From Pseudogymnoascus verrucosus (lineage: Eukaryota), in assembly GCA_001662655.1 (NCBI GenBank), contig KV460244.1: a DNA stretch of 64,000 nt. The stretch is one strand, 5' to 3'. The first letter of the stretch is position 1; every line of letters starts with the position of its first letter. This document shows positions 1 through 64,000 of this stretch, piece after piece. Under the pieces are notes generated by a model that worked only from the letters and a program-made list of their open reading frames with translations, did not search any database and was not told the DNA's origin. The translations under genes were made by a program, and so were the position numbers.

Positions 1-485
1 TGACAAGAGATTCGCTTTGAGAGTTATTCGATGAACATGAGCGAGTAATGGGTCCCAAGACATAAACGAATACATATTGGTATGGAAGACTAGCTGAAAT
101 GGCGGTATTTTTCATTTTAGTATATGAAAAACCAGATTGGTAAACCAGCTTTTGTATGTCTCATACGAAACATGTCTAGCTCTCAAACGGCTTCAATCGC
201 GGAAGGGGTCAAGACACTGTGGCATTTATCGCATCATAGTTAAAGATCCTGTAATAAGTCACAAGGCATAAAGATGCGACTAGCTACACCATCGACGTAC
301 TCTGCTTGGGACTAGTGGTGGTACTCAAACTTCTATCGGAGATTTATGTACTGTAACCCCTCAAGAGACTGCAACTGCTGATCCACAAAGACGAGAAAAA
401 TGACCATTTGTATTACTTCATATTCGTTTGCGTGACATCATTATACTATATACTGCCCATGTTCTGTTTTAGCTATACTCACTGC

Positions 486-2473
486 CTATGCCCCCATATC
501 TCCCATTGGTATTTTCTCACCACCTGCGGTGTCCTTTTTCACTTTTACGCTCAGCCACTCTACAGTCAGCGCGGGTAAAAGAGCCAAGACAGATGCCACC
601 GTGACGACAAAGAAAGTGGCAACTAGAGCATCATTAAACGCCTTGAGAACACCATCCACCTGCGCTGGTGGCACGATCCTCCTTAAATCCGTTGCTCCAA
701 CATCAACGATTGCTTTGATGTCCACGCCTGGAATAGCCGACAAGGTGTGTACAAGCCGGTTCTGAAAGATGCTTTGTGCAATTGGGACAAAGACTGAACC
801 CGACAGCTGCTGTGCAAACATCATTAGAGCCGAACCGATCGCGATATCCTTTCGTGATAATACTCTCTGCGCTGCTACACTGGGCTGCTGCATGCAAATC
901 CCGCAGCCGAGACCAAATATGATCTGGTATCCGATCCACTGGCTAGGGGGGGTATTCACATGGAAGGTGGTAAGTAGTCCAGCACCAGCTGCCATGATGG
1001 GTGGACCAGCAAGCATGAACGGAGCATAGTATCCGAAGCGCGACACGGAACCGCCTCCTACTATCGCCCCAAATGAGGTTGCGAAGAGGAGGGGGATGGT
1101 GTCAATGCCGGATTGGACGGCGCTGACGCCCTTGACAGACTGAAAGTAAATGGCGAGGTAGAGAACGCACACAATCAGGCTCGCGCCAACGCAAAGAGAA
1201 AAGCAGAACCCAGAGGCCACGGAGCGCTTCTTGATGATTCGCGGAGGTACTGTAGCGCCGTCCTGGAGCCAGATTTGAACGCAAACGAATGCTATAATCA
1301 GGAGCACACCAACGACGAAGAGGGCGATGATCCTGCCATCATTCCACGGGTACTGATTTCCACCCCATTGCAGGGCAAGTAGGATACAGGAAATTCCAGG
1401 GATGAAACAGATCGTGCCCACTGGATCAAGCTGCCATAACTTCTTCTTCAAACTTGTTTCCGCCGCAGCGGGTGCGGGCAACTTCAGGACAACTGCCAAA
1501 ACAGCCATGGCGACGCCACCAATTGCTATGAATGGTAAGCTTTTGCTTTGCTATAGTTACTACACACGGGGGAACGAACGAAGATTCACATAGAAACACC
1601 AACGCCAACTGATTCCGTCGGTCAAGGCGCCACCAAGCAATGGTCCGATAATAGATGCCACAGCGAAAACACCCCCAAAAAGCCCCATCGCCATCGGACG
1701 CTTCTGGAGTGGGAGCACGTGCTGCACGCCAACGACACACCCAGTGAAGATGCCAGCTGCTCCAAGCCCGGCAATAGCACGTCCAACGATCAATGTCTTT
1801 GAGCTGAGTGCAACACCACAAATTAGGTTCCCGGTTTCAAACAGGCCCATGGCGCCTAGCAAGAGCCATTTGGGCGAGTAGAAGGTGTAGATCTTGCCAA
1901 AGAGAAGGATGGGGGCAGATCCTGCGAGCATGAAGGAGCTGGCATACCAGCCGACGTCACTGAGCGAGCGGAATTCGTCTGTAATCTTGGGTATGGCAGT
2001 GGCGATGATCATTCTGTCCTGGAAAGAGTTATCACCTGAGAACAGCAGCTGAGAACGGCGGCGAGACTTACCAGCGCGACGAGAAACATAGATACCAGGA
2101 GAGAGGCCATTATGAGAATAACCTGGCCCGTTGGAGGGTACACTCTATCTCTATCTTCGGCGAATGCGACGTCCGCTGGGTTAGGTAGAGGTAAAGGGTC
2201 ACGACTGTTCCCAGTATATAGTTCAATGCGGTCAGACCCAGAGATACTGTCGCGCGCTGTATAGCTTGCGCCAGATGTGGTGTTCTCGGGACCTTTGCCC
2301 ATTCCTTCACGCGTTTCGAAGCTTACGCCAGCCATGAAGTTCTCAGGGAATTTCTCCATCCTTTCACGCGTTTCATAGCTCGGACCCGCCACAAAGTTCT
2401 CTGGGGATTTATCTACCCTTTCATGCGTCTCGTGGCTTGCACCAGTCATGGCGGTTTCCGAGGTTTTATCCAT
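486..2473 (-). CDS. MFS drug:H+ antiporter (DHA2, 14-TMS; fungal toxin-efflux type), 3 exons
   Basis: ATG at 2473 (MDKTSET); GT-AG introns 2071-2019 and 1579-1526 join three ORFs into FLVALDRMIIATAIPKITDEF...WYASSFML...GRAIAGLGAAG...[27 protein letters not shown]..., a typical DHA2 motif series; stop at 486. Confidence 0.92.
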
Positions 2474-3200
2474 TCTTATGGTAGTTATTGCAGGCCGATC
2501 ATACAAAGGGATTGTTGGCATGAGAAACGGCGTGAGAAAATGTATGAAGAAACAGAAGGCGCGCCCCAGAGTAAACAGATCAAGTCGCATCAATTGACTG
2601 CTGTAATACAATCCGCGACGCGAACATAATGAAAGAGGGGAAGATAACTGTTTTTGTATACGTGTATAATATGTGTATATGTCAGTTATCGACGATCGTG
2701 TAGCAACCTACAACGCCTGTGAGACATCAAACTGACTCTGAGGTCCGTGGAGCCAATTAGCATCGCGCTGTCGTCCCGAATGTGAACCAACAACAACAAT
2801 CATCCACTCAGAATTTATTTGACCGACTGAGCTGTCAGATATCAAAGTCTAGAGTCATTAATTGATCAAAGCGCCACGGCTTAAGACATATATTTTACAA
2901 CTGGACGCGAGGGCTGTGACCACCAGTATTTGGTCTAATGACACAGCGACGGCGTAATCTTATATTGTACGGCATTGTGCACTGGGCCCTGTGGTATGGT
3001 GTTTTTGCGTGCATTTCCCGTGTCTGTCACATTCCCCAGACCATTCCTCCCTGCGGAAGTGAAAGAGTCGCACAGAAATGTAGTCTCACATCGCCCTCCT
3101 GAAGTATGCCGATCGCCATATCAAATATCCCGTGTCTTTACATCGGGGAATTGCTTGATTTCTGCCATTGTCGTGGCTTGCAGCCGTTCAATGCGTGGCT

Positions 3201-4646
3201 TCATACAAAGTCCACCACTCTACTCCAAGCTCCCTCCTCGCCCGCGCGCCTAAACTCCACGCCTTCGCCAAAGTATCCAGCACCCTGCCACGCGACCATT
3301 GTCGGCCCATCATATGGTCCCTGCTTGGCAGCTCCATCGCGGCCATCGATCCACCGATACTCCCACATCTTCGCTGGTCTGGCCCCACTCGGTTCTTCAG
3401 TATCTTCCGATGACGGCTCAACCCACGCGTCCCCTGTCTCTCGACCGTACTGTCGAATGAGCATCTCGCGTTCCTGTTCGTAGATGTCTGTTTGACCACG
3501 TGTAAGAAGTTGGTCTGCGGCTCCCGTGATGGCGTTTATAGAATCCCTGATCTTTACTTGAGCAGGGTCTTCAGCAGGCTTCTCCGCGTCGACGTCCATT
3601 CCATCATCGCCCTGCTTCTGCTTCTTGAGCTTCCACTTGGGAATCTTCTTGACCTTCGTTTGGCCCTTTCCTAACCTAGCCAGCGCCTCCAACACTGACT
3701 CGCCCTTCTCTAGCTGTAAAATAAGCGTCCGTAGTATGTCGGAGGTGAGCATAGCATCGTCGTCTAGTCGCTGCTGCCGCCTCTCTGCCTCGCGTTTCTC
3801 GTGCGCCTCGGCAGCCCGCTTCATATCCTTCTTGCTCACTCCCTCCAGCCACGTATCATGAGCCGCGTCTGGGTCCCCAGCTTTCCTCACGTAGTTCCCA
3901 GCCGCATCGAAGCGACCCTCCTCTTGTTCTGCTTTCATATTAAATGCGTCTACCCTGGGAGCGTTCCTCTTGAGGCCACCCGCACCCACCTCCTCGTCCA
4001 CGCCCTCTTCTTCGGCAGCCAGAGCCGCATCGTCCTCGTCGTCGCTGCTCTCCCGGTCATCCATCGCATGTGTTGATAGCTTTCCTTTTGGGTCCAAAGC
4101 GAAATTGCCGGATATATGACCTCCACTCTTGCTCGCGTCCACCTGGCCCTCAATCTCGTCCTCCTCCAAGAACCGCACGCCCTTGGATTTCCTCACGTTA
4201 TCCCCCCCCTCCGCACCTTCCTCGCCGGCTTCATCCTCCTCTCCGCCGAACATGTCATCATCCTCGTCATCCTCGTCCTTTGTATGTGCGCCTGCTCTCG
4301 AGCTTCCGTTTTTTTCGTAGCTGTCTAGCTGTTCGAATAGATTGACGTCGCCACCTTTGCCCCTCCCGCGCTCCTCCGCACGCGCATCGAAGCCCTCGTT
4401 TTCTGAGTCGCTGTCGTAGCCATCGATGTTAACAGCATTGCGCTTCGTATGCGCGCCTCCACCAAGAACATCAGCGTCCAACACGGCATCGTCCTCGGGC
4501 GCATCAGGTGCTAATGCGGAGGGGTTGCGCAGATCGAATTTAGGCTTCTTTGGGGAAGGGCCGTCGGCGGTCTGTGGCTGCTGGAAGCGAGTGTATTCTT
4601 CGCCAGCGCGCTTTGGGCGCGCAGCATTAAATCGACTGGAGGACAT
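3201..4646 (-). CDS. LIN1: LIN1/CD2BP2 (U5-52K/Snu40)-like protein with C-terminal GYF domain
   Basis: Single 481-aa ORF with AFNMKAEQEEGRFDAAGNYVRK, LEKGESVLEALARLG and GYF motif WEYRW...GPYDGPTMVAWQGAGYF. Confidence 0.88.
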   Translation of the reverse strand: MSSSRFNAARPKRAGEEYTRFQQPQTADGPSPKKPKFDLRNPSALAPDAPEDDAVLDADVLGGGAHTKRNAVNIDGYDSDSENEGFDARAEERGRGKGGDVNLFEQLDSYEKNGSSRAGAHTKDEDDEDDDMFGGEEDEAGEEGAEGGDNVRKSKGVRFLEEDEIEGQVDASKSGGHISGNFALDPKGKLSTHAMDDRESSDDEDDAALAAEEEGVDEEVGAGGLKRNAPRVDAFNMKAEQEEGRFDAAGNYVRKAGDPDAAHDTWLEGVSKKDMKRAAEAHEKREAERRQQRLDDDAMLTSDILRTLILQLEKGESVLEALARLGKGQTKVKKIPKWKLKKQKQGDDGMDVDAEKPAEDPAQVKIRDSINAITGAADQLLTRGQTDIYEQEREMLIRQYGRETGDAWVEPSSEDTEEPSGARPAKMWEYRWIDGRDGAAKQGPYDGPTMVAWQGAGYFGEGVEFRRAGEEGAWSRVVDFV

Positions 4647-4965
4647 TGGGATATACTGGTAGGTCGAGGTTGAGGCACTGGAGATTGTGCTGTGGTCGTG
4701 GCCTTCGCTGTGTTGGGGTTTTGACTTTCGCCTCCTCCGAGCTACTACCTTGGAGCCGAAAGCTTAAATTCTTTAGGCCCAAAAGTTGCGAAACGTCATC
4801 CCGCTGTACCTCTGTAGCCTACGACACATCAAGTCACCCATTGCTTGCCATTATCTTCTCTGGGATTCACCATCACGCCGTCTTTGAATCCACATTCTCT
4901 TATATTCACTTTCGGGACACGTACAGCTTATATAATACTGAATCTACTCTCTACGACCTTCTACG

Positions 4966-6279
4966 ATGGTAAGCTTCTTCAGTCACCCCACCCCGCAGCT
5001 CCGATTCTTCGCCGCTGGAGTCGACTGACATCCACAGTTCAACCCCGACTTCTTCGACGCCAACGACCCGGCGCAGATGTACAACATGCTCCAGTCCGGA
5101 GCTATGCGTGGAGCGCCCGCGCGGCGCTTCGATGAGTACTATCGCTGCTATCCTACCGTCATGATGTCCGGGCCAAATCGCGACTACCTGAACTACGGAG
5201 GGAAGATAATTATGCCACCATCGGCACTGGACAAACTCACGAGGTTGCATATTACATATCCGATGCTGTTCGAGCTCATCAACAAGCCGAAGAAGGCACA
5301 AACACATGCCGGAGTGCTGGAGTTCGTGGCGGAGGAGGGGAAAGTGTATCTACCACAATGGGTGAGCATCCCACCCCCACTACCATCTCCCCAGTCGCCT
5401 TACTGACCCCAATAGATGATGAACACGCTACACCTCGAAGTCGGAGACCTAATCCAGATCAAATCCACAAACCTCGCAGACGCCAAGCTCGTCAAGTTAC
5501 AACCGCAATCCCCCACCTTCCTCGACATCAGCGACCCCAAAGCCGTCCTCGAGAACGCCTTCCGAAACTTCTCCACCCTCACCAAGGGCGACATCTTCAG
5601 CTTCCACTACAACGACACTGTCTACGACGTCGCCGTCCTAGAAGTCAAGCCCGAGAGCGACAAGATGGGCGTCAGCATGATCGAAACAGACGTCGAAGTC
5701 GACTTTGCCGCACCAGTCGGCTACGTCGAGCCCGAGCGGACAAAGGGCAGCGGCACCAGCACACCCCGCAGCACCAAGGGTGGCGTACCCGCCGGTGGCC
5801 TCCTCCACAACCAAGGCACAATGGCGCAGTCCATAAACTACGACGCCATCTCACCCAACTCCACCGCCGCCACATCAGGCGCCAAAGCGGTGTCCTCCAA
5901 CTTCCTCCTCGGCGGACAGAAGCTGAATGCGAAGAAGGGTGGCAAAGCACCGACACCAAAACCATCAACACCAGTCGCGGGCGCATCGACGAACGCCCCC
6001 GAGGCCGCAGCCGCGATCGCGAGGTCGAGTGGCCCCCAACCTCTCCGCCTGCCGCCTAATAAGCTCTTCTTCGGATACGACATCAAGCCGCTAAAGACAG
6101 AGGAGGATCGCGAAAAGGAGAACGCAGACGCCATGCAACCCGCGTTCGCAGGGCAGGGACAAACGCTCCGCGGAGGCGTGAAGCGGAAGGGCGACAACAC
6201 AGAGGAGGCGAGCAAGGAGGAGGCACCCAAGAAACCGGAGCCGAGCGTGGGGCGGAGGCTGGACGGGAGGAAACCTTAG
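4966..6279 (+). CDS. UFD1: Ubiquitin fusion degradation protein Ufd1 (Cdc48 cofactor), 3 exons
   Basis: ATG-only exon 4966-4968, introns 4969-5037 and 5362-5415; RFDEYYRCYP, NYGGKIIMPPSALDKL, THAGVLEFVAEEG, LDISDPKAVLENAFRNFSTLT, ETDVEVDFAAPVGY, SHP-box-like FAGQGQTL. Confidence 0.95.
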
Positions 6280-7859
6280 GATTGAGTCCCCGGTGGGTGG
6301 GATTTGGAGATTTTCAAGTGGCGGGATTTGCTTTTGCGGGATAGGGATAGGGGTCAGGGATTGAGGTGTTGGGATGGGGAGGGATTGACGGACGGGCATA
6401 TGGCTGGTTTGGGAGTGATGATTGGGTTGTCTTTTTTAGTTGGGCAGGAAATACCAATCTTGTTATACATCATCCTTGGCTTGGTTGGTTGGTCTCGTCG
6501 AGGCTATTATCGTCATCTTGCTTGCTTGCTTGCTTGCTTGGTTTTAGCGAAGGAGTGTGTGTATGCTGGCGTATTATGCTAGTCAGCTCAACCAGGTAGT
6601 TGGAGCATCAAATCTCCGGCTTTTCGGAAACTATCATCATCATCAGTCTAGTAATATATCGAACTATGTCACAAGCTTGTTATAGATCCATAACATTCGC
6701 CTACTCTCGCCTACCCTCGCCAACTTTGACAAATCTAAACCCGAAATTACTCAACTCCCCACCCTCACCTCACTCAGCCCAGTTAGTCGTCGAGTCGTCC
6801 CCCCTTCAAGCCTCAAGATCTCCAATCCCACCAAACCACCCTAGCCCCCCTACCCCCCACCCCACCCCGGAACAACCTTCCGCCCGCCGCGCCTGAGACC
6901 TTCGCCTCAACCCCTGCAACTTTACAACATGCACGCACCACCACCACCCATCCCAACTCCACCCATACATCCACCCACCCACAAAAACCATCCACCACAA
7001 CATCCACACAACCCGCCCCGCCCCAACCGCCCGGCCCCTTCCCCGCTCCCCGACCCTGCTGCATCGGGAGGACACACCGCACTGAACGGATGCGCGCAGG
7101 TGTGGTGGTACACATATATGGGAGGTGATGGAGGGGGTTATGGTGGGCGGGACGGTGCGGCGGTGGCGGTGGTTTTGTGCGACGGGTAGGTGTGGGATTG
7201 GGAGAGCGGTGTGGCAGTGGAGGTGGTGGTGGTAGTGGGATGGGATGGGATGGTGGTGAGGCGGATTTTATAGAAAAATGAATGCAAGATAATACTTTGG
7301 GTTTGTATGATACGATTAATCACAGGAGCTTGAGAGTGAAAGTGGACGTAGGTTTGATGTACTGTATCTCCATTGAACGCGCGTGCTGATCTATACCATC
7401 CCATCCTCCTCTGGCCGTGTATACCGATCTGTTTCTCATCCACCATCATCATCATTTAGTAGTATATCTATTTCCCAGGCCTGGTATATTAACTCCCCCC
7501 ATCCATCCATCCATAAACACCACCCTGAGTGTATGGCCATTCATTATACCTCATATCTCCAATCGTAAAAACGTAGAAAGCAAAAAAGAGACAGAAACGA
7601 AAAGGGAGAACAGACACTAGTTGTAAAAATCAAATATAAACTCCATTCTCAGCTTTTTTTCTTCGTCTGGCAGTAACTCCTAGCCACTTCTCAGAGAGCA
7701 ACCATCACTGGGAAGTGGGTGAAAATCGAGGGTCCGTAATAACGAAAGGCATCATGCCAAACCGTGAAATGAAACCGATCAGACGTAAAGACTAGACCTA
7801 GACCTCGTTAGTTCTCATCATTCTCATACACTCAAACGTAGTGGAGACGAAAAAACAAC

Positions 7860-8768
7860 TTACTCCTCATCCAAGTCCACAAACTCCTCCTCGCCGCTCA
7901 GAGACTCCATCTTGAACTGAGCCGCAGTCTGGCCTCCGAACGCAATGCCATTGATCTCCTTGAAGCCGCCATTCTCCTGATCCTCCTTGACTACGTCGCG
8001 CTTCCTCTTCTTGCTCGGCGTGGCAAAGTCCTCAGCCTCCTCGTCATCGACATTGTTGTCCAACTGCTTGGGCTTGCGCGAGGCGGGGGTTTTGGGCGTC
8101 TTTGGGGTTCTGGGCGTGCTGGGGACGCTGCCATTGGCGCCGGTGTTGGAGGCTTTGCGGAGCTTTTGGAAGTGCTGGCTGGGAGGTGTTAGTTGGTTGT
8201 AATGTGGATTGCGGGATAATAAATTCGGGGACTATGTGCAGGGTAAAAAGGTTTAGACGTAGTGAGGCTGATAACTGTGGGGACTTTGCGTGGAGAGAGG
8301 TGGGAAGAGAGCTGCGTGGGGCTGGAGAGATCAAACGCGAAGAGAGAACAGTGATAAATCAGACAGTTTCCATAAAACAGAACTGCTGGGGAGAAAACAC
8401 GAAGAGGGGACAGCGATAAATCAGAGAGTTTCCATAAAACAGAACTGCTGATTTTAATTTGCATAAAAGAAAGGTAGGCTGCTGATGAAGATAGTGCTAT
8501 GGTAAAAGTCGGTCTCAGATCGAACTACAGCGCTGATAGACGTGCAGTTATAGTGAAACCACATATAAAAGTGGTGAAATTATGCTGAAGACAGATGAAG
8601 GAACGACAAAATAACATACCGACAGCCTTCATGAGAGAAGGAGTAGTTCTCGTTCTTGGTGGCCATCTTGGCAGCGATAACGCGCCAGTCCAGACCCTGG
8701 AGCTTGTTCTCGTCGATGATGGCGAGCAGGAGGTCGCGGTCAGCTTCAGGAGTCCATGGAGAAGGCAT
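7860..8768 (-). CDS. Array gene A: small SANT/Myb-like domain protein (~155 aa), 2 exons
   Basis: Exon 8768-8620 (MPSPWTPEADRDLLLAIIDENKLQGLDWRVIAAKM...SHEGCR), intron 8619-8179 (GTATGT...CTAAC...CAG), exon 8178-7860 (QHFQKLRK...TPRTPKTPKTPASRK...EEEFVDLDEE*); splice keeps the frame (468 nt). Confidence 0.82.
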
Positions 8769-11471
8769 GGTGATGATGATTGTGAATTAGTTTGCAGTGG
8801 TTGTTTGTGAGTGAGAGTAATGCAGCGAGGCAAATTGCAGGTGCTTTGAGGTTTGAGGGAGTAGATGTAGGTGGAAGGTTGCAGTTGTGGTTGTGGTTGA
8901 TGGAGGGGCTGGTTGTAGGGTGTGAGGCGGGGTGATAAAGAAGAACGCGGAGGCTGGTAAAGTGCGAAGGGAGGACGGTGGCAGTGGCAGGCAGTATCTG
9001 GGACGAACGAAAGATACTTGGTAAAGTGCGTGCAGATGTGAAGGGACGCGTCGCGGGGGGATGGAGGAGGGGAGGATGGCAAGGGATAGATGACGAGCAA
9101 AGAGCGGTAGGAGATGCCTTGTATGGGGAGAATACATCAACTTACTCGATATACTTACTACACTACAGGTCTAGTTTCTACTAAGTTGCAGCAGAGTGTC
9201 TCACCAGTCGCTATCAAGCAGATGCAAAAGTGATATTAACAAGGAAGCTATCTCCTGAAAAGCCTCTGACCGCCGGCCACTGAGCCAATGGCGGTGAGGA
9301 CATGTTTGGGGGATGATGGGATGCTTCTCTCGCGGGGCGTCGTTGAGCGCCCTGGTCGGCGTCAACAATGCGCCAGTGGTGAGTCAGTGTGGCTGATCGA
9401 CGAGGATGCCTGTAGGATGCCTGTAGGCTCCTTCTAGGTGGTTGCAGGGCTGCTTCCAGGTGGTTGAAAGGTGAGAGGTGCAAAGATGGGCGCAAGATAT
9501 GATATGAGGGGATTGGACAATGGACGAAGAGGATGGGTGGACGACGACGGCCCTTATGCAGGCACTGATACACTGACTAATGCAGGAAGATGCAGGAGGA
9601 TTGTATCTGTAGTACAGTCTTCCCCCGCATGGTTGTCGGTATGTGGCATAGTCTGGATAGTATGCATACTATCCAGACTATTCGCATGTCGATTCCCGTA
9701 GATTTGCCCCCAGTTTGTACAGGAACATGGTCTTTCCGTGGTGATGGTTCGTGGTGGTTCGCTGTGGTTCGTGATGATGTTGTACGTGCCCCGCTGCTGC
9801 CTGATGTCTACCTGATTTGTTTTGGTTTCTTCCCTGCAAGACCGTAACAAGAGGCGCATATGATCCATGCATTTGGGTTCTATTCTCCGAAATAATAGCA
9901 GGGCGAGAACGAACTAGGTAATACCTGCATAGTGTGTCCAGTAATGTATGGTATCTGATAGTAGTGTGATAGTATTTTCCCGGCATTTCCTGCGCCGACC
10001 CGGCGAGCTGGGTTGTTACTCCTCTCTGTCCAGGGGGAACGTCGTCCCAGCCACCGGGAACGGGGCGGGATATCCGGCTGAACTATATTACACCGCACTA
10101 TAGCACTATAGCACCCTTGTTTACAGTAACAGTACTATAATACCTCGTATGTAAAATGCCTGTAAGATGCCTGTAAAATGCGGCCATCACTTTGTTTCGC
10201 CAAGCTGGGGACGCCATGAAATGTGATAGCTATGTGATAGCTATGAGACAGCTATCTTTGCGCATTAAATTCGGGAGATTAACTAGATAATCAAGGCTGC
10301 ATAACACATTCCCACACAACATATTATATAGCCATCGTAAATATAGCTCGCCCGGAGAAATACAGCCTCACCTCAGTCGGAGAAGAGAGGAGAAAGGGAG
10401 AAAAGGGGGAAACAAAATCATGGGGCTGGGGAGAAAACATCTCCAAGCGATAGGCGAAGGGACATGCACGTATGGATGGAGTACTTGTCTAACCCCGGCA
10501 GTCCCTGCCACTAGCCATGTAACTACCACTACCAGCGGCACTAACACACACCCATGTCGCTTAGCGCGCTTGTCAATCTGCGCAATCAATCCCCATCCAT
10601 CTCTCCCATCCATGTACTCTCCCTCCACCTCCTCCCACCTCGCTCCTTCCATCTCCATGCTCCATATCCATGCCTCATATCCATACCTCATATCCATGCC
10701 CCATATCCATATCCATATCTCATATCCATACCTCATATCCCTCCCCCCATCTCCCTCTCTACCAAACGAACACCTATCACCGCCACCATCAATCGCCGAA
10801 ACCATCTCCACTCCCTTACCACTTACATTCAAACCCCCACCATTCCTCGCTATGGACATATCCCTCACTCCCTCCCTCCATCCTCACCTCCCCTCCCCCT
10901 TTCCTCCTCCTCCACCCTGCCAAACCCCGTCCTTTCACCCCACGCCAAACCCTTCTGCAACCATCCGATGCTCCTCACCCCCCATTCGCTAATCTTCATT
11001 CATGCATCGCTCCGCTCCCTAGCCCCTCTGCTTCGATCCCGGGACGTCCCCGCGGGACCCCTTCCCTCTCTTCCCTCCACCAAACCCCCTGGCGAACCCT
11101 GCCGATCTCCGCCCGCCCCATGCCGCCCAGCTAGACATGCCATCGTGAACGAGAGACAGATCCCCCACCCGATCCCCCCACCATGCTTGCCCTGCGCCGT
11201 GCCAGCAAACCCGACCCACGCTCTCCCTTTCACCATCTTTCACATATCAACAGCAGCCTCCTCCCATCCTGTCGTGACCCTCCCCCACTCATGGACATTC
11301 TCACTTTGCTGAACTTTCTTCCTCAAAATCTGCACCACCTGAACATCCCGCCCACCGCCGCAGAACTTACACCGCATACGCTCGATCGACACTTTACGCT
11401 ACAAACCAACCCCACCACCCCTTGCGTCCAACCCCAAATCCATCACCCTGGCATCCCTACGACGTTCCACC

Positions 11472-12362
11472 ATGCCGAGTGAGGCACAGATGGCGAAGTT
11501 CATGTACTACATCGTCAAGCAGCTCGATGTGCGGAGTGTAAGTTTTTCCCCTCACCCCACTCCAAAAAAAAGACAGACACTAACACATCACCAGGTCGAC
11601 TGGAACCTCGTCGCGAGCGACATGGAAATCACCAACGGCCACGCGGCCCGCATGCGCTTCGCCCGCTTCAAGAACCAGATGGAAGGCACAGTCCCCAAAG
11701 CCCGCGCGCCCCGCGACAAATCCCGCGCCCCAAAAGCCAAGCGCGTCAAGACCAAGGACGAGAAGAAGGAGGAGGACGGCGGCGAGAAGGCCTTGCTGAA
11801 ATTGAAACTTGAAGAGGGTGCCGCCGCCGATTCGGCTCCTGCCTCAGGGGAGCCCGCGGAACAAGCTCTGGCCAGGTCGCCGGCAGTCAAGCCAGAGCCA
11901 GCGGACGACGTCGTGCTCGGGGATGCGGATGCGCCAGGTGAGGCGGTCAACGAGAGCGAACTCCCAAAACAAACCACGCACATGTCTCACACACCCTCTC
12001 ACTCGCCGCCGAACTCGACCAACCCGACGCCATCACATTCCCTCGCAACTCCCACGCACCTCCACGGATCGCCCTACCACCACCTCTTACCAGAGCCACG
12101 TCGGTCCTCTGTCAACTACTCGCCCGCCTCCAGCTACACCTTCTCCCCGCACGAGATAATGTCCTCCCAGGGCAGCATGTTCATGCAGTCCATGGAGGGT
12201 GTGGGGTCGCAGGATATGGGGATGGCGCCGACAGCCGCATTTTATGATCCATTCCTGTATGTGTTGCCTCAGTCACATCAGCAGCAGCAGCAGCAGACGC
12301 TGGTGGATGCGCAGGGGAGACTGGTGAAGGGCGAGCTTCAGTGGGATACGTCGTTTTGTTGA
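11472..12362 (+). CDS. Array gene B: Myb-like domain protein (~277 aa), 2 exons
   Basis: Exon 11472-11537, intron 11538-11594 (GTAAGT...CTAAC...CAG), exon 11595-12362; spliced KFMYYIVKQLDVRS^VDWNLVASDMEITNGHAARMRFARFKNQMEG, then a basic and a S/P/H/Q-rich tail. Confidence 0.85.
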   Translation: MPSEAQMAKFMYYIVKQLDVRSVSFSPHPTPKKRQTLTHHQVDWNLVASDMEITNGHAARMRFARFKNQMEGTVPKARAPRDKSRAPKAKRVKTKDEKKEEDGGEKALLKLKLEEGAAADSAPASGEPAEQALARSPAVKPEPADDVVLGDADAPGEAVNESELPKQTTHMSHTPSHSPPNSTNPTPSHSLATPTHLHGSPYHHLLPEPRRSSVNYSPASSYTFSPHEIMSSQGSMFMQSMEGVGSQDMGMAPTAAFYDPFLYVLPQSHQQQQQQTLVDAQGRLVKGELQWDTSFC

Positions 12363-14226
12363 TGGGTGTACTGAGCGAGATGAATAATGAATCGGCGGGC
12401 GGGATTAATAAAATCCTGACGTTAGCAACGTCAGATGGGATGGGTGGGTAATATGGGTTCGTGGTGGAGTTTTTGCATCGGGTGACGAAGGTGGTCATTT
12501 TCATGTGAGCTTGTAGGTTTTTTGTGTGTGTTTTGAGTTTTTTTGTAATCACGGATACCATAGCATAGATCGTTTTGGATTTGGAAATAATGATGGGAAT
12601 TAGATTAGATGGATGGAAGGGAGCTAGAGTCGCTGATAACATCGTCCCGGTGAGGTTGGCAATTGTTTGTGGCAAGAGACAGACGACATAAATCACATCG
12701 CTGAATTTGTTCAATTGCACGCCGAAGGTTGGTTTGTAGATGCTTAACTTTGGTTTCAAGTTCCGTGATTTGGGGATCGCGAGTCATTGTTGTGATGATT
12801 TGAAAAGGCTTCTACGAAGGTCGAGGTTCGTTGACAGAAGTAGACAAACATTATCTTTCGAGCTAATTCTAATTAGTATGACTTTATTTCATGAAATAAA
12901 GTCATACCAATTAGAATTAGCTCTAAAATAACAGGGGCAGAGGTAGCTGGGCAACGAATAATGCTCCTCGGTCACACTTGTTAGTTGAGGACCAACGACG
13001 GCATGATGTAGGTTTCAGCCAGAATTAATCTTGTCGCCTTAGTAGGGCAGTTCTACTGTCTGGAGAAAGCTCTCTGAAGAAACCCTGTCTGAATAAGAAA
13101 GTAATCAATGTAATATTTGTCTTACGAGATGTGCTCAAACAAGCAATGTGCTCCAGGATTTGGAAATTGGATATGTTGCTGCTCTTATTTCTCGGGGGTT
13201 GATATGAAAATAGTAATCCGCACTTCGAGATGTGTTCTCATTTTAGCTCAGATAGTGAAAGAAATGAAGACCAAACCCACAAGGTGGTTTATAAAACAGA
13301 ATGCTAGATGACGACAATTCTTTTCTGCTTCCATTTCGTAAAATTTGCCTTTGCAGGATAAATAAGCATTAAGAAATTTAGAGTTATATTACTGGTGAAT
13401 TTAAAATATAATTTAGAAAACTGTTGTCTTCGGGCCCGAATAGTCCTCAAAATAACACAGAACAAACAACACAGCACCGGAAGACTCGAAAGGCTTCTCC
13501 AGAATATATCGGATACTGATCTGGAAAGAACTGCCATTGTCTACCAATCAACCGTCTTCTTTCGATTTCTATAATATCAACCATACAAACACAGACCGAG
13601 TGCTCTGGACTTCCCGAGTCCAAACCATACAAATTGCAGGAGAAGCTGCAGGAGAAACATCTATTTTCTGACCGCCCTTCTACCGCAACTCTTCGCTTCG
13701 AGGCCTATAAATTCTACCTTCCACCCACAACCGTTTTCAAACATTCCATCCACAATACACCTCACAAACATCAATCCACTTGCTCCTGCTTTGGCCTTTT
13801 GTCATTGCAAGGCCTTTATAATTTGCAAATCAAACCATTCAATACAAAAAGTAAGTTGCATTCCCATATTCTCACTTCGAGCAATGAGCCTCAGCCAGTC
13901 TGGTTCATATGAACCACACTTGGTTGAATTCCACCTCTGAGTTATACTTGGACTTTCTTCAAAGACAGGCTAGTGATTACTTCTACATCTATCAAAGATA
14001 TCTGCTTGAGCATATACAAGTGGAACATCAAGTTGGCGGCCATCACTTCACAACTGCAACAATCATAGTCTCACATTTTCACCTCGAACCTTGCTCACCA
14101 AACAACCTACTCTACAAAACATATCATTTCACATTCCAGACTGCTAACTATTTCAAAAGTCTCATCATCCACCACAATTAAAACCAGCTCAACAGTCAGC
14201 TTCGATCTTTGCATCCAACCATCAAG

Positions 14227-14959
14227 ATGTCTGGACAACCACCATCCTCTCCGGCCCAGCCTGGCGCCACTCGCGTCCCAACTCCACTGGAGTGCAACTT
14301 CCTCGTGGCCATTGTCAAGAACAGTGATGGAGTCACCAACGTAAGCTTTCTTCCATACAGTCATCGGCTTTGTTTTGATTTCTCTGTCACTCCTCGGGAC
14401 ACTCTATTGTGAATTATCATAAATTCACCCACACCAACAACGGCCCGAAAACTCCTCATTTTCCTGGCATTATCTCTCCTCTTCTTGAAATCACAAACAC
14501 AATTTTTCAGTCTTCCTAACAACCCCACAGATCGACTGGGACGCCGTGGCCAGCGAGGCCGGCTACAACAACGCCGCCACAGCCCGTGTCCGCTTCGGCC
14601 AGGTCAAGAAAGCCCTCGGCTGGACAGTCCGCGTCGTCGGCTCCAAGGGCAGCCCAATCAAAAGCCCCACCAAGGTCGAGAAGAAGCCTGCCAAGCCCAG
14701 GGCGGCCCGCAAGCCAAAGGCCTTGACGAAGAAGCAGCAGGAGGCCTTGGCTGCGGCTGTGGATGATGACTCCAATGACAATGAGCAGGAGGATGCTGAT
14801 GTCTACAAGGAGGAGGATGATGCCAATGGCCACAAGAAGGAGTTTGGCAATGGCTACAAGCAGGAGCATGACGAGGTTGTCAAGACCGAAGACGTCGATG
14901 AGGATGCCGATACGGCGGTCGAGGAGGAGGAGTACGCCTCCGCTGACGACTATGCCTGA
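14227..14959 (+). CDS. Array gene C: Myb-like domain protein (~180 aa), 2 exons
   Basis: Exon 14227-14340, intron 14341-14530 (GTAAGC...CTAAC...CAG), exon 14531-14959; spliced NFLVAIVKNSDGVTN^IDWDAVASEAGYNNAATARVRFGQVKKALG, then SPIKSPTK, Lys-rich linker and acidic tail. Confidence 0.85.
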
Positions 14960-16567
14960 AGGCTTGCGGGAATCTGATTTACTATCCAGAGCCTGGGAGA
15001 ACAGTTGATGCTTCACACCCATCTGATTGTTTTCGCCGCGACGCTGGGGTTTCGGTGCATTTGATTGCAATTTCTGCATATTTTGTAAGTTTTCTATTTC
15101 CACATCTCCTGGACTGGATTCTATCGAGCATACACTAACGCGGAAACCACTGCAGATTTCCAGGTTTACACATTCACGGTGAATCTGAAGGCGGGTCCGG
15201 AAACCTGCATATATCACAACAACATCGTACTGGGTGGATGGGCGCATTGCGAATGTTTCTTTTCGATCTGATTATATACTCTGCGGTATGACATGGATAG
15301 GATGGGGTGAGAAGGGATGGGCGCATGGCAGTCTTTAAGATAGGAATGAAACCGCGTTTTTCGATAACTGCAGTGATGCCTTCACCTGTGACGAGACCAA
15401 AATCCGTATTTAGTATTTTGCCTCATTTGAAACACCGCAGATTTTGTGTGAGGAGGGCCGGAATGCTTGAAACGAAAGAATGCTCTTGGTGTAGAACTCG
15501 GCATTATATAAAATGAGAGTGACGAACTCATCGAGTCTTGTATTTACAAAGCAAGGCACTGGAAGACTCGAATAGTTTGTAAATGGCCATGAATGGGGTT
15601 TCCTCTGGTGCATGTTCCTGGAGAAAGAAATTGTCAAAACATGTTTTTATATCACAATTACGACTTGTCAACGGTCTCTGTGGCCACCCCGCACTGCCCC
15701 AGCCTACTATTTCTATTTCCGCTGACTTTGGATACCGAAGGTGAGCACTGGGACGTCTGAATAATCATGCTGTCTGTGATAATACTGCGGCTGTGGTTTA
15801 GTCTCTGGCCTTGCACAAGGCAACGAAAGTAGATGGTTGGCGGTCAGAAACATTGTCTCGAAAGAATGCAGAGTTGCAGGGGACTGAGTCAACCTGCCCC
15901 TCGTATATAGAGCAATAAGTGACTGTGGAATACCCTTATTTATAATTTTAAAGGGGAGATGGGATAGCACAGTGTCAAATGGAACGAACTAGCCACATCA
16001 AGTGCGGAATTTGGGATCTGTAGTGAAGTGGCACATGAAGCATGGTTTGTAAAAGAAAGGTGAGTGGACACCAGTGGCCAGGTTGGAAACATATGAGAAT
16101 GATATGGATCTTCTCTTTGGGCGAATCAAAGAGAATGGTCTTAATAACAGGAAAGTAAAAGTGAACCTTTGATTATCTAAGGAAGACGTAAATGAACCGG
16201 AATATTCCTATACAAATCTATGAAAGACTGAAGCCGCTCGAAGCACTGAGTGCAGCCGCAAAATCCCCGGTTGCCTCGGAGCCTCCAGATATAAATACCC
16301 AGGTTGGCTTCTTACTGACCTTAATTCTTTCATCACCAACAACACCAAGCAAAAACACAACAATCAGTGGCTCCACCACACTTGCTCTTGTTCAATCACT
16401 CCGAAAAGGAAACATAAGCTCCAGGTATGTGCAAGACCCAAAAGAAGCTGGTGGCAACCATTCGATTTGGACCTCGACTCACTTGCTTTCTTCAACCTCA
16501 CCTGAAACTATACTAAAACAGCCACAGCTTGACTTCACCATTCCTCAGAAACAGGAACATCGCCAAG

Positions 16568-17275
16568 ATGCCATCCAAGGTACGCAACATCATGAACGAA
16601 ACCCCCAACGGCAATGACTGACCTGAACCAGAAGCTTGACACTGTTGCTGAAGGTGTTGCTGACACCGCCGGTTCCGGCATGCGCGCCGATGATGTCCTG
16701 TTCTTGATCGATTGCCTCCATAACAATACGGGTGGCCAAGTCCAGGTAAGCAGCCTTGAAACTCCTTTATCTAAACACCGAGCTTGTCATATCGAGTGCT
16801 GTGTTGAGACTGAACACTCACCACACCTATCATATACTAACATTTCACTCAGATCGATTGCAGCGCGGTTGCCAAGAAGCGCAACATGGCCAACCCCAGG
16901 TCCGTTGCAAACCGCATCGCTATCATGAAGAAGAAGTACGGCTTGCCCCTCGCCGCCAGCACAGCCAAAGTTGCTGCTAAAACCAGCGATGTCGTCGACG
17001 GCAACAACGATCTCGCCATTGGCACCCAAGCTTCCCCTGTCAAGCGTACCGCCAAGAAGAACGCAGCTCGCAAAGCCCAATACAAGATTGCCAAGCGTGA
17101 GGAAACCCGCGCCCAGAGTCTTTCCGACAACAATGTCGACAAGGACCATCAGTCGGCCATGGACACCGATGAAATGGAGAAGGTGGTCTTTGGGAACCCC
17201 GATGATGATGAGGAGAATGATGACCACCAAGATGGCATGGAAGCTATGGTCAACGGCAACCACGACATTGTCTGA
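16568..17275 (+). CDS. Array gene D: divergent Myb-like domain protein (~182 aa), 3 exons
   Basis: Exons 16568-16579 (MPSK), 16632-16745, 16853-17275 with GT-AG introns and CTRAC branch sites; spliced DVLFLIDCLHNNTGGQVQ^IDCSAVAKKRNMANPRSVANRIAIMKKKYG, SPVKR, acidic tail. Confidence 0.78.
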
Positions 17276-18461
17276 TCTTTTCAATCGCCTCTTGGCCAGC
17301 GGCCTGGGCATTAACTTCCAACTTTCGAGTTAAGAGGCGGTTTCTATTTCTTTTGACGCAACATCACCCCCCCCCTCGCAAGGGCTGGACATATGGGAGA
17401 CGAGCAGTTGCACTAGGCGGAGTTATATCAGATGGATATTCGATGCCTAATATTTTCCCTTCATAAATGGGATTTAATGAGATAAGATTTGATCTTCCAA
17501 TCGTCTTGGTGCAATGATTGAACATAATTGTACTTGTGTTTCAAGAAGAGTCTTCAAAATAAGCCAAGGCCATGTAGGTTTGTGTAGATATGGAAAGGCT
17601 ATGCTGGTCTCTGGCCTGATGGCGAACGCCAGTGAATGCCGGACATGTTTGGGATTCATTATCCGACCAAATGCAGTTTGCCAACCCAACCCGACCATAA
17701 ATCTTACATAATGAATCATTTGAAGCCCCGAAGTAATAGCGGTGGCAGCTCAGTTCGTAATGGTGGTATACCTTCACTTTATAGTAATACCAAAAATGTT
17801 CAACATGGAAGGATAGATTGAAGCATCAACTCCGGGCCTTCTCAAAGTAGACGTGTGACGTTTCTACTGTGCGCCATGGTAACGACTTCATAATGCACCA
17901 TTCCATATGCTGCATAATGACCTTTAATACACATCCAATGCACATGTCCGAAAGGAACTGGGTGAACGTTATGCCGCCGTCACGCTTGCCAGTTGAATGT
18001 TTGCCGGAATTATTGCATACAGTGCATCCGAGCTCGCACGAACCTCTTTTTGACTGATTGAGCATATTTCCAAAGCGTAATCGTAGGTGCAGTAGTTCAC
18101 ATATATTCACATTGGAGTTTGTTATTCCCGACGTTGTTGTAAGCTGATATATACAACAGTGGCATCTCAGACTTTGCTGCAAACTCCGTGTTCGTTTCCT
18201 GGCATTTGACCAAGTCGGTGCAGGTCCTGCTTTCATACTTAAAACCAAATATATCCGCCAAGCTCAGGCCAACTCTTCAGTGTGGAGCAACATATATTTT
18301 GGACTTCAAGCATCCACAAGCACTTTCTTCCTTCACATCAACACACCTGCTTCGGTCGTCAAATACTTTCTTCTGTCGCATCCATATACCTGCTTCTAAC
18401 AACACTTGCTCGACAACACTTTCCAGAGCTCAGTTGCAAGTCATCCACGGATATCATCAAA

Positions 18462-19002
18462 ATGCCACCAGCTACAAATGAAGAGCAGTTCCGCTTCCTC
18501 ATCTCCTGTATCCGTTGGTCAAACAATGGCAAGGTATTAAACTCATTTGATTTTACTGGCAGCTCATTGCTGACTATTTCCACAGGTTGATTTCACAGAA
18601 GTTGCCAAAGAGTGCCAGGTGGTGAGCAAAGGTGCAGCGTAAGTCAATCTCCATTCCCAGTCTTCCGGCCATATTTGATGGTGACCTTGATAATTTTTAC
18701 TTACGACCGGATGCAGCGCAAAGCGATATGAGCGTATGATGCGCGCTCATGGGATACACCCCAACGGAGGTCCCGGAAGGGCTCCAACTGCTCGCCAACC
18801 AAAGACAGAGCGCAATGCAGGACCATCCCCTACCAAGAAAGCAAAGGGAAAGGCCGCTGCGTTTGATGAGAGCATGAACGTTGACGACGACGAGGAGCCG
18901 GCGGGCAGCGACAACTTCAAGGCGGAGAACAGTCAGGATGAGGAGCTTCTCGTCATCAAGTCCGAGCAGTTCTACGAAGTCCCAGACCTCCAAGATGATT
19001 GA
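18462..19002 (+). CDS. Array gene E: Myb-like domain protein (~136 aa), 3 exons
   Basis: Exons 18462-18533, 18586-18638, 18717-19002; spliced MPPATNEEQFRFLISCIRWSNNGK^VDFTEVAKECQVVSKGA^AAKRYERMMRAHGI...SPTKK...acidic tail; frame intact (411 nt). Confidence 0.85.
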
Positions 19003-20060
19003 GGGGTTGGAAAGGTGATCGGCTGCCGAGTTGTGGCTCACAAAATTTCCCATCCATGCAAATGTTTCTATGATTTCATGGTTTGAGTTGAGGGGTGGGA
19101 AAGTTGACCGGGTGCCGAGTTGTGGCTCACAAAATTTCCCACCCAAAGCAAGTTTTTCTCTGATTTGATGGTTTGAGGCGGAACATACTTTTGCACATGA
19201 GGGGATGATATGTGTCTTTGTGAACTGCAGATAGTGACAGTTACAGATATTAATCAGACACTTCTGCTCTGTTTCCACAAAGTAAATATTCGTGGGGACT
19301 TAAAAGTGATAATTGCCATTCGTAGTTGCCGTGGATACCCACAAAGATATGCAGACTCTATTCTTGACCACGACCAACTTAGTCGCAGCTCAATTTTTGG
19401 GGCAGGGTGCGAGAAATTCCAACGCGAGAGTCTTTTGAGGTGCGAGAGTGTTTGTAAAGACAATAATGAATAATAGCGCCTCACTTTCTCAATTGCGTTC
19501 GCGAAGACTGGGACCACGAGGCGTCGTCTCAGTTAAGCGGCGACCCATCTGTAAACATTGTCTGCTTTCTTCAATGCTGCCACAATAGCAATTACACAGC
19601 AATTGCAACTGGTATCTAGAGTCCCTCTAGCGCTGCTCAATTAGGTACGTAGATCGAGTTCTTGTCATCACCAATCTTGCTGTCACTTCCTCTGTATTCT
19701 TGCTCTTGGTCTTGCTTCAGGCTCTGGGGCTGGCCTCGATCTGGTGTCCACTTCATCACTCTTCACCTTGCCTGCAACCACCAGTTCATTTAGCTTGCCC
19801 CTCTTCCTTCACATCCATTTCACCTTCACTCATAGCTGATCATAAAGGCCACTATTCGTATATGCTCTTCGCTAGATAAACATTCCACATCTAGGTGAGG
19901 TCCTGGGAGCTCCATTCGACATTGAGATTCCAATTCACCTGGCTTTCTTGACGACGTCGTGGATAACATAGCTAACTCTGATACCAGCTTTCAAGCTTAT
20001 TGCCCTAGACCCCAACCAACAAGTCGTTTTATCGAGTACCGTAAACTCGAATCAATTGCC

Positions 20061-22400
20061 ATGGCTCCAGTAAAAAAACCCAAGGTCGGGACCAAATCCG
20101 CCACTGGTTCCGAAGCAAAGAATACGATTGCTCGCCGCAGGAACTCAGCTGCGAAGGTGGCTGTTGGACGCCCTACTTCCAGATCGCCCCAAAAACGCCC
20201 CGCCAAAAGCAACGAAGATGATGGCGTTGGGGACGATGAACCTCCTTATGAGCCAAGCGATGATGAGATTGATGGCGATAGCACTGAAGGAAACTTTCAT
20301 TCCAGTCCAGTTACTAAGGCCACAAAAGGTAAGAAGGGTCCAGTGAAGTCTGCCAAAAAGATGATCTATAAGAAACACCTTCGAAGAGACGCAACAAAAT
20401 TTACGACTAGCCAGGCTATGGTCGATGCGGAGGAGGAGTTCGATCCTCGTGCTGCTGCGTATCGGGGGAAGGCGACCCAGAGTGGCGGAAACGGACGTAA
20501 GAAAGGTCGGAGGCTCATTCGCTGGACCGGTAAGACTCCCGCCCGAACCATGCAAGTGTATCCGAAGCTAACAAACCTCGCATTAGCCCAAACGGACCAG
20601 TTGTTGTTGCTTTGTCTCCACCATGAACTGGCCCGGAACAAGGAAGAACTTCCCTATGAGGCTATTGCTCAACGCATGTTCCCCGAAAAAAATGCCACAG
20701 GTGGCGCTATCAAGGAGCGATTCGCGAAGCTTCGCATCGAGTGCTTGAATAGGGGTTCGTGGGTGCCACCTATTCTTGGCAAGACCCCACAGAACACTCG
20801 ACCAGACGTCCGAGGCGTTGTTCGTCTCGCACCAGGAATTGACAAGGGCCGATTCGTTCTTTGGAAAGAGGATGCATCCAAACTCATCGACCCCAAGGAT
20901 ATCAACAAGGGCCACGTCGATGCTCAAAAGAAGGGTCTTCAATACTCCGAACGTGTGTGGATCAGCCCGGGGGCAGAGAAGGAGTACCTGAAATCAACGC
21001 ATGCCCATAAAGCGTTGAATCTTTCTCCCATTTCTGGTCCAGTTCCAATGGATGATGATGAGTTGCTCTCGGACGAGGATGAGGAGGAAGAGATGGAGGC
21101 AGTATCAGATGATGGTGCTGTCGTACCCTGCACGCCGAAAAAGCGCAAGGCTACTGTTATCAACGACTCTTCAAAGAAAAAGCCCAGACCAGTTGCTCGT
21201 CCAAGCCCAAAGAAGATTGCTGCCAAGGGGCGGGCGACGCAGGCCGATGAAAGCGAATATGAGGGCACCACAGCTGGCGCAGGTAGCAACAGGCTTTCAC
21301 CAAAGAAGGAGCCTGGTGCTGGTCGATACAGGAGCCCTAGGGGTAGACCCAAGAGCTATGATATGACACCGCCTGACGAAGATTCGGATTCCGGCGCTAC
21401 CAAAACGGCCGAGTCGAGTGATGAGAGCGAGGATGACGAGAGTCCCACCAACAACCGACTGATGATGATGGCATTTGAAAAAGACGAGGAGGTTAGACCC
21501 CTCAGGTCCATCGTTATTGTCCGTGGGTTTACTCCTGGTGCTCTCAGCAAGTTTCCGCCTGGCATCCAGGGCCCTGGGGACGATGACTATGCGGACGATG
21601 AGGTAGCTGAGGGTCCTGGCATCCAGGGCCCTGGGGACAATGATTATGCCGACGACCAGGTCGCTGAGGGTCCCACCGCCTCATACAATGGAAGCGAATC
21701 TGTAATCGATGCAGATGATGATAAAGCCGCTCTCCATTTTGAAGACAACCCAGATATTGAATTTGATGATAGCATACACGGAGTCGGACAAGATGGCTCG
21801 ATGGACGAGCAAAATTTCAACCTCCAGGATCTTCTTGCTGCCATGAACCGGAACACGGACAACAACGGACAATTGATCAATAAAGATCTCTGGGAGATCC
21901 ATGTGGAGCAAATGAATGCACTCAAGGGGGCCGGGATGCAAAATCCACCTCCTGCGCAGTCACGCCACCAGACTCAGATCCCTCAATATATACAGCACCA
22001 AACACAAAACCAGCTCACTCCTAATGGATTTGGCTCTTTCCCGGGCAACTTTGGAGGCCCTCAAGTCAGCTTTGGTGGTTCTAAAATCCGCTTTGGCGAC
22101 ATTGATTTTCAACCAATGCACTCAGATGGAATTCAGGGAAAGGCCGCTTATTACAACACCAAGAACTTCATTGAAAACGGCATGATCGATACAGCTCAAT
22201 ATGAAAAGATGAAAGGAATGGAATCCAACTCAAGTGGCCATATCAAACCAGACCCTGTTCCAGCAGGATTTTCGGGGTTTGACGCCACCATACCGCCAGT
22301 GCGAGACGATGAGTTCTTCTCACCTGACTACGTAGGAGGTGGTGAAGCCTCCTTAGATGGCGGCTTTGGGCCCTTGGGTCCATTGGAAGGTTACTTTTAG
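20061..22400 (+). CDS. Array gene F: large (~760 aa), mostly disordered protein with a Myb/SANT-like domain and an AT-hook, 2 exons
   Basis: ATG 20061 (MAPVKKPK), intron 20530-20586; spliced RRLIRWT^AQTDQLLLLCLHHELARNKEELPYEAIAQRMF...GGAIKERFAKLR; PRGRPK at 21336-21353; TPKKRK/SPKK motifs; acidic tracts. Confidence 0.8.
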   Translation: MAPVKKPKVGTKSATGSEAKNTIARRRNSAAKVAVGRPTSRSPQKRPAKSNEDDGVGDDEPPYEPSDDEIDGDSTEGNFHSSPVTKATKGKKGPVKSAKKMIYKKHLRRDATKFTTSQAMVDAEEEFDPRAAAYRGKATQSGGNGRKKGRRLIRWTGKTPARTMQVYPKLTNLALAQTDQLLLLCLHHELARNKEELPYEAIAQRMFPEKNATGGAIKERFAKLRIECLNRGSWVPPILGKTPQNTRPDVRGVVRLAPGIDKGRFVLWKEDASKLIDPKDINKGHVDAQKKGLQYSERVWISPGAEKEYLKSTHAHKALNLSPISGPVPMDDDELLSDEDEEEEMEAVSDDGAVVPCTPKKRKATVINDSSKKKPRPVARPSPKKIAAKGRATQADESEYEGTTAGAGSNRLSPKKEPGAGRYRSPRGRPKSYDMTPPDEDSDSGATKTAESSDESEDDESPTNNRLMMMAFEKDEEVRPLRSIVIVRGFTPGALSKFPPGIQGPGDDDYADDEVAEGPGIQGPGDNDYADDQVAEGPTASYNGSESVIDADDDKAALHFEDNPDIEFDDSIHGVGQDGSMDEQNFNLQDLLAAMNRNTDNNGQLINKDLWEIHVEQMNALKGAGMQNPPPAQSRHQTQIPQYIQHQTQNQLTPNGFGSFPGNFGGPQVSFGGSKIRFGDIDFQPMHSDGIQGKAAYYNTKNFIENGMIDTAQYEKMKGMESNSSGHIKPDPVPAGFSGFDATIPPVRDDEFFSPDYVGGGEASLDGGFGPLGPLEGYF

Positions 22401-23543
22401 TACCAAGGCTGACTGCAACCTTACACGTAGTGAGTAGCATCCAGACAATTGGGGGCCAAACAACTCATCAGTGTGAGGTTCTTTACAACTCTGTTCTTTG
22501 AAGTTTCATCTCATGCCAAACAGAGCGCATGCTGATCTCATTATGGTCGCAAGGCGAAGCGGCAAGGAAACACGGACACTCGCATATATACCCATCAATT
22601 GCTTCACGAAGAAATGACACTTGTTTTTTATTTCCCCCAGCGACTCGCACGATGACGACGGCGAGAGAATTCGGTTTGTGAGCATGGATTGGGGGTATTC
22701 AGCAGCTCCTAGGGCTTTACTGAGATCACTACAATCACAGTTCACCTGCAGACTCAAGCGCCGCCTTGAAAGAGTTCTTGATTTTTTGATTGATGCGGCA
22801 TTGTCAAACACGGGAGGCTCAGAGCAATGGTGGTAGGCCTCGGTGCAATGAGGATGATCTGAACTCGCAGTGGTTTAGGTAGACAGCCCACCCAAATCAA
22901 GACATATGATAAAAATGAGACGTGCAAACTATTACCTGACATGACACTATCATAAATCTCCTATAATGGCAGAGTGTGAATCTCTCATGGAAGGATGAAC
23001 CCTTCACCAGGAGTGATACGGCAATGGAGAGCAAATCATGAGCACGACAGTAATCTGAATGTCTATGGTTGACTTCAACGTCTAATCCTAGCTTTGATGC
23101 AGTAGAAAATAGCAGCACACGCAGATTCTATTCTTCCTTGTCGCCACCGACGTGGTTGGATTGTTGCATGATGGCTGGAACCACAGAATAAGTAAAATGA
23201 GGAAGTTGAGGAAGTTGAGGAAGTTGACGAGAGTATAGCTGTATATACACAAACACCTACTATGGTCTCTCTGGTTCACCGTACCGACGGCAGTCGCTCT
23301 CCTGACAATCCCTGAAGTTCTGGGTGTCTCCTTCTATAGCTGCCACGCTATTCCCATAACACACTAGCGCCATTCTCGGTTCACGACGGAAGAAGCGACT
23401 GGAAACTTTCTCCAGATTCCCGAGTTTCTTCATAAACAACGGGATCGTCTTCTGCTCATCTTCCCTCCAAAGTCGAATCTTTAATATCCTTCAATTGTAA
23501 TAATAGCGCCCTTGTGTCCCTTTTTCTTCATCCTCATCTCATA

Positions 23544-25464
<1,921 letters not shown>

Positions 25465-26362
25465 GAGAAGGGCGGCAAGCAAACGAGAAAGAACCTGGGT
25501 CCGAACCCGTTGTAAAATACTATGTGTCATATTAGCGTTCGGGGATGTTTTGGTGTATAAAAGCAAGAGGGTGACTTTTGAAGCGCTTTGATCGACTCCA
25601 CTCAACTAATCGATGGATGGGAAGACGGCGGGGCTTTGAAGGGGGTCGTGGATGGGGATGGGACGATGTGCGATGTGCATGTTGTATACTATGCGACGAT
25701 AGGGAGAACCACCTTGTAAAGAAGAATAAAAACACTGTAACACTTCTAATATTTAGCATATCTCACTCACTTCACGAATGTCTCGTCCTGTGGCTTGTAT
25801 TGTCATGTGACTTGTCCTGCATGTCTCATCTGAAACCTTCTCTGTGGAATCTAGAGGCTGATGCCTAATCTAGGCAGCTGAATTTGTGTACTGTGTTCGT
25901 AGACTACCTTCCAACAGTTTATCGAACAATATTCTCAATTCCTGACCTTAAAATTGGCTGCCTGCCCAGTTTTCCATCATGTTGTTATTTCGTGGCTGAC
26001 GGGTAAGCGAGTTGGAGTCACGTGCATCACCCCACCAACATGTCGCAAGTAGTGTGTCGTTGACAACAACCCGCATCCCCCTCAATCCCTCACACAAACT
26101 TGCACATATCACGCTCGACGTTGGTTTTTATATCTCTTTACCTGCGGAACTGTAACGACGTCCTGCCTTCCTATTAATCCACCACACGATTACCCTTCTC
26201 TGTACGTCTCCCTCCCATATCAGAAATCCCTCACAATGCTATCGTCGTCATCACTCTCTTCCCCCCCTCCGAACGGATGCCTTGCACAGCACCAAGCTCC
26301 ATGCTGACCCGGATTTATGTGACAGCCTCCCCAACCTTTGTTGTGCGTCCAATATAGAACAA

Positions 26363-27088
26363 AATGGTATGAGCTCCTTCGCGCAAGCAGCATGATCATA
26401 GATATGCTAATCTTCATCGCCATAGTCTCAATCAGGGTCAGTATAGTTCAGTTCCCCGCTTGTCACCGCCCCGCATTAGGCCGATTGGGTGTTCGACATT
26501 CAACAACAACAACAACAACACTTGCTACAACGGGATATGGGCCAGTGGCAGGTATAGCCTGGGAATCATCGCTGACATGACGTTTATGCAGTGTCCAAGT
26601 TTCGCAAGAATGCGTCAGCAAGTTCAACGAACTCAAGCTCGGCAAAACCATCAAATACATCATCTACAAGCTCTCTGATGACAACAAGGAGATCGTGGTC
26701 GAGGATACCTCTGAAGACGCTGACTGGGATGGCTTCCGCGAGAAGCTTATCAACGCCAAGTCCAAGACCAAGAGCGGTGCGCTGACCAAGGGCCCACGAT
26801 ACGCCGTGTACGACTTTGCCTACGACCTGTCGTCTGGCGAGGGTTCGAGAAGCAAGATTACCTTCATTGCATGGTCTCCTGATGATGCTGGAATCCAGGT
26901 AAGAGTTGAATGGCGTCTTGGATATGGTAACAGTGCTGACACCGACGCAGCCCAAGATGGTTTACGCCTCCTCCAAGGACGCCCTCAAGCGCTCCCTCAA
27001 CGGCATCGCGGCCGAGTTCCAAGCCAACGATGAGGACGACATCGAGTACGCCAGCGTGCTCAACAAAGTCTCCAAGGGTCTCGCGTAA
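26363..27088 (+). CDS. COF1: Cofilin / actin-depolymerizing factor (~152 aa), 4 exons
   Basis: Exons 26363-26365 (ATG), 26426-26436, 26592-26898, 26951-27088 give [23 protein letters not shown]...RYAVYDF...[33 protein letters not shown]. Confidence 0.95.
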
Positions 27089-27335
27089 ACTACACGACCA
27101 AGACAGGAAGAACATGAATCTGAGCCACGTGAGAATGGACAGGGTGGGAGGACTTGTCGCTAGTTAGATAGCTGTATGTTGCCCGCGCGCTCGATACCAG
27201 GAGCAGTTCGGATGGTAGATGTCAGACGACAGGTCGGCAGAGCAGAGGATGCAATTTCAACATGGTGTATATGACTTGATCTTAGTAGTCATACGTATTC
27301 TTTGAACACTTGATCTAGACGATGTTTTTTTATGC

Positions 27336-28012
27336 CTATGATGCACCACCCCTCGCCTCCCAAGCCTCTCGAAACAGCGCGGCTGCCCTTTCTCCCTCTC
27401 CAGCGTCTTTTACCCTCTGTGCCAGGAAACCCCTCAAGTCCGCCCAGAAAGCCTCCGTCCCAAATACCTCCCTTCCACTCTCCCCAACCGCCGCACTAGG
27501 CAACTGCTCTTCCGATTTTCCACGCGTCCCTGTTCCCACACTTGCCGCGCCTCCAATAACCATAATCCCGAACTCAATCTCGGTATCCTCCTCGCCAACC
27601 AGCTCCTCCACGACCTTGGCGTCGCCAACAGGCTTCCGCCGGTGCAAAATTTTGATTTTATCTACCGGTATATTTGCCTGCGCGGATACTTCGGCTTTCA
27701 GGTCAAGCACTGAGAGAAGGGGTGACTGCTGCTTGAGGGCGACTTCGATTGGAGGGTTGCGCGCAGAGCGTAAGGTGATTGTTAATGTGCGCTGGGTACC
27801 TGGGGCGAGCTTCCTGCGTTTGGGGAGGGTCTTGGGGAGTTTCGGGAGGATGTACTGCAGTTATTAGCAGGATGAGGTGAGTGTGGGGTTTGGGGACGTA
27901 CAGCGCCGCGGGGTGGGTAGGACTTGGGGTCTTCAGCATGTGTTGGCGAGATCTTGGAGGGGCGGTTTGAGAGGGTCGTGAGGAACGATTCGGCGAAAGA
28001 AAGTTCGCTCAT
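27336..28012 (-). CDS. GET5: Get5/Mdy2-like ubiquitin-like-domain protein (~209 aa), 2 exons
   Basis: Exon 28012-27902 (MSELSFAESFLTTLSNRPSKISPTHAEDPKSYP), intron 27901-27855, exon 27854-27336 (YILPKLP...ubiquitin-like VLDLKAEV...KIKILHRRKPVGDAK...C-terminal FWADLRGFLAQRVKD). Confidence 0.78.
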
Positions 28013-28337
28013 GTTTGCGGTTTCGGAGACAATGGTATATGGCGAGAGAATTCGAGATTCCAGAAGAAATAAGAAAATATAAGGGTTGAGAAGGGTCGAG
28101 GCGTAAGGTATGTGTGGGGGGGAAGCTTGGTGGCATTGTATTGATGAAGCTCCATGGTACGGCAGCCTCGGCGATGAGGCGCCGACGCTAGCGACTTATC
28201 GGGCGGACAAAATTCTGTTCGCCAAAAAATATTCTGAGGGACGAGATGATAACAAGGGAATTTCGCAATAACCTGCGAATTCTTAACTTCAAAACCCCAC
28301 CCTCACAACAGCACCGAAGGTGCAATTAACCGTCACC

Positions 28338-30440
28338 ATGGGGCCCTCCAGACGTATGCAGAAGCAGGGAATGCCCGACAAGTTGGACGAGGCGCATTTC
28401 ACGAATCTGAAGAGGAAGGCTGGATTGAGCGTTACGGAGGCTCGCGATGAGAGCAAGCGGGTTAAGGTTTCTGGGAAGAAGGAGCAGGATCACAATATGA
28501 CTAAGAAGGGAAGCCACTCCGATAAGCCGGCAAGGAAGACGAAGAAGACAACACAGGTGAAGAAGGGAAAGCCCGTTGTCAAGGCCATTTCGAAACCGGC
28601 ACCCAAGGCGAAGAAGGGCCCAATGCCACTTCCGGGCAGCGATGATGATTTGGAGGGCGCTGATAGCGACGAATCGGATCTGTTGAATGACGAGTTCGAT
28701 GACCTGAGCGGGGATGAGGCCGAGCTAGCCAATGCAGATGAGTTCATGGACTCGGGGTCAGAGGTCTACGACTCGGAGGAGGACCACAAGACGAGGGCAA
28801 TGTTCTCGGAAGACGAGGATGAAAGCGATGCAGAGGAGAAGTTGACGGCGGCTAATATTGCGGGGTTGTCTCGGAAGTTGGACGAGCAGATGGCAGCAGA
28901 GGCAGCCGATGCGCAACAGGAATTGGAGGACGCCGCGATGCAGACAAACCTGGCCGGTGACAGACCCAAGGTCTTTTCGGACGATGAAGAGAGCGGAGAC
29001 GAGGCCGCGGTGAAGAGCAAGGCTCTGCTTGCCCCAGATCTTCAATTGTTACGTTCGCGCATCAACGACACTGTTCGCGTTCTCGACGACTTTGCGAACC
29101 TATCCGAAGAAGGCCGATCGAGAGCAGAGTACACTGCGCAGTTACTGAAGGATGTTTGCGCATACTACGGCTACTCCGAGTTCCTGGCCGAGAAATTGTT
29201 CAACCTCTTCCCGCCCAAAGAGGCCTTTGCCTTCTTCGAGGCCAACGAGACGGCACGCCCGGTGGTCATCCGCACAAACAGCCTACGCACTCACCGCAGA
29301 GACCTCGCGCAAGCCCTGATCAACCGTGGAGTAACCCTCGAGCCTGTTGGAAAGTGGTCCAAGGTCGGCCTCCAAGTCTTCGAGTCTGCTGTGCCGCTCG
29401 GTGCCACACCCGAATACCTTGCTGGTCACTACATCCTCCAAGCTGCCTCCTCCTTCCTTCCTGTCATGGCACTCGCACCGCAAGAGCATGAGCGCATCCT
29501 CGATATGGCATCCGCTCCCGGTGGTAAGACGACTTATATCGCTGCCCTGATGAAGAACACTGGCTGCATCTTCGCCAACGATTCCAACAAAGCTCGTGCC
29601 AAAGGTCTCATTGGTAACATCCACCGCCTGGGTGTCAAGAATACGATTGTGTGCAACTACGACGCACGCGAATTCCCCAAGGTGATGGGCGGCTTTGACA
29701 GGGTCCTGCTCGATGCTCCCTGCTCCGGTACTGGTGTCATTGCCAAGGATCCGTCCGTCAAGACGAACAAGACCGAGCGCGATTTCCTGATGCTACCGCA
29801 TCTCCAGAAGCAGCTCCTGCTCGCAGCAATCGACTCGGTGGACCATGCGTCCAAGACTGGAGGATTCATTGTGTACTCCACTTGTTCGGTGACTGTGGAG
29901 GAGAACGAGTCGGTGGTGCAGTACGCTTTGTCGAAGCGACCTAATGTGAGGCTCGTGGAGACTGGTCTGACGTTTGGCAAGGAGGGCTTTACGGCCTATA
30001 TGGGCAAGAACTTTGACGCGAAGATGAAGATGACACGGAGATACTACCCGCACGCGTACAACGTGGACGGTTTCTTTGTCGCGAAGTTCAAGAAGTTCGC
30101 TCTCACTCCTGGCAAGGGGCTAGGCAATGCGGCACCTTCCAAGGAGCAGGCGGCCAAGAACGACGAGCTGGATGTTGACAAGCGTCCGATTGAGCTGATG
30201 GGCGATGAGGATAAGATGGAGTGGGATGATGAGGCGGATAAGGTTTTCATTGACAAGGCACAACGGGCACGCATGCGCCGGAAGGGCATTGATCCTAATG
30301 GGGCGGCCAAGAACGCAGAGCCTGTGGTGAGGGAGGAGAAGAAGAAGGTGAACAAGAGCAAGGAGAATGCGAAGAAGAATCTTGCCAAGAAGGCAGAGCT
30401 GGAGAAGAAGAAGACCGATGTGGAGATGGCCGATGCGTAG
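28338..30440 (+). CDS. NOP2: 25S rRNA m5C methyltransferase Nop2 (NOL1/NOP2/Sun family)
   Basis: Single exon from ATG 28338; GATPEYLAGHYILQ, ILDMASAPGGKT, FDRVLLDAPCSGTG, IVYSTCSV, YPHAYNVDGFFVAK. Confidence 0.96.
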   Translation: MGPSRRMQKQGMPDKLDEAHFTNLKRKAGLSVTEARDESKRVKVSGKKEQDHNMTKKGSHSDKPARKTKKTTQVKKGKPVVKAISKPAPKAKKGPMPLPGSDDDLEGADSDESDLLNDEFDDLSGDEAELANADEFMDSGSEVYDSEEDHKTRAMFSEDEDESDAEEKLTAANIAGLSRKLDEQMAAEAADAQQELEDAAMQTNLAGDRPKVFSDDEESGDEAAVKSKALLAPDLQLLRSRINDTVRVLDDFANLSEEGRSRAEYTAQLLKDVCAYYGYSEFLAEKLFNLFPPKEAFAFFEANETARPVVIRTNSLRTHRRDLAQALINRGVTLEPVGKWSKVGLQVFESAVPLGATPEYLAGHYILQAASSFLPVMALAPQEHERILDMASAPGGKTTYIAALMKNTGCIFANDSNKARAKGLIGNIHRLGVKNTIVCNYDAREFPKVMGGFDRVLLDAPCSGTGVIAKDPSVKTNKTERDFLMLPHLQKQLLLAAIDSVDHASKTGGFIVYSTCSVTVEENESVVQYALSKRPNVRLVETGLTFGKEGFTAYMGKNFDAKMKMTRRYYPHAYNVDGFFVAKFKKFALTPGKGLGNAAPSKEQAAKNDELDVDKRPIELMGDEDKMEWDDEADKVFIDKAQRARMRRKGIDPNGAAKNAEPVVREEKKKVNKSKENAKKNLAKKAELEKKKTDVEMADA

Positions 30441-30693
30441 TGTGTCTCGATATGAGTGGAGTTCTAAGACTTGCATAATAGGAGTTTTGCTAGGATAGCC
30501 GGAATACTATTTCGAGAAATTGTTGATTGTTCTGTTCGCTGATGGAATTTGTGAATTCCTATGCTGATGTGCGCAAATGGGGATATAACTTCCAGGCTCC
30601 CCGTACTGCGTACATCCCTTGCTACGAAGCCATGTTTCCTCATAATTTGACACCGATGACGCCAACCCGCCTGAACGATATCCAAACGCCCCC

Positions 30694-32531
30694 CTAACTA
30701 CACTCAAGCGTCAATAGTGGCATCAAATCTATCCCTGCTTCTCCCATCCCCTTTCTCTCCCTAATAAGCCTCTCCATCACATCACTTGTCCACTTACTCT
30801 CGAAATGCATCCCACCCAACTCAGTAAGTCTCTCCAAAATCCAGTCCCGATGGATCCCATCTTCTGTCTCGATGCCTGCCATAAACATCCCCCACACTTT
30901 CATCGCAAGTGTGCTCTTATCGCGGTTATAGTCCGTATATGCAATCTGCATGATGCTAGACACGGCCGTGCGATGAATTTTGGTAGGAGTTTGCTGTTTG
31001 CGAAGCGTTATACGGTGGAAGAGCACATCGGCCCAATAGACGCAGGCTGCAGAGCGGATCGTGGCGTAGACGCGTCGGTATTGACCTGCACCTGATAGCC
31101 GGGAAGTGAGGATGAGATCTTGGTATCGCTGTGAGAGATAAGCATATATTTGTGGACTGTGGCGATAATATCCTTACCTCGCCGAGTTCTATGAGCTCTT
31201 CGAACAAGCTCTCGGGAGTCTCCACACCATCCTTACCCGCATGTCTCGCAATGGCAAGCTGCCATATGCGCGACCGCATCAGCAGGCCATGGTGCAGAAA
31301 CTCAAGTGGGCGATAGTTCTCCACGTCGTCCAGGATCGCATCTTCCGGGTATTCCTCGCCCCAGCAGTGGCGGCCTGAGATACGTGCTCTGCGGTATAGG
31401 CGTTCTAGTTTGGCGGAGGGGAGAGAGGACTGGGATATTTGGGAGAGGAGACTTTGAGATGAGAGGCCTTGGCCGCCGATGGCGTCGATATATCTACGCC
31501 AGTTAGAGCTGTATTATTGTTGGTGTGGGCACTTACGAGATCCATAATAGCAGCAGCGATGATAGTAGTGACAAATGCGAATCTCCCCCATTCTCTTCAT
31601 CGTCTACTGTCGCCACCGTTCCGGATCCCTCCGAGTCCATTACTGACTTCTCATACGACGCATATAATGATCTTGCACCGTCCAGATGCAGACGGAGATG
31701 ATGGCGCGAATAGCCGAACCTGACCTCATAGTCGACCATGAACAGTAAAGCTGCCAGGAGTCGCTCCAGTCTCTGTTTCGGGTCATCGGTATGCTCCTTG
31801 CCAAGAGCAGTCGATAGTTCTCGCACCGCCACGTTATAGTGATGTAGGCCAATATCTTCCGAGTCATCGCCGCCCTTCTTCAGGCGGTGCATTTCGCTGC
31901 CTGACGTGGCGAGGATCATGCGCATCACGATCGCGTCATTGGCAGCAGTGTATCGGTAGATGTAGGACAAGTTCGACCAGCGCCACGGCTTCAGGTATGC
32001 CGTTACCATCGTGCAGCTGGGAAAGTACTCGAAGCATCGTCGGTCGCGCGGTGAGAGGAGGAGAGAGTTTGCGCAGGGGATATGTTCGACGCTCAGGCTC
32101 GGCGAAATCGAAGGGGCGAAGTTTCGCATTGACGGAGTTGAGGAAGAATTGTCATCATGTAGCCAATTCAAGACCTGATTATTCGCAGAGACCTGAACCG
32201 TCGATGGTTCAGAGTCCGATCGCGATAGTGCATCATCTTGCGGTATGTCTTCCTTCGACTCTATCAGCCGAATGGACCTCTGCGCTTTGTCTCCCTTGGC
32301 TTTCGAGACAGTCCTTGGTTTCCGTGTCCGCGCCGTCCATTCACAGTCAAGTTCGAGAGATGTACAGCGTCGGCATTTCGGCCGCTGCTCGTCGCATTTG
32401 AGTTTCCTCTTCAAGCAAGTTCCGCATCCTTTGCAACGGTTAGATCGGAAGTCGCACGAGTTCGGGGACGTACCTGTCTTTGAGCGGGGAGCATTTCTCC
32501 CAAGCAAGGACCCTGTTGCGATCTGCACCAT
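30694..32531 (-). CDS. Zn2Cys6 transcription factor with Fungal_trans_2-type C-terminal domain, multi-exon (5' end uncertain)
   Basis: RSKT^GCGTCLKRKLKCDEQRPKCRRCTSLELDC (intron 32473-32429); later exons GLHHYNVAVREL, HHLRLHLDGARSL, WGEEYPEDAILDDVENYRPLEF, WGMFMAGIETEDGIHRDWILERL. Confidence 0.85.
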
Positions 32532-32699
32532 TAGCTGTGATTATGGACATGTAGCGAAACGGTATACGATTCGAAGATGAATAGATTGAGGTGAGAGATT
32601 GTTAATGCCATTGCTATCGCGATGTTGTGGTTTCTAGTGTGGAGTTCTAAATGCGGGGAACGATGCGGGGTGGAACTCCACATACTATCCGATCCGTTA

Positions 32700-33050
32700 T
32701 TACCACGTCCTACTGTTATCTTTTATAACATACCTTCTATACTACCTACCTTACTCCTACTATAGTGCTATTATATCATCTACTATTACTCTTATAACTT
32801 TACCTCTACTATTTATAATTATTATAAGTATAATTACTTATAATCTAAGGTATTATACATCTAAGAAAGGGATAATCTAAAAACTAGATAATATAATTTA
32901 TATGTAAGTTGTCTATATAAATAAGTTGCCTACTAAAACACTAATAAATTAACTATTACTATAACTACTACTATTAGTGTTTAGTATAGATTATAGATAA
33001 CCTAACCCAATCTAGATTATAATCTAGATCTATTCTATTTATTATAATCT
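32700..33050. repeat. AT-rich RIP-degenerated repeat relic
   Basis: Abrupt very AT-rich tract dominated by TA/CTA/TAG and depleted of CA/TG; no ORF. Confidence 0.6.
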
Positions 33051-33491
33051 CAGTCGCGAGGTATGCCACGGGGGGTTTGGCGCCCTCCAAATTAGGCAAC
33101 GCGCGTGCACTACACAGGCCTGCCGCCGCTTTCGAGTTCTATAAAAGGGCCACTCCCTCCCTCCGACTCTGTGCCTCTCTACCGTCGCTCCTCTCTCCTA
33201 GCATTCACGCGCCTGCTGCGCTCATCGTGCGACGCTTGGCCCCCTCCACCCCCTCCCAACTGCATGGCCCCGCCTAACGGATCGCCCTACTCAGCCTCGC
33301 CGCAGCTGAAAACCCGCAGTGTCACATGAACGGTTCGCAGAGCCACAACCTTGATTTACGCCCTCTAATGACTGCGCCTTCCATGTCACCGAGCTCTTCG
33401 CGATGGCAACGAGCCCTTTAAGTATCGACGTCCTGACCGTCGGATCGGTCAAGATGCGAGAACGAGCTGAGCTGGGTTCCGCTCGACCTGC

Positions 33492-34166
33492 CTAATCGAC
33501 CACCCTAGGGACGCAAACATCATCACCTATCCCTCCGGCCACTCCGTCTACAACAATGACACTACACAGAGCACAGCCGCCATAGTATCGCAAATCCCTC
33601 TCCGCGCCGCCGACGCCTCCTTCGTCCTCGACCAGCTACGCAACACAACCGCCATGGTCTCGCTCCTCCCCCACCGTGGACCCCGCCCATTCCGCACCGA
33701 CCGCGTCGCAATGCTAGGACACTCTCTAGGCGGCGTCTCCGCCGTCATCGCTGCCTCTCAAGACCCCCGCCTCCGCGGCGCTATTAATTGGGATGGCACG
33801 TTTCTCGAAATCCCGTCACCACTGCCACAGCCGGTGCTACTCATGAGCCACGGCATGGCTGATGCCAGCTGGCCGGCGGCGTGGCTGCTGCTAAAGGGGC
33901 CAAAGCTGTGGGTTGACGTCGCAAATACAACGCACGAGACTTTCTCGGACGTGCCTACGCTGTTGCAGGCGGCTGGGCCGGACAAGGCGGCGTTAGCGGT
34001 TCTGCTGGGCACGATTGACTTGGGCGAGATGGTGAGAATTTTGGTGGTGTATACGACTGCGTGGATGGAGGGGGTGTTTAGAGGTGAGGTAGGGGGGCTG
34101 CTGCTAGAAGGGCAGGAGCCGGGTAGGTTTCTAGAGGTCTTAATTGTGATGAAAGGGAACTTTTAA
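33492..34166 (+). pseudogene. 5'-truncated PAF-acetylhydrolase-like alpha/beta hydrolase
   Basis: Begins mid-protein (LIDHPRDANIITYPSG), RAADASFVLDQL, nucleophile elbow MLGHSLGG, INWDG, NTTHETFSDVP; no N-terminal half or start upstream. Confidence 0.72.
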
Positions 34167-34881
34167 AATGATGAGAGACGTCGGGCGAGTTGGGTATGAC
34201 TTGCAATCTTTAATGACCTGTGGGTGAGTTAGTTCAATGGCATAACGTCGCTCTCTTAGGGATGAAAAGAGCAAATAATCAGTGAATACGCGAAGTAATA
34301 TGCTTTGCATACTAGTAAACAGCAATCAATCTAAATGTAGATATTACTTTGTTTTTGCTGCTACGATTTCGGAAACCGCGGTTGTTTCAGGGGATTACCA
34401 TTTTCTAGGACGATACTTTACACTCTCACCATGATGACCAGCCCGACACAGATACTGACCTATTCTTCATATGCACGTAAAATATTACAACTAGCTTAGT
34501 GTATACCTTAAAAAATACACTAATCGAAGAACTCCCATACCGTCCGTTCCCACGCTAGATCATTGTTTAAAATCATTTCTGAATTACTCTGCGAAGAGAC
34601 AAAGTCTAGAAACGACACGGAATTGGATGCGTTAATACGGGGGCAGCAGCATTGAGTACTCAGCAGCATCATAGTATCGCATGACGTAGAGCGTTTTGTA
34701 AGTTTTCAGCGGATTATATTTTTTCCTAACAAAGTATAACGACACCTCGGCATCTACTAGATATGTGCGGGTTGTCGGCAATAGTCTTCGCCACAGTCCA
34801 ACTTCTCGAACCGCTGCCAAGACATAAATTTAGGTTATAGAGAGACCTCAAATAATTCAAAGCAAGTGGTACTTATGAACT

Positions 34882-37362
34882 ATGAGTGAAACACAAGCTC
34901 TACGGGCCAAACGGGTTCGCCGTGCAAAAGTGTGTCACTTGCCATCATCTAGAAAACAACGGTATTGACCCCATTTAGGCTTGCAATACCTGCCGGCGAA
35001 AGAAGACAAAATGTGATGGGAAACAGCCCATCTGTTCTCCATGCAGTACCTTCAACTTCTCTTGCACCTTTCAGGATGTCGTTAAACACCCTAGTCGCTC
35101 GAGCCGGTAGGTTATTATTACCTTAGTTCTCACGTTTGTACTTGTCAGCATTTAACAGGTTTATTTGTAGAGCTTATGTTGAGGAGCTAGAGAAAAGAGT
35201 CGAGGAAATGGAGCAGCAATTACAACGACAGCAGGGCTCCCAGATGGGTTTGAAGAGCACGCTCCCTAGCTCTGCCCCAGGATCCCCAAATATCCCGGAC
35301 CGCTCCGAATCCAGTGAATCAGGAGACGTAGAAAATCAAAATACCCATGAATCGGTCGGATTTACCAAAGACGACCACGATGGTCCCGATAGTGAGGGCA
35401 GCAGAATTGATCAAGCCTCATATATCATTCATGCCCAAGACGGGAATATGCGGTATTTTGGTGAGTCTGGTTGCAAGGACCACATTGGTATAGAAGTGGA
35501 AGGCTGATTATTTATTTAGGATCTTCGTCTGGACTTCCTGTCGGCTCTCTTCAGGGAGCGAATTGGCTAAAAAGTCAAACAGGGACAGCGGCATTACATA
35601 CTACTACCCACAGATGTGCGGGTCGATGGCAGTTGAATAGTTGGCTTCCCCGCACTCTTCAGGACAGTTTTAAACGGCGAATCTCCCAGCCTTTGCCCTG
35701 CAAGAGCTTAGCAGTGGAACTAGTTCGCGAATTTTTTGAAACCTTCAATAAGGCTATCCCTCTATTTAACGAAACTTCGTTTATGAGATTATTCAAGAGG
35801 CAATTTTCATGGAATCCCGAAGAGAGCCCTTCCTGGTGGGTATCATTTAACATCGTCCTAGCTTTTGCATACAGAGAAAGGGCACAAGAATCTTCTGTCG
35901 GAAGTGAGGACTGGGAGAGGTCTTTAGGACACGTCAAGAATGCTTTAAACGTCGTTGTAGAACTCTTTATGCGAAATGGAGATCTACTTGCAGTTCAAGG
36001 ATTACTGGGGTTAGCAATCTATTTTCAGGGCACACCGAATCCACAGGCACTGTTTATGTTTGCGGCTGCTGCCATGCGCTTATCACACTCCATTGGATTG
36101 CATAGGAGTAGCATCCTCGGGTTATCCGAATCTCAAATAGAAGACAGGAGGAGAACATACTGGATAGCATTCATCTTGGACGCAGATATTTCACTCCGCG
36201 TGGGTCGTCCATTGGTCCAAGACATCAATGACTACGATACACCCTTCCCAGCTAAACATCCACAAGATGGGAACGGCGTCTTTAGTGTCGATGATACTCA
36301 GATCCACTACTTCCGTTTGCTCGCCCAGTTCGCTCTCATACAGCGACGAGTTTATCAACATCTTTATGCTGTGGCTGTTCATAAACAAGCTAGAGACAGC
36401 GCCCTCAAAGAAGTAAAGGCTTGTGAAGAGGCGCTTCTTAGATGGAAGGCCTCAATTCCAGCGAAGCTTCAACCCCAGAACACATTCTCTGCTAAACCAC
36501 ATTATTTTCTGCAGCACATCTTGCGGCTACACTATGCATACCACTGCTGTTACTCGAACCTTCATCAGGTGTGCATGTTTACTAGGCAACCCGTAGGGTC
36601 AACATCTATACGGGGCATCCCAACTGTAGAGAATAAAATCGCTCAAACTCTCGCTGGGTCCCTTGAATCAGCGCGATCCGCAATAAGATTGCTCAAACAT
36701 GTTCGGGGGTTTGGATCTTCCTATCGGTGGTGAGTTTCTAAATCTTCTCAACCCGTTTACTTCTAACGTCTTTACAAAGGGATATCCTTTACTTCGTAGC
36801 TGCAGCATCAGTGACTCTAGCATCGAGGATATTAGTATACCCTAGTAATCCACGTGCCGAAGAGGACCTTTCCTTGATTCACGAAACGAACGACTTTATT
36901 TCCAAGATTTCATCCGACGAGCCTGGCACATTCGCTGATTATGTGCTTGGTATATCCTCTGATTTGGAAGACGCTGCAAGGAAAACCCTAGACCAGCTAC
37001 ACCAAGGCTACCGACAGCAGCAAGAAGGCGGCGCGCATAGTAACAGCACTAATATTTTTGCGGATGAAAACAGAGACAAGCACTCTGGGAGTGGTATGGA
37101 CCCAACTACGTCTACCACCTTATTAGACAGAGTCTCGACCATAACTCCACAAAACACAGACCACACGAGCAATTCTATGGATACACCTATACAGGGTGGT
37201 AGTCTACCAACGATTGATCTGCCGTCCGATTTGATGATGAACTGGCAGTGGTCGATTCCCCCATTCTGGAATTTGCAGGACATAATGACCAGCACGCCGC
37301 CCTCCCCAGTCCCGGATGTTATCAGTGGCCAAGAGCCGAAGGACGCCATCTTCGAATTTTAA
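34882..37362 (+). CDS. Zn2Cys6 transcription factor with Fungal_trans (MHR) domain, 5 exons
   Basis: MSETQALRAKRVRRAK^ACNTCRRKKTKCDGKQPICSPCSTFNFSC; YFG^SSSG; AAAMRLSHSIGLHR, RRRTYWIAFILDADISLRVGRP; introns ~34930-34978, ~35107-35170, 35461-35519, 36729-36778. Confidence 0.9.
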
Positions 37363-37471
37363 ATAATAACATTTAAAAAGCTCTATCAATCATCATATTC
37401 AAAAAAATTTAGGTGCACGACTTTCTTTCCTGCCAAATTTTTGAGCGTGTACGGCTAGCTACCTATCAAAT

Positions 37472-39271
37472 TTACAGCCAGCTAATATTACGGTCATGAT
37501 AGCAGTATGGCACAGCAGGACTAGTCCACTTCGGAGTGGCCTTGCCATCACCAAGCCTAGCAACAGGTTTTAGCACTTTCTGGTTCCCCCACGGCCCTTG
37601 CTCGTCGAACCCTGTCATCAACGGCGAGTCCTCATTCAGATAGTCTGGAAGCCTTCTTTTCCACCCATCAATAACCTGGATCATAATCTCCGAGACAAAT
37701 TGATCGGGGGTAGATGGGACAAACCCGAACCATTCTGCTGTCTGACGAACAGTCTCAGGCGGGTACAAGCCAATCTCTTCTTCCAGCGCGATGGTATCCG
37801 CAGCAACTAGGGACGTCGTAACATGATATGATCCTCCTTTAAGTGCGCGCTCCTTGACTGCAATCATAGCTGCTAGGGCACCAACAAGGCCTGTAATCAT
37901 GTCAGATACTGGGAGAGGAGGGAGCACACTTTTCCCTTCTTCATGACTAAGTGATCTTCCCATGACATAGGAAGAGCCTGATGCGGCATCGCCAATCTGT
38001 TGCCAGCCAGGGCGTTCTGCAAATGTTCCATCGGGGCCGTAGCAGTTCTCATCCACGTATATGATTCCCTTGCTTCTCTTAGCTGCTAGTTCTAGCATCG
38101 CGTGGAGTCCGAGGCCCTGTCTCTCTAGCGATCCAGCGCGGAACCCCTGGATGAATATGTCGGCTTCCGCGAGCAGCTCTTGGATACGCGTCATATCCTC
38201 TTGTTTTGTGATGTCGAGATCGATGGTCCGTTTTCCAGCGTTGAGGGTGAGTTGCAAAACCTATAATGTGAGTGTCAGCCACCCATGTTTTTTTTTGTAT
38301 TCTAGGTGAAATTCAAAACTTACGTTGAGATCCGCCAGTCTGCTACAGTTCACTCTGATAACGTCCGCCCCATACGAAGCTAACGTAACACCAATTGTAG
38401 GGCCCGCGATGATACGCACCATCTCCAAGACTTTAATTCCCACTAAGGGTCTTCTATCAGAGCCAGCAGCCTTTAGCAACGGCACTTGTGGTGTAGGATT
38501 GGCGTACGACTCCTGTGTGACGTTGACCAAAGGGTGTTTAGCTAATCGCTTCCCGAACTCTGTTTTTCTCCACCCCTCTGGGGAATAGCAGATACTTCCG
38601 CATAGGCCATGGCGTAGATTATGCATTTCCAGCTCATCGGGGCTCCACTGGCAAACATGCTTTTGGATATAATCATAGTACTCCTTTGCCGAGCTAAAGG
38701 TGACCGAAGAGTCGATTCCCATAGACTCAAGCGTCTTGTTCGCATCTAGCGAGCCATGGAGTTGATACCAGACCCGTGGATCTTTCGTCTGGTAAATTGC
38801 CGTCGTCCTACCCGCAATACCTTTTCCAAACCCTTGCTCAAAATCCAGGTTAAAGAGGGTGGCCAGCTTTTGCGAGCGCGCAAGTGTCGAAATGTCGGAG
38901 CCGTTAATGTACGTGGTGAAAGTTGACGCGAGCCAAATAGCAGCATGATCAGTGTCGACCGTTACACGGCTCTCTTCCAGCGGCCTTCCATTACGGAGTT
39001 CGAGGATCTCATTGGCTACCAGACCGGCCATGGCGTGGAGGGCGGCAGCAACGACAGGGGATTTGATCGGCCCTGGAATCATTGGGTCTGGTCGACCTTC
39101 GAAGTGGACGGTGTTCCAAGCAGATCTGCTCTTTGTGAAGCATGGGGTCCGTGAGGCGAGGATCTCGAAGACGCGGCGGGCATCTTCCGGTACTGGGAGA
39201 ACGTTCTTGTCCATGAATGTCCCGGGGCCATATACATCGCAGCTGGGAATAGTTTCATGGGAATAGGCCAT
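37472..39271 (-). CDS. CoA-transferase family III (CaiB/BaiF-like), 2 exons
   Basis: MAYSHETIP...; RPLVGIKVLEMVRIIAGPTIGVTLASYGADVIRV; intron ~38323-38262; NAGKRTIDLDI, ADIFIQGFRAGSLERQG, NCYGPDGTFAERPGWQQIGDAASG. Confidence 0.92.
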
Positions 39272-39412
39272 ATTAATAGCTTGTATCTGCGCTTGTAAAC
39301 TATGTCCGTTTACTTCGAAGTTATTCGCAATGGTAATATCAATCAGAAGGGACAGAATAAAACATCTAAATACCAAACAGAACACAGACCTATTCGACCG
39401 CAAAAGTGAAGT

Positions 39413-39636
39413 GATACCATTAAAAGGTAGGCCCCGTCTTCTTATGTCCACGGCGCCTCGGGATAATTTCCCCGCGGCGAAACGATACGATCAAAAGGCA
39501 GGTCTCTTCTTGTTATTCCCACGGCGCCTCCGGGTGCTTTCCCCGCGGTCAAACAATATCATCAAAATGTAGACGTCGTTTCATTATGTCCACGGCGTCT
39601 CGGGATGCTTTCCCCACGGCCCACGGCCCACGGCCA
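39413..39636. repeat. Three tandem ~71-bp CGG/CCG-rich repeats in a divergent promoter
   Basis: Units ~39413-39483, 39484-39554, 39555-39625, each with CCACGGCG(C/T)CTC(C)GGG...TTTCCCC(G/A)CGG; followed by CCCACGG repeats. Confidence 0.85.
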
Positions 39637-39783
39637 AATGTATCGAATTCCGCGTCGTTCACCGAGCCGAGGCGCCATAAATCCACCATATATACTGTAG
39701 CACATCGACTCCCTAATATCTCACTCAATAATTCTTAGTTGAATTCAAAAGAAGTAACAATCTATAAATTGTAATTGACGAAA

Positions 39784-42003
39784 ATGCCACGCAATATCGG
39801 AACACATCCGTTGAGAGTGGCAAACTGTTCTGGTTATCATGGTCAGTTTGAGCAGCGCATGTCCTATACTATAGGCTCTAACTAGGTGATACTAGGCGAC
39901 CCAGCTTATGAAATGCATCGTCAAGCGACCCTAGGAGACGTCGACTTTATCACAGGCGATTACCTAGCAGGTATTTCCACTAGCTTAATCCTTCCTAATG
40001 GATTTTTATAAATCCATATTCCCGAAGCTAAGAAGAAACAGAGGTCAACCTAGCCAACAATGCGCAGTCCTGGAGAGCTGGGAAGCATCCCGGGTATGAA
40101 GAAACTGCCTGGGAGGGCCTGCAACTGACAATAGATGTGATTGCCAAGAAAGGAATCCGAGTGGTGATTAACGGCGGAGCGTTGGATCCCAAGGCACTCG
40201 CTATGAAAACGCAGGCTCTGGTATGTTAACTACCTCCTCACAACCCCCCCTTACGAAAGAAACTTGATGATTAAACACAGATTTTTCAAATTGATTAGGT
40301 CGCTGAGAAGCATCTTAATCTTAGTGTCGCGTATTTGTCAGGCGATGACTTATATCCCCGTGTTGGACCCAATATGCCCACCACCAAGGACGAACTACAG
40401 CACCTAGATTCGGGCAATCCCTTAGCAGCTCCCTCGGATCTGACGTTTGCTTTTCTCAACAACGCTAAAAATGCAGGCCCAACTCCGATGGTCTCTGCAC
40501 ACGCATATCTAGGCGCGCGCGGGATTGTAGATGGCCTAAGACGAGGCGCAGATATCATAATCTGCGGGCGTGTTTCGGATGCCAGCCCCGTCATCGCCGC
40601 AGCGTGGTTCTGGTATGACTGGGCCGAAACCGACTATACTCGACTTGCTGGTGCGCTGATTGCAGGGCATCTCATTGAATGCTCGGCGTATGTCACGGGA
40701 GGCAATTTTGCGGGTTTCGACAGGTACCCGTTGGATAGTCTTGTTGCGCCTGGATTTCCCATTGCGGAGATCTCGGATGATGGAACTTGCGTTATCACTA
40801 AGCACCTGGATACGGGGGGGATGGTTAATGTTGATACCGTTCGCTGCCAGCTTCTGTATGAGTTGCAGGGAAATGTCTATCTCAATAGCGACGTTAGTGC
40901 CTATATCGGTGACATAGTCGTCGAAGATGCTGGCACAGACCGGTATGTAATTGCAACCCCTAGACTCTATTAGTACTGACGGTGCTGTAGGGTGCGTGTG
41001 TCCAGAGTTCAAGGATCCCCACCACCCCCGACTACAAAGCTTGCAGTCTTCTACCAAGGGGGTTATGAGGCTGAAATCCTTCTTAATGCGACCGGCTATT
41101 CCACAGCCAAGAAGTGGGATCTGCTCGAAAAGCAGATGCGCCATTTTATTCCCAAGGCTATCGCAGCGGATCTCGAAACTCTCGAGTTCCAAAGGTAACA
41201 GATGTCATAACCCGATTCATCGATGCCTATTACTGATCACAATTTTCACCTCAGAATCGGAGTACCGAGTCCAAATCCCTCCTGTCAAACAGAGAGTACG
41301 TCCTATCTCCGCATTTTCATCGCATCTCGCTCCGAGAAATCCGTGGCAGCTGTAGCGATGGCCATAAAAGATATATCCCTAAAGCACTTTTCCGGTATGT
41401 CTGATTCCGCCCCATCTTACGAAATAATAGCTGACCAATGTCAACCTTACAGGCTTTCACGCCTCTCTAGATACCCGTACTGCGGTCCCAAGACCTTTCC
41501 TCGCCTTCTATCCCGCGGTGACTAAACAGTCCGACCTCAACGAGACAATCAACCTCATCGACGACCAAAACACGATCCGCTCCTTCAACACCGGCAACCC
41601 GCCGCAATACGAGGCGCTCAAGCCTCGAGATAGCTACGACCCTCCAGACACGGAACTATTCAATGGCCCCACCAAAGATATCCGTCTAGGGGACGTCGCG
41701 CTCGCCCGCTCCGGCGACAAAGGGGGAAACCTCAATTTCGGGATCTTCGTCACGGACGAAGCATACTGGCCATGGCTGCGGTCCTACATGACCATCGACC
41801 GCATGCGCGCACTGATGGGTACAGACTGGCAGGACTCGTTCTGCATAGAGCGTGTGGAGTTTGCGAATATGCAGGCGGTGCATTTTGTGATATATGGGAT
41901 CTTGGGGAGGGGGGTGAGCAGCTCGAGTCGGCTGGATGGGTTTGGGAAGGGGTTTGCGGATTATATTCGGGATAAGGTGATTCAATTTCCTGTTGATATA
42001 TAG
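39784..42003 (+). CDS. AtuA-like / DUF1446 acyclic terpene utilization family protein, multi-exon
   Basis: MPRNIGTHPLRVANCSGYHG^DP...VDFITGDYLA^EVNLA; AYLGARGIVDGLRRGADIIICGRVSDAS; AGALIAGHLIECSAYVTGGNF; C-terminal ARSGDKGGNLNFG and LGRGVSSSSRLDGFGKGFADYIR. Confidence 0.92.
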
Positions 42004-42570
42004 CAGTGTTCCCCAAAATAGTAAGAGTATTTGTGGTTTTCGAATAGTATTCGGCGATGAGCAGTATTCAGGCCATATTTGGAGTATTCGGCGAGTATTT
42101 GCCTAGATCTCGAATAGTATTCAGGCCCTCGAGTCCTTAGCGCTAAGATGCCAAGCTACGAAGATTTTACCCCGCCCTTATAGATAGATCTATAGAAATA
42201 GATCTATAGATACTATATTACTTAATATTTCTACTAAAATGAGCAACTCTAAGCTATTAGCGATTCTAAGTAACGAAGATGAGGATATATAGCGCCTACT
42301 ACCCCTTTTTCTAGAGTCTTCGCTGTTAATAGCTCTACTATTAGTATAAATACAACTACAACTCCTAAATACTTAGTTACTGTTGTTCTTAAAGAATGTA
42401 TTTAGTAGAACATTGTTAAGCACTAGCCCTACAACAATAAAGATTGTCTACATATAAGATAGCTGTAATTATAGGCTAAAGCTAAAGCTTTTAACATAGA
42501 ATATTACAAGTAATTTATAGAGGCATGTTAAGAGCATGCACCCTTTATTATATAAAGCTATAAAACTAGG
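42004..42570 (+). mobile_element. hAT-like DNA transposon terminus with RIP-degenerated 5' transposase remnant
   Basis: Starts CAGTGTTCCCC immediately after the AtuA-like stop; subterminal (A)GTATT(C) repeats 42020-42125; stop-riddled AT-rich sequence follows. Confidence 0.55.
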
Positions 42571-42579
42571 ATCTTATAA

Positions 42580-43993
42580 GGCAGTCCTTACGTAATGGCA
42601 CGTAAGGTGCTATGCTAAAGGCAGCCCTATAGTAGAGCTGTTATTTAGGTATAGCCTAGTTATTAGGGTTTATAGGATAGGAAGATATATTAGGGGCTAG
42701 AGCCTTAGTAGAGGACTCTAGTTAATAGTTGCTATATCTACATAGACCTATTATGCTTACTAAATACAATACCCTTCCTGCCTCCTAACCTAGTTCCCTA
42801 GACTCCTATAAGACACTAGGCTTACGCTTTACAATTCTATTAACTTAACCTATATTTAGCCTACTAGATTAGGATAGCAAGCTAGGAAAAGAGGGTTACC
42901 TACACGACCTCTAGAGGGGCTACGCTAGCAGCAGAAGTTATCGAAACCAGCCCTATAGCCTAGGGTCCTACTATAAGCAACGTAGCTATAAATAAAGCAG
43001 GTAGTATAGCTTCTAAGCTAGCTGCCCTTAGGAAGAGGATTAACAAGGAAAGGGCCTACTTCGCTACTATAGAAGAAGCTCTTTAGATATTCTGCTAATT
43101 GCATAGCAAGGACTACACTGCCTACCTAGAAGACATAAGAGCCTTTATAGAAAGGCGAGCCTATATCTAGGCTAAGAGCTGCTAGAAAAGGCAATACTAA
43201 GACAGCAACAAAGAAGGTTAAAGCCCTTAAAGAGAGGTAGACTAGGTAACGACTCCTATAGTATTAGAGGAAGTAGCCCCTATCCTACCTATACAATCGT
43301 TTAAGAAGGTTAAGGACCTAAAGGTCTATAAGGGCAATTTAGCTAAGGAGCTTAGCGAGTTCATAGCCTTAATCTACACCTCCTTCTAATACTAACCTAG
43401 GATGTTTCTAAGGTTAGTATTAGAAGGAGGTGTAGGGTTTTATAATAGGAGGTAAGCTAGAATAAGCCTTAGAAAAGTATCTAAAGAAGGCTAAGAACCT
43501 AGAAGGTTAGGCGCTTAGTATAAGGTTATATAAGGAAAGTAGAAGGAAGCATAGAAGGTAAAGTTAGGCGTAACGTGCTATAATAATAGGGGGTGGCTAT
43601 AGCAACCTACAACTTAAGGGGGTTATAAGACCTAACCCCTAACTGTGATTATAACAACTACTACCTATATAGGAATTAAGGGGGCGCTAGCCCTACCCTA
43701 TATAGCACCTAAGAATTAGGGCTTAATGGCCGTTACATAGGGTAAGGGTTAGGTGGCAGAAGCGTAAGTCTTGTTGCTTAATTAGGTAGGCAGTAGCAGT
43801 AGCAGTAGCACGTGTACTACTACTAAACCTAATTAGGATTATTTCTACATTTAAGCGAGGCGTAATACCTAATTAGGATTGTTATGATGTACTAACCCTA
43901 ATTTAGATTATTACAACGTGCTAATACTAATTTAGATTATTACAACTATACATACTTCTAGTGCTAACACTAGTGCCACCGCTAGTGCCACTG
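42580..43993 (+). mobile_element. RIP-degenerated retroelement relic(s), gag-like
   Basis: Stop-riddled, TA-rich; ~43300 reads KKVKD(L)KVYKGN(L)AKELSEF, resembling fungal retrotransposon gag. Confidence 0.45.
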
Positions 43994-44475
43994 TGTAACG
44001 CTAGGTCTTAAACTATAAGACTCATAGAGGTTTCGTTGCGTTGGTTTACTTAACAGAGGAGGCAGGGGATCAGACACAAGGCTTTCGTAAAACACGTTAC
44101 AGTATATAACAAATACTATATTGAGTTGAGCACGAGGCTCCTATCTAAGAACTAACTATCTACTTATATAGTGGCGTCGTGCTAAAGGGAATAGTTGGAA
44201 TAGCAAACTCCTTTGCTATTCTTGCTATTCCTGCTATTCCATCACGTGGGCTATTCTCTTTCCGGTACCTGTGATTCTTCTGGTACCTGTCCATCCGGTA
44301 CCTCCTAATCCTTAGGTGCCTGACTGTCTTCCGGTACCTGTAAACCCTGGTGCCGGACACTCCTTAGGTGCCTGATAACTGACCCTGCCCTAAGGGCGGT
44401 CAAATCGCTAACATCCTTATTACTACTATACTCGGGGTGTCGGCGATAGTGCTGCCGAAAACCCTAGCCGTAACA
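43994..44475 (-). repeat. 3' LTR (482 bp) of the gypsy element, with internal CCGGTACCTG-like repeats
   Basis: TG...CA termini; similar to 49794-49990 and 50830-51348; purine-rich tract adjacent on the minus strand (44476-44495). Confidence 0.9.
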
Positions 44476-44588
44476 CTAGGTCCCTCCCTAAGAGGCCTAG
44501 TCCCTAGGACTCGCTGACTAAGAAAGTTGCTAACTACTTAAGTGGGGTGATGCCCACTACTATCCATGGGGCAGGTCAGGCTGCGACC

Positions 44589-45143
44589 ATGTCTTCCTCC
44601 AAACATACTAAAATCAAAGAACGTAAACTTCTTGCTGACCGAATAACCCGCGAAGGGGTCGAAATGCCTTCCTGTTCCCGTTGCGAGAAGCGAGGTCTCT
44701 GCTGCCTTGCTTCTGCTGCATCCAAACGATGTAACGAATGTGTTCGCTCGAATTCCTGGAACTGCGACGTTTCTAGGCCCTCCGCTAGTGACTAGCAGTC
44801 GCTGCAGAAGGAAGAGGATCGTCTTCGTCTAGAAACCCGCATGACTCGCGAAGCTGTGGCAACAGCCATGGCTCGTCTCAACCGCCTCGAACAGCAACAG
44901 GATCTCCTTAAGACCCGTGGTGCTAAGATGCTCCGCCGCGGTCTAAAGACCCTCGACGAGCTAGAGGAGGTAGAGGAACGCGAGCGGCACGAGGCCGAAG
45001 CCCATGCTCACCTCGCTAGTCCCTCTGTAACTAACCCTAGGAGCGCCGTCCCTAAGCACGACTACTTGTCGGCCCTTTCTCCTGGTTTCTTCGAACGTTA
45101 GGGTGTCGACGGTGGAACTCCGCTAGCAACTCTAAGCAGCTGA
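44589..45143 (+). pseudogene. Antisense accessory ORF of the retrotransposon: Cys6 motif plus coiled coil
   Basis: ORFs 44547-44795 and 44841-45101 share a frame, split by TAG (likely RIP-mutated TGG); CSRCEKRGLCC...KRCNECVRSNSWNC, then a heptad-rich helix. Confidence 0.7.
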
Positions 45144-48100
45144 GGTTCCCCCTCAACTCCCACGAGTTATCCGTAGGTTCGTAACCTTTCCATTTAATCA
45201 AAAACTCTTCTCGGCGTCCTACTAACCTTCTGTCTAGGATCGCCTTAACCTCATATTCGATGATCTCATTCTCAGGTTGGAGTTCGGTGTTGGTTGCAAT
45301 CGGGGCGTTCCCTCTTGCTGGTTCTAATAATGAGACATGAAACACTAGGTGGAGTCTAGAGTTCTTGGGTAGCTGTAGCTTGTAATTAACTAAGCTGACT
45401 TTTTCTAACATCTTGAATGGTCCCAATTTCTTAAAGTCCAACTTCGTGCTTAGTCGTTTCGTTTTGATGTGTTTTCGGAGTAGGTATACTTTATCCCCCT
45501 CCTCGAAGGCAGGTTCCATACTGCGCTTCCTGTTTGCATATGCGGCGGATCGTTCATTTAAGAATTGGATGTCCGTCGCAAGTTGTTCGTAGAACGATTT
45601 CAGTTGTTCCACCACGATTAGGGCTTGTTCGGCTTGTGCTTCGTCCGGTCTTAGTTGTCTATATGCTTCTAGCTAGTAGCCGTAATTAGCAAAGAACGGT
45701 GAAACTTTCGTTGCTTCCGCCATCGCGCTGTTATATGCGAACTGTGCGATGGGTAAAATCTAAACCTAATTATCCTGTTGATGATTGACATAACTTCGTA
45801 GGTACTGTTCAAGGGTTTGATTTAATCTTTCTGTTTAGCCGTCTGTCTAGGGGTGGAAAGCTGTTGATAGCTTGTGATTTGTTCCTAGCAGGGCTATTAA
45901 CGATTTCTAGAATTTCGAAGTGAAGAGCTTGTCTCTGTCCGAGATAATTTCTTCTAGCATCCCGTGATCGGCTAATATGACTCGAATGAAGGTATACGCG
46001 AGCGCCTCAGCGTCGCTGGCTTCTAGATATGGTACGAATTTCCCATACTTCGTAAGTCTTTCCGTTATAACGAGGATAGAGTCGTATTCTACTCCTGTTA
46101 ACGGGTCTTTAGAGGGTGGTAGCTTGACGATGAAGTCTAAAGCTATTGATTTCCACGCTCCTTTTGGTACTAGTGTTAACTTGAGTTGTCCGTAAGGTAA
46201 GTGCCTATTAGATTTTGACTTGCTGTAAATGTCGCACTCTCTTACCACTGTTTCTACCTGCTTCCTCATACCTAGGAAGTAGTAGTGTCTAGTGATTCGT
46301 TCGAAGGTTCGTGTTACTCCCTAATGACCGTGTGCTGGCAACGAGTGTTGTTCTTGCACTAGCGGGCGTCTCATTTAACTTAGGACATACACTAATCCTT
46401 TGTAACGGATCAATCCTTGTTCGTCGATGGCGAAGTCGCCTTCGACTTTGGTCAAGACTCTCTTTACGCATTCGTCTGTCGCATAAGATTTCTTAAGTCT
46501 TGCCTCGAGTTCTGTGTCTTCGACGATGGAGATCGTCGCTAGTAACTCGTTGTACTGTATTCCTGCGTCTGTTTTCTTTAATATTGCTCTAGGTCTTTCT
46601 TCCTTCGGGCCGATGTAGTCGGTCCGCCTACTAAGAGCGTCTGCTCTTGCATTCTCAGAGCCCTTGCGATAGGTTATCGTGAAGTTGTAGGCTGCGAGGG
46701 TTTCTGCCTAGCGGACTTGTCTACAGTTTAAAACCTTGGTCGTGGTGAAGTATATGAGGTTCTTGTGATCCGTCTACACTTACACAGTGTGGGTGGATCC
46801 CTCAAGATATACGCGCTACTGCTTAAAGGCAACGACAATAGCCAGTAGCTCCTTGTCGTAGATGTCATAGTTGAGCTCCGCGGGTGACAGTTTCCTAGAG
46901 TAGTACGCGATAGGTTTAAACTTACCGTTCTCGTCTGGCTGATTCAGACATGCTCTAATCGCGAAATCAGAAGCGTCTGTCTTAAGGACGATCTTCTTTG
47001 CAGGGTCAAATGTCGCAAGGATGGGTGCCTCCGTGAACTTCGTCTTAAGTTCCTAGAAGGCAGTTTCTGCCTTGTCTGTCCATTTGAACGCGAGGTCCTT
47101 CCTAGTGAGCTCCGTGAGCGGTTGGGCTACCTTGGAATATCCCGCAATGAACCGACGGTAGAAGTTAGCGAAGCCCAAAAAGGCTTGCACTTCCTTGACC
47201 GTGGTTGGTGTTGGCCATTCCAACACTGCTGTGACCTTTGCCTAGTCCATCTTGATGCCGTGCGTTCCGATAATGTAGCCTAAGAATTCAACTTTGCTTT
47301 TATGGAACTCACATTTCTCTAGCTTTAACAGTAGGTTGTATTCCTTCAGCTTCTAGAGGACAAGTTAGACATGCCTAGTGTGTTCGTCCTTGTTTGCTAA
47401 GTATACTAGTATATTGTCTAAGTAAACAATGGTAAATATGTCTAGATACTTATGTAAAGCATTATTTATTAAGTGTTGTATAGATATAGGGGCGTTAGTT
47501 AGCCTAAAGGGCATAACTTAATATTTAAATAAGCTATAGTAAGTGTAGAATGCTGTTTTCTACTCCTTACCGTTAGCTATCTAGATTAGGTTATACGCTC
47601 TGTGTAGATCTAGCTTAGTAAAGATCTTAGCTCCTTAAAACCTTACATGTCTACTACTTTCTTTGTTATAAAGTTGCCTATTGCTCCTAAGTCAATCATT
47701 GCTTAAAGGTGTTGTTGTTGTATCTTAGTAACTATATATAGCTATATGCTGCCTTCTATAGCACATAGTTGTTTTATACTAGGCCTATTCTTATTGCTTG
47801 TTAGTAGCCTACTGTTAAGGACTCCTAGTTTTTTAACTTATTATTGCTTAATAACCCTAGTGAGGATAACCCTTCCTATTTAGGTCTCCCGTTTAGTAGG
47901 TGTAGGTAGTTTTCCCACATCTACATTACTTTAGTAGATGTTCCTCCTCCCTACTCTGCTGCTTTATCTAGTAGGTGTAAGTAATCTATATATAATTGTT
48001 CTTTCTTTAAAGGTAATTCCCCTTTAGACTAGCTTTGTCTAAGGGCGTAAACTTATTCTATGTCTTTAAAGTAGACCTAAGGTAAGTGTTAGGGAAATAG

Positions 48101-49990
48101 TTAATACTAGGTTTTCTTCTATAGGTGGCTTTTATAGTTATTAACACTATAGTGTTCCTAATATATATATAGGTGCTAGGGGTAATTAGTCCTTGTTATG
48201 TCTATTGTTGTTCATTTCTATTCCTATGTTTCTTCCTTTGTCTTATCTATAAGCTTAGAGTCTTTTATAGCCTTACATAGTCTTTCTATGTCCCTATCTA
48301 TAAGTTTGTAGTCTATAACAGCTTAGTCTGCTCACAGCTCCTAGGGTTTAGGTCCCTTAGCGTTCTTCTACTACTTGTCTTGCGCATTATATTCTATAAG
48401 CTTATATTTTAACTACATAGTGGCTTTACTTAAGGTGTAGTTTACTCCTTATAGCTCCTACCTCTATAGATACCTAGGGCAACACCTCATTGCGTAGACT
48501 GTAATTTCCTAGTCTTATAGGGTGCCCTGCTATCTAATTAGGGGTGGCAGCATAGGAATTGCTTAAGGGGTCCCTCCTTAGAGCATACTTTGTCTATAGA
48601 TGTCTACTACTCCTAGTAGGTTCTCCCTAAATGCAATCTTCTTTGCATCTTCTTTAAACTCTTTTAACCTAAGCTTCTAGTCCTTAGTAAGTTCTCTTTC
48701 GTAGGGTTTATATTCCTCTTCGCTAGAATTCTTGCCTTCTAGGGTACTATTGCTATTAATTCCCTAATTAGGTTTGTTTATAAACGTAGTGTTTAACTGT
48801 CCCTTCTAGGTGGCGTTAAGTTGTTTACTAGGCTAACGTCTACCATTTCCCTTCTTAGGTTGCTTGTAGTCCCTAGCTATATAGCCTAGTTTGTTATAAT
48901 TAAAACAAAGTTGTTCCTTAAACTGTCTATCCTTTTTTAGGTTATAGGGCTGTCTAGGCTTAAACGTAGCATTAAGTTCCATTAGGTCTAACTAACAGTT
49001 GTCTTATAAGTGTTAATCCTGTCGTCTACCTTTGTTCCCTTAGTAGGGGTAGCTTTTCTTAGGTTTGTTATAGGTCTGTTGTTCCTTCTAGAACTTATAA
49101 AGTCGATTGTTGATTTAAACTATGTGTTTAATTAGCGCTACTATGTCTATTGGTTGTTGTTCTAAACAGGCAAGTTCCATTTGTATCTAGCTCTTTAGTC
49201 TACGTTAGTAGTAGCTAATAAGTGTAGTAGCGTCCTAACCTATCTAATTGCTATATCTCTAGAATTCTATAGAGTACGTAAGGGCGCTACTAGTCTGTTT
49301 AAGCGCAAACAGGTGGTCTTCTATAGTTTTGATCTCATTAATGTCTCTAAACATACGTTAGATCTCCTTATAGAATCCTTTCTAGCTACTAAACATAGTT
49401 TAGGTAGCTGCTATGCTTCCGTTAGTACTTTTGTATTAGAAGTAGTCCTTAAGGAAGGGTTTAATCTATTAAAGGGCCTCTCCTTAAAGGTAGGACAAAG
49501 TCTATAGGGCATAGCTTTCTTATGTAGGAAACTTGTTATTATTAAAGTGCTAGTATAGTTCAACCTATAGTAGGAACACTTTAAGTTCCTTTTAATTGCT
49601 AGAATAGGTGTTAGGGAGCTTAACATACAAGGCCTCCCTAAGTTCTAATATTGTAAGTGCATTAGGCATCTCCTTATTCTTAGGTTTAAACCTCTAAGAC
49701 AAAGTTAGCGTAGTGGGGGTCTTCCCCTTTAAACTAATAATAGACATGTTGTTTTGTGTATAAGCTAGTACCTTATAGAAGTGGTGCTTAAAGTGTAACG
49801 CTAGGTCTTAAACTATAAGACTTATAGAGGTTTTGTTACGTTGGTTTACTTAACAGAGGAGGTAGAGGATTAGACACAAAGACTTTTATAAAACACATTA
49901 TAGTATATAACAAATACTATATTAAGTTGAGCACGAAGCTCCTATCTAAGAACTAACTATCTACTTATATAGTAGCGTTGTACTAAAGGA

Positions 49991-51720
49991 TATCTAGGAT
50001 ATTATAGATAACAAATATCTAACATATCGTTGTTATCTATTACATAGGTCTTATAATGTAATTAGGTCTAAGGACTAGAGGTCTCTAGAGCTAGCTAATC
50101 CTATAACGTCCCCTACTCTTAAGACTATAGGGCATAGGAGCTACTTAGCTCCTACATTCCTAGGTTATGCACCTAGCTTATCCCTAGGCCTAATTGGGTC
50201 TAGCGCCCCTAATGCTCTAGCGCTCAGCTTAGTTGTTTAACCTAACAAGGTTAGACGCTGTCTAGTTTCCAACACTAGATACTATGTTCTAATATTAGAA
50301 CCCTACATAGTCTATAGTTTCCCTAAGGGCTATAACACAAGAGTCTTATAAGTAGTATATCTTTATTTTTTAGCTTATATATACATTTAATATATAATGA
50401 CTAATATAAGCCTATTAGTTTTATAGTGCTTAATAGGTACTATAGACCTAGTAATAGCCCTATTTATTATCTTGCTATTATATACAAAACCTTCTAATTT
50501 AAATCTCTACTTTATAATAGGTATACTTTCTTTATCTTACTATTATAGACTCTACCTAGTTATGTTAATACCTTTATACATATAGGGATAGGTAGGAAAT
50601 CTTCTCTATTTTAGTTTAAAGACATACTTCTACATTAGATTAGCATTATATAATTTAAGTTTATAAAGTATAAGTTACTAGTTGTCTTTTATTTTATAAT
50701 CTTAGGGCTTTCTTATTATATAGATAACATAATAGAATATTAAGTAGGTTAATTAGCTAGTTAGGAGTTATTTCTAAAACTAACTATTAATTAGTCTCTA
50801 TAAATTAAATTCTAAGTCTAGTAGGGTATTATAACGCTAGGTCTTAAACTATAAGACTTATAGAGGTTTTATTATGTTAGTTTACTTAATAGAGGAGGTA
50901 GGGGATTAGATACAAAGGCTTTTATATAACAAATACTATATTAAGTTAAGCATAGAGCTCCTATCTAAGAACTAACTATCTACTTATATAGAGGTGTTAT
51001 GCTAAAGGGAATAGTTAGAATAGCAAACTCTATTACTATTCTTACTATTCCTACTATTCTATTATGTAGGGTTCTTATAAGGAGGTGCCCTTAAATAGTC
51101 TAGTACCTACTCTATCTAGTACCTAGTAATAGTTAGGTACTTAGAAAGAGTCCTAGTGCCTACTCTGTCTAGTACCTAGTAATTCTTAGGTGCCTAGGAA
51201 TTCTCTAGTACCTATAGAAGTAGGTGCTTAAGAAAACTCTATTACCTAATGTTAACCCTGCCTTAAGGGCAGCTAAACTGCTAACATGTTCATTACTACT
51301 ATAACTAGTGTGTTAGTAAAAGTGCAGCTGTAAGTGCTAGCTGTAACAAGGTACTTATGCTAAAACTTTATAATAGATTACAAGAAGCGTACTATAAGAG
51401 TATAACACAGCTTTTTAAGCCCCTAGATAGAGTTGAAACCCTTCTTAAACACTCTATAGGTCCTAGACTAGACATCTTAGGGAAGTAGACGAATGTTACT
51501 AGATAATAGCAAGAGAGTTAAATCTAGATAGGAAAATATAAATATATTCGTAATACTCCTAGAAAATAGTGCTTAATTTTGCGATAATCGAACTCTCTTC
51601 TAGGGAGAAGAAAGCTTCGTGGACTAGACTTATCTAAGATGCACCTAGAGGACCTCGGTGCTGCAGATGATCTCAAATTGGCTGCTTAGGTAGAGACGGA
51701 TCAATCTACATACTAGACGG
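49991..51720. mobile_element. Heavily RIP-mutated repeat relic(s), family not recognisable, containing a further LTR copy
   Basis: Extremely TA-rich, no ORFs; interrupts the LTR that starts at 49794. Confidence 0.6.
50830..51348 (-). repeat. Solo LTR of the same gypsy family, more heavily RIP-mutated
   Basis: Starts TATAACGCTAGGTCTTAAACTATAAGAC (transition-mutated copy of the 43994 LTR) and ends CTGTAACA. Confidence 0.85.
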
Positions 51721-51951
51721 CAGCCGTCATTCGGACACCAAAACCATGCACCTTAACTCACTCACGGGACCATTTGGATTGTGTTTGCTGAAGTGAAAGA
51801 AGTAAGCTATGTGACATAAATCGTGGGATTTTCTCTGTAGTTCTCCGTCGTACTAATACGCCTTATTCATTCATTCATCCGTGGATTAAAGATCAAATAG
51901 ATAAGGTACATCCGCAGCCCCTATCAGTCTACGGTTGTGCACTTGGAATAC

Positions 51952-54024
51952 TCACAATAGCGTAATGATTGGTTGCTCAGAGGAACCAAGAACACCATTC
52001 CCAAGGCTCTTCTCATCCAAATCAATGAAGCCTAGCCGCCTCATTTCTGGACTTCCACCCTCGACAGCAGACACAATCAAGCAGCGATAATCGAAAGCAT
52101 TATTTCCCTCCCATTTACTGACTTTCGCAAGAACAAGGGCGAAAAGCTTTGTATCCTTCAAGCTAGCCACCAATGCCAGACTATCATTAGGTGTTGCTTT
52201 CCCAAAGTGAAAATAGTCAAGCCGCGAGTACTCTCCTCTTGCATCTCCACTCTCCGTATGCAATCTCGGGTTCCTCTCATATGGCACACCTGCGAACTCA
52301 CTCGCATCTTGCTCAACGATAAAGAGACGGACAAGGGGCGCTTGGAGTCTGATATAACCACTCGTCACTTCCCCATATGGATTCAATCCTTTTAACTGAA
52401 TATGGCAGTCCAGTATCTTCGCCATGGACTCTAATTTAACAGAGGTGTCCATAATACCCACAGATCCACCAAAAGACGCCCAAGACCACGAGGGCGCGCG
52501 ATATTTATCGTTGAGGAGTGGGGAATAGTGAAGACTTTCCCACAACAGGCCTTCAACGAGATGATTACGCCACAGGCCAGCCACATAGCTATCCTGGAGT
52601 CGCTCTCCAATAATCCGAGCAAGACCAGACAGCGCGGGGAGCTTATCGGAGGGGTTTGTCAGTTTGCGTTCTCCGTAAGCCTGGACAAGATTATTCCACT
52701 GGCCTAGTGCTGATTTAACTTTGTGGCTCTGGGAAATAGTTTCCGGATGCTCTTCTGTGGTGCCACTAAGGGCGTTGAATCGATACGGTAATTGGAGGCC
52801 GTTCTCGCCAAGAAAGCCGCGATTGCATTCAAAGTACATCTGGTGTGTTCCATAGTGAAGTATTCGACGAGATAAGACGCGTTCTTGCAATGCCCACGCT
52901 CGCTCTGTCAAGGGTTCGTTTTCCAGGCTCAGATAACCACCAAATCCCTCTTCTCGTAAGGGAAGTAGAAAAGCTAGGAGCTCTCCACTTTCCCCCTTCG
53001 GTGAGGTGTAATCGATACTGACATGCCGTCTAGGTGGCCGGACAGCAAAGCAGCCCCCAGTGCTGTCCTTCGCAAATGTGGCTGCAATGTTGAGATACGA
53101 ATTAGAGTAGACAGACGCCATTTTTGCGGATTCTCTCTGCCAGTCTTCGCCGTCATCTTGACAGATACAAAGGCTATCAATCCAGATGTATCTCACCCGG
53201 TGAGCTCGAGCTATCGTGACTGCATCTTGAAAGGTCTTCGGTAGTGCGTTGAAGTTGATATTTAATAGATGTGTAGCCATTGCCGCGCGAGTGGTCATGA
53301 ATTGCTTTGACTTGCCCCAACAATGGCTGAGCGTGATGTAGTGGCCTGACTCACCATCAGTCTCGCGAAGCTTTATGGCTTCATTGTGGTCTCCTAGTTC
53401 GAGTATACGAAATGGAAGTGGTGTCGTTCTAATGCTACACTCAGGATGTTCATCGCACTGCTTCGCCCATTTTACGGCTCTGTCTAAGCTTCTGCTACTC
53501 CCGGAGTCTCTCTCTACGGGGCGGCCAATAAATATGCACCTGAGAGGATCGTCTGACCACATTAGTGAGAGGTCCTAGTTGTGAATATAATTCGGCGTAC
53601 CGTCTCGAACGCAAACCCCGATAGCAGCCACAAGATAGATTATTTGTGAGTCTTCACTCTTTGAGAACACCCAGAATCCATCACCGCCGTCTCGTCTCCT
53701 TGTAAGGGACAACTCAAATGTCAGACGACCCGGTCGGCTGTTGTGTCGGACCATTTTCTCTTCCGTGCCGCCATGGAGTTCCGTAATTACTTTGCCCACT
53801 GCACGCAGAATCAAATTGCAGAGATCGCATTGTTCCGCAGAGTTTCGTATATTTTCTACACTGGAATGATATGGCCTTCCGACAGGGTCTATTGGTTCGT
53901 TGTTCTGTTTGCCAGAATAGAAGGCATGGATATACTTCCACGACCCGTTCCCGCTCCAGTAGGAAGAAGGGAGCGCAGGGAGACGCTCCAAAGAAATTGA
54001 TCTGCAGAGCTCGCAGAGTGGCAT
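51952..54024 (-). CDS. HET-domain protein (~674 aa), 2 exons
   Basis: MPLCELCRSI...; intron 53600-53553; HET motifs YITLSHCWG, LPKTFQDAVTIAR, YIWIDSLCICQDD, MASVYSNSYLNIAA, PLTERAWALQERVLSRRILH, SDKLPALSGLA, YRAPSWSWAS. Confidence 0.93.
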
Positions 54025-54390
54025 TTCGAATATCACACAAGCTGTAGAGTGTTGATTCTGCTAGGCCGTCGACAAGACTAATAAGGAATGGCAAACTGTC
54101 GGCTGGATTACAATGCAACGAGTTCCAGAGCCGAGGACATTTCGCGCGTCAGGTGCCAACATGACTAAGTATTACCTCTTTAAGTTACCTGTTTCAGAAA
54201 GGTTAAGGATATATCGACACCACCAACGTATGGGCTTAGGATATATTCACACCAGGTGTGAAGCTTACTAACCAACTAGGGGGTGTTAATCTTACTAATA
54301 TTGCCGAGTCGGGTAATGCGCCTTAATCAGTCCCCCATTTTCTGCTCGCTTACGACTCCCTCTAAATTCGCATTCGGAGCCGACGATTAC

Positions 54391-54624
54391 TGTCACGGGT
54401 GCAAAAGAGGCCACGTGACCGCTACGGCTAGGGTAGGCCACGGATCACCACCATCATGAGACTAGTAGTCAGACCAATTAGAGAGGATCGCCGCCGACTC
54501 ATAGCCGAGTCGGACTGGTAACTATATTATAGGCAGCTGCGCCCTACTTAAGGGGGAGAGTTTAGTCTGGGGAATACAAGCCTGATTAACGCCTATCCCT
54601 AGGTCTAGGGATGCACCCTGTCAC
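54391..54624. mobile_element. Probable short solo LTR (~235 bp), different family
   Basis: Begins TGTCACGGGTGCA, ends with the imperfect inverse TGCACCCTGTCAC; internal TACTTAAG and AATACA signals; no clean TSD seen. Confidence 0.5.
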
Positions 54625-55159
54625 GCGACGAATCTATGCTTTAGGGGTCTCAATTTTTTTTTTCAAGTCTATGAAGTTGCTATAATATATCACTATACTT
54701 TAACCGTTTCTCCTCAAGGAGATCAGTCAGCAGCAAGAAAAAGATTGTGGCTGATAATGCTGTCGATCGTTTCAATCACGCCACTGATCGCCGCTTCGAC
54801 TGTTCCCCCCTGCTTAATCGCGACTATTAGAGTCTCTTCAAATCTCGGAGCACTTGGGGAAAGGTTCCATGAAGAAAGAATATGGCTCTAAGTTTTGAAG
54901 ACACTTAGAGGAGAACATAATGCAGCCGTCCGAGGAGTACTGCCCGGACACGACAATTATGGATAGGATAGGATAGGAGTGGTAGCTGTGGCGTAGTTGG
55001 AAGAGACGGCGGTCGTTATGCTATGGGGCTAGCTTTTAAGGTTCTCGACACCCGAGGTCAAAGTCGACCTTCTATAAGCTGCATTATTTTTTTAAATATT
55101 GAGGTTGCATTTCTTTTGTTGTATTGCCAAGGTTATTAGCAAAAGTTCCAATTCCACAA

Positions 55160-58100
55160 TTACGCCACATTTAACTCCTCCCACCGTTTCAAAACCTCCC
55201 GCTTCTCCTCCTCGGTCGCTCGTTGAAATGCCGCCAGTCCCTGCTTCAACCTTTCTCTCAGGATCTCCGCCTTCAGATCTTTATCAGAGTGTTTCTCGAT
55301 TTGCTTCTCGGCGCCTTTGAGAGTGTATGCCGGGAGTCCAAAAACAGCGGCCATGGTTTTGAAGACGAGACCGCCGACACCTCTGCCAACCCCTTTGCCA
55401 AAGCCTACAACAGCGTCCTTTTTGGCATCCCGGTATGGATGTGTTACGATGCCCGTGAAACCATCGTACAAGTTGAACACAAACCCCTATGGCAGTCAGT
55501 ATCGGTCAAATATTGTGAGAATTGGATGAGGTAGTGCTACCTTTGCAGCAACTTTGACTCCGCTTCCAAAACCGGTGATGTTGTCCCTTCTCCTTACAGT
55601 ATGGTCATTGAGAACGAAATTTGGCACGTTATGAAACCCGTTCGCCAGGTTATATAAGAGCACAACGGGGGCTGTCGATCTGTCAGCACATATAATAAAG
55701 CCCCGGTGTGACCTTGGCATCTAATTACCGTGTAGGCTGATACGGAGGATAGAGTATGCAAAATGACTAGTCTCAGAGGTCGCCTCATACACCCTGCCAT
55801 GCTCCTTATAACCTTTCTTGCTCGAACGTGTGGCTTCTGATGCTACTGTTGTCATCTGCATGCATGGACTCCAAGCATGTATCTTCTTATGATTTGATCC
55901 ATTCTGTGTTTCAGGTAATGTTCCAGACGCCATCTTGTAAGACACGCGTTCAAGATACTCTGGTGGAAACGATAGCGCTGCTTGGACCGGGAACGCTGGA
56001 GGCGTTCCACTTAGGATTCCCATATCTGCTGTAACCTGTCGTTCTGGGGATGGAGAACGGGTACGTTTAAGAGCAGACCTTTTTCGTAGGATGTTGGAGA
56101 GGTCATGGAAGTAGGTGTGCGTACTGTCCCAAGTCTTCATTGCTGTGTCGGAGACGGCGGCCAAGATTCCTGGAATTGGGCCGACGGCTCCTTCATCAAT
56201 GTACCAGTTTCGATGCCGAATTCTGCCACGGTCAGTATACGAACAGAGAGTAGGAGGATAGTAAATACAATTTTAAGTCACGCAACGTCAACATCCCGTT
56301 ATCAGCCAAGGTTGCAGCGGCGAGACAACTGAGTTTCAAATTCGTCTTTCGGACACGCCATACCGCGACCAGGTCTGGACAAAGGTGACAGCGCATATTG
56401 TCATAGTCAAGAGACCCATGGAAAGATGCCGCTGCAGCTGCAGACCCATTTTCGCCAGATATCTTTTCGCTCATTTCGTGGACAGAGGATCGAATACCAG
56501 GTTGGAGTGCCTTCGTAATGCTGTCGGCAAGATTCTCCTCCGACAGATTCTTATACGGCACAGGTTCTGGGCCTGCGCCGGCTCGAAATATCATGGTTCC
56601 CCAGAACGGCTGATCTCCAAAGAATGGAACTACAATAGTGGGCTTACCCATCGCAATTCCGATGGCGCTAGTGCCGGCGCCGCCATGATGTACGACGCAG
56701 GAGACGTACTGGAAGAGCCAGTCGTGTGGACAGTTCCCTAGAAGGAAGATATCTTTAGGAGCTTCACCCTGTCCGAGTCCACCCCAGCCTTTTGATACTA
56801 GAGCACGAACACCTGCTCGTTTTACTGCTCTGAATATCAATCCCGTAAGCTCGTCCGGCTTCTCGACAACGATTGATCCGAATCCGATATATACGGGAGG
56901 TGGTCCAGCCTCTAGGAACTTAACCAGGTCTTCTGGCGGTTGGTAATTTGATTTTGTCTTCAGGAATGAAAATCCGCAGATGCCGATATAAGATCCCCAG
57001 TCCGGCGGTTTGGGTATTAGGGACGATGACCTGCACCGTCTTAGTATATGAGAGAGAACATTGCTTAAGATATATACCAGGTATAGGTGAAGGGGACTTT
57101 CATCCTCGAAAGCAGCATGTGGCCCCATAGAGGACTTATGGCGTCTAAATGCAGTGTCTTCATCCGGAATCGGTTGATAACATCACCAAGTCTATCAATT
57201 AGTTAGACTCTTAACCTTTAGAGTTGAGAGGTCCTTTACCCCTGCCACGCCAGCAGTTCCATTATAGTATACGACATATAGTTCGCAAATTTGGGATCGG
57301 CATTAGTTCCTTGGAGCGACGCAAGTGGATGAGGAAAGAACTGCGTTGGTGACCATGGCATTCTGGTCTCAATGTCAGCTTCTCTTCAAGGTAGAGGTGG
57401 TCCAAGCGTACGTGAACATCATATGCAGCGGAATTCCTAGCTTCTCTGCGCAATGGATATGCCCATAGCTAGGCGGATTTGCGATGATAGCATCAGCAAC
57501 GAAGGAACGGGCCTCTTCTTCCACTTGCGGACCGCTGTTCGTAGCAGCACCTGTCCTCTCGTCATCCATTCCATTGCCTGTTTCGATACAACTTCTCCAG
57601 CACTTTTCTAGAATAAGAGCGAACTCAGCTCGACGTTTGCCCACGTCACCTGCCTTCCAACTTTCTTTTCCCGGGAGTAGTCCGGGATTTTTTACCATAT
57701 AGGCCATGAGGGAGTTCGGATCACCTCCAATTGAGAAGAACTCCAAGTCATTTCCCTCTACAAAGTCCTTGAAAACAGGATGCGTGCAGATCCTCACTCG
57801 ATGTCCATATGGAGGCTTACTGAGAATTTGTCCAATGGGTATGAATGGCTGGACATCTCCTCGGGATCCAACGATATGGATCGCAATGTTGAGACGCGGA
57901 ACTCCAGAATAGTTCCCCAGCAAGCCCTGAAAGCTTGTCTCATAATTCCGATCGGAGCTCAAATCCTCACCTCTCTGCGGGAGAGCCCATGGCGCTCTCC
58001 TTTGAAGGTGCTTCGTCCTCCCACTGAAATTAATACTGACTCGGCCATCGCGAGTGACTTGGGCTTCAAGATTCGAACCCTCGCTGGAGATGTACATCTT

Positions 58101-58184
58101 CCGCACATCTTCTGTGATGGAATTGCGATCTTGCTCGGTTGTCAATCGACTGTGGCCGACTGGTAGTTCTCCTCTAGTGGTCAT
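55160..58184 (-). CDS. GT1-family UDP-glycosyltransferase (sterol 3-beta-glucosyltransferase-like), ~7 exons; start uncertain
   Basis: LNIAIHIVGSRGDVQPF, GHRVRICTH, DAIIANPPSYGHIHCAEKLGIPLHMMFT^MPWSPT, PPVYIGFGSIV, CPHDWLF, VVHHGGAGT, PFFGDQPFWG; exons splice in frame to the stop at 55160. Confidence 0.88.
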
Positions 58185-58749
58185 CGTCAAGCCCGGTCTA
58201 GATGGAGGTATTAAAGATGCGACAGAGTAGAGTCCATCTCAGCACGATGAGATTGCCATACTCTAAAACTAAAGTAGGGAGAGACGCAGCAGAGAGATAC
58301 CGTGCCATCACGTGCATGATGTAATAATTCTGCCGTGTTGTAAACCGGACCCCTTAGTTCCGGGCCACCATAGTCACGGGGCCATCACGTCAGTGGCCTT
58401 CTGATTATCACCAGTATGTTGTCCTTCTAATTCTCTCAAAGCTAGAACTGACTGTCGGAGGTCTCCATTATCCGCAAAGTAGTGACTACTTATACCGAGA
58501 AGCGCTTAAAAGTTGGTAGAGGCCCATAGATCAACTGTGAAATGAATCTTAGACAGCGTAGATGGAAGACCTTGTTGTATACGTTGCCTCTCTGATTCGT
58601 AGGCTGTGAGGGTCTAATTTTTGATAGTGTGGTGGTCTGTACGCAACCAGGAATTAATGCTGGGATTAAGAAAGAAGAGAAGGTCTCTATACCATTCGAA
58701 ATGGAACTAAACAACGGGAGATCCATCGTACAAATAGCTGTTCGAGTGT

Positions 58750-59765
58750 TGCTGGGTTGATAGTAGTAGTAGAAGAATCCAGACGTTAACGCTTTTTCTA
58801 GTTCTCTTCTCTATGGCTAAAGGCAGATGCAATACTTAGTTGTTAAGAGATGGCACGTTGGTCTTTCTCCTCATCTATGATGTTATGCTCTGTTTGTAGA
58901 TGTCGTGTAATAAATGCTATACCTCTAGATTCTTTATACTCTCTTAGGCAGTATTAATTTACTAGACTAGACATATGCTTCTAAACAAATGAGGTACAAG
59001 GCCGTTTCTTACATCTAATTAACTCTGTCGACTAGGTAGATTGTTAAGTTATAGAGGCAGGTATTAAGACGTGAGATTCAACAAACATATTAAGATCTAA
59101 CATTAAGGGAATAGTTAATTCTAGTCCTAGTAAGGCCATATTACGTTGTTAATAAGTAAGGAGATTAATGATAGAGATGGTAGGAGTAGATCTAACACTA
59201 AAAAATCAAAAGCAAATATCTAGAAATTAAAGTGAAAAAGCAATATTAACACTGTGATATTATGCTATATATATCATGATATTTAGCTCTAATATTATAC
59301 AGTGTTTAGCACAGATACTAGAATACCTATGGGATCTAGGTATATACCTAGGTATATACCTACCTAGACGATTTTAAAAAGTATCTAAGTATCTAGGTAT
59401 TTTTAGGTATATACCTAGGTATTCTAGTGGTTCGTGCATCCTATATAGAAAAAATACGTATTTAGAATATATGAGATTTAAAGCTTAACACGTGATTTTT
59501 AAAGACTAGAGCACGTGATATTTCACGTGTTTTTAGTATCTAGCTGAGTATCTGTAAATACCTACCTTACCTAGCTAATCTAGCTTAGATACTTACCTTA
59601 CCTAGCAAGTTGACAGATACCACCTAGGTAGTATCTGCCGAACACTAATATTATATCACATGATATTTACATACCTTATATTATACTAGCAATATATCAT
59701 AATATTGAACATTATGATATTATCATGATAATATCGTGGTATTCCGAATATTATTCCCCACACTA
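58750..59765 (-). mobile_element. hAT transposon relic (terminus plus BED-finger 5' part of transposase), RIP-mutated
   Basis: Terminus reads TAGTGTGGGGAATAATATTCGG on the minus strand with GATATTAT/ATATCAT subterminal repeats; ~59010-58870 translates KRPCTSFV*KHM...YCLREYKES(R)GIAFITRHLQTEHNI (BED-finger-like). Confidence 0.62.
59300..59647. mobile_element. hAT-type MITE (348 bp) with 8-bp TSD
   Basis: Left end CAGTGTTTAGCACAGATAC, right end GTATCTGCCGAACACTA (imperfect inverted repeats); flanked by ATATTATA at 59292-59299 and 59648-59655. Confidence 0.85.
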
Positions 59766-59769
59766 CTAG

Positions 59770-62700
59770 CACCTCCCCCCCTAAACCTCCTCCTACCAAC
59801 CTACATCCTCTTTCTGCATCTATTCCTTATATATGGCTTCTAGAGCCCCACACTGCGTACAACACCCAAACTTCTCAAATAACCTCTTCTTTCTCATCTC
59901 CTTTTGCATCCCTTAGCTAACCCTATAAACCTCTGCCGCTTCCTTACACCTACAATCCTAGATCCGGTGCTTTCGATTCCATGCAAACGGCCCTGCTAAT
60001 GACACCATAGGCAAACTCCCTACCACTCATCTAATACTTCACCTAACTCCCGTACCCCTCGCCCTTCTCCCCTCCTCCTTTTGGCTACCTAAACCCCAGC
60101 CCACCTCCGTTCTTGCTCTTGCGACTTAAATTCTAATTCCTCTAACACATTTATCCCCACTCGCTCGTGTTCAAACCCCTGATCCATGCTAACCTCACTA
60201 ATACTGTCATCTACTTGGTCTATGACAACCCCACTATCATCAACCTCCTCGCTCGATCGACTGATGACACCCTCTCGGATGGCTCGCCACCTTTCTTTGT
60301 CATTAATACGCTGACACACATCACACAGCTACTCACCCTCCTCACACCTCTCTCGATCTAACCTTCCATCCATTACCTCGTCTAATATGGCCCGCCGGCA
60401 TACGGACCCACCGACAAATTCCTAGATGTTAATCCAACCATTCACATTCTTGCGGGCAACCTCGCTGGGCTGCCCACTTCGCTTAGGCATGATGATGATG
60501 GCCTCGCTGCTCTGGCCATCACGGCCAGCTTGTCCGCTCTCTTGCCCGTAATCCTTTAACCTCCATACGACCTCGACGTGAATAACAACTCGGATGTCGG
60601 GAACGTCAATGCCTAAACCTAATGCATTCGTTGCGACAATGACCTGGTCTCTAATCTCGAAATTAGGGTCACTAACCATTTCAATCGTCGGGCTTTTCCA
60701 TCCTCTGTATCGATATCACGGTGATACATCTCACAACCTATCGCCTTAGCCAACTTCTCGCCGTCCACCTTGTTGTTGCAATAAACCACCATCTTAGCTG
60801 GTGCTGCATACTAGTCACATTTGCCCTCGATGGCTTGGATGACCGCTGCGACTACTATTGGATTATAACCCTCCTCTCCGCGTCCCCAACCTAGCGGCAC
60901 CTCTTCCTCACCAATCTCAACCGTCTGGACCTGATATCGGACATTCGGCTAGGTCGTCCGACCACGGATCGGCTTATGCTCCCGCGCTATGTGCGTCAAT
61001 TAGTAAAACTCGTCTTCGTCCCGCGGTGGCAACGTCGCTGTCAAATACACCACCTAGGTCCCTCGTAACGTCAACTCCCCCAACTGCCTCAACTTAGGCC
61101 GGAACTAGGGCGTCCCATCTAATATGGTATGGCATTCGTCGAAAACAATCCGATCCAACTAATGCATCTCTTGTTTCCGGGTTATAAAATCTGCAAACCC
61201 CTTGGTCATAGCCGACTCGGGCGTCACAAAAACAATGGATGCGGTTTCATGCGGGTTCTAGCTCTTCCACATCACGCTGCTAATCCGCGCCTTCTCACAC
61301 CTCTCTTGCATGTTGCCTTGCAACGACACCAACGGCGTCACTACAATCGTGACTCCACTAGGCGCCACTATTACGGGCAACATGAGCAACACGCTCTTCC
61401 TACAACCCGTCCCCATGATGGCGACGACGGGGCTCTGCCCGCTCATGATGGCCTTAACGGTGACCTCTGCTTCCCGCGGAACTCTTTGTCGGGCCCCAAC
61501 AATGCTGCCAACCCACGGTAAATGTTAGCCGTCCTTAACTGCTTCCACCGCTCCAATTGAAACTCGCGGTCGGCCTTCTCCCATGGCGATCTCTTCCGCT
61601 TCCTCCCAACCCGGGCCACTAATGTGTCTTGTTTCTCTCGAAACCCCAACCATTAGTGCCATTTCTCACTGATCGTCCGGAACTGCTCACGCTTGCTCAT
61701 GGTTTCAAACTTGCCTTCGGTGACTAACCGGGTATATATGTTACCTGCGACGTGGGTGCCATGCCCGGACTGTAAATCCCATGGCTTGTCTCCTTCCTCG
61801 TTGTCCTCGTCAAACCCCTCTACGTCACAATCTTCTGGCGTGCTGCCATCATTGAATATATCGCGCAAAAACTTCCGGCCAATAGCAATCACCGCGTCCC
61901 TCTACACGCTTATATTAACTTTCACCTCTATCCACTCGACGGACTCACGTTGGATAATCTTCCGCATCCTCTTAGATGTCCATGCTTTCCGGCGTCGTCT
62001 CAACCTCCCGCCATTGTCTGACGCTTAGCTCTCGTAGTCGGAACCACTCTCGGGCTGGCCCCTAGGCTCCTTGTCGTCCTTGCCATCCCCGTCTTCTATT
62101 GGGCCCGACCCCCACATAAACGGGCTTAAATCAATGGAACGGTGGTCCATTATCTCGACACACTCCCAAAATGGCTGGATCAGCCATAAATAATACACCA
62201 ACAATTCCCCTACTTCTCGCGGCAAAAATCGCTAGATTACCTTCAACTTCTCGCTAGACTCATACCCCTTGTGATACGATGTCACGAAACAAACCAACCC
62301 GTCCTCGATGAATATATTTCGAACACCTCCATTCCGGCTGTTCTGATACCGAGTTCCCATAACCTCAGGCGCTCTTGCGGGTTGGCCCCCTGTATAATGC
62401 ATCAAAATCAACAGCTCTTGTTCAAATGCCTCCATCTCGTGCTGGTTTGTTCAAATGGCCTTCTTTCGCCACTTCATGGGCTAGTCGGGATCTGTCTGGT
62501 GCTGTGTCATGTCCTTCCTCAACGCCTCTTCATCGATAACCCGCTTGGCTAACCACTTGGAACCCTCAACCCCATCAACGGTAAACCTGTTACGGATATC
62601 TTTCAAAAATGACCGCCCGGTGGCTTGCTCGGCTGGATTGTCCCACAACCGCTCCCACTCGATTGAGGGCAACGGCGTCCCTTGGATCTGATCGTACCCA

Positions 62701-63286
62701 TCCAACTGTAACTTCAACAATTGTGATTAATCGTCGACGTGCACAGATGACCAACCCGCTAATCATACCCCAGATCTGTTCCATGTCGCAATTTATATTC
62801 CCTATCGACACGTTATTCCCTTTCCATCAAATGTTCCCATCCACGGTGATGCTATATCGGATGTGCAATCGTACGGTCGGGCTTCAATCATCCAATCCAT
62901 TGGCGTGGGTTTCCCATTCTCATCCATCAGCATCATGAAGTTCCGGCACATGCTCTGGACCAACTCCACATGTCCTGGGCATTCTTCTTCGGCTCGTTCA
63001 TGACTCCAACCCTGCCCCTACTCTCTCTGCAATGGTGTCTTGCCGGGTCTGGTATGCCATGATAATTTAATGACGGCTGACAACTTAGGGGTATAATCCT
63101 CGGGGTTATCCCAGCCTTTGTCTTCTCGTACGCCCAAAACTGCTAAACCACTAATGATTGCACTTTGGTATTCGTTGTCGACCAAATTATGATCTAATAA
63201 TGCAATGCAAAACCGAAATAATGCCCGCTGCACATTTGCCTGTGCCTCCTCGCACACCTCATCATCGTCACTCTTCCCTTCCTCTT
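59770..63286 (-). pseudogene. Decayed DUF3505-associated RecQ-like helicase gene (fungal telomere-linked-helicase-like), central and C-terminal parts
   Basis: Fragmented frames: FCIALLDH, GGQPARAPEV...RNIFIEDGLVCFVTSYHKGY, DLQSGHGTHVAGNIY, Walker A relic MGTGCRKS, VFDECH, QVIVATNALGLGIDVPDIRVVIH, YGQESGQAGRDG, C-terminal Cys cluster; stops and frameshifts. Confidence 0.82.
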
Positions 63287-63287
63287 C

Positions 63288-64000
63288 ATGTTCTCATATA
63301 ATCTAACGCACCAAGTTGTAGTGTGTCATATTTGCCATTCTTGTGTCCTTCCAGGGCCTAAGTGCCAGGAGAGACACCTCCGGGCTGAACCACACCGACT
63401 CTTAGGACGTGAGCTAAAGGCTACTGTCCAGTTGCCGAGCAGCTATAAACTAAGAACAATTGAAGAGCTTCGATCACATAAGCCTCGGCCGGAAGATAAG
63501 TGCGAGCAGATACAGCAACTCACCAGTTACAGGGGGTCCCGCTGTCTGGAACTAGGGTGACTATGCCACCCGTCACCCCCGGAAAAGGAGAGAGCACTGT
63601 GCTTCTGCTCATAATAAAAAGGGGATAGACCATAGCGATAATAGTCCGCTGTGGGAAGAGTGTATCCTGCAGGCATATTTAACAAGCTATGGGCTAATTG
63701 ATTATTTTGTTGGGTTGATAATAAAAATGGGAAAAATTGAAATACGTCGGAATTATCAACACCATTGAAAGAAGAGAAAAACTTCTTATTAAGCTAGAAA
63801 ACGATTATCAGGACGTCCAAAGCGACATTATAAAGCAGGCGGGTATCGTTCAGGATTTCGGAGATTCACGATCAGCCCGGGTCCCATGGCCTGAGCGGTT
63901 AGGGTTTCCAAACCATTCAGCGGGGCTCAAGGACGAAGAGATCAAGAGCTCTCGTCAGCTACCAAAACCGAAGGAAGGAGACAATGCTGAGCTCGTCCGA
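63288..64000 (+). pseudogene. N-terminal DUF3505/OrsD-like zinc-finger fragment of the same protein family, opposite strand, runs off the window
   Basis: VVVCHICHSCVLP...RHLRAEPH, second C/H cluster, PLWEECILQAY...IDYFV, RVPW(P)ERLGFPNH(S)AGL; stops and frameshifts. Confidence 0.68.

What the first reader, a model, noticed from the sequence alone, without database searches (positions are those of the whole stretch)
7860..22400. Hidden six-gene array of divergent single-SANT/Myb-like proteins between UFD1 and HSP60
Seen: six consecutive genes, nearly invisible in the ORF track because introns cut their only folded domain. Spliced domains align: A WTPEADRDLLLAII..GLDWRVIAAKM..SHEGCRQHFQKLRK; B KFMYYIVKQL..VDWNLVASDM..NGHAARMRFARFK; C NFLVAIVKN..IDWDAVASEA..NAATARVRFGQVKK; D LFLIDCLHN..IDCSAVAKKR..NPRSVANRIAIMKK; E RFLISCIRW..VDFTEVAKEC..SKGAAAKRYERMMR; F WTAQTDQLLLLCLHH..LPYEAIAQRM..TGGAIKERFAKLR. 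I found no other gene between them; A is divergent from B-F, which are co-oriented. Established: this three-helix pattern is that of Myb/SANT-like helix-turn-helix domains (from memory, closest to the fungal Pfam family Myb_DNA-bind_8; needs verifying). Inference: the paralogs are too divergent to be recent duplicates, yet they stay clustered among housekeeping genes with long (1.1-2.7 kb) intergenic regions. That suggests an old, co-regulated cluster of chromatin/DNA-binding proteins, possibly subunits of one complex or a developmental regulatory module. I know of no functional description of it.
Basis: partly seen in the sequence, partly recalled or inferred. Interest (0 to 1): 0.92.

Follow-up and report, generated by a model that had tools for sequence, protein, structure and literature searches.

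The report
Six neighbouring fungal Myb-like genes
Six neighbouring genes in a Pseudogymnoascus fungus all encode proteins with a small Myb-like three-helix domain; four are old tandem copies of one unstudied fungal family, all six are already annotated as hypothetical proteins, and their function is untested.

Summary
Between UFD1 and HSP60 lie six genes, A on the minus strand and B-F on the plus strand. A and C are letter-identical to P. verrucosus VE01_07721 and VE01_07723.

The six are not one family:
- B, C, D and E are members of Pfam PF22980 (Myb_DNA-bind_8). They share a phase-0 intron just before the [VI]D[WCF] motif.
- A is a small Myb/SANT-like protein below every Pfam cut-off.
- F (760 aa) has a very conserved core of about 150 aa. 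It belongs to a fungal family with no Pfam model (142 representatives).
- Profile comparisons link A to B-E (85%) and A to the F family (91%), but not F to B-E directly.

The gene order is kept across the genus, shown by consecutive locus tags. D, E, F and HSP60 are still linked in two more distant contigs. B has orthologs in Fusarium and Neonectria, so the copies are old.

In P. destructans cultures, C-E are almost silent and the six show no shared expression pattern. I found no paper on them. An E-F complex prediction gave only weak support.

Verdict: a real, old, annotated but unstudied array, probably of nuclear DNA- or chromatin-binding proteins. Moderate interest.

The parts
7860..8768 (-). 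Gene A. It encodes a 155-aa small Myb/SANT-like protein with exons 8768..8620 and 8178..7860 and a 441-nt intron inside helix 3. A further 72-nt intron (7863..7792) may add the residues DLYV at the C-terminus.
   Evidence: - The spliced product equals P0024 (VE01_07721).
- Pfam hits are all below cut-off: Myb_DNA-bind_4 18.9 bits against 27, and PF00249 12.4 bits against 24.4.
- hhalign to B-E gives probability 85%, E 6.2e-6. hhalign to the wide F family gives 91%, E 9.6e-7.
- 5 of 8 aligned orthologs end in (D/E)(L/I)YA.
8769..11471 (.). A 2.7-kb spacer between the divergently transcribed genes A and B. It is pyrimidine-rich and contains 13-nt periodic repeats at 10635-10750.
   Evidence: - GC skew is -0.37 at 10-11 kb.
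- Repeats were found.
- The longest ORF in the spacer has no Pfam hit.
11472..12362 (+). Gene B. It encodes a 277-aa PF22980 protein and has a 57-nt in-frame intron (11538..11594) just before VDW.
   Evidence: - The nearest annotated protein, P0001, scores 58.8 bits for PF22980.
- Orthologs reach Fusarium equiseti and Neonectria punicea.
- The domain is 99% conserved within the genus, against 80% for the rest of the protein.
14227..14959 (+). Gene C. It encodes a 180-aa PF22980 protein and has a 190-nt intron (14341..14530) just before IDW.
   Evidence: - The product equals P0023 (VE01_07723), which scores 46.4 bits for PF22980.
- The tail is +6 in its first half and -18 in its second half.
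16614..17275 (+). Gene D. It encodes a 184-aa PF22980 protein and has a 107-nt intron (16746..16852) just before IDC.
   Evidence: - The ortholog P0036 scores 28.3 bits for PF22980, just above the cut-off of 27.
- Exon 2 scores 54.8 bits against my own B-E profile.
- The D-like copies in L002 and L001 have the intron at the same place.
18462..19002 (+). Gene E. It encodes a 136-aa PF22980 protein with two introns (18534..18585 and 18639..18716). It is the best-conserved of the small genes.
   Evidence: - The ortholog P0035 (VC83_00684) scores 79.8 bits for PF22980.
- The same three-exon structure is found in L001 and L002.
- tblastn identity to L002 is 65-75%.
20061..22400 (+). Gene F. It encodes a 760-aa protein and has a 57-nt in-frame intron (20530..20586) just before its Myb-like helices. 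The conserved core lies at about 20358..21032 (residues about 100-305).
   Evidence: - Annotated orthologs are spliced the same way, and 70 columns of the alignment are invariant.
- No Pfam family was found.
- A profile of the core finds 142 representatives at E <= 1e-3.
- The AlphaFold2 model of the core has mean pLDDT 80.9.
5029..6279 (+). Upstream flank: the UFD1 gene.
   Evidence: Pfam UFD1_N1 scores 115.2 bits and UFD1_N2 scores 116.5 bits.
23893..25407 (+). Downstream flank: the main exon of the mitochondrial-type HSP60 (Cpn60) gene.
   Evidence: - Pfam Cpn60_TCP1 scores 188.4 bits.
- The protein is 96% identical to the HSP60 next to F in L001 and L002.

Best explanation
**What it is.** The locus is an old, vertically inherited neighbourhood of Myb-like genes in Pseudogymnoascus and related fungi. 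Its centre is a head-to-tail array of four paralogs (B, C, D, E) of Pfam family PF22980 (Myb_DNA-bind_8). The array arose by ancient tandem duplication: the four genes point the same way and share an intron position. The copies have since diverged to 19-40% identity within the domain.

**The two outer genes.** The array is bracketed by two genes whose products carry a related three-helix pattern but belong to other families. A is a 155-aa Myb/SANT-like protein. F is a 760-aa protein whose conserved core of about 150 aa starts with the three helices and continues into a beta-hairpin and further helices.

**Likely mechanism (inferred, not shown).** Each small protein has:
- a three-helix domain with a basic third helix;
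- a lysine/proline-rich stretch with SPxK/TPK-type motifs and nuclear-localisation-like clusters;
- an acidic tail.

From this I infer nuclear proteins that bind DNA or chromatin through the helix domain and the basic stretch. The acidic tail would modulate that binding or contact histones or partner proteins.

**Expression and clustering.** In vegetative culture of the sister species P. destructans, C-E are almost off. They probably act in a stage or condition that has not been sampled. The clustering itself is most simply inheritance of a tandem duplication plus slow rearrangement. It need not reflect selection for a shared function.
For: **Shown**
- The gene models match the annotated proteins.
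- B-E pass the PF22980 cut-off.
- A phase-0 intron lies immediately before [VI]D[WCF] in B, C, D and E. The D-like and E-like copies of L001 and L002 have it at the same place.
- A domain tree places B (100/99), E (97/89) and D (91/90) each on one side of a branch. The L001 and L002 copies fall inside D and E.
- B orthologs occur in Fusarium and Neonectria.
- Locus tags are consecutive in several annotated genomes: VC83_00681-00684 for B-E, VE02_08512-16, VE03_08255-50, V493_06958-54 and V501_08010-14.
- L002 has D-like, an extra paralog, E-like, F and HSP60 in the window's order and orientation. L001 has E-like, D-like, F and HSP60 linked but rearranged.
- Within each orthogroup the domain is better conserved than the rest of the protein: B 99 against 80%, C 86 against 73%, D 86.5 against 76%, A 84 against 76%.
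- Tails are basic and then acidic: C +6/-18, D +6/-14, E +5/-13, A +1/-7. KKRKR-type clusters are present.
- Profile links: A to B-E probability 85%, E 6.2e-6. A to the wide F family 91%, E 9.6e-7.
- The F core folds with mean pLDDT 80.9 into three helices, a hairpin and further helices.
- Expression of the P. destructans orthologs comes from supplement File S1 of PMC12113139 and supplement s03 of PMC5810475.

**Inferred**
- DNA or chromatin binding, from the Pfam family's name and the charge pattern.
- Nuclear location, from the basic clusters.
Against: - No experiment on any family member was found, so the DNA or chromatin binding is untested.
- I did not predict a structure for B-E or A. 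Their fold rests on Pfam membership (B-E) and on profile alignment (A).
- F is not significantly similar to B-E directly: hhalign E 0.17, 0.084 and 0.003, with probability at most 10.5%.
- The F-core model has no clear match among solved structures: Foldseek best E 0.56 and VIA-align best Z 4.1. Its 'Myb-like' start is therefore not structurally confirmed.
- D is only just above the Pfam cut-off (28.3 against 27).
- None of the six P. destructans orthologs appears in the held proteome supplement of PMC13208438.
- That all six consecutive genes carry this helix pattern is hard to credit to chance. It may mean more than passive inheritance.
Confidence: 0.6

Rival explanations
1. This is the first reader's view: a functional module. 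The six genes stay together because they are co-regulated. Their products would work together, for example as subunits of one stage-specific chromatin complex with F as the scaffold.
For: - Six consecutive genes with the same helix pattern are unlikely by chance.
- The linkage of D, E, F and HSP60 survives in two contigs whose HSP60 genes are only 79-86% identical in DNA to the window's.
- Earlier notes of this scan report PF22980 arrays in other ascomycetes (unchecked leads).
- Complex prediction for the F core with E gave 'weak support':
  - Score 0.47, best of 3 controls 0.00; the three runs gave 0.49, 0.00 and 0.47.
  - The runs agree in at least 3% of their contacts, and the partner's pLDDT is at least 42.
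  - The mark was reached by 51 of 78 solved complexes and 2 of 108 mismatched pairs.
  - At 0.60 or under, it was reached by only 5 of those 78 solved complexes and by all 4 mismatches that passed (of 180).
  - The tool states that such a pass is more often wrong than right unless the guess was likely beforehand.
  - Its alignments were not used.
Against: - In 21 P. destructans cultures the orthologs' levels span about 90-fold. Pairwise Spearman correlations are mixed: A-C 0.61, D-E 0.52, A-F -0.55, and most others near 0.
- No shared promoter repeat was found between the spacers.
- In L001 the order and orientation differ, so a strict operon-like layout is not needed.
- Tandem duplicates stay adjacent by default.
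- Among neighbouring genes drawn blind, 7 of 44 pass the complex test.
Confidence: 0.15
2. Only B-E belong together. A and F would be unrelated genes that happen to contain a generic Myb/SANT-type three-helix motif. The 'array of six' would then be an array of four plus two coincidental neighbours.
For: - A and F have no PF22980 hit.
- Their introns are at other positions: inside helix 3 in A, and before helix 1 in F.
- F against B-E is not significant.
- The F core has about 100 extra conserved residues that the small proteins lack.
- F's relatives are a separate family with no Pfam hit in 0 of 33 scanned.
Against: - A aligns in the expected register with B-E (85%) and with the F family (91%).
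- Even the non-significant alignments of F to B-E fall in the correct helix 2-3 register.
- Single-Myb-like genes are a small fraction of a fungal genome (my estimate, not counted here). Both flanks being of this kind by chance is therefore improbable.
- E-F adjacency recurs in L001 and L002.
Confidence: 0.2
3. The small genes would be domesticated or decaying copies of a transposon-borne Myb/SANT-like DNA-binding gene, as in PIF/Harbinger elements (a comparison recalled from memory). On this view they multiplied by transposition rather than by tandem duplication.
For: The only support is a general resemblance of PF22980 to MADF/Myb_DNA-bind_4-type domains. A's best Pfam row is Myb_DNA-bind_4 at 18.9 bits, below cut-off.
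Against: - No transposase ORF, terminal inverted repeats or target-site duplications flank the genes.
- Orthologs sit at the same place in many genomes.
- The intron positions are conserved.
- The domains are under constraint.
Confidence: 0.03

Closest known systems
Pfam PF22980, Myb_DNA-bind_8 (fungal 'Myb-like DNA-binding domain-containing' proteins)
   Same: B, C, D and E reach the family's gathering score. They share the family's pattern: FL..I.K...[VI]DW..VA......A..R[FY]...K.
   Different: A and F do not match the family. It has no characterised member that I could find. The name states a fold, not a tested function.
Canonical Myb/SANT repeats (Pfam PF00249) and MADF/trihelix-type Myb_DNA-bind_4 (PF13837)
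   Same: A has the spaced aromatic residues W5, W28 and F53 and a basic third helix. Its best Pfam rows are these two families. UniProt calls the A orthologs 'Myb-like domain-containing'.
   Different: The scores are below cut-off (18.9 against 27, and 12.4 against 24.4). A has a single repeat followed by a disordered charged tail. B-E lack the first tryptophan.
An unnamed fungal family around the F core (hypothetical proteins of Metarhizium, Beauveria, Podospora, Sporothrix, Lasiosphaeria, Amylocarpus and Lecanora)
   Same: F shares the family consensus NGR.GR.LI.W...KLLL..YEC.R....LPWD.IAHRL.PGSSG.A..QHL.RLR..L..EGH.VPP......RGYVR.
   Different: F and its 9 closest representatives form a distinct, much more conserved subgroup (E <= 1e-30). 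The family has no Pfam model (0 of 33 scanned), no solved relative and no described function.
PF22980 arrays noted earlier by this scan in other ascomycetes (e1-7555867, e1-7566228, e1-7565869)
   Same: These are tandem groups of four to seven small, strongly diverged Myb-like genes with charged tails. The earlier notes gave the same closest family.
   Different: They are in other genomes and beside other genes (one lies by CENP-A and ORC2). The notes are unchecked AI notes, and I did not compare the sequences. None reports an F-type gene or HSP60 next to the array.
Linker-histone or HMG-like architectural chromatin proteins (analogy only, recalled)
   Same: Both have a small DNA-binding fold, then SPxK/TPK-type basic repeats, then an acidic tail.
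   Different: There is no sequence or fold relationship. This is a comparison of layout, not of family.

Membership tests
Pfam PF22980 Myb_DNA-bind_8 | The whole-protein score reaches the gathering cut-off of 27 bits (genes B, C, D, E). | tested here: met
   - B-like P0001 scores 58.8 bits.
- C (P0023, identical to the window's protein) scores 46.4 bits.
- The D ortholog P0036 scores 28.3 bits.
- The E ortholog P0035 scores 79.8 bits.
- D and E were tested on near-identical orthologs, not on the window's own spliced products.
Pfam PF22980 Myb_DNA-bind_8 | The whole-protein score reaches the gathering cut-off of 27 bits (genes A and F). | tested here: not met
   - A (P0024) has no PF22980 row at E <= 1.
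- The F exons and the spliced F orthologs P0082, P0093 and P0098 have no PF22980 row.
Pfam PF22980 Myb_DNA-bind_8 | A three-helix Myb-like fold. | not tested
For B-E the fold rests on the family assignment only.
Canonical Myb/SANT repeat (PF00249) | A score above 24.4 bits and three regularly spaced aromatic residues. | tested here: not met
   A scores 12.4 bits, although W5, W28 and F53 are visible in the sequence. B-F have no row for this family.
Tandem paralog array (B-E) | Same family, same orientation, adjacent, with a shared intron position. | tested here: met
   No gene lies between the four, as shown by consecutive locus tags.
Homeodomain-like / Myb fold for the F core | The model superposes on solved Myb, SANT or homeodomain structures. 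| tested here: inconclusive
   - The model has mean pLDDT 80.9.
- The Foldseek best E is 0.56.
- The VIA-align best Z is 4.1. Rows for the Oct4 POU homeodomain give Z 3.5 (rmsd 4.2 A over 51 residues) and Z 3.1.
Co-regulated functional gene cluster | The members are co-expressed. | tested here: inconclusive
   Only one usable data set was available, from the sister species P. destructans (21 cultures). Levels differ about 90-fold and correlations range from -0.55 to 0.61. No developmental series was available.
Hetero-oligomeric complex of cluster products | Physical binding between members. | tested here: inconclusive
   - Only the E plus F-core pair was tried. The verdict was weak support: score 0.47, best control 0.00.
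- The mark was reached by 51 of 78 solved complexes and 2 of 108 mismatched pairs.
- At 0.60 or under, it was reached by only 5 of those 78 solved complexes and by all 4 mismatches that passed (of 180).
- The runs agree in at least 3% of their contacts, and the partner's pLDDT is at least 42.

The most novel reading that the evidence does not exclude
The block of PF22980 array, F gene and HSP60 is a selectively maintained unit that is widespread in Pezizomycotina. On this reading the large F protein, through its unmodelled 150-aa core, recruits the small Myb-like proteins (at least E). Together they form a stage-specific chromatin or transcription complex that is silent in vegetative mycelium. 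The recurrent PF22980 arrays seen in other ascomycetes would be versions of the same system.
Probability: 0.12. Interest if true: 0.7.

Novelty: new member of a known kind. Interest (0 to 1): 0.35.

Why it matters
PF22980 proteins and the F-type family are common in filamentous ascomycetes, yet none has a tested function. This locus shows three things. Such genes can persist as an ordered array over long evolutionary times. The array is bracketed by two further Myb-like genes of other families. Its central members are nearly silent in culture. That gives a concrete target for finding out what these small nuclear-looking proteins do: a six-gene block with a weak computational hint of an E-F contact. 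As it stands it is a tidy annotation result, not a new mechanism.

Tried and rejected
- **RNA evidence for the junctions.** The look-up of sequencing runs listed no RNA holder. The one run listed (X1) proved to be DNA contigs of a relative about 3-4% different. It covers the region from B to beyond F in one 11.7-kb record. It therefore shows only that the layout exists in a close relative.
- **Whole genome.** None is held. I could not count PF22980 genes elsewhere in this genome.
- **Extending L001 and L002.** The records are not held for the genome search. Whether the B-like protein P0016 lies on L002's contig rests only on the equal contig length of 109,802.
- **First AlphaFold2 run of the F core.** With 10 sequences it gave pLDDT 38.8, and I discarded it.
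- **Fold searches with the good F model.** They gave no clear match.
- **Sequence searches of solved structures.** Profiles of B-E, A and the F core found only chance-level rows, with best E 0.27, 1.5 and 0.1.
- **ESM Atlas for the F core.** The best score was 0.82, a lead only.
- **Rfam and tRNA scans of the window.** Nothing was found.
- **Search for shared promoter repeats between the spacers.** Only short matches of chance quality appeared.
- **Literature.** The full-text library holds 0 papers with 'PF22980' or 'Myb_DNA-bind_8'. It holds 0 with the six P. destructans locus tags. The phrase 'Myb-like DNA-binding domain-containing' occurs in 12 papers, none with a fungal subject in its title or abstract opening. 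A broader four-term search was uninformative.
- **Supplements.** Those of PMC7549942, PMC8788850 and PMC13208438 contain none of the six tags. Some stored files were cut, so absence there proves little.
- **Transposon origin.** I considered and rejected it: there is no transposase, there are no terminal repeats, and the genes have fixed orthologous positions.
- **E+F fusion gene.** P0080 (907 aa) joins the two, but it looks like a merged gene prediction. It splices E's last exon into F's untranslated leader.


Full report
**What is there.** The window is from a Pseudogymnoascus fungus. The spliced products of two of the genes are letter-identical to P. verrucosus proteins VE01_07723 and VE01_07721. 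Between UFD1 (5029-6279) and a Cpn60/HSP60 gene (main exon 23893-25407), both confirmed by Pfam, lie six genes.

I read the splice sites directly and assembled the models in a script:

| Gene | Strand | Exons | Protein |
|---|---|---|---|
| A | minus | 8768..8620 + 8178..7860 | 155 aa |
| B | plus | 11472..11537 + 11595..12362 | 277 aa |
| C | plus | 14227..14340 + 14531..14959 | 180 aa |
| D | plus | 16614..16745 + 16853..17275 | 184 aa |
| E | plus | 18462..18533 + 18586..18638 + 18717..19002 | 136 aa |
| F | plus | 20061..20529 + 20587..22400 | 760 aa |

- A equals P0024 and C equals P0023.
- B equals P0001 apart from a few residues.
- D, E and F correspond to P0036, P0035 and P0081-P0083, which are spliced identically.

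No other gene lies between them. The orthologs' locus tags are consecutive in several genomes. The long intergenic ORFs have no Pfam hit. There is no Rfam family or tRNA in the window.

**Which families.** On spliced proteins, PF22980 (Myb_DNA-bind_8, cut-off 27 bits) scores 58.8 for B, 46.4 for C, 28.3 for the D ortholog and 79.8 for the E ortholog.
- A profile I built from the B-E domains hits only these four genes in the 64-kb window. A's first exon is next at E = 0.09, and everything else is above E = 1.
- A has only sub-threshold rows: Myb_DNA-bind_4 at 18.9 bits against 27, and PF00249 at 12.4 against 24.4.
- F has no family at all, either as exons or as spliced orthologs.

**How A and F relate to B-E.**
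- Profile-profile comparison aligns A with B-E over 50 columns in the expected register (probability 85%, E 6.2e-6).
- F orthologs align with A over the same helices (51%, E 1.5e-4).
- After I widened the F profile to 143 sequences, the link to A rose to 91%, E 9.6e-7.
- F against B-E stays non-significant: E 0.17, 0.084 and 0.003, with probability at most 10.5%. Two of those three alignments fall on helices 2-3.
- Pairwise domain identity is B-C 40%, C-D 30%, A-F 27%, D-E 26% and A-C 26%. The rest are 12-23%.

The six therefore share a Myb/SANT-like three-helix pattern, but they form three groups: A alone, B-E together, and F alone. Intron positions agree with this split. B, C, D and E all have a phase-0 intron immediately before [VI]D[WCF]. 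A's intron is inside helix 3, and F's is before helix 1.

**Gene F.**
- F orthologs have a strikingly conserved core. In a 19-sequence alignment whose members are only 33-47% identical overall to the more distant ones, 70 columns are invariant.
- A profile of this core searched against 1.84 billion representatives found 142 proteins at E <= 1e-3, 25 at <= 1e-10 and 9 at <= 1e-30.
- The wider family shares the pattern NGR.GR.LI.W...KLLL..YEC.R....LPWD.IAHRL.PGSSG.A..QHL.RLR..L..EGH.VPP......RGYVR.
- Of 33 members scanned (out of the 133 non-orthologous hits), none had any Pfam hit at E <= 0.01.
- Nine of the ten clusters I looked up carry names. They come from Metarhizium, Beauveria, Podospora, Copromyces/Pseudoneurospora, Amylocarpus, Sporothrix, Lecanora and Lasiosphaeria. 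All are 'hypothetical' except one, which is oddly labelled 'chaperonin'.
- With 10 sequences AlphaFold2 failed (pLDDT 38.8). With 143 it gave mean pLDDT 80.9 and pTM 0.70. The model has helices at 55-71, 78-85 and 93-110, a hairpin at 129-146, and further helices at 151-154, 158-169 and 182-197.
- No solved structure matches clearly: Foldseek best E 0.56 and VIA-align best Z 4.1. Homeodomain rows give Z 3.1-3.5 over about 50 residues. Whether the F core starts with a true Myb fold remains open.

**Age and conservation of the cluster.**
- Locus tags show the same gene order across the genus: VC83_00681 to 00684 for B-E, VE02_08512/13/14/16, VE03_08255/53/52/50, V493_06958/57/56/54 and V501_08010/12/13/14.
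- A DNA run of a relative about 3-4% different carries B to F on one contig.
- A scan of metagenome contigs with the F alignment matched 230 stretches, of which 2 were confirmed.
- In L002 a D-like gene, an extra PF22980-like gene (P0103, 22.6 bits on the part after its intron), an E-like gene, F and HSP60 follow each other on one strand, as in the window.
- In L001 the E-like, D-like, F and HSP60 genes are linked, but the order and orientation have changed.
- HSP60 DNA identity to the window is 79% for L002 and 86% for L001. F is 44-66% identical and E 44-96% identical by segment.
- The D-like and E-like copies keep the window's intron positions.
- In a domain tree (31 rows, 52 columns, so only coarse), B (100/99), E (97/89) and D (91/90) each form one side of a branch. 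The L001 and L002 copies lie inside D and E. C is unresolved next to B.
- B has orthologs in Fusarium equiseti and Neonectria punicea.
- The duplications therefore predate these splits, and 'old paralogs' is supported.
- Within each orthogroup the domain is more conserved than the rest: B 99 against 80%, C 86 against 73%, D 86.5 against 76%, A 84 against 76%. This argues for constraint on the domain.

**What the proteins look like.** Each small protein is a helix domain of about 45-55 aa followed by a tail. The first half of the tail is basic and the second half acidic: C +6/-18, D +6/-14, E +5/-13, A +1/-7. B's long tail is mildly acidic throughout. Clusters such as KKRKR (A), KRVK (B), KKPAK and RKPK (C), KRTAKK (D) and KKAK (E) are present, and F has KKRK. 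From this and the Pfam family's name I infer nuclear DNA- or chromatin-binding proteins. Nothing here tests that inference.

**Expression.** No RNA run of this organism was available (see Tried and rejected). For the sister species P. destructans I read supplementary tables only.
- In File S1 of PMC12113139 (21 culture libraries, normalised counts) the tags are VC83_00680 to 00685. I assign them to A-F by tag order, gene length and the named hits for 00681-00684.
- Mean counts are 24.9, 8.3, 0.28, 1.3, 1.8 and 20.9.
- Spearman correlations across the samples are mixed: A-C 0.61, D-E 0.52, C-E 0.46, A-F -0.55, and the others between -0.25 and 0.37.
- Only F changed significantly in the one contrast shown (FDR 0.005).
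- Supplement s03 of PMC5810475 has rows for 00680, 00681 and 00685 only.
- The held proteome supplement of PMC13208438 has none of the six.

The genes are thus transcribed at low (A, B, F) to near-zero (C-E) levels in culture. Co-regulation is not shown.

**Complex test.**
- The result was 'weak support': score 0.47, best of 3 controls 0.00, with runs of 0.49, 0.00 and 0.47.
- The runs agree in at least 3% of their contacts, and the partner's pLDDT is at least 42.
- The mark was reached by 51 of 78 solved complexes and 2 of 108 mismatched pairs.
- At 0.60 or under, it was reached by only 5 of those 78 solved complexes and by all 4 mismatches that passed (of 180).
- Among blind neighbouring genes, 7 of 44 pass.
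- The tool itself says such a pass is more often wrong than right unless the guess was likely beforehand. I treat it as a small upward nudge for the complex idea, not as evidence of binding.

**Comparison with what is known.** The closest family is PF22980 itself, which has no characterised member that I could find. Earlier notes of this scan describe arrays of four to seven PF22980-type genes in other ascomycetes, among them a Phyllosticta and Rhizodiscina lignyota. These are unchecked leads, but they suggest that clustering is a habit of this family and not peculiar to this locus.

**Verdict.** The family guess is right for four of the six genes, and the age and conservation of the array are supported. 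The functional reading (a co-regulated module or complex) is not supported by the little data available. The genes are already annotated as hypothetical proteins in public genomes. This is a new, well-described member of a known kind: a tandem array of an uncharacterised Pfam family. Two points are modestly new: the array is bracketed by two other Myb-like genes, and F belongs to a conserved fungal family that still lacks a model. Interest 0.35.

Noticed in passing
window 7779-7864 (minus strand): Gene A's annotated stop codon overlaps a GTAAGT donor. A 72-nt intron (7863..7792, branch-like AACTAAC upstream of the acceptor) would replace the stop with the residues DLYV. Five of 8 aligned orthologs are annotated with the matching ending (D/E)(L/I)YA.
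   Followed up: partly
window 8333-8450: A 62-nt unit is repeated 1.9 times (91% match) inside gene A's unusually long 441-nt intron.
   Followed up: no
window 12856-12927: A 72-nt palindrome (36-nt arms, 94% complementary, no spacer) lies in the B-C spacer. The related DNA run X1 has about 116 other letters in place of 12810-12931.
   Followed up: no
window 9648-9681: A perfect 34-nt palindrome (17-nt arms, no spacer) lies in the A-B spacer.
   Followed up: no
window 18999-19145: A 58-nt direct repeat (91% identical, 89 nt start to start) begins at gene E's stop codon. The related run X1 lacks 89 nt here (19023-19113), so the copy number varies between strains.
   Followed up: no
window 21558-21671: An in-frame 57-nt tandem duplication inside gene F encodes PGIQGPGD(D/N)DYADD(E/Q)VAEG twice. 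The X1 contig 'goes back 33' at this place, which suggests length variation.
   Followed up: no
L002 4895-5809: An extra PF22980-like gene lies between the D-like and E-like genes of the more distant contig. It has no counterpart in the window (P0103, 22.6 bits on the part after its intron). Its first helix looks shortened.
   Followed up: partly
L002 6997-7632; L001 1658-2503; window 18717-19002: The E-like genes of L002 and L001, and the proteins P0067, P0069 and P0075, carry a long extra C-terminal region that ends in a hydrophobic-acidic motif (IVIAD, IIITD, VVVTD). The Pseudogymnoascus E gene stops about 70-180 residues earlier.
   Followed up: partly
protein P0080 (V501_08014): One public annotation merges E and F into a single 907-aa protein by splicing E's last exon into F's leader. 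It looks like a prediction artefact.
   Followed up: partly
protein P0139 (Sporothrix epigloea): A distant relative of F is labelled 'chaperonin' by its source but has no Cpn60 or any other Pfam hit. Because F sits next to HSP60 here, the label might be a slip from a neighbouring gene. I did not test this.
   Followed up: no
window 42001-44000, 47001-52000 and 59001-60000: These are AT-rich blocks (GC 0.29-0.40) in a window that otherwise has GC of 0.45-0.60.
   Followed up: no

Follow-up and report, generated by a model that had tools for sequence, protein, structure and literature searches.

Genes A to F lie in a row in the window, the 64,000-nucleotide stretch of Pseudogymnoascus verrucosus contig KV460244.1 (GCA_001662655.1) analysed here, and raise the question of how far a shared intron can reveal the descent of genes that otherwise have little in common. 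The initial annotation held that an intron lying directly before a [VI]D motif marks B, C, D and E as descendants of one ancestral gene, and that A and F form a second subfamily bracketing them. The locus is probably a cluster of ancient origin, built of small Myb/SANT-like genes with a single domain each. Its two subfamilies differ in their introns: B-type genes (B, C, D, E and a further paralog, G) are interrupted in phase 0, between helices 1 and 2, and A-type genes in phase 2, where helix 3 starts. The features are:

5029..6279 (+), left flank, UFD1 (PF24842)
7860..8768 (-), gene A, A-type, 155 aa, exons 8768-8620 and 8178-7860
8179..8619 (-), A intron, 441 nt, phase 2, EGCR^QHF, early in helix 3
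8769..11471 (.), A-B intergenic region, 2.7 kb, divergent, putative shared promoter
11472..12362 (+), gene B, 277 aa, PF22980, exons 11472-11537 and 11595-12362
11538..11594 (+), B intron, 57 nt, phase 0, VRS^VDW
14227..14959 (+), gene C, 180 aa, PF22980, exons 14227-14340 and 14531-14959
14341..14530 (+), C intron, 190 nt, phase 0, VTN^IDW
16568..17275 (+), gene D, about 182 aa, divergent PF22980-type with an ortholog in locus L007, exons 16568-16579, 16632 (or 16635)-16745 and 16853-17275
16746..16852 (+), D intron, 107 nt, phase 0, QVQ^IDC
18462..19002 (+), gene E, 136 aa, PF22980, exons 18462-18533, 18586-18638 and 18717-19002
18534..18585 (+), E intron 1, 52 nt, phase 0, NGK^VDF
18639-18716 (+), E intron 2, phase 2, in helix 3
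20061..22400 (+), gene F, 760 aa, internal A-like three-helix domain at about residues 151-215, no Pfam family
20530-20586 (+), F intron, phase 1 (counted from 469 coding nt), RWT^AQTD
23893..25407 (+), right flank, main exon of Hsp60/Cpn60 (PF00118)

At the level of sequence, the four shared phase-0 introns of B to E are confirmed as real. Each occupies the position originally proposed, has GT..AG borders and is in phase 0 within an open spliced model, and a branch site of the CTAAC/CTGAC type is visible upstream of each acceptor. The codons immediately following are GTCGAC, ATCGAC, ATCGAT and GTTGAT in B, C, D and E, encoding VD, ID, ID and VD. NCBI models of Pseudogymnoascus B orthologs place the splice at the identical site. 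Two short-contig Logan ORFs (P0019 and P0027) are continuous across the junction, as a spliced transcript would be; the DNA-type records P0005, P0006 and P0018 read through the B intron which, being 57 nt long and free of stops, would also give an in-frame product if retained. None of the sequencing runs listed as containing this DNA is catalogued as RNA; contigs from two runs span introns and intergenic DNA and behave as DNA of close relatives, with no splice joint. Genes A and F have no intron at this position, as had been observed: A contains a single phase-2 intron and F a single phase-1 intron.

Could the common position reflect independent gains at a favoured proto-splice site? The exon ends of D (CAG|) and E (AAG|) are of the expected MAG| type, but those of B (AGT|) and C (AAC|) are not, so that proto-splice-site bias does not explain the common position. 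If positions are independent, the chance of four introns falling at one codon boundary of a domain of ~55 codons is ~(1/165)^3, roughly 2e-7. Moreover, profiles and tree show the genes to be homologous, and the position is kept in G, in all paralogs of loci L007 (four further B-type genes) and L025 (one), and in 30/30 scorable B genes (29/32 as scored, counting the window; L036 has the intron with a GTTTGT donor missed by the filter, and the last two genes are cut by contig ends). Convergence is largely refuted by these observations and can be regarded as most improbable.

Family membership is clear for some B-type genes and tenuous for one. B (52.7 bits), exon 2 of C (29.1 bits) and G (38.5 bits) exceed the gathering cut-off (27 bits) of PF22980 (Myb_DNA-bind_8), a Myb-like DNA-binding domain of fungi; orthologs of the genes carry the name 'Myb-like DNA-binding domain-containing protein'. 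Scanned as single exons, E matches in pieces (21.6 and 13.3 bits, E=1.4e-4 and 0.053; 24.4 bits in a second scan) and D weakly (11.1 bits, E=0.26); no match to the family was obtained for A exon 1 or F in the Pfam scan. A B-type profile gives 21.7 bits for E, 4.2 for A, 1.1 for F and, having been built without D's own ortholog, a background 0.7 for D, whose membership thus leans on the intron, the weak Pfam match and the tree. In a domain tree of 59 columns, with several long branches and a flagged attachment of F, all B-type rows fall on one side of a starred branch and A-type rows together with F on the other (97/94). The common origin advanced for B to E therefore stands in so far as they belong to one family, the PF22980 matches and this branch agreeing.

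The intron, on the other hand, does not single out this array. G is a solitary, unlinked paralog on contig C29, with no Myb-like neighbour within 10 kb on either side, and carries the identical phase-0 intron. Conversely, C-like matches in contigs labelled Sordariomycete-like are continuous at the intron site in 9/9 cases (one a weak match of 11.5 bits); they nest within the C/D clade (95/99), and a clade restricted to intron-bearers is rejected (p-AU 0.026). Class labels of metagenome contigs were assigned by similarity, those of L008, L017, L025 and L027 from A genes resembling the window's A alone, and the sampled relatives do not include Eurotiomycetes and Dothideomycetes. The phase-0 intron is, as far as the DNA itself tells, a mark of the B-type family and not of the array. 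The B-type ancestor would already have had it when the duplications leading to B, C/D and E/G took place, with a later loss in the Sordariomycete C lineage; an intron ancestral to these duplications would make B to E old paralogs rather than a recent expansion.

The intron might instead mark an ancestor specific to the array, with B to E arising by local tandem duplication and G escaping later. B to E are indeed adjacent and co-oriented, and five B-type genes occur in the same order in L007. G, the closest neighbour of E in the tree (91/67, unstarred), might be an E-lineage copy that has moved elsewhere, and the tree neither establishes nor rejects (p-AU 0.33) a clade of B to E and their orthologs to the exclusion of G. 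Against this history, intronless C-like genes nest among the intron-bearers, and the paralogs of the window are merely 12-28% identical over the domain. Since B with its intron is conserved in Sordariomycete-like contigs, any array ancestor must be older than that split. An array-specific origin appears rather unlikely overall; it differs from the history preferred here chiefly in timing.

A is a member of the second family, which is trihelix/SANT-like and has a phase-2 intron of its own, situated in helix 3. Its product, identical in sequence to NCBI model P0070, has an N-terminal trihelix/SANT-like three-helix domain followed by a tail that is basic and then acidic. The second intron of E is also in phase 2 and in helix 3, and exact identity of position with the A intron was considered and ruled out, the alignment placing E's one codon upstream. 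The grouping of A with F as a second subfamily is borne out in part. F is nearer to A than to B by tree and by profile (hhalign probability 69% for A and 3% for B; hmmsearch 8.4 and 1.1 bits, respectively), but lacks A's diagnostic phase-2 intron, is 760 aa long, has its domain internally and sits on a long, flagged branch; a test of A and F as sisters (p-AU 0.21) has no effective force. The W-T-x3-D-x2-LLL start ascribed to both is present in A (WTPEADRDLLL) and appears in F only once spliced (WT^AQTDQLLLL). The bracketing of the array by A and F may be confined to this lineage: among 31 related loci, most of which end before F's position, none gave an F-like match.

The partner of A is B. 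The two genes are head-to-head in 17/19 scorable fungal contigs (those in which 1.5 kb or more is available upstream; the two exceptions have only 1.6-1.7 kb), and adjacent locus tags reflect the pair in public genomes (VE01_07721/07722, VE04_07659/07660 and V501_08010/08011). In L007 and L034, too, the cluster is flanked by UFD1 and the GYF gene. The heptamer TGACTCA occurs once in the window's A-B spacer, at 9380, and in 14/16 A-B spacers (23 sites against 3.9 expected); it is found at 9/11 divergent loci, where shuffling gives a mean of 3.1 and a maximum of 7. It was chosen post hoc as a top 7-mer, among related loci, and is absent from L007 and L008. An MCB-like CGCG motif also occurs in the spacer, patchily. 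A and B may be co-expressed from a shared divergent promoter, possibly via a TGACTCA-binding bZIP factor.

The A locus itself differs between lineages. In Sordariomycete-like contigs, 4-7 ATG-started first exons lie in tandem beside the A ortholog. All 27 units from 5 such loci end in GT[AG] at the donor position of A, in the phase-2 helix-3 register, and each joins in frame to the QH[LI]QKL exon, the sole constant exon of its array. The ATG lies 130-190 nt from the donor in 26/27 units, and further up in the 27th. The spacers between units are short and pyrimidine-rich; 19/22 contain no branch site with acceptor, and the other three yield unconserved peptides. The units are under purifying selection (dN/dS 0.13 for L009 vs L023) and, across species, cluster in the tree by their position in the array. 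This arrangement looks, from the DNA, like the variable-first-exon layout of the protocadherin and UGT1 genes. It is absent from the window, where A has a single exon 1: a search of the window, including the 441-nt intron of A, revealed no further A-type first exon, and the genome search gave one match.

It seems quite probable that an ancient two-family Myb-like cluster was diversified in two ways: by copying of whole genes in Pseudogymnoascus-like fungi, and by promoter-chosen first exons, annotated as fused proteins, in Sordariomycetes. In Pseudogymnoascus and its kin, whole B-type genes would have been duplicated (four in the window, five in L007); in Sordariomycetes, the first exon of an A-type gene would have been duplicated 4-7 times ahead of a single constant exon. 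Promoter choice would then pick one first exon, encoding helices 1-2 and the first part of helix 3, for splicing to the constant exon, so that a single locus could produce a conserved panel of Myb-like regulators. Weak donors conserved on the constant-proximal units may let distal first exons splice past them. Gene-prediction pipelines would have masked the array as fused multi-domain 'hypothetical proteins'.

Such fusions are common in public models (79/192 proteins examined carry at least two units), and could also be read as internal exons of a multi-domain protein, or the units as separate, unspliced micro-genes of ~50 aa. Many units, left unspliced, do reach a stop at or just after the donor, and no transcript was seen in which a distal unit is followed by the constant exon. 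Among 44 candidates, two proteins carry the Sordaria constant exon, both as last-unit models; an all-against-all comparison of tails gave no pair with the same tail and different first exons, and cluster look-ups for transcript-type members gave nothing but single NCBI models. However, unspliced products would miss most of helix 3, each unit possesses its own ATG, and the common donor register with its in-frame join and the lack of a branch site with acceptor in most spacers speak against these readings, which are considered improbable.

What the proteins do can be approached through their fold. AlphaFold2 models place helices at 7-20, 28-38 and 46-61 in A (pLDDT 81-90) and at 4-16, 25-31 and 37-51 in B (pLDDT 65-86), so that both domains are predicted to be three-helix bundles with a helix-turn-helix, of the Myb/SANT/trihelix fold. 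In fold comparison the best row for A is GT-1 (Z 8.1, rmsd 2.5, 61 aligned), with RAD, TEAD and Tbf1 also among the best, and for B Lrp-type HTH proteins; Z-scores of 6-8 can be reached by small helical bundles through arrangement alone. With Foldseek, neither model had a match at E<=0.001. The A profile has GT-1 as its top match among PDB sequences, weakly (E=0.064); 3/17 A-type exons touch PF13837 below cut-off and none reaches any Pfam cut-off. As to the classical Myb repeat, the Pfam scan gives PF00249 at E=0.06 only. Best ESM Atlas matches (0.82 for A, 0.88 for F) serve as leads only; the two lists share one cluster, 17% of whose members carry PF22980. The predicted A+B complex (score 0.17, mark 0.34) gives no evidence either way.

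On balance, the products may be nuclear DNA- or chromatin-binding regulators, a reading of moderate confidence, with A and B co-expressed and paralogs or variable exons changing partners or sites. All members have a basic helix 3 (RMRFARFK, RQHFQKLRK, KRYERMMR), a better match to DNA-binding Myb than to acidic SANT domains; it would contact DNA and be followed by a disordered tail, basic and then acidic. Differences among paralogs and variable exons would be concentrated in helices 1-2, against a fixed tail and a largely fixed helix 3, and could direct the proteins to other partners or sites. It is also conceivable, if doubtful, that the proteins are SANT-like adaptors of chromatin complexes, contacting histone tails or partners, with paralogs and isoforms as exchangeable subunits. 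Their one small domain with acidic tails and the location of the variable part in helices 1-2 would suit such a role; SANT rows of TIP60/EP400, DMAP1, SWI/SNF and RSC lie within about 1.5 Z of the top for A; and B-type genes lack, in the alignment, the first Trp of classical Myb repeats, which have three regularly spaced Trp or other aromatic residues in their core (A has W5, W28 and F53). The basic helix 3 and the DNA-binding GT-1 at the top of the fold rows argue instead for DNA-binding regulators, as does RRPGPGRGRP in Sordariomycete A1, which we take to be an AT-hook-like motif.

A shared intron alone is ordinary evidence of paralogy; here it leads to an uncharacterised regulator cluster across distant filamentous fungi, in which whole-gene and first-exon duplication can be compared as ways of diversifying one fold. 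If the proposed layout is true, Neurospora, Podospora or Sordaria would offer a genetically tractable model of 2-3 kb in which promoter choice is coupled to choice of the cap-proximal splice donor, and many Sordariomycete genomes would need their public gene models corrected. In literature searches whose scope excluded subscription papers and bioRxiv supplements, no paper was found on the PF22980 family, its cluster or its intron, nor any variable-first-exon gene in fungi; term-matched passages of PMC6794485, PMC9604717 and PMC11413187 contain nothing on this locus.

Several known systems resemble parts of the cluster. Pfam defines PF22980 but gives it no function, and its coverage does not extend to A and F. 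The plant trihelix protein GT-1 and the Myb-SANT-like family PF13837 are alike in providing A's best fold row and top PDB sequence match, whereas A is a 155-aa single-domain protein below Pfam cut-offs, with putative DNA binding. Divergently transcribed gene pairs, such as histone pairs, are well known and share the head-to-head layout of A and B, whose co-expression and physical pairing are putative. Variable-first-exon genes (protocadherins, UGT1, sDscam) are textbook examples in animals. As described in PMC1885805, PMC3325998 and PMC4835542, such clusters comprise the clustered protocadherins, UGT1, GCNT2 and the 5' cassettes of chelicerate sDscam. The Sordariomycete array is like them in its tandem homologous first exons with their own starts and shared constant exon, but it is fungal and tiny (coding exons of 140-190 nt, 4-7 units per 2-3 kb), would encode nuclear Myb-like proteins, would depend on a putative promoter choice and would be spliced inside one helix of a single domain.

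The interval from UFD1 to Hsp60 holds six genes, A on the minus strand and B, C, D, E and F on the plus strand, and B homologs are Pseudogymnoascus proteins (74-93% identical). Among the neighbouring genes listed below, the RsmB/F-family methyltransferase gene is Nop2-like. GC content is low (34-48%) at window 42000-52000. Short duplications occur after E (19023-19113) and inside F (21631-21663); the contig of a close relative lacks the first and steps back at the second.

Features of the window and of the unlinked gene G (window positions unless a contig is named)
G000:C39:124001-188000, the window, within a 30-Mb fungal assembly
3201-4763, GYF-domain gene, housekeeping neighbour
9380-9386, TGACTCA in the A-B spacer
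27336-27860, Get5, housekeeping neighbour
28287-30440, RsmB/F-family methyltransferase gene, housekeeping neighbour
31500-42000, two genes for fungal transcription factors, adjoining a CoA-transferase III gene and an AtuA-family gene
45052-45672, Ty3-type retroelement remnant (chromodomain/SH3/integrase C-terminal), inside the low-GC stretch
51952-53574, HET-domain gene, adjoining the low-GC stretch with the Ty3-type remnant
G000:C29:321266-321492, G, solitary PF22980 paralog (locus L002, minus strand, ATG at 1727)

The initial annotation had noted a shared intron in B (11538-11594), C (14341-14530), D (16746-16852) and E (18534-18585). This observation is confirmed to the nucleotide: all four introns are GT..AG, in phase 0, and directly precede VDW, IDW, IDC and VDF, respectively. 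In a B ortholog modelled with AF2 (helices 4-16, 25-31 and 37-51) the site lies just before helix 2, and by our own arithmetic the chance of such a four-gene coincidence is negligible (about 2e-7). In relatives, the B junction is backed by public gene models and two short Logan ORFs. Upstream of C and D there are consensus donors (13851 and 16425), which together with a likely intron in the 3' UTR of C (15085-15155) suggest that UTR introns are also present.

Proteins B to E each have a single PF22980 domain of ~50 residues near the N-terminus, followed by a low-complexity charged tail. The family is catalogued without a stated function. B and C score above its cut-off, E and D are weak matches when scanned as single exons, and domain identity among the four is 12-27%. 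The six PF22980 matches in the genome fall in B, C, E (two) and G (two), and no Myb-like neighbour of G was found in the 20 kb around it; about 8 kb from G there is a Clr2 gene. Since the solitary G also carries a phase-0 intron (65 nt, before IDF), this intron is a mark of the family.

A single metagenome scan provided 31 fungal loci with a B ortholog. Of 32 B genes, the window's included, 29 showed the phase-0 intron in a splice-aware HMM scan; among the other three, L036 has the intron behind a weak donor, and contig ends truncate the genes of L014 and L037. Locus L007 has the gene order of the window and the intron in all five of its B-type genes, and a C-like gene of L025 also carries it. 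In Sordariomycete-like contigs, nine C-like matches, one of them weak, show no break at this site, and three of the nine genes have a different intron, in helix 3. In a tree of 41 rows and 59 columns, from which 14 near-duplicate or redundant rows were left out, a 97/94 branch has the B-type rows on one side, and the intronless Sordariomycete-like genes are placed inside the C/D group (95/99). Most simply, the B-type ancestor had the intron and one lineage later lost it. The proposed common descent of B to E is upheld as a B-type grouping, but the intron is not specific to the array: G has it, and a clade restricted to intron-bearers is rejected (p-AU 0.026). A clade of B to E without G is not rejected (p-AU 0.33). 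Further C-like genes beyond the A genes (L009:1421, L023:6, L025:3214) indicate that the cluster was rearranged between lineages; in L034 the B side is where UFD1 and the GYF gene are found.

A and its orthologs constitute a second family. None of their exons reaches a Pfam cut-off; the predicted A fold has three helices, and its nearest match is plant GT-1 (Z 8.1), followed closely by SANT and Myb domains. All A-type exons examined terminate at a phase-2 donor where helix 3 begins; this donor is apparently GC in L017. Of 19 loci with sufficient DNA upstream, 17 have A and B head-to-head at a distance of 1.4-2.7 kb (L030-L032 being near-identical). The suggested second subfamily therefore exists, made up of A and its orthologs, with F as an outlying possible member. 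F resembles A more than B (hhalign 69% vs 3%; 8.4 vs 1.1 bits), exceeds all 200 shuffles on the A profile only and joins A in the tree, but through a flagged long branch and without A's phase-2 intron. Overall, the earlier interpretation is partly supported: both subfamilies stand, but not the intron as a mark of the array or F as a firm member. The second intron of E (18639-18716) and the A intron (8179-8619) are both in phase 2 in helix 3, one codon apart in the alignment; sliding or separate gains may account for this offset. By eye, the 441-nt A intron contains a roughly 55-nt imperfect direct duplication (8330-8460). A donor also overlaps A's last codon and stop (7798-7863, minus); if spliced out, this candidate 66-nt intron would lengthen A by five residues (EESSLYV end). 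The NCBI model P0089 is five residues longer, and the L030 constant exon has a similar terminal intron.

The gene opposite B (A1) in Sordariomycete-like contigs possesses a second exon of its own; downstream of this gene lie 4-7 extra A-type first exons (units), followed by just one second exon, the constant exon.

First-exon arrays in five loci (L031 left out as a near-copy of L030)
L009:3560-5860, minus
L023:3450-5870, minus
L029:1750-4870, minus
L030:2570-5290, minus
L034:3540-5610, minus

Each of the 27 units closes with GT[AG], always in the same register of helix 3, and joins in frame to QH[LI]QKL. Donors were placed by profile position and a GT filter, which partly builds in the GT but not the fixed register. 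Predicted products are 131-167 aa, apart from one longer output whose start was not picked. Inter-unit spacers (114-580 nt, 55-75% pyrimidine) lack the combination of a branch site and an acceptor in 19 of 22 cases. Units group by position across species, not by species, and are under selection (pooled dN/dS 0.13, L009 vs L023). Seven of eight donors without G at +5 fall, by our own count, in the two final units of an array; these being orthologous, few independent events are represented. At least two fused units are contained in 79 of 192 public proteins examined. Named models of the array come from Sordaria, Neurospora, Podospora, Thermothelomyces, Rhypophila, Cytospora, Purpureocillium, Hirsutella, Escovopsis, Xylaria and Phaeoacremonium, and in the predicted models P0072 and P0140 a non-terminal unit type is joined to the constant exon. 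Judged from sequence, the array at the orthologous locus is probably a variable-first-exon gene. In such a gene, promoter choice would determine helices 1-2, the tail and most of helix 3 remaining constant. No second first exon of A was found in the window.

The products of both families are somewhat more probably than not nuclear regulators, binding DNA through the basic helix 3; a role as chromatin-complex adaptors instead is less likely. TGACTCA, the Gcn4/CpcA/AP-1-type site, is enriched in the putative shared A-B promoter region (14 of 16 spacers, 23 sites vs 3.9 expected), often with two copies at conserved distances in Sordariomycete-like loci; having been picked after the fact, it is a lead only. 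CACTTTACGC is also kept in 8 of the Sordariomycete-like loci and is present near B in the window.

No report of the cluster, or of a variable-first-exon gene in fungi, was found in the literature searched, most subscription papers and some supplements lying outside its reach. Variable-first-exon clusters are known in animals.
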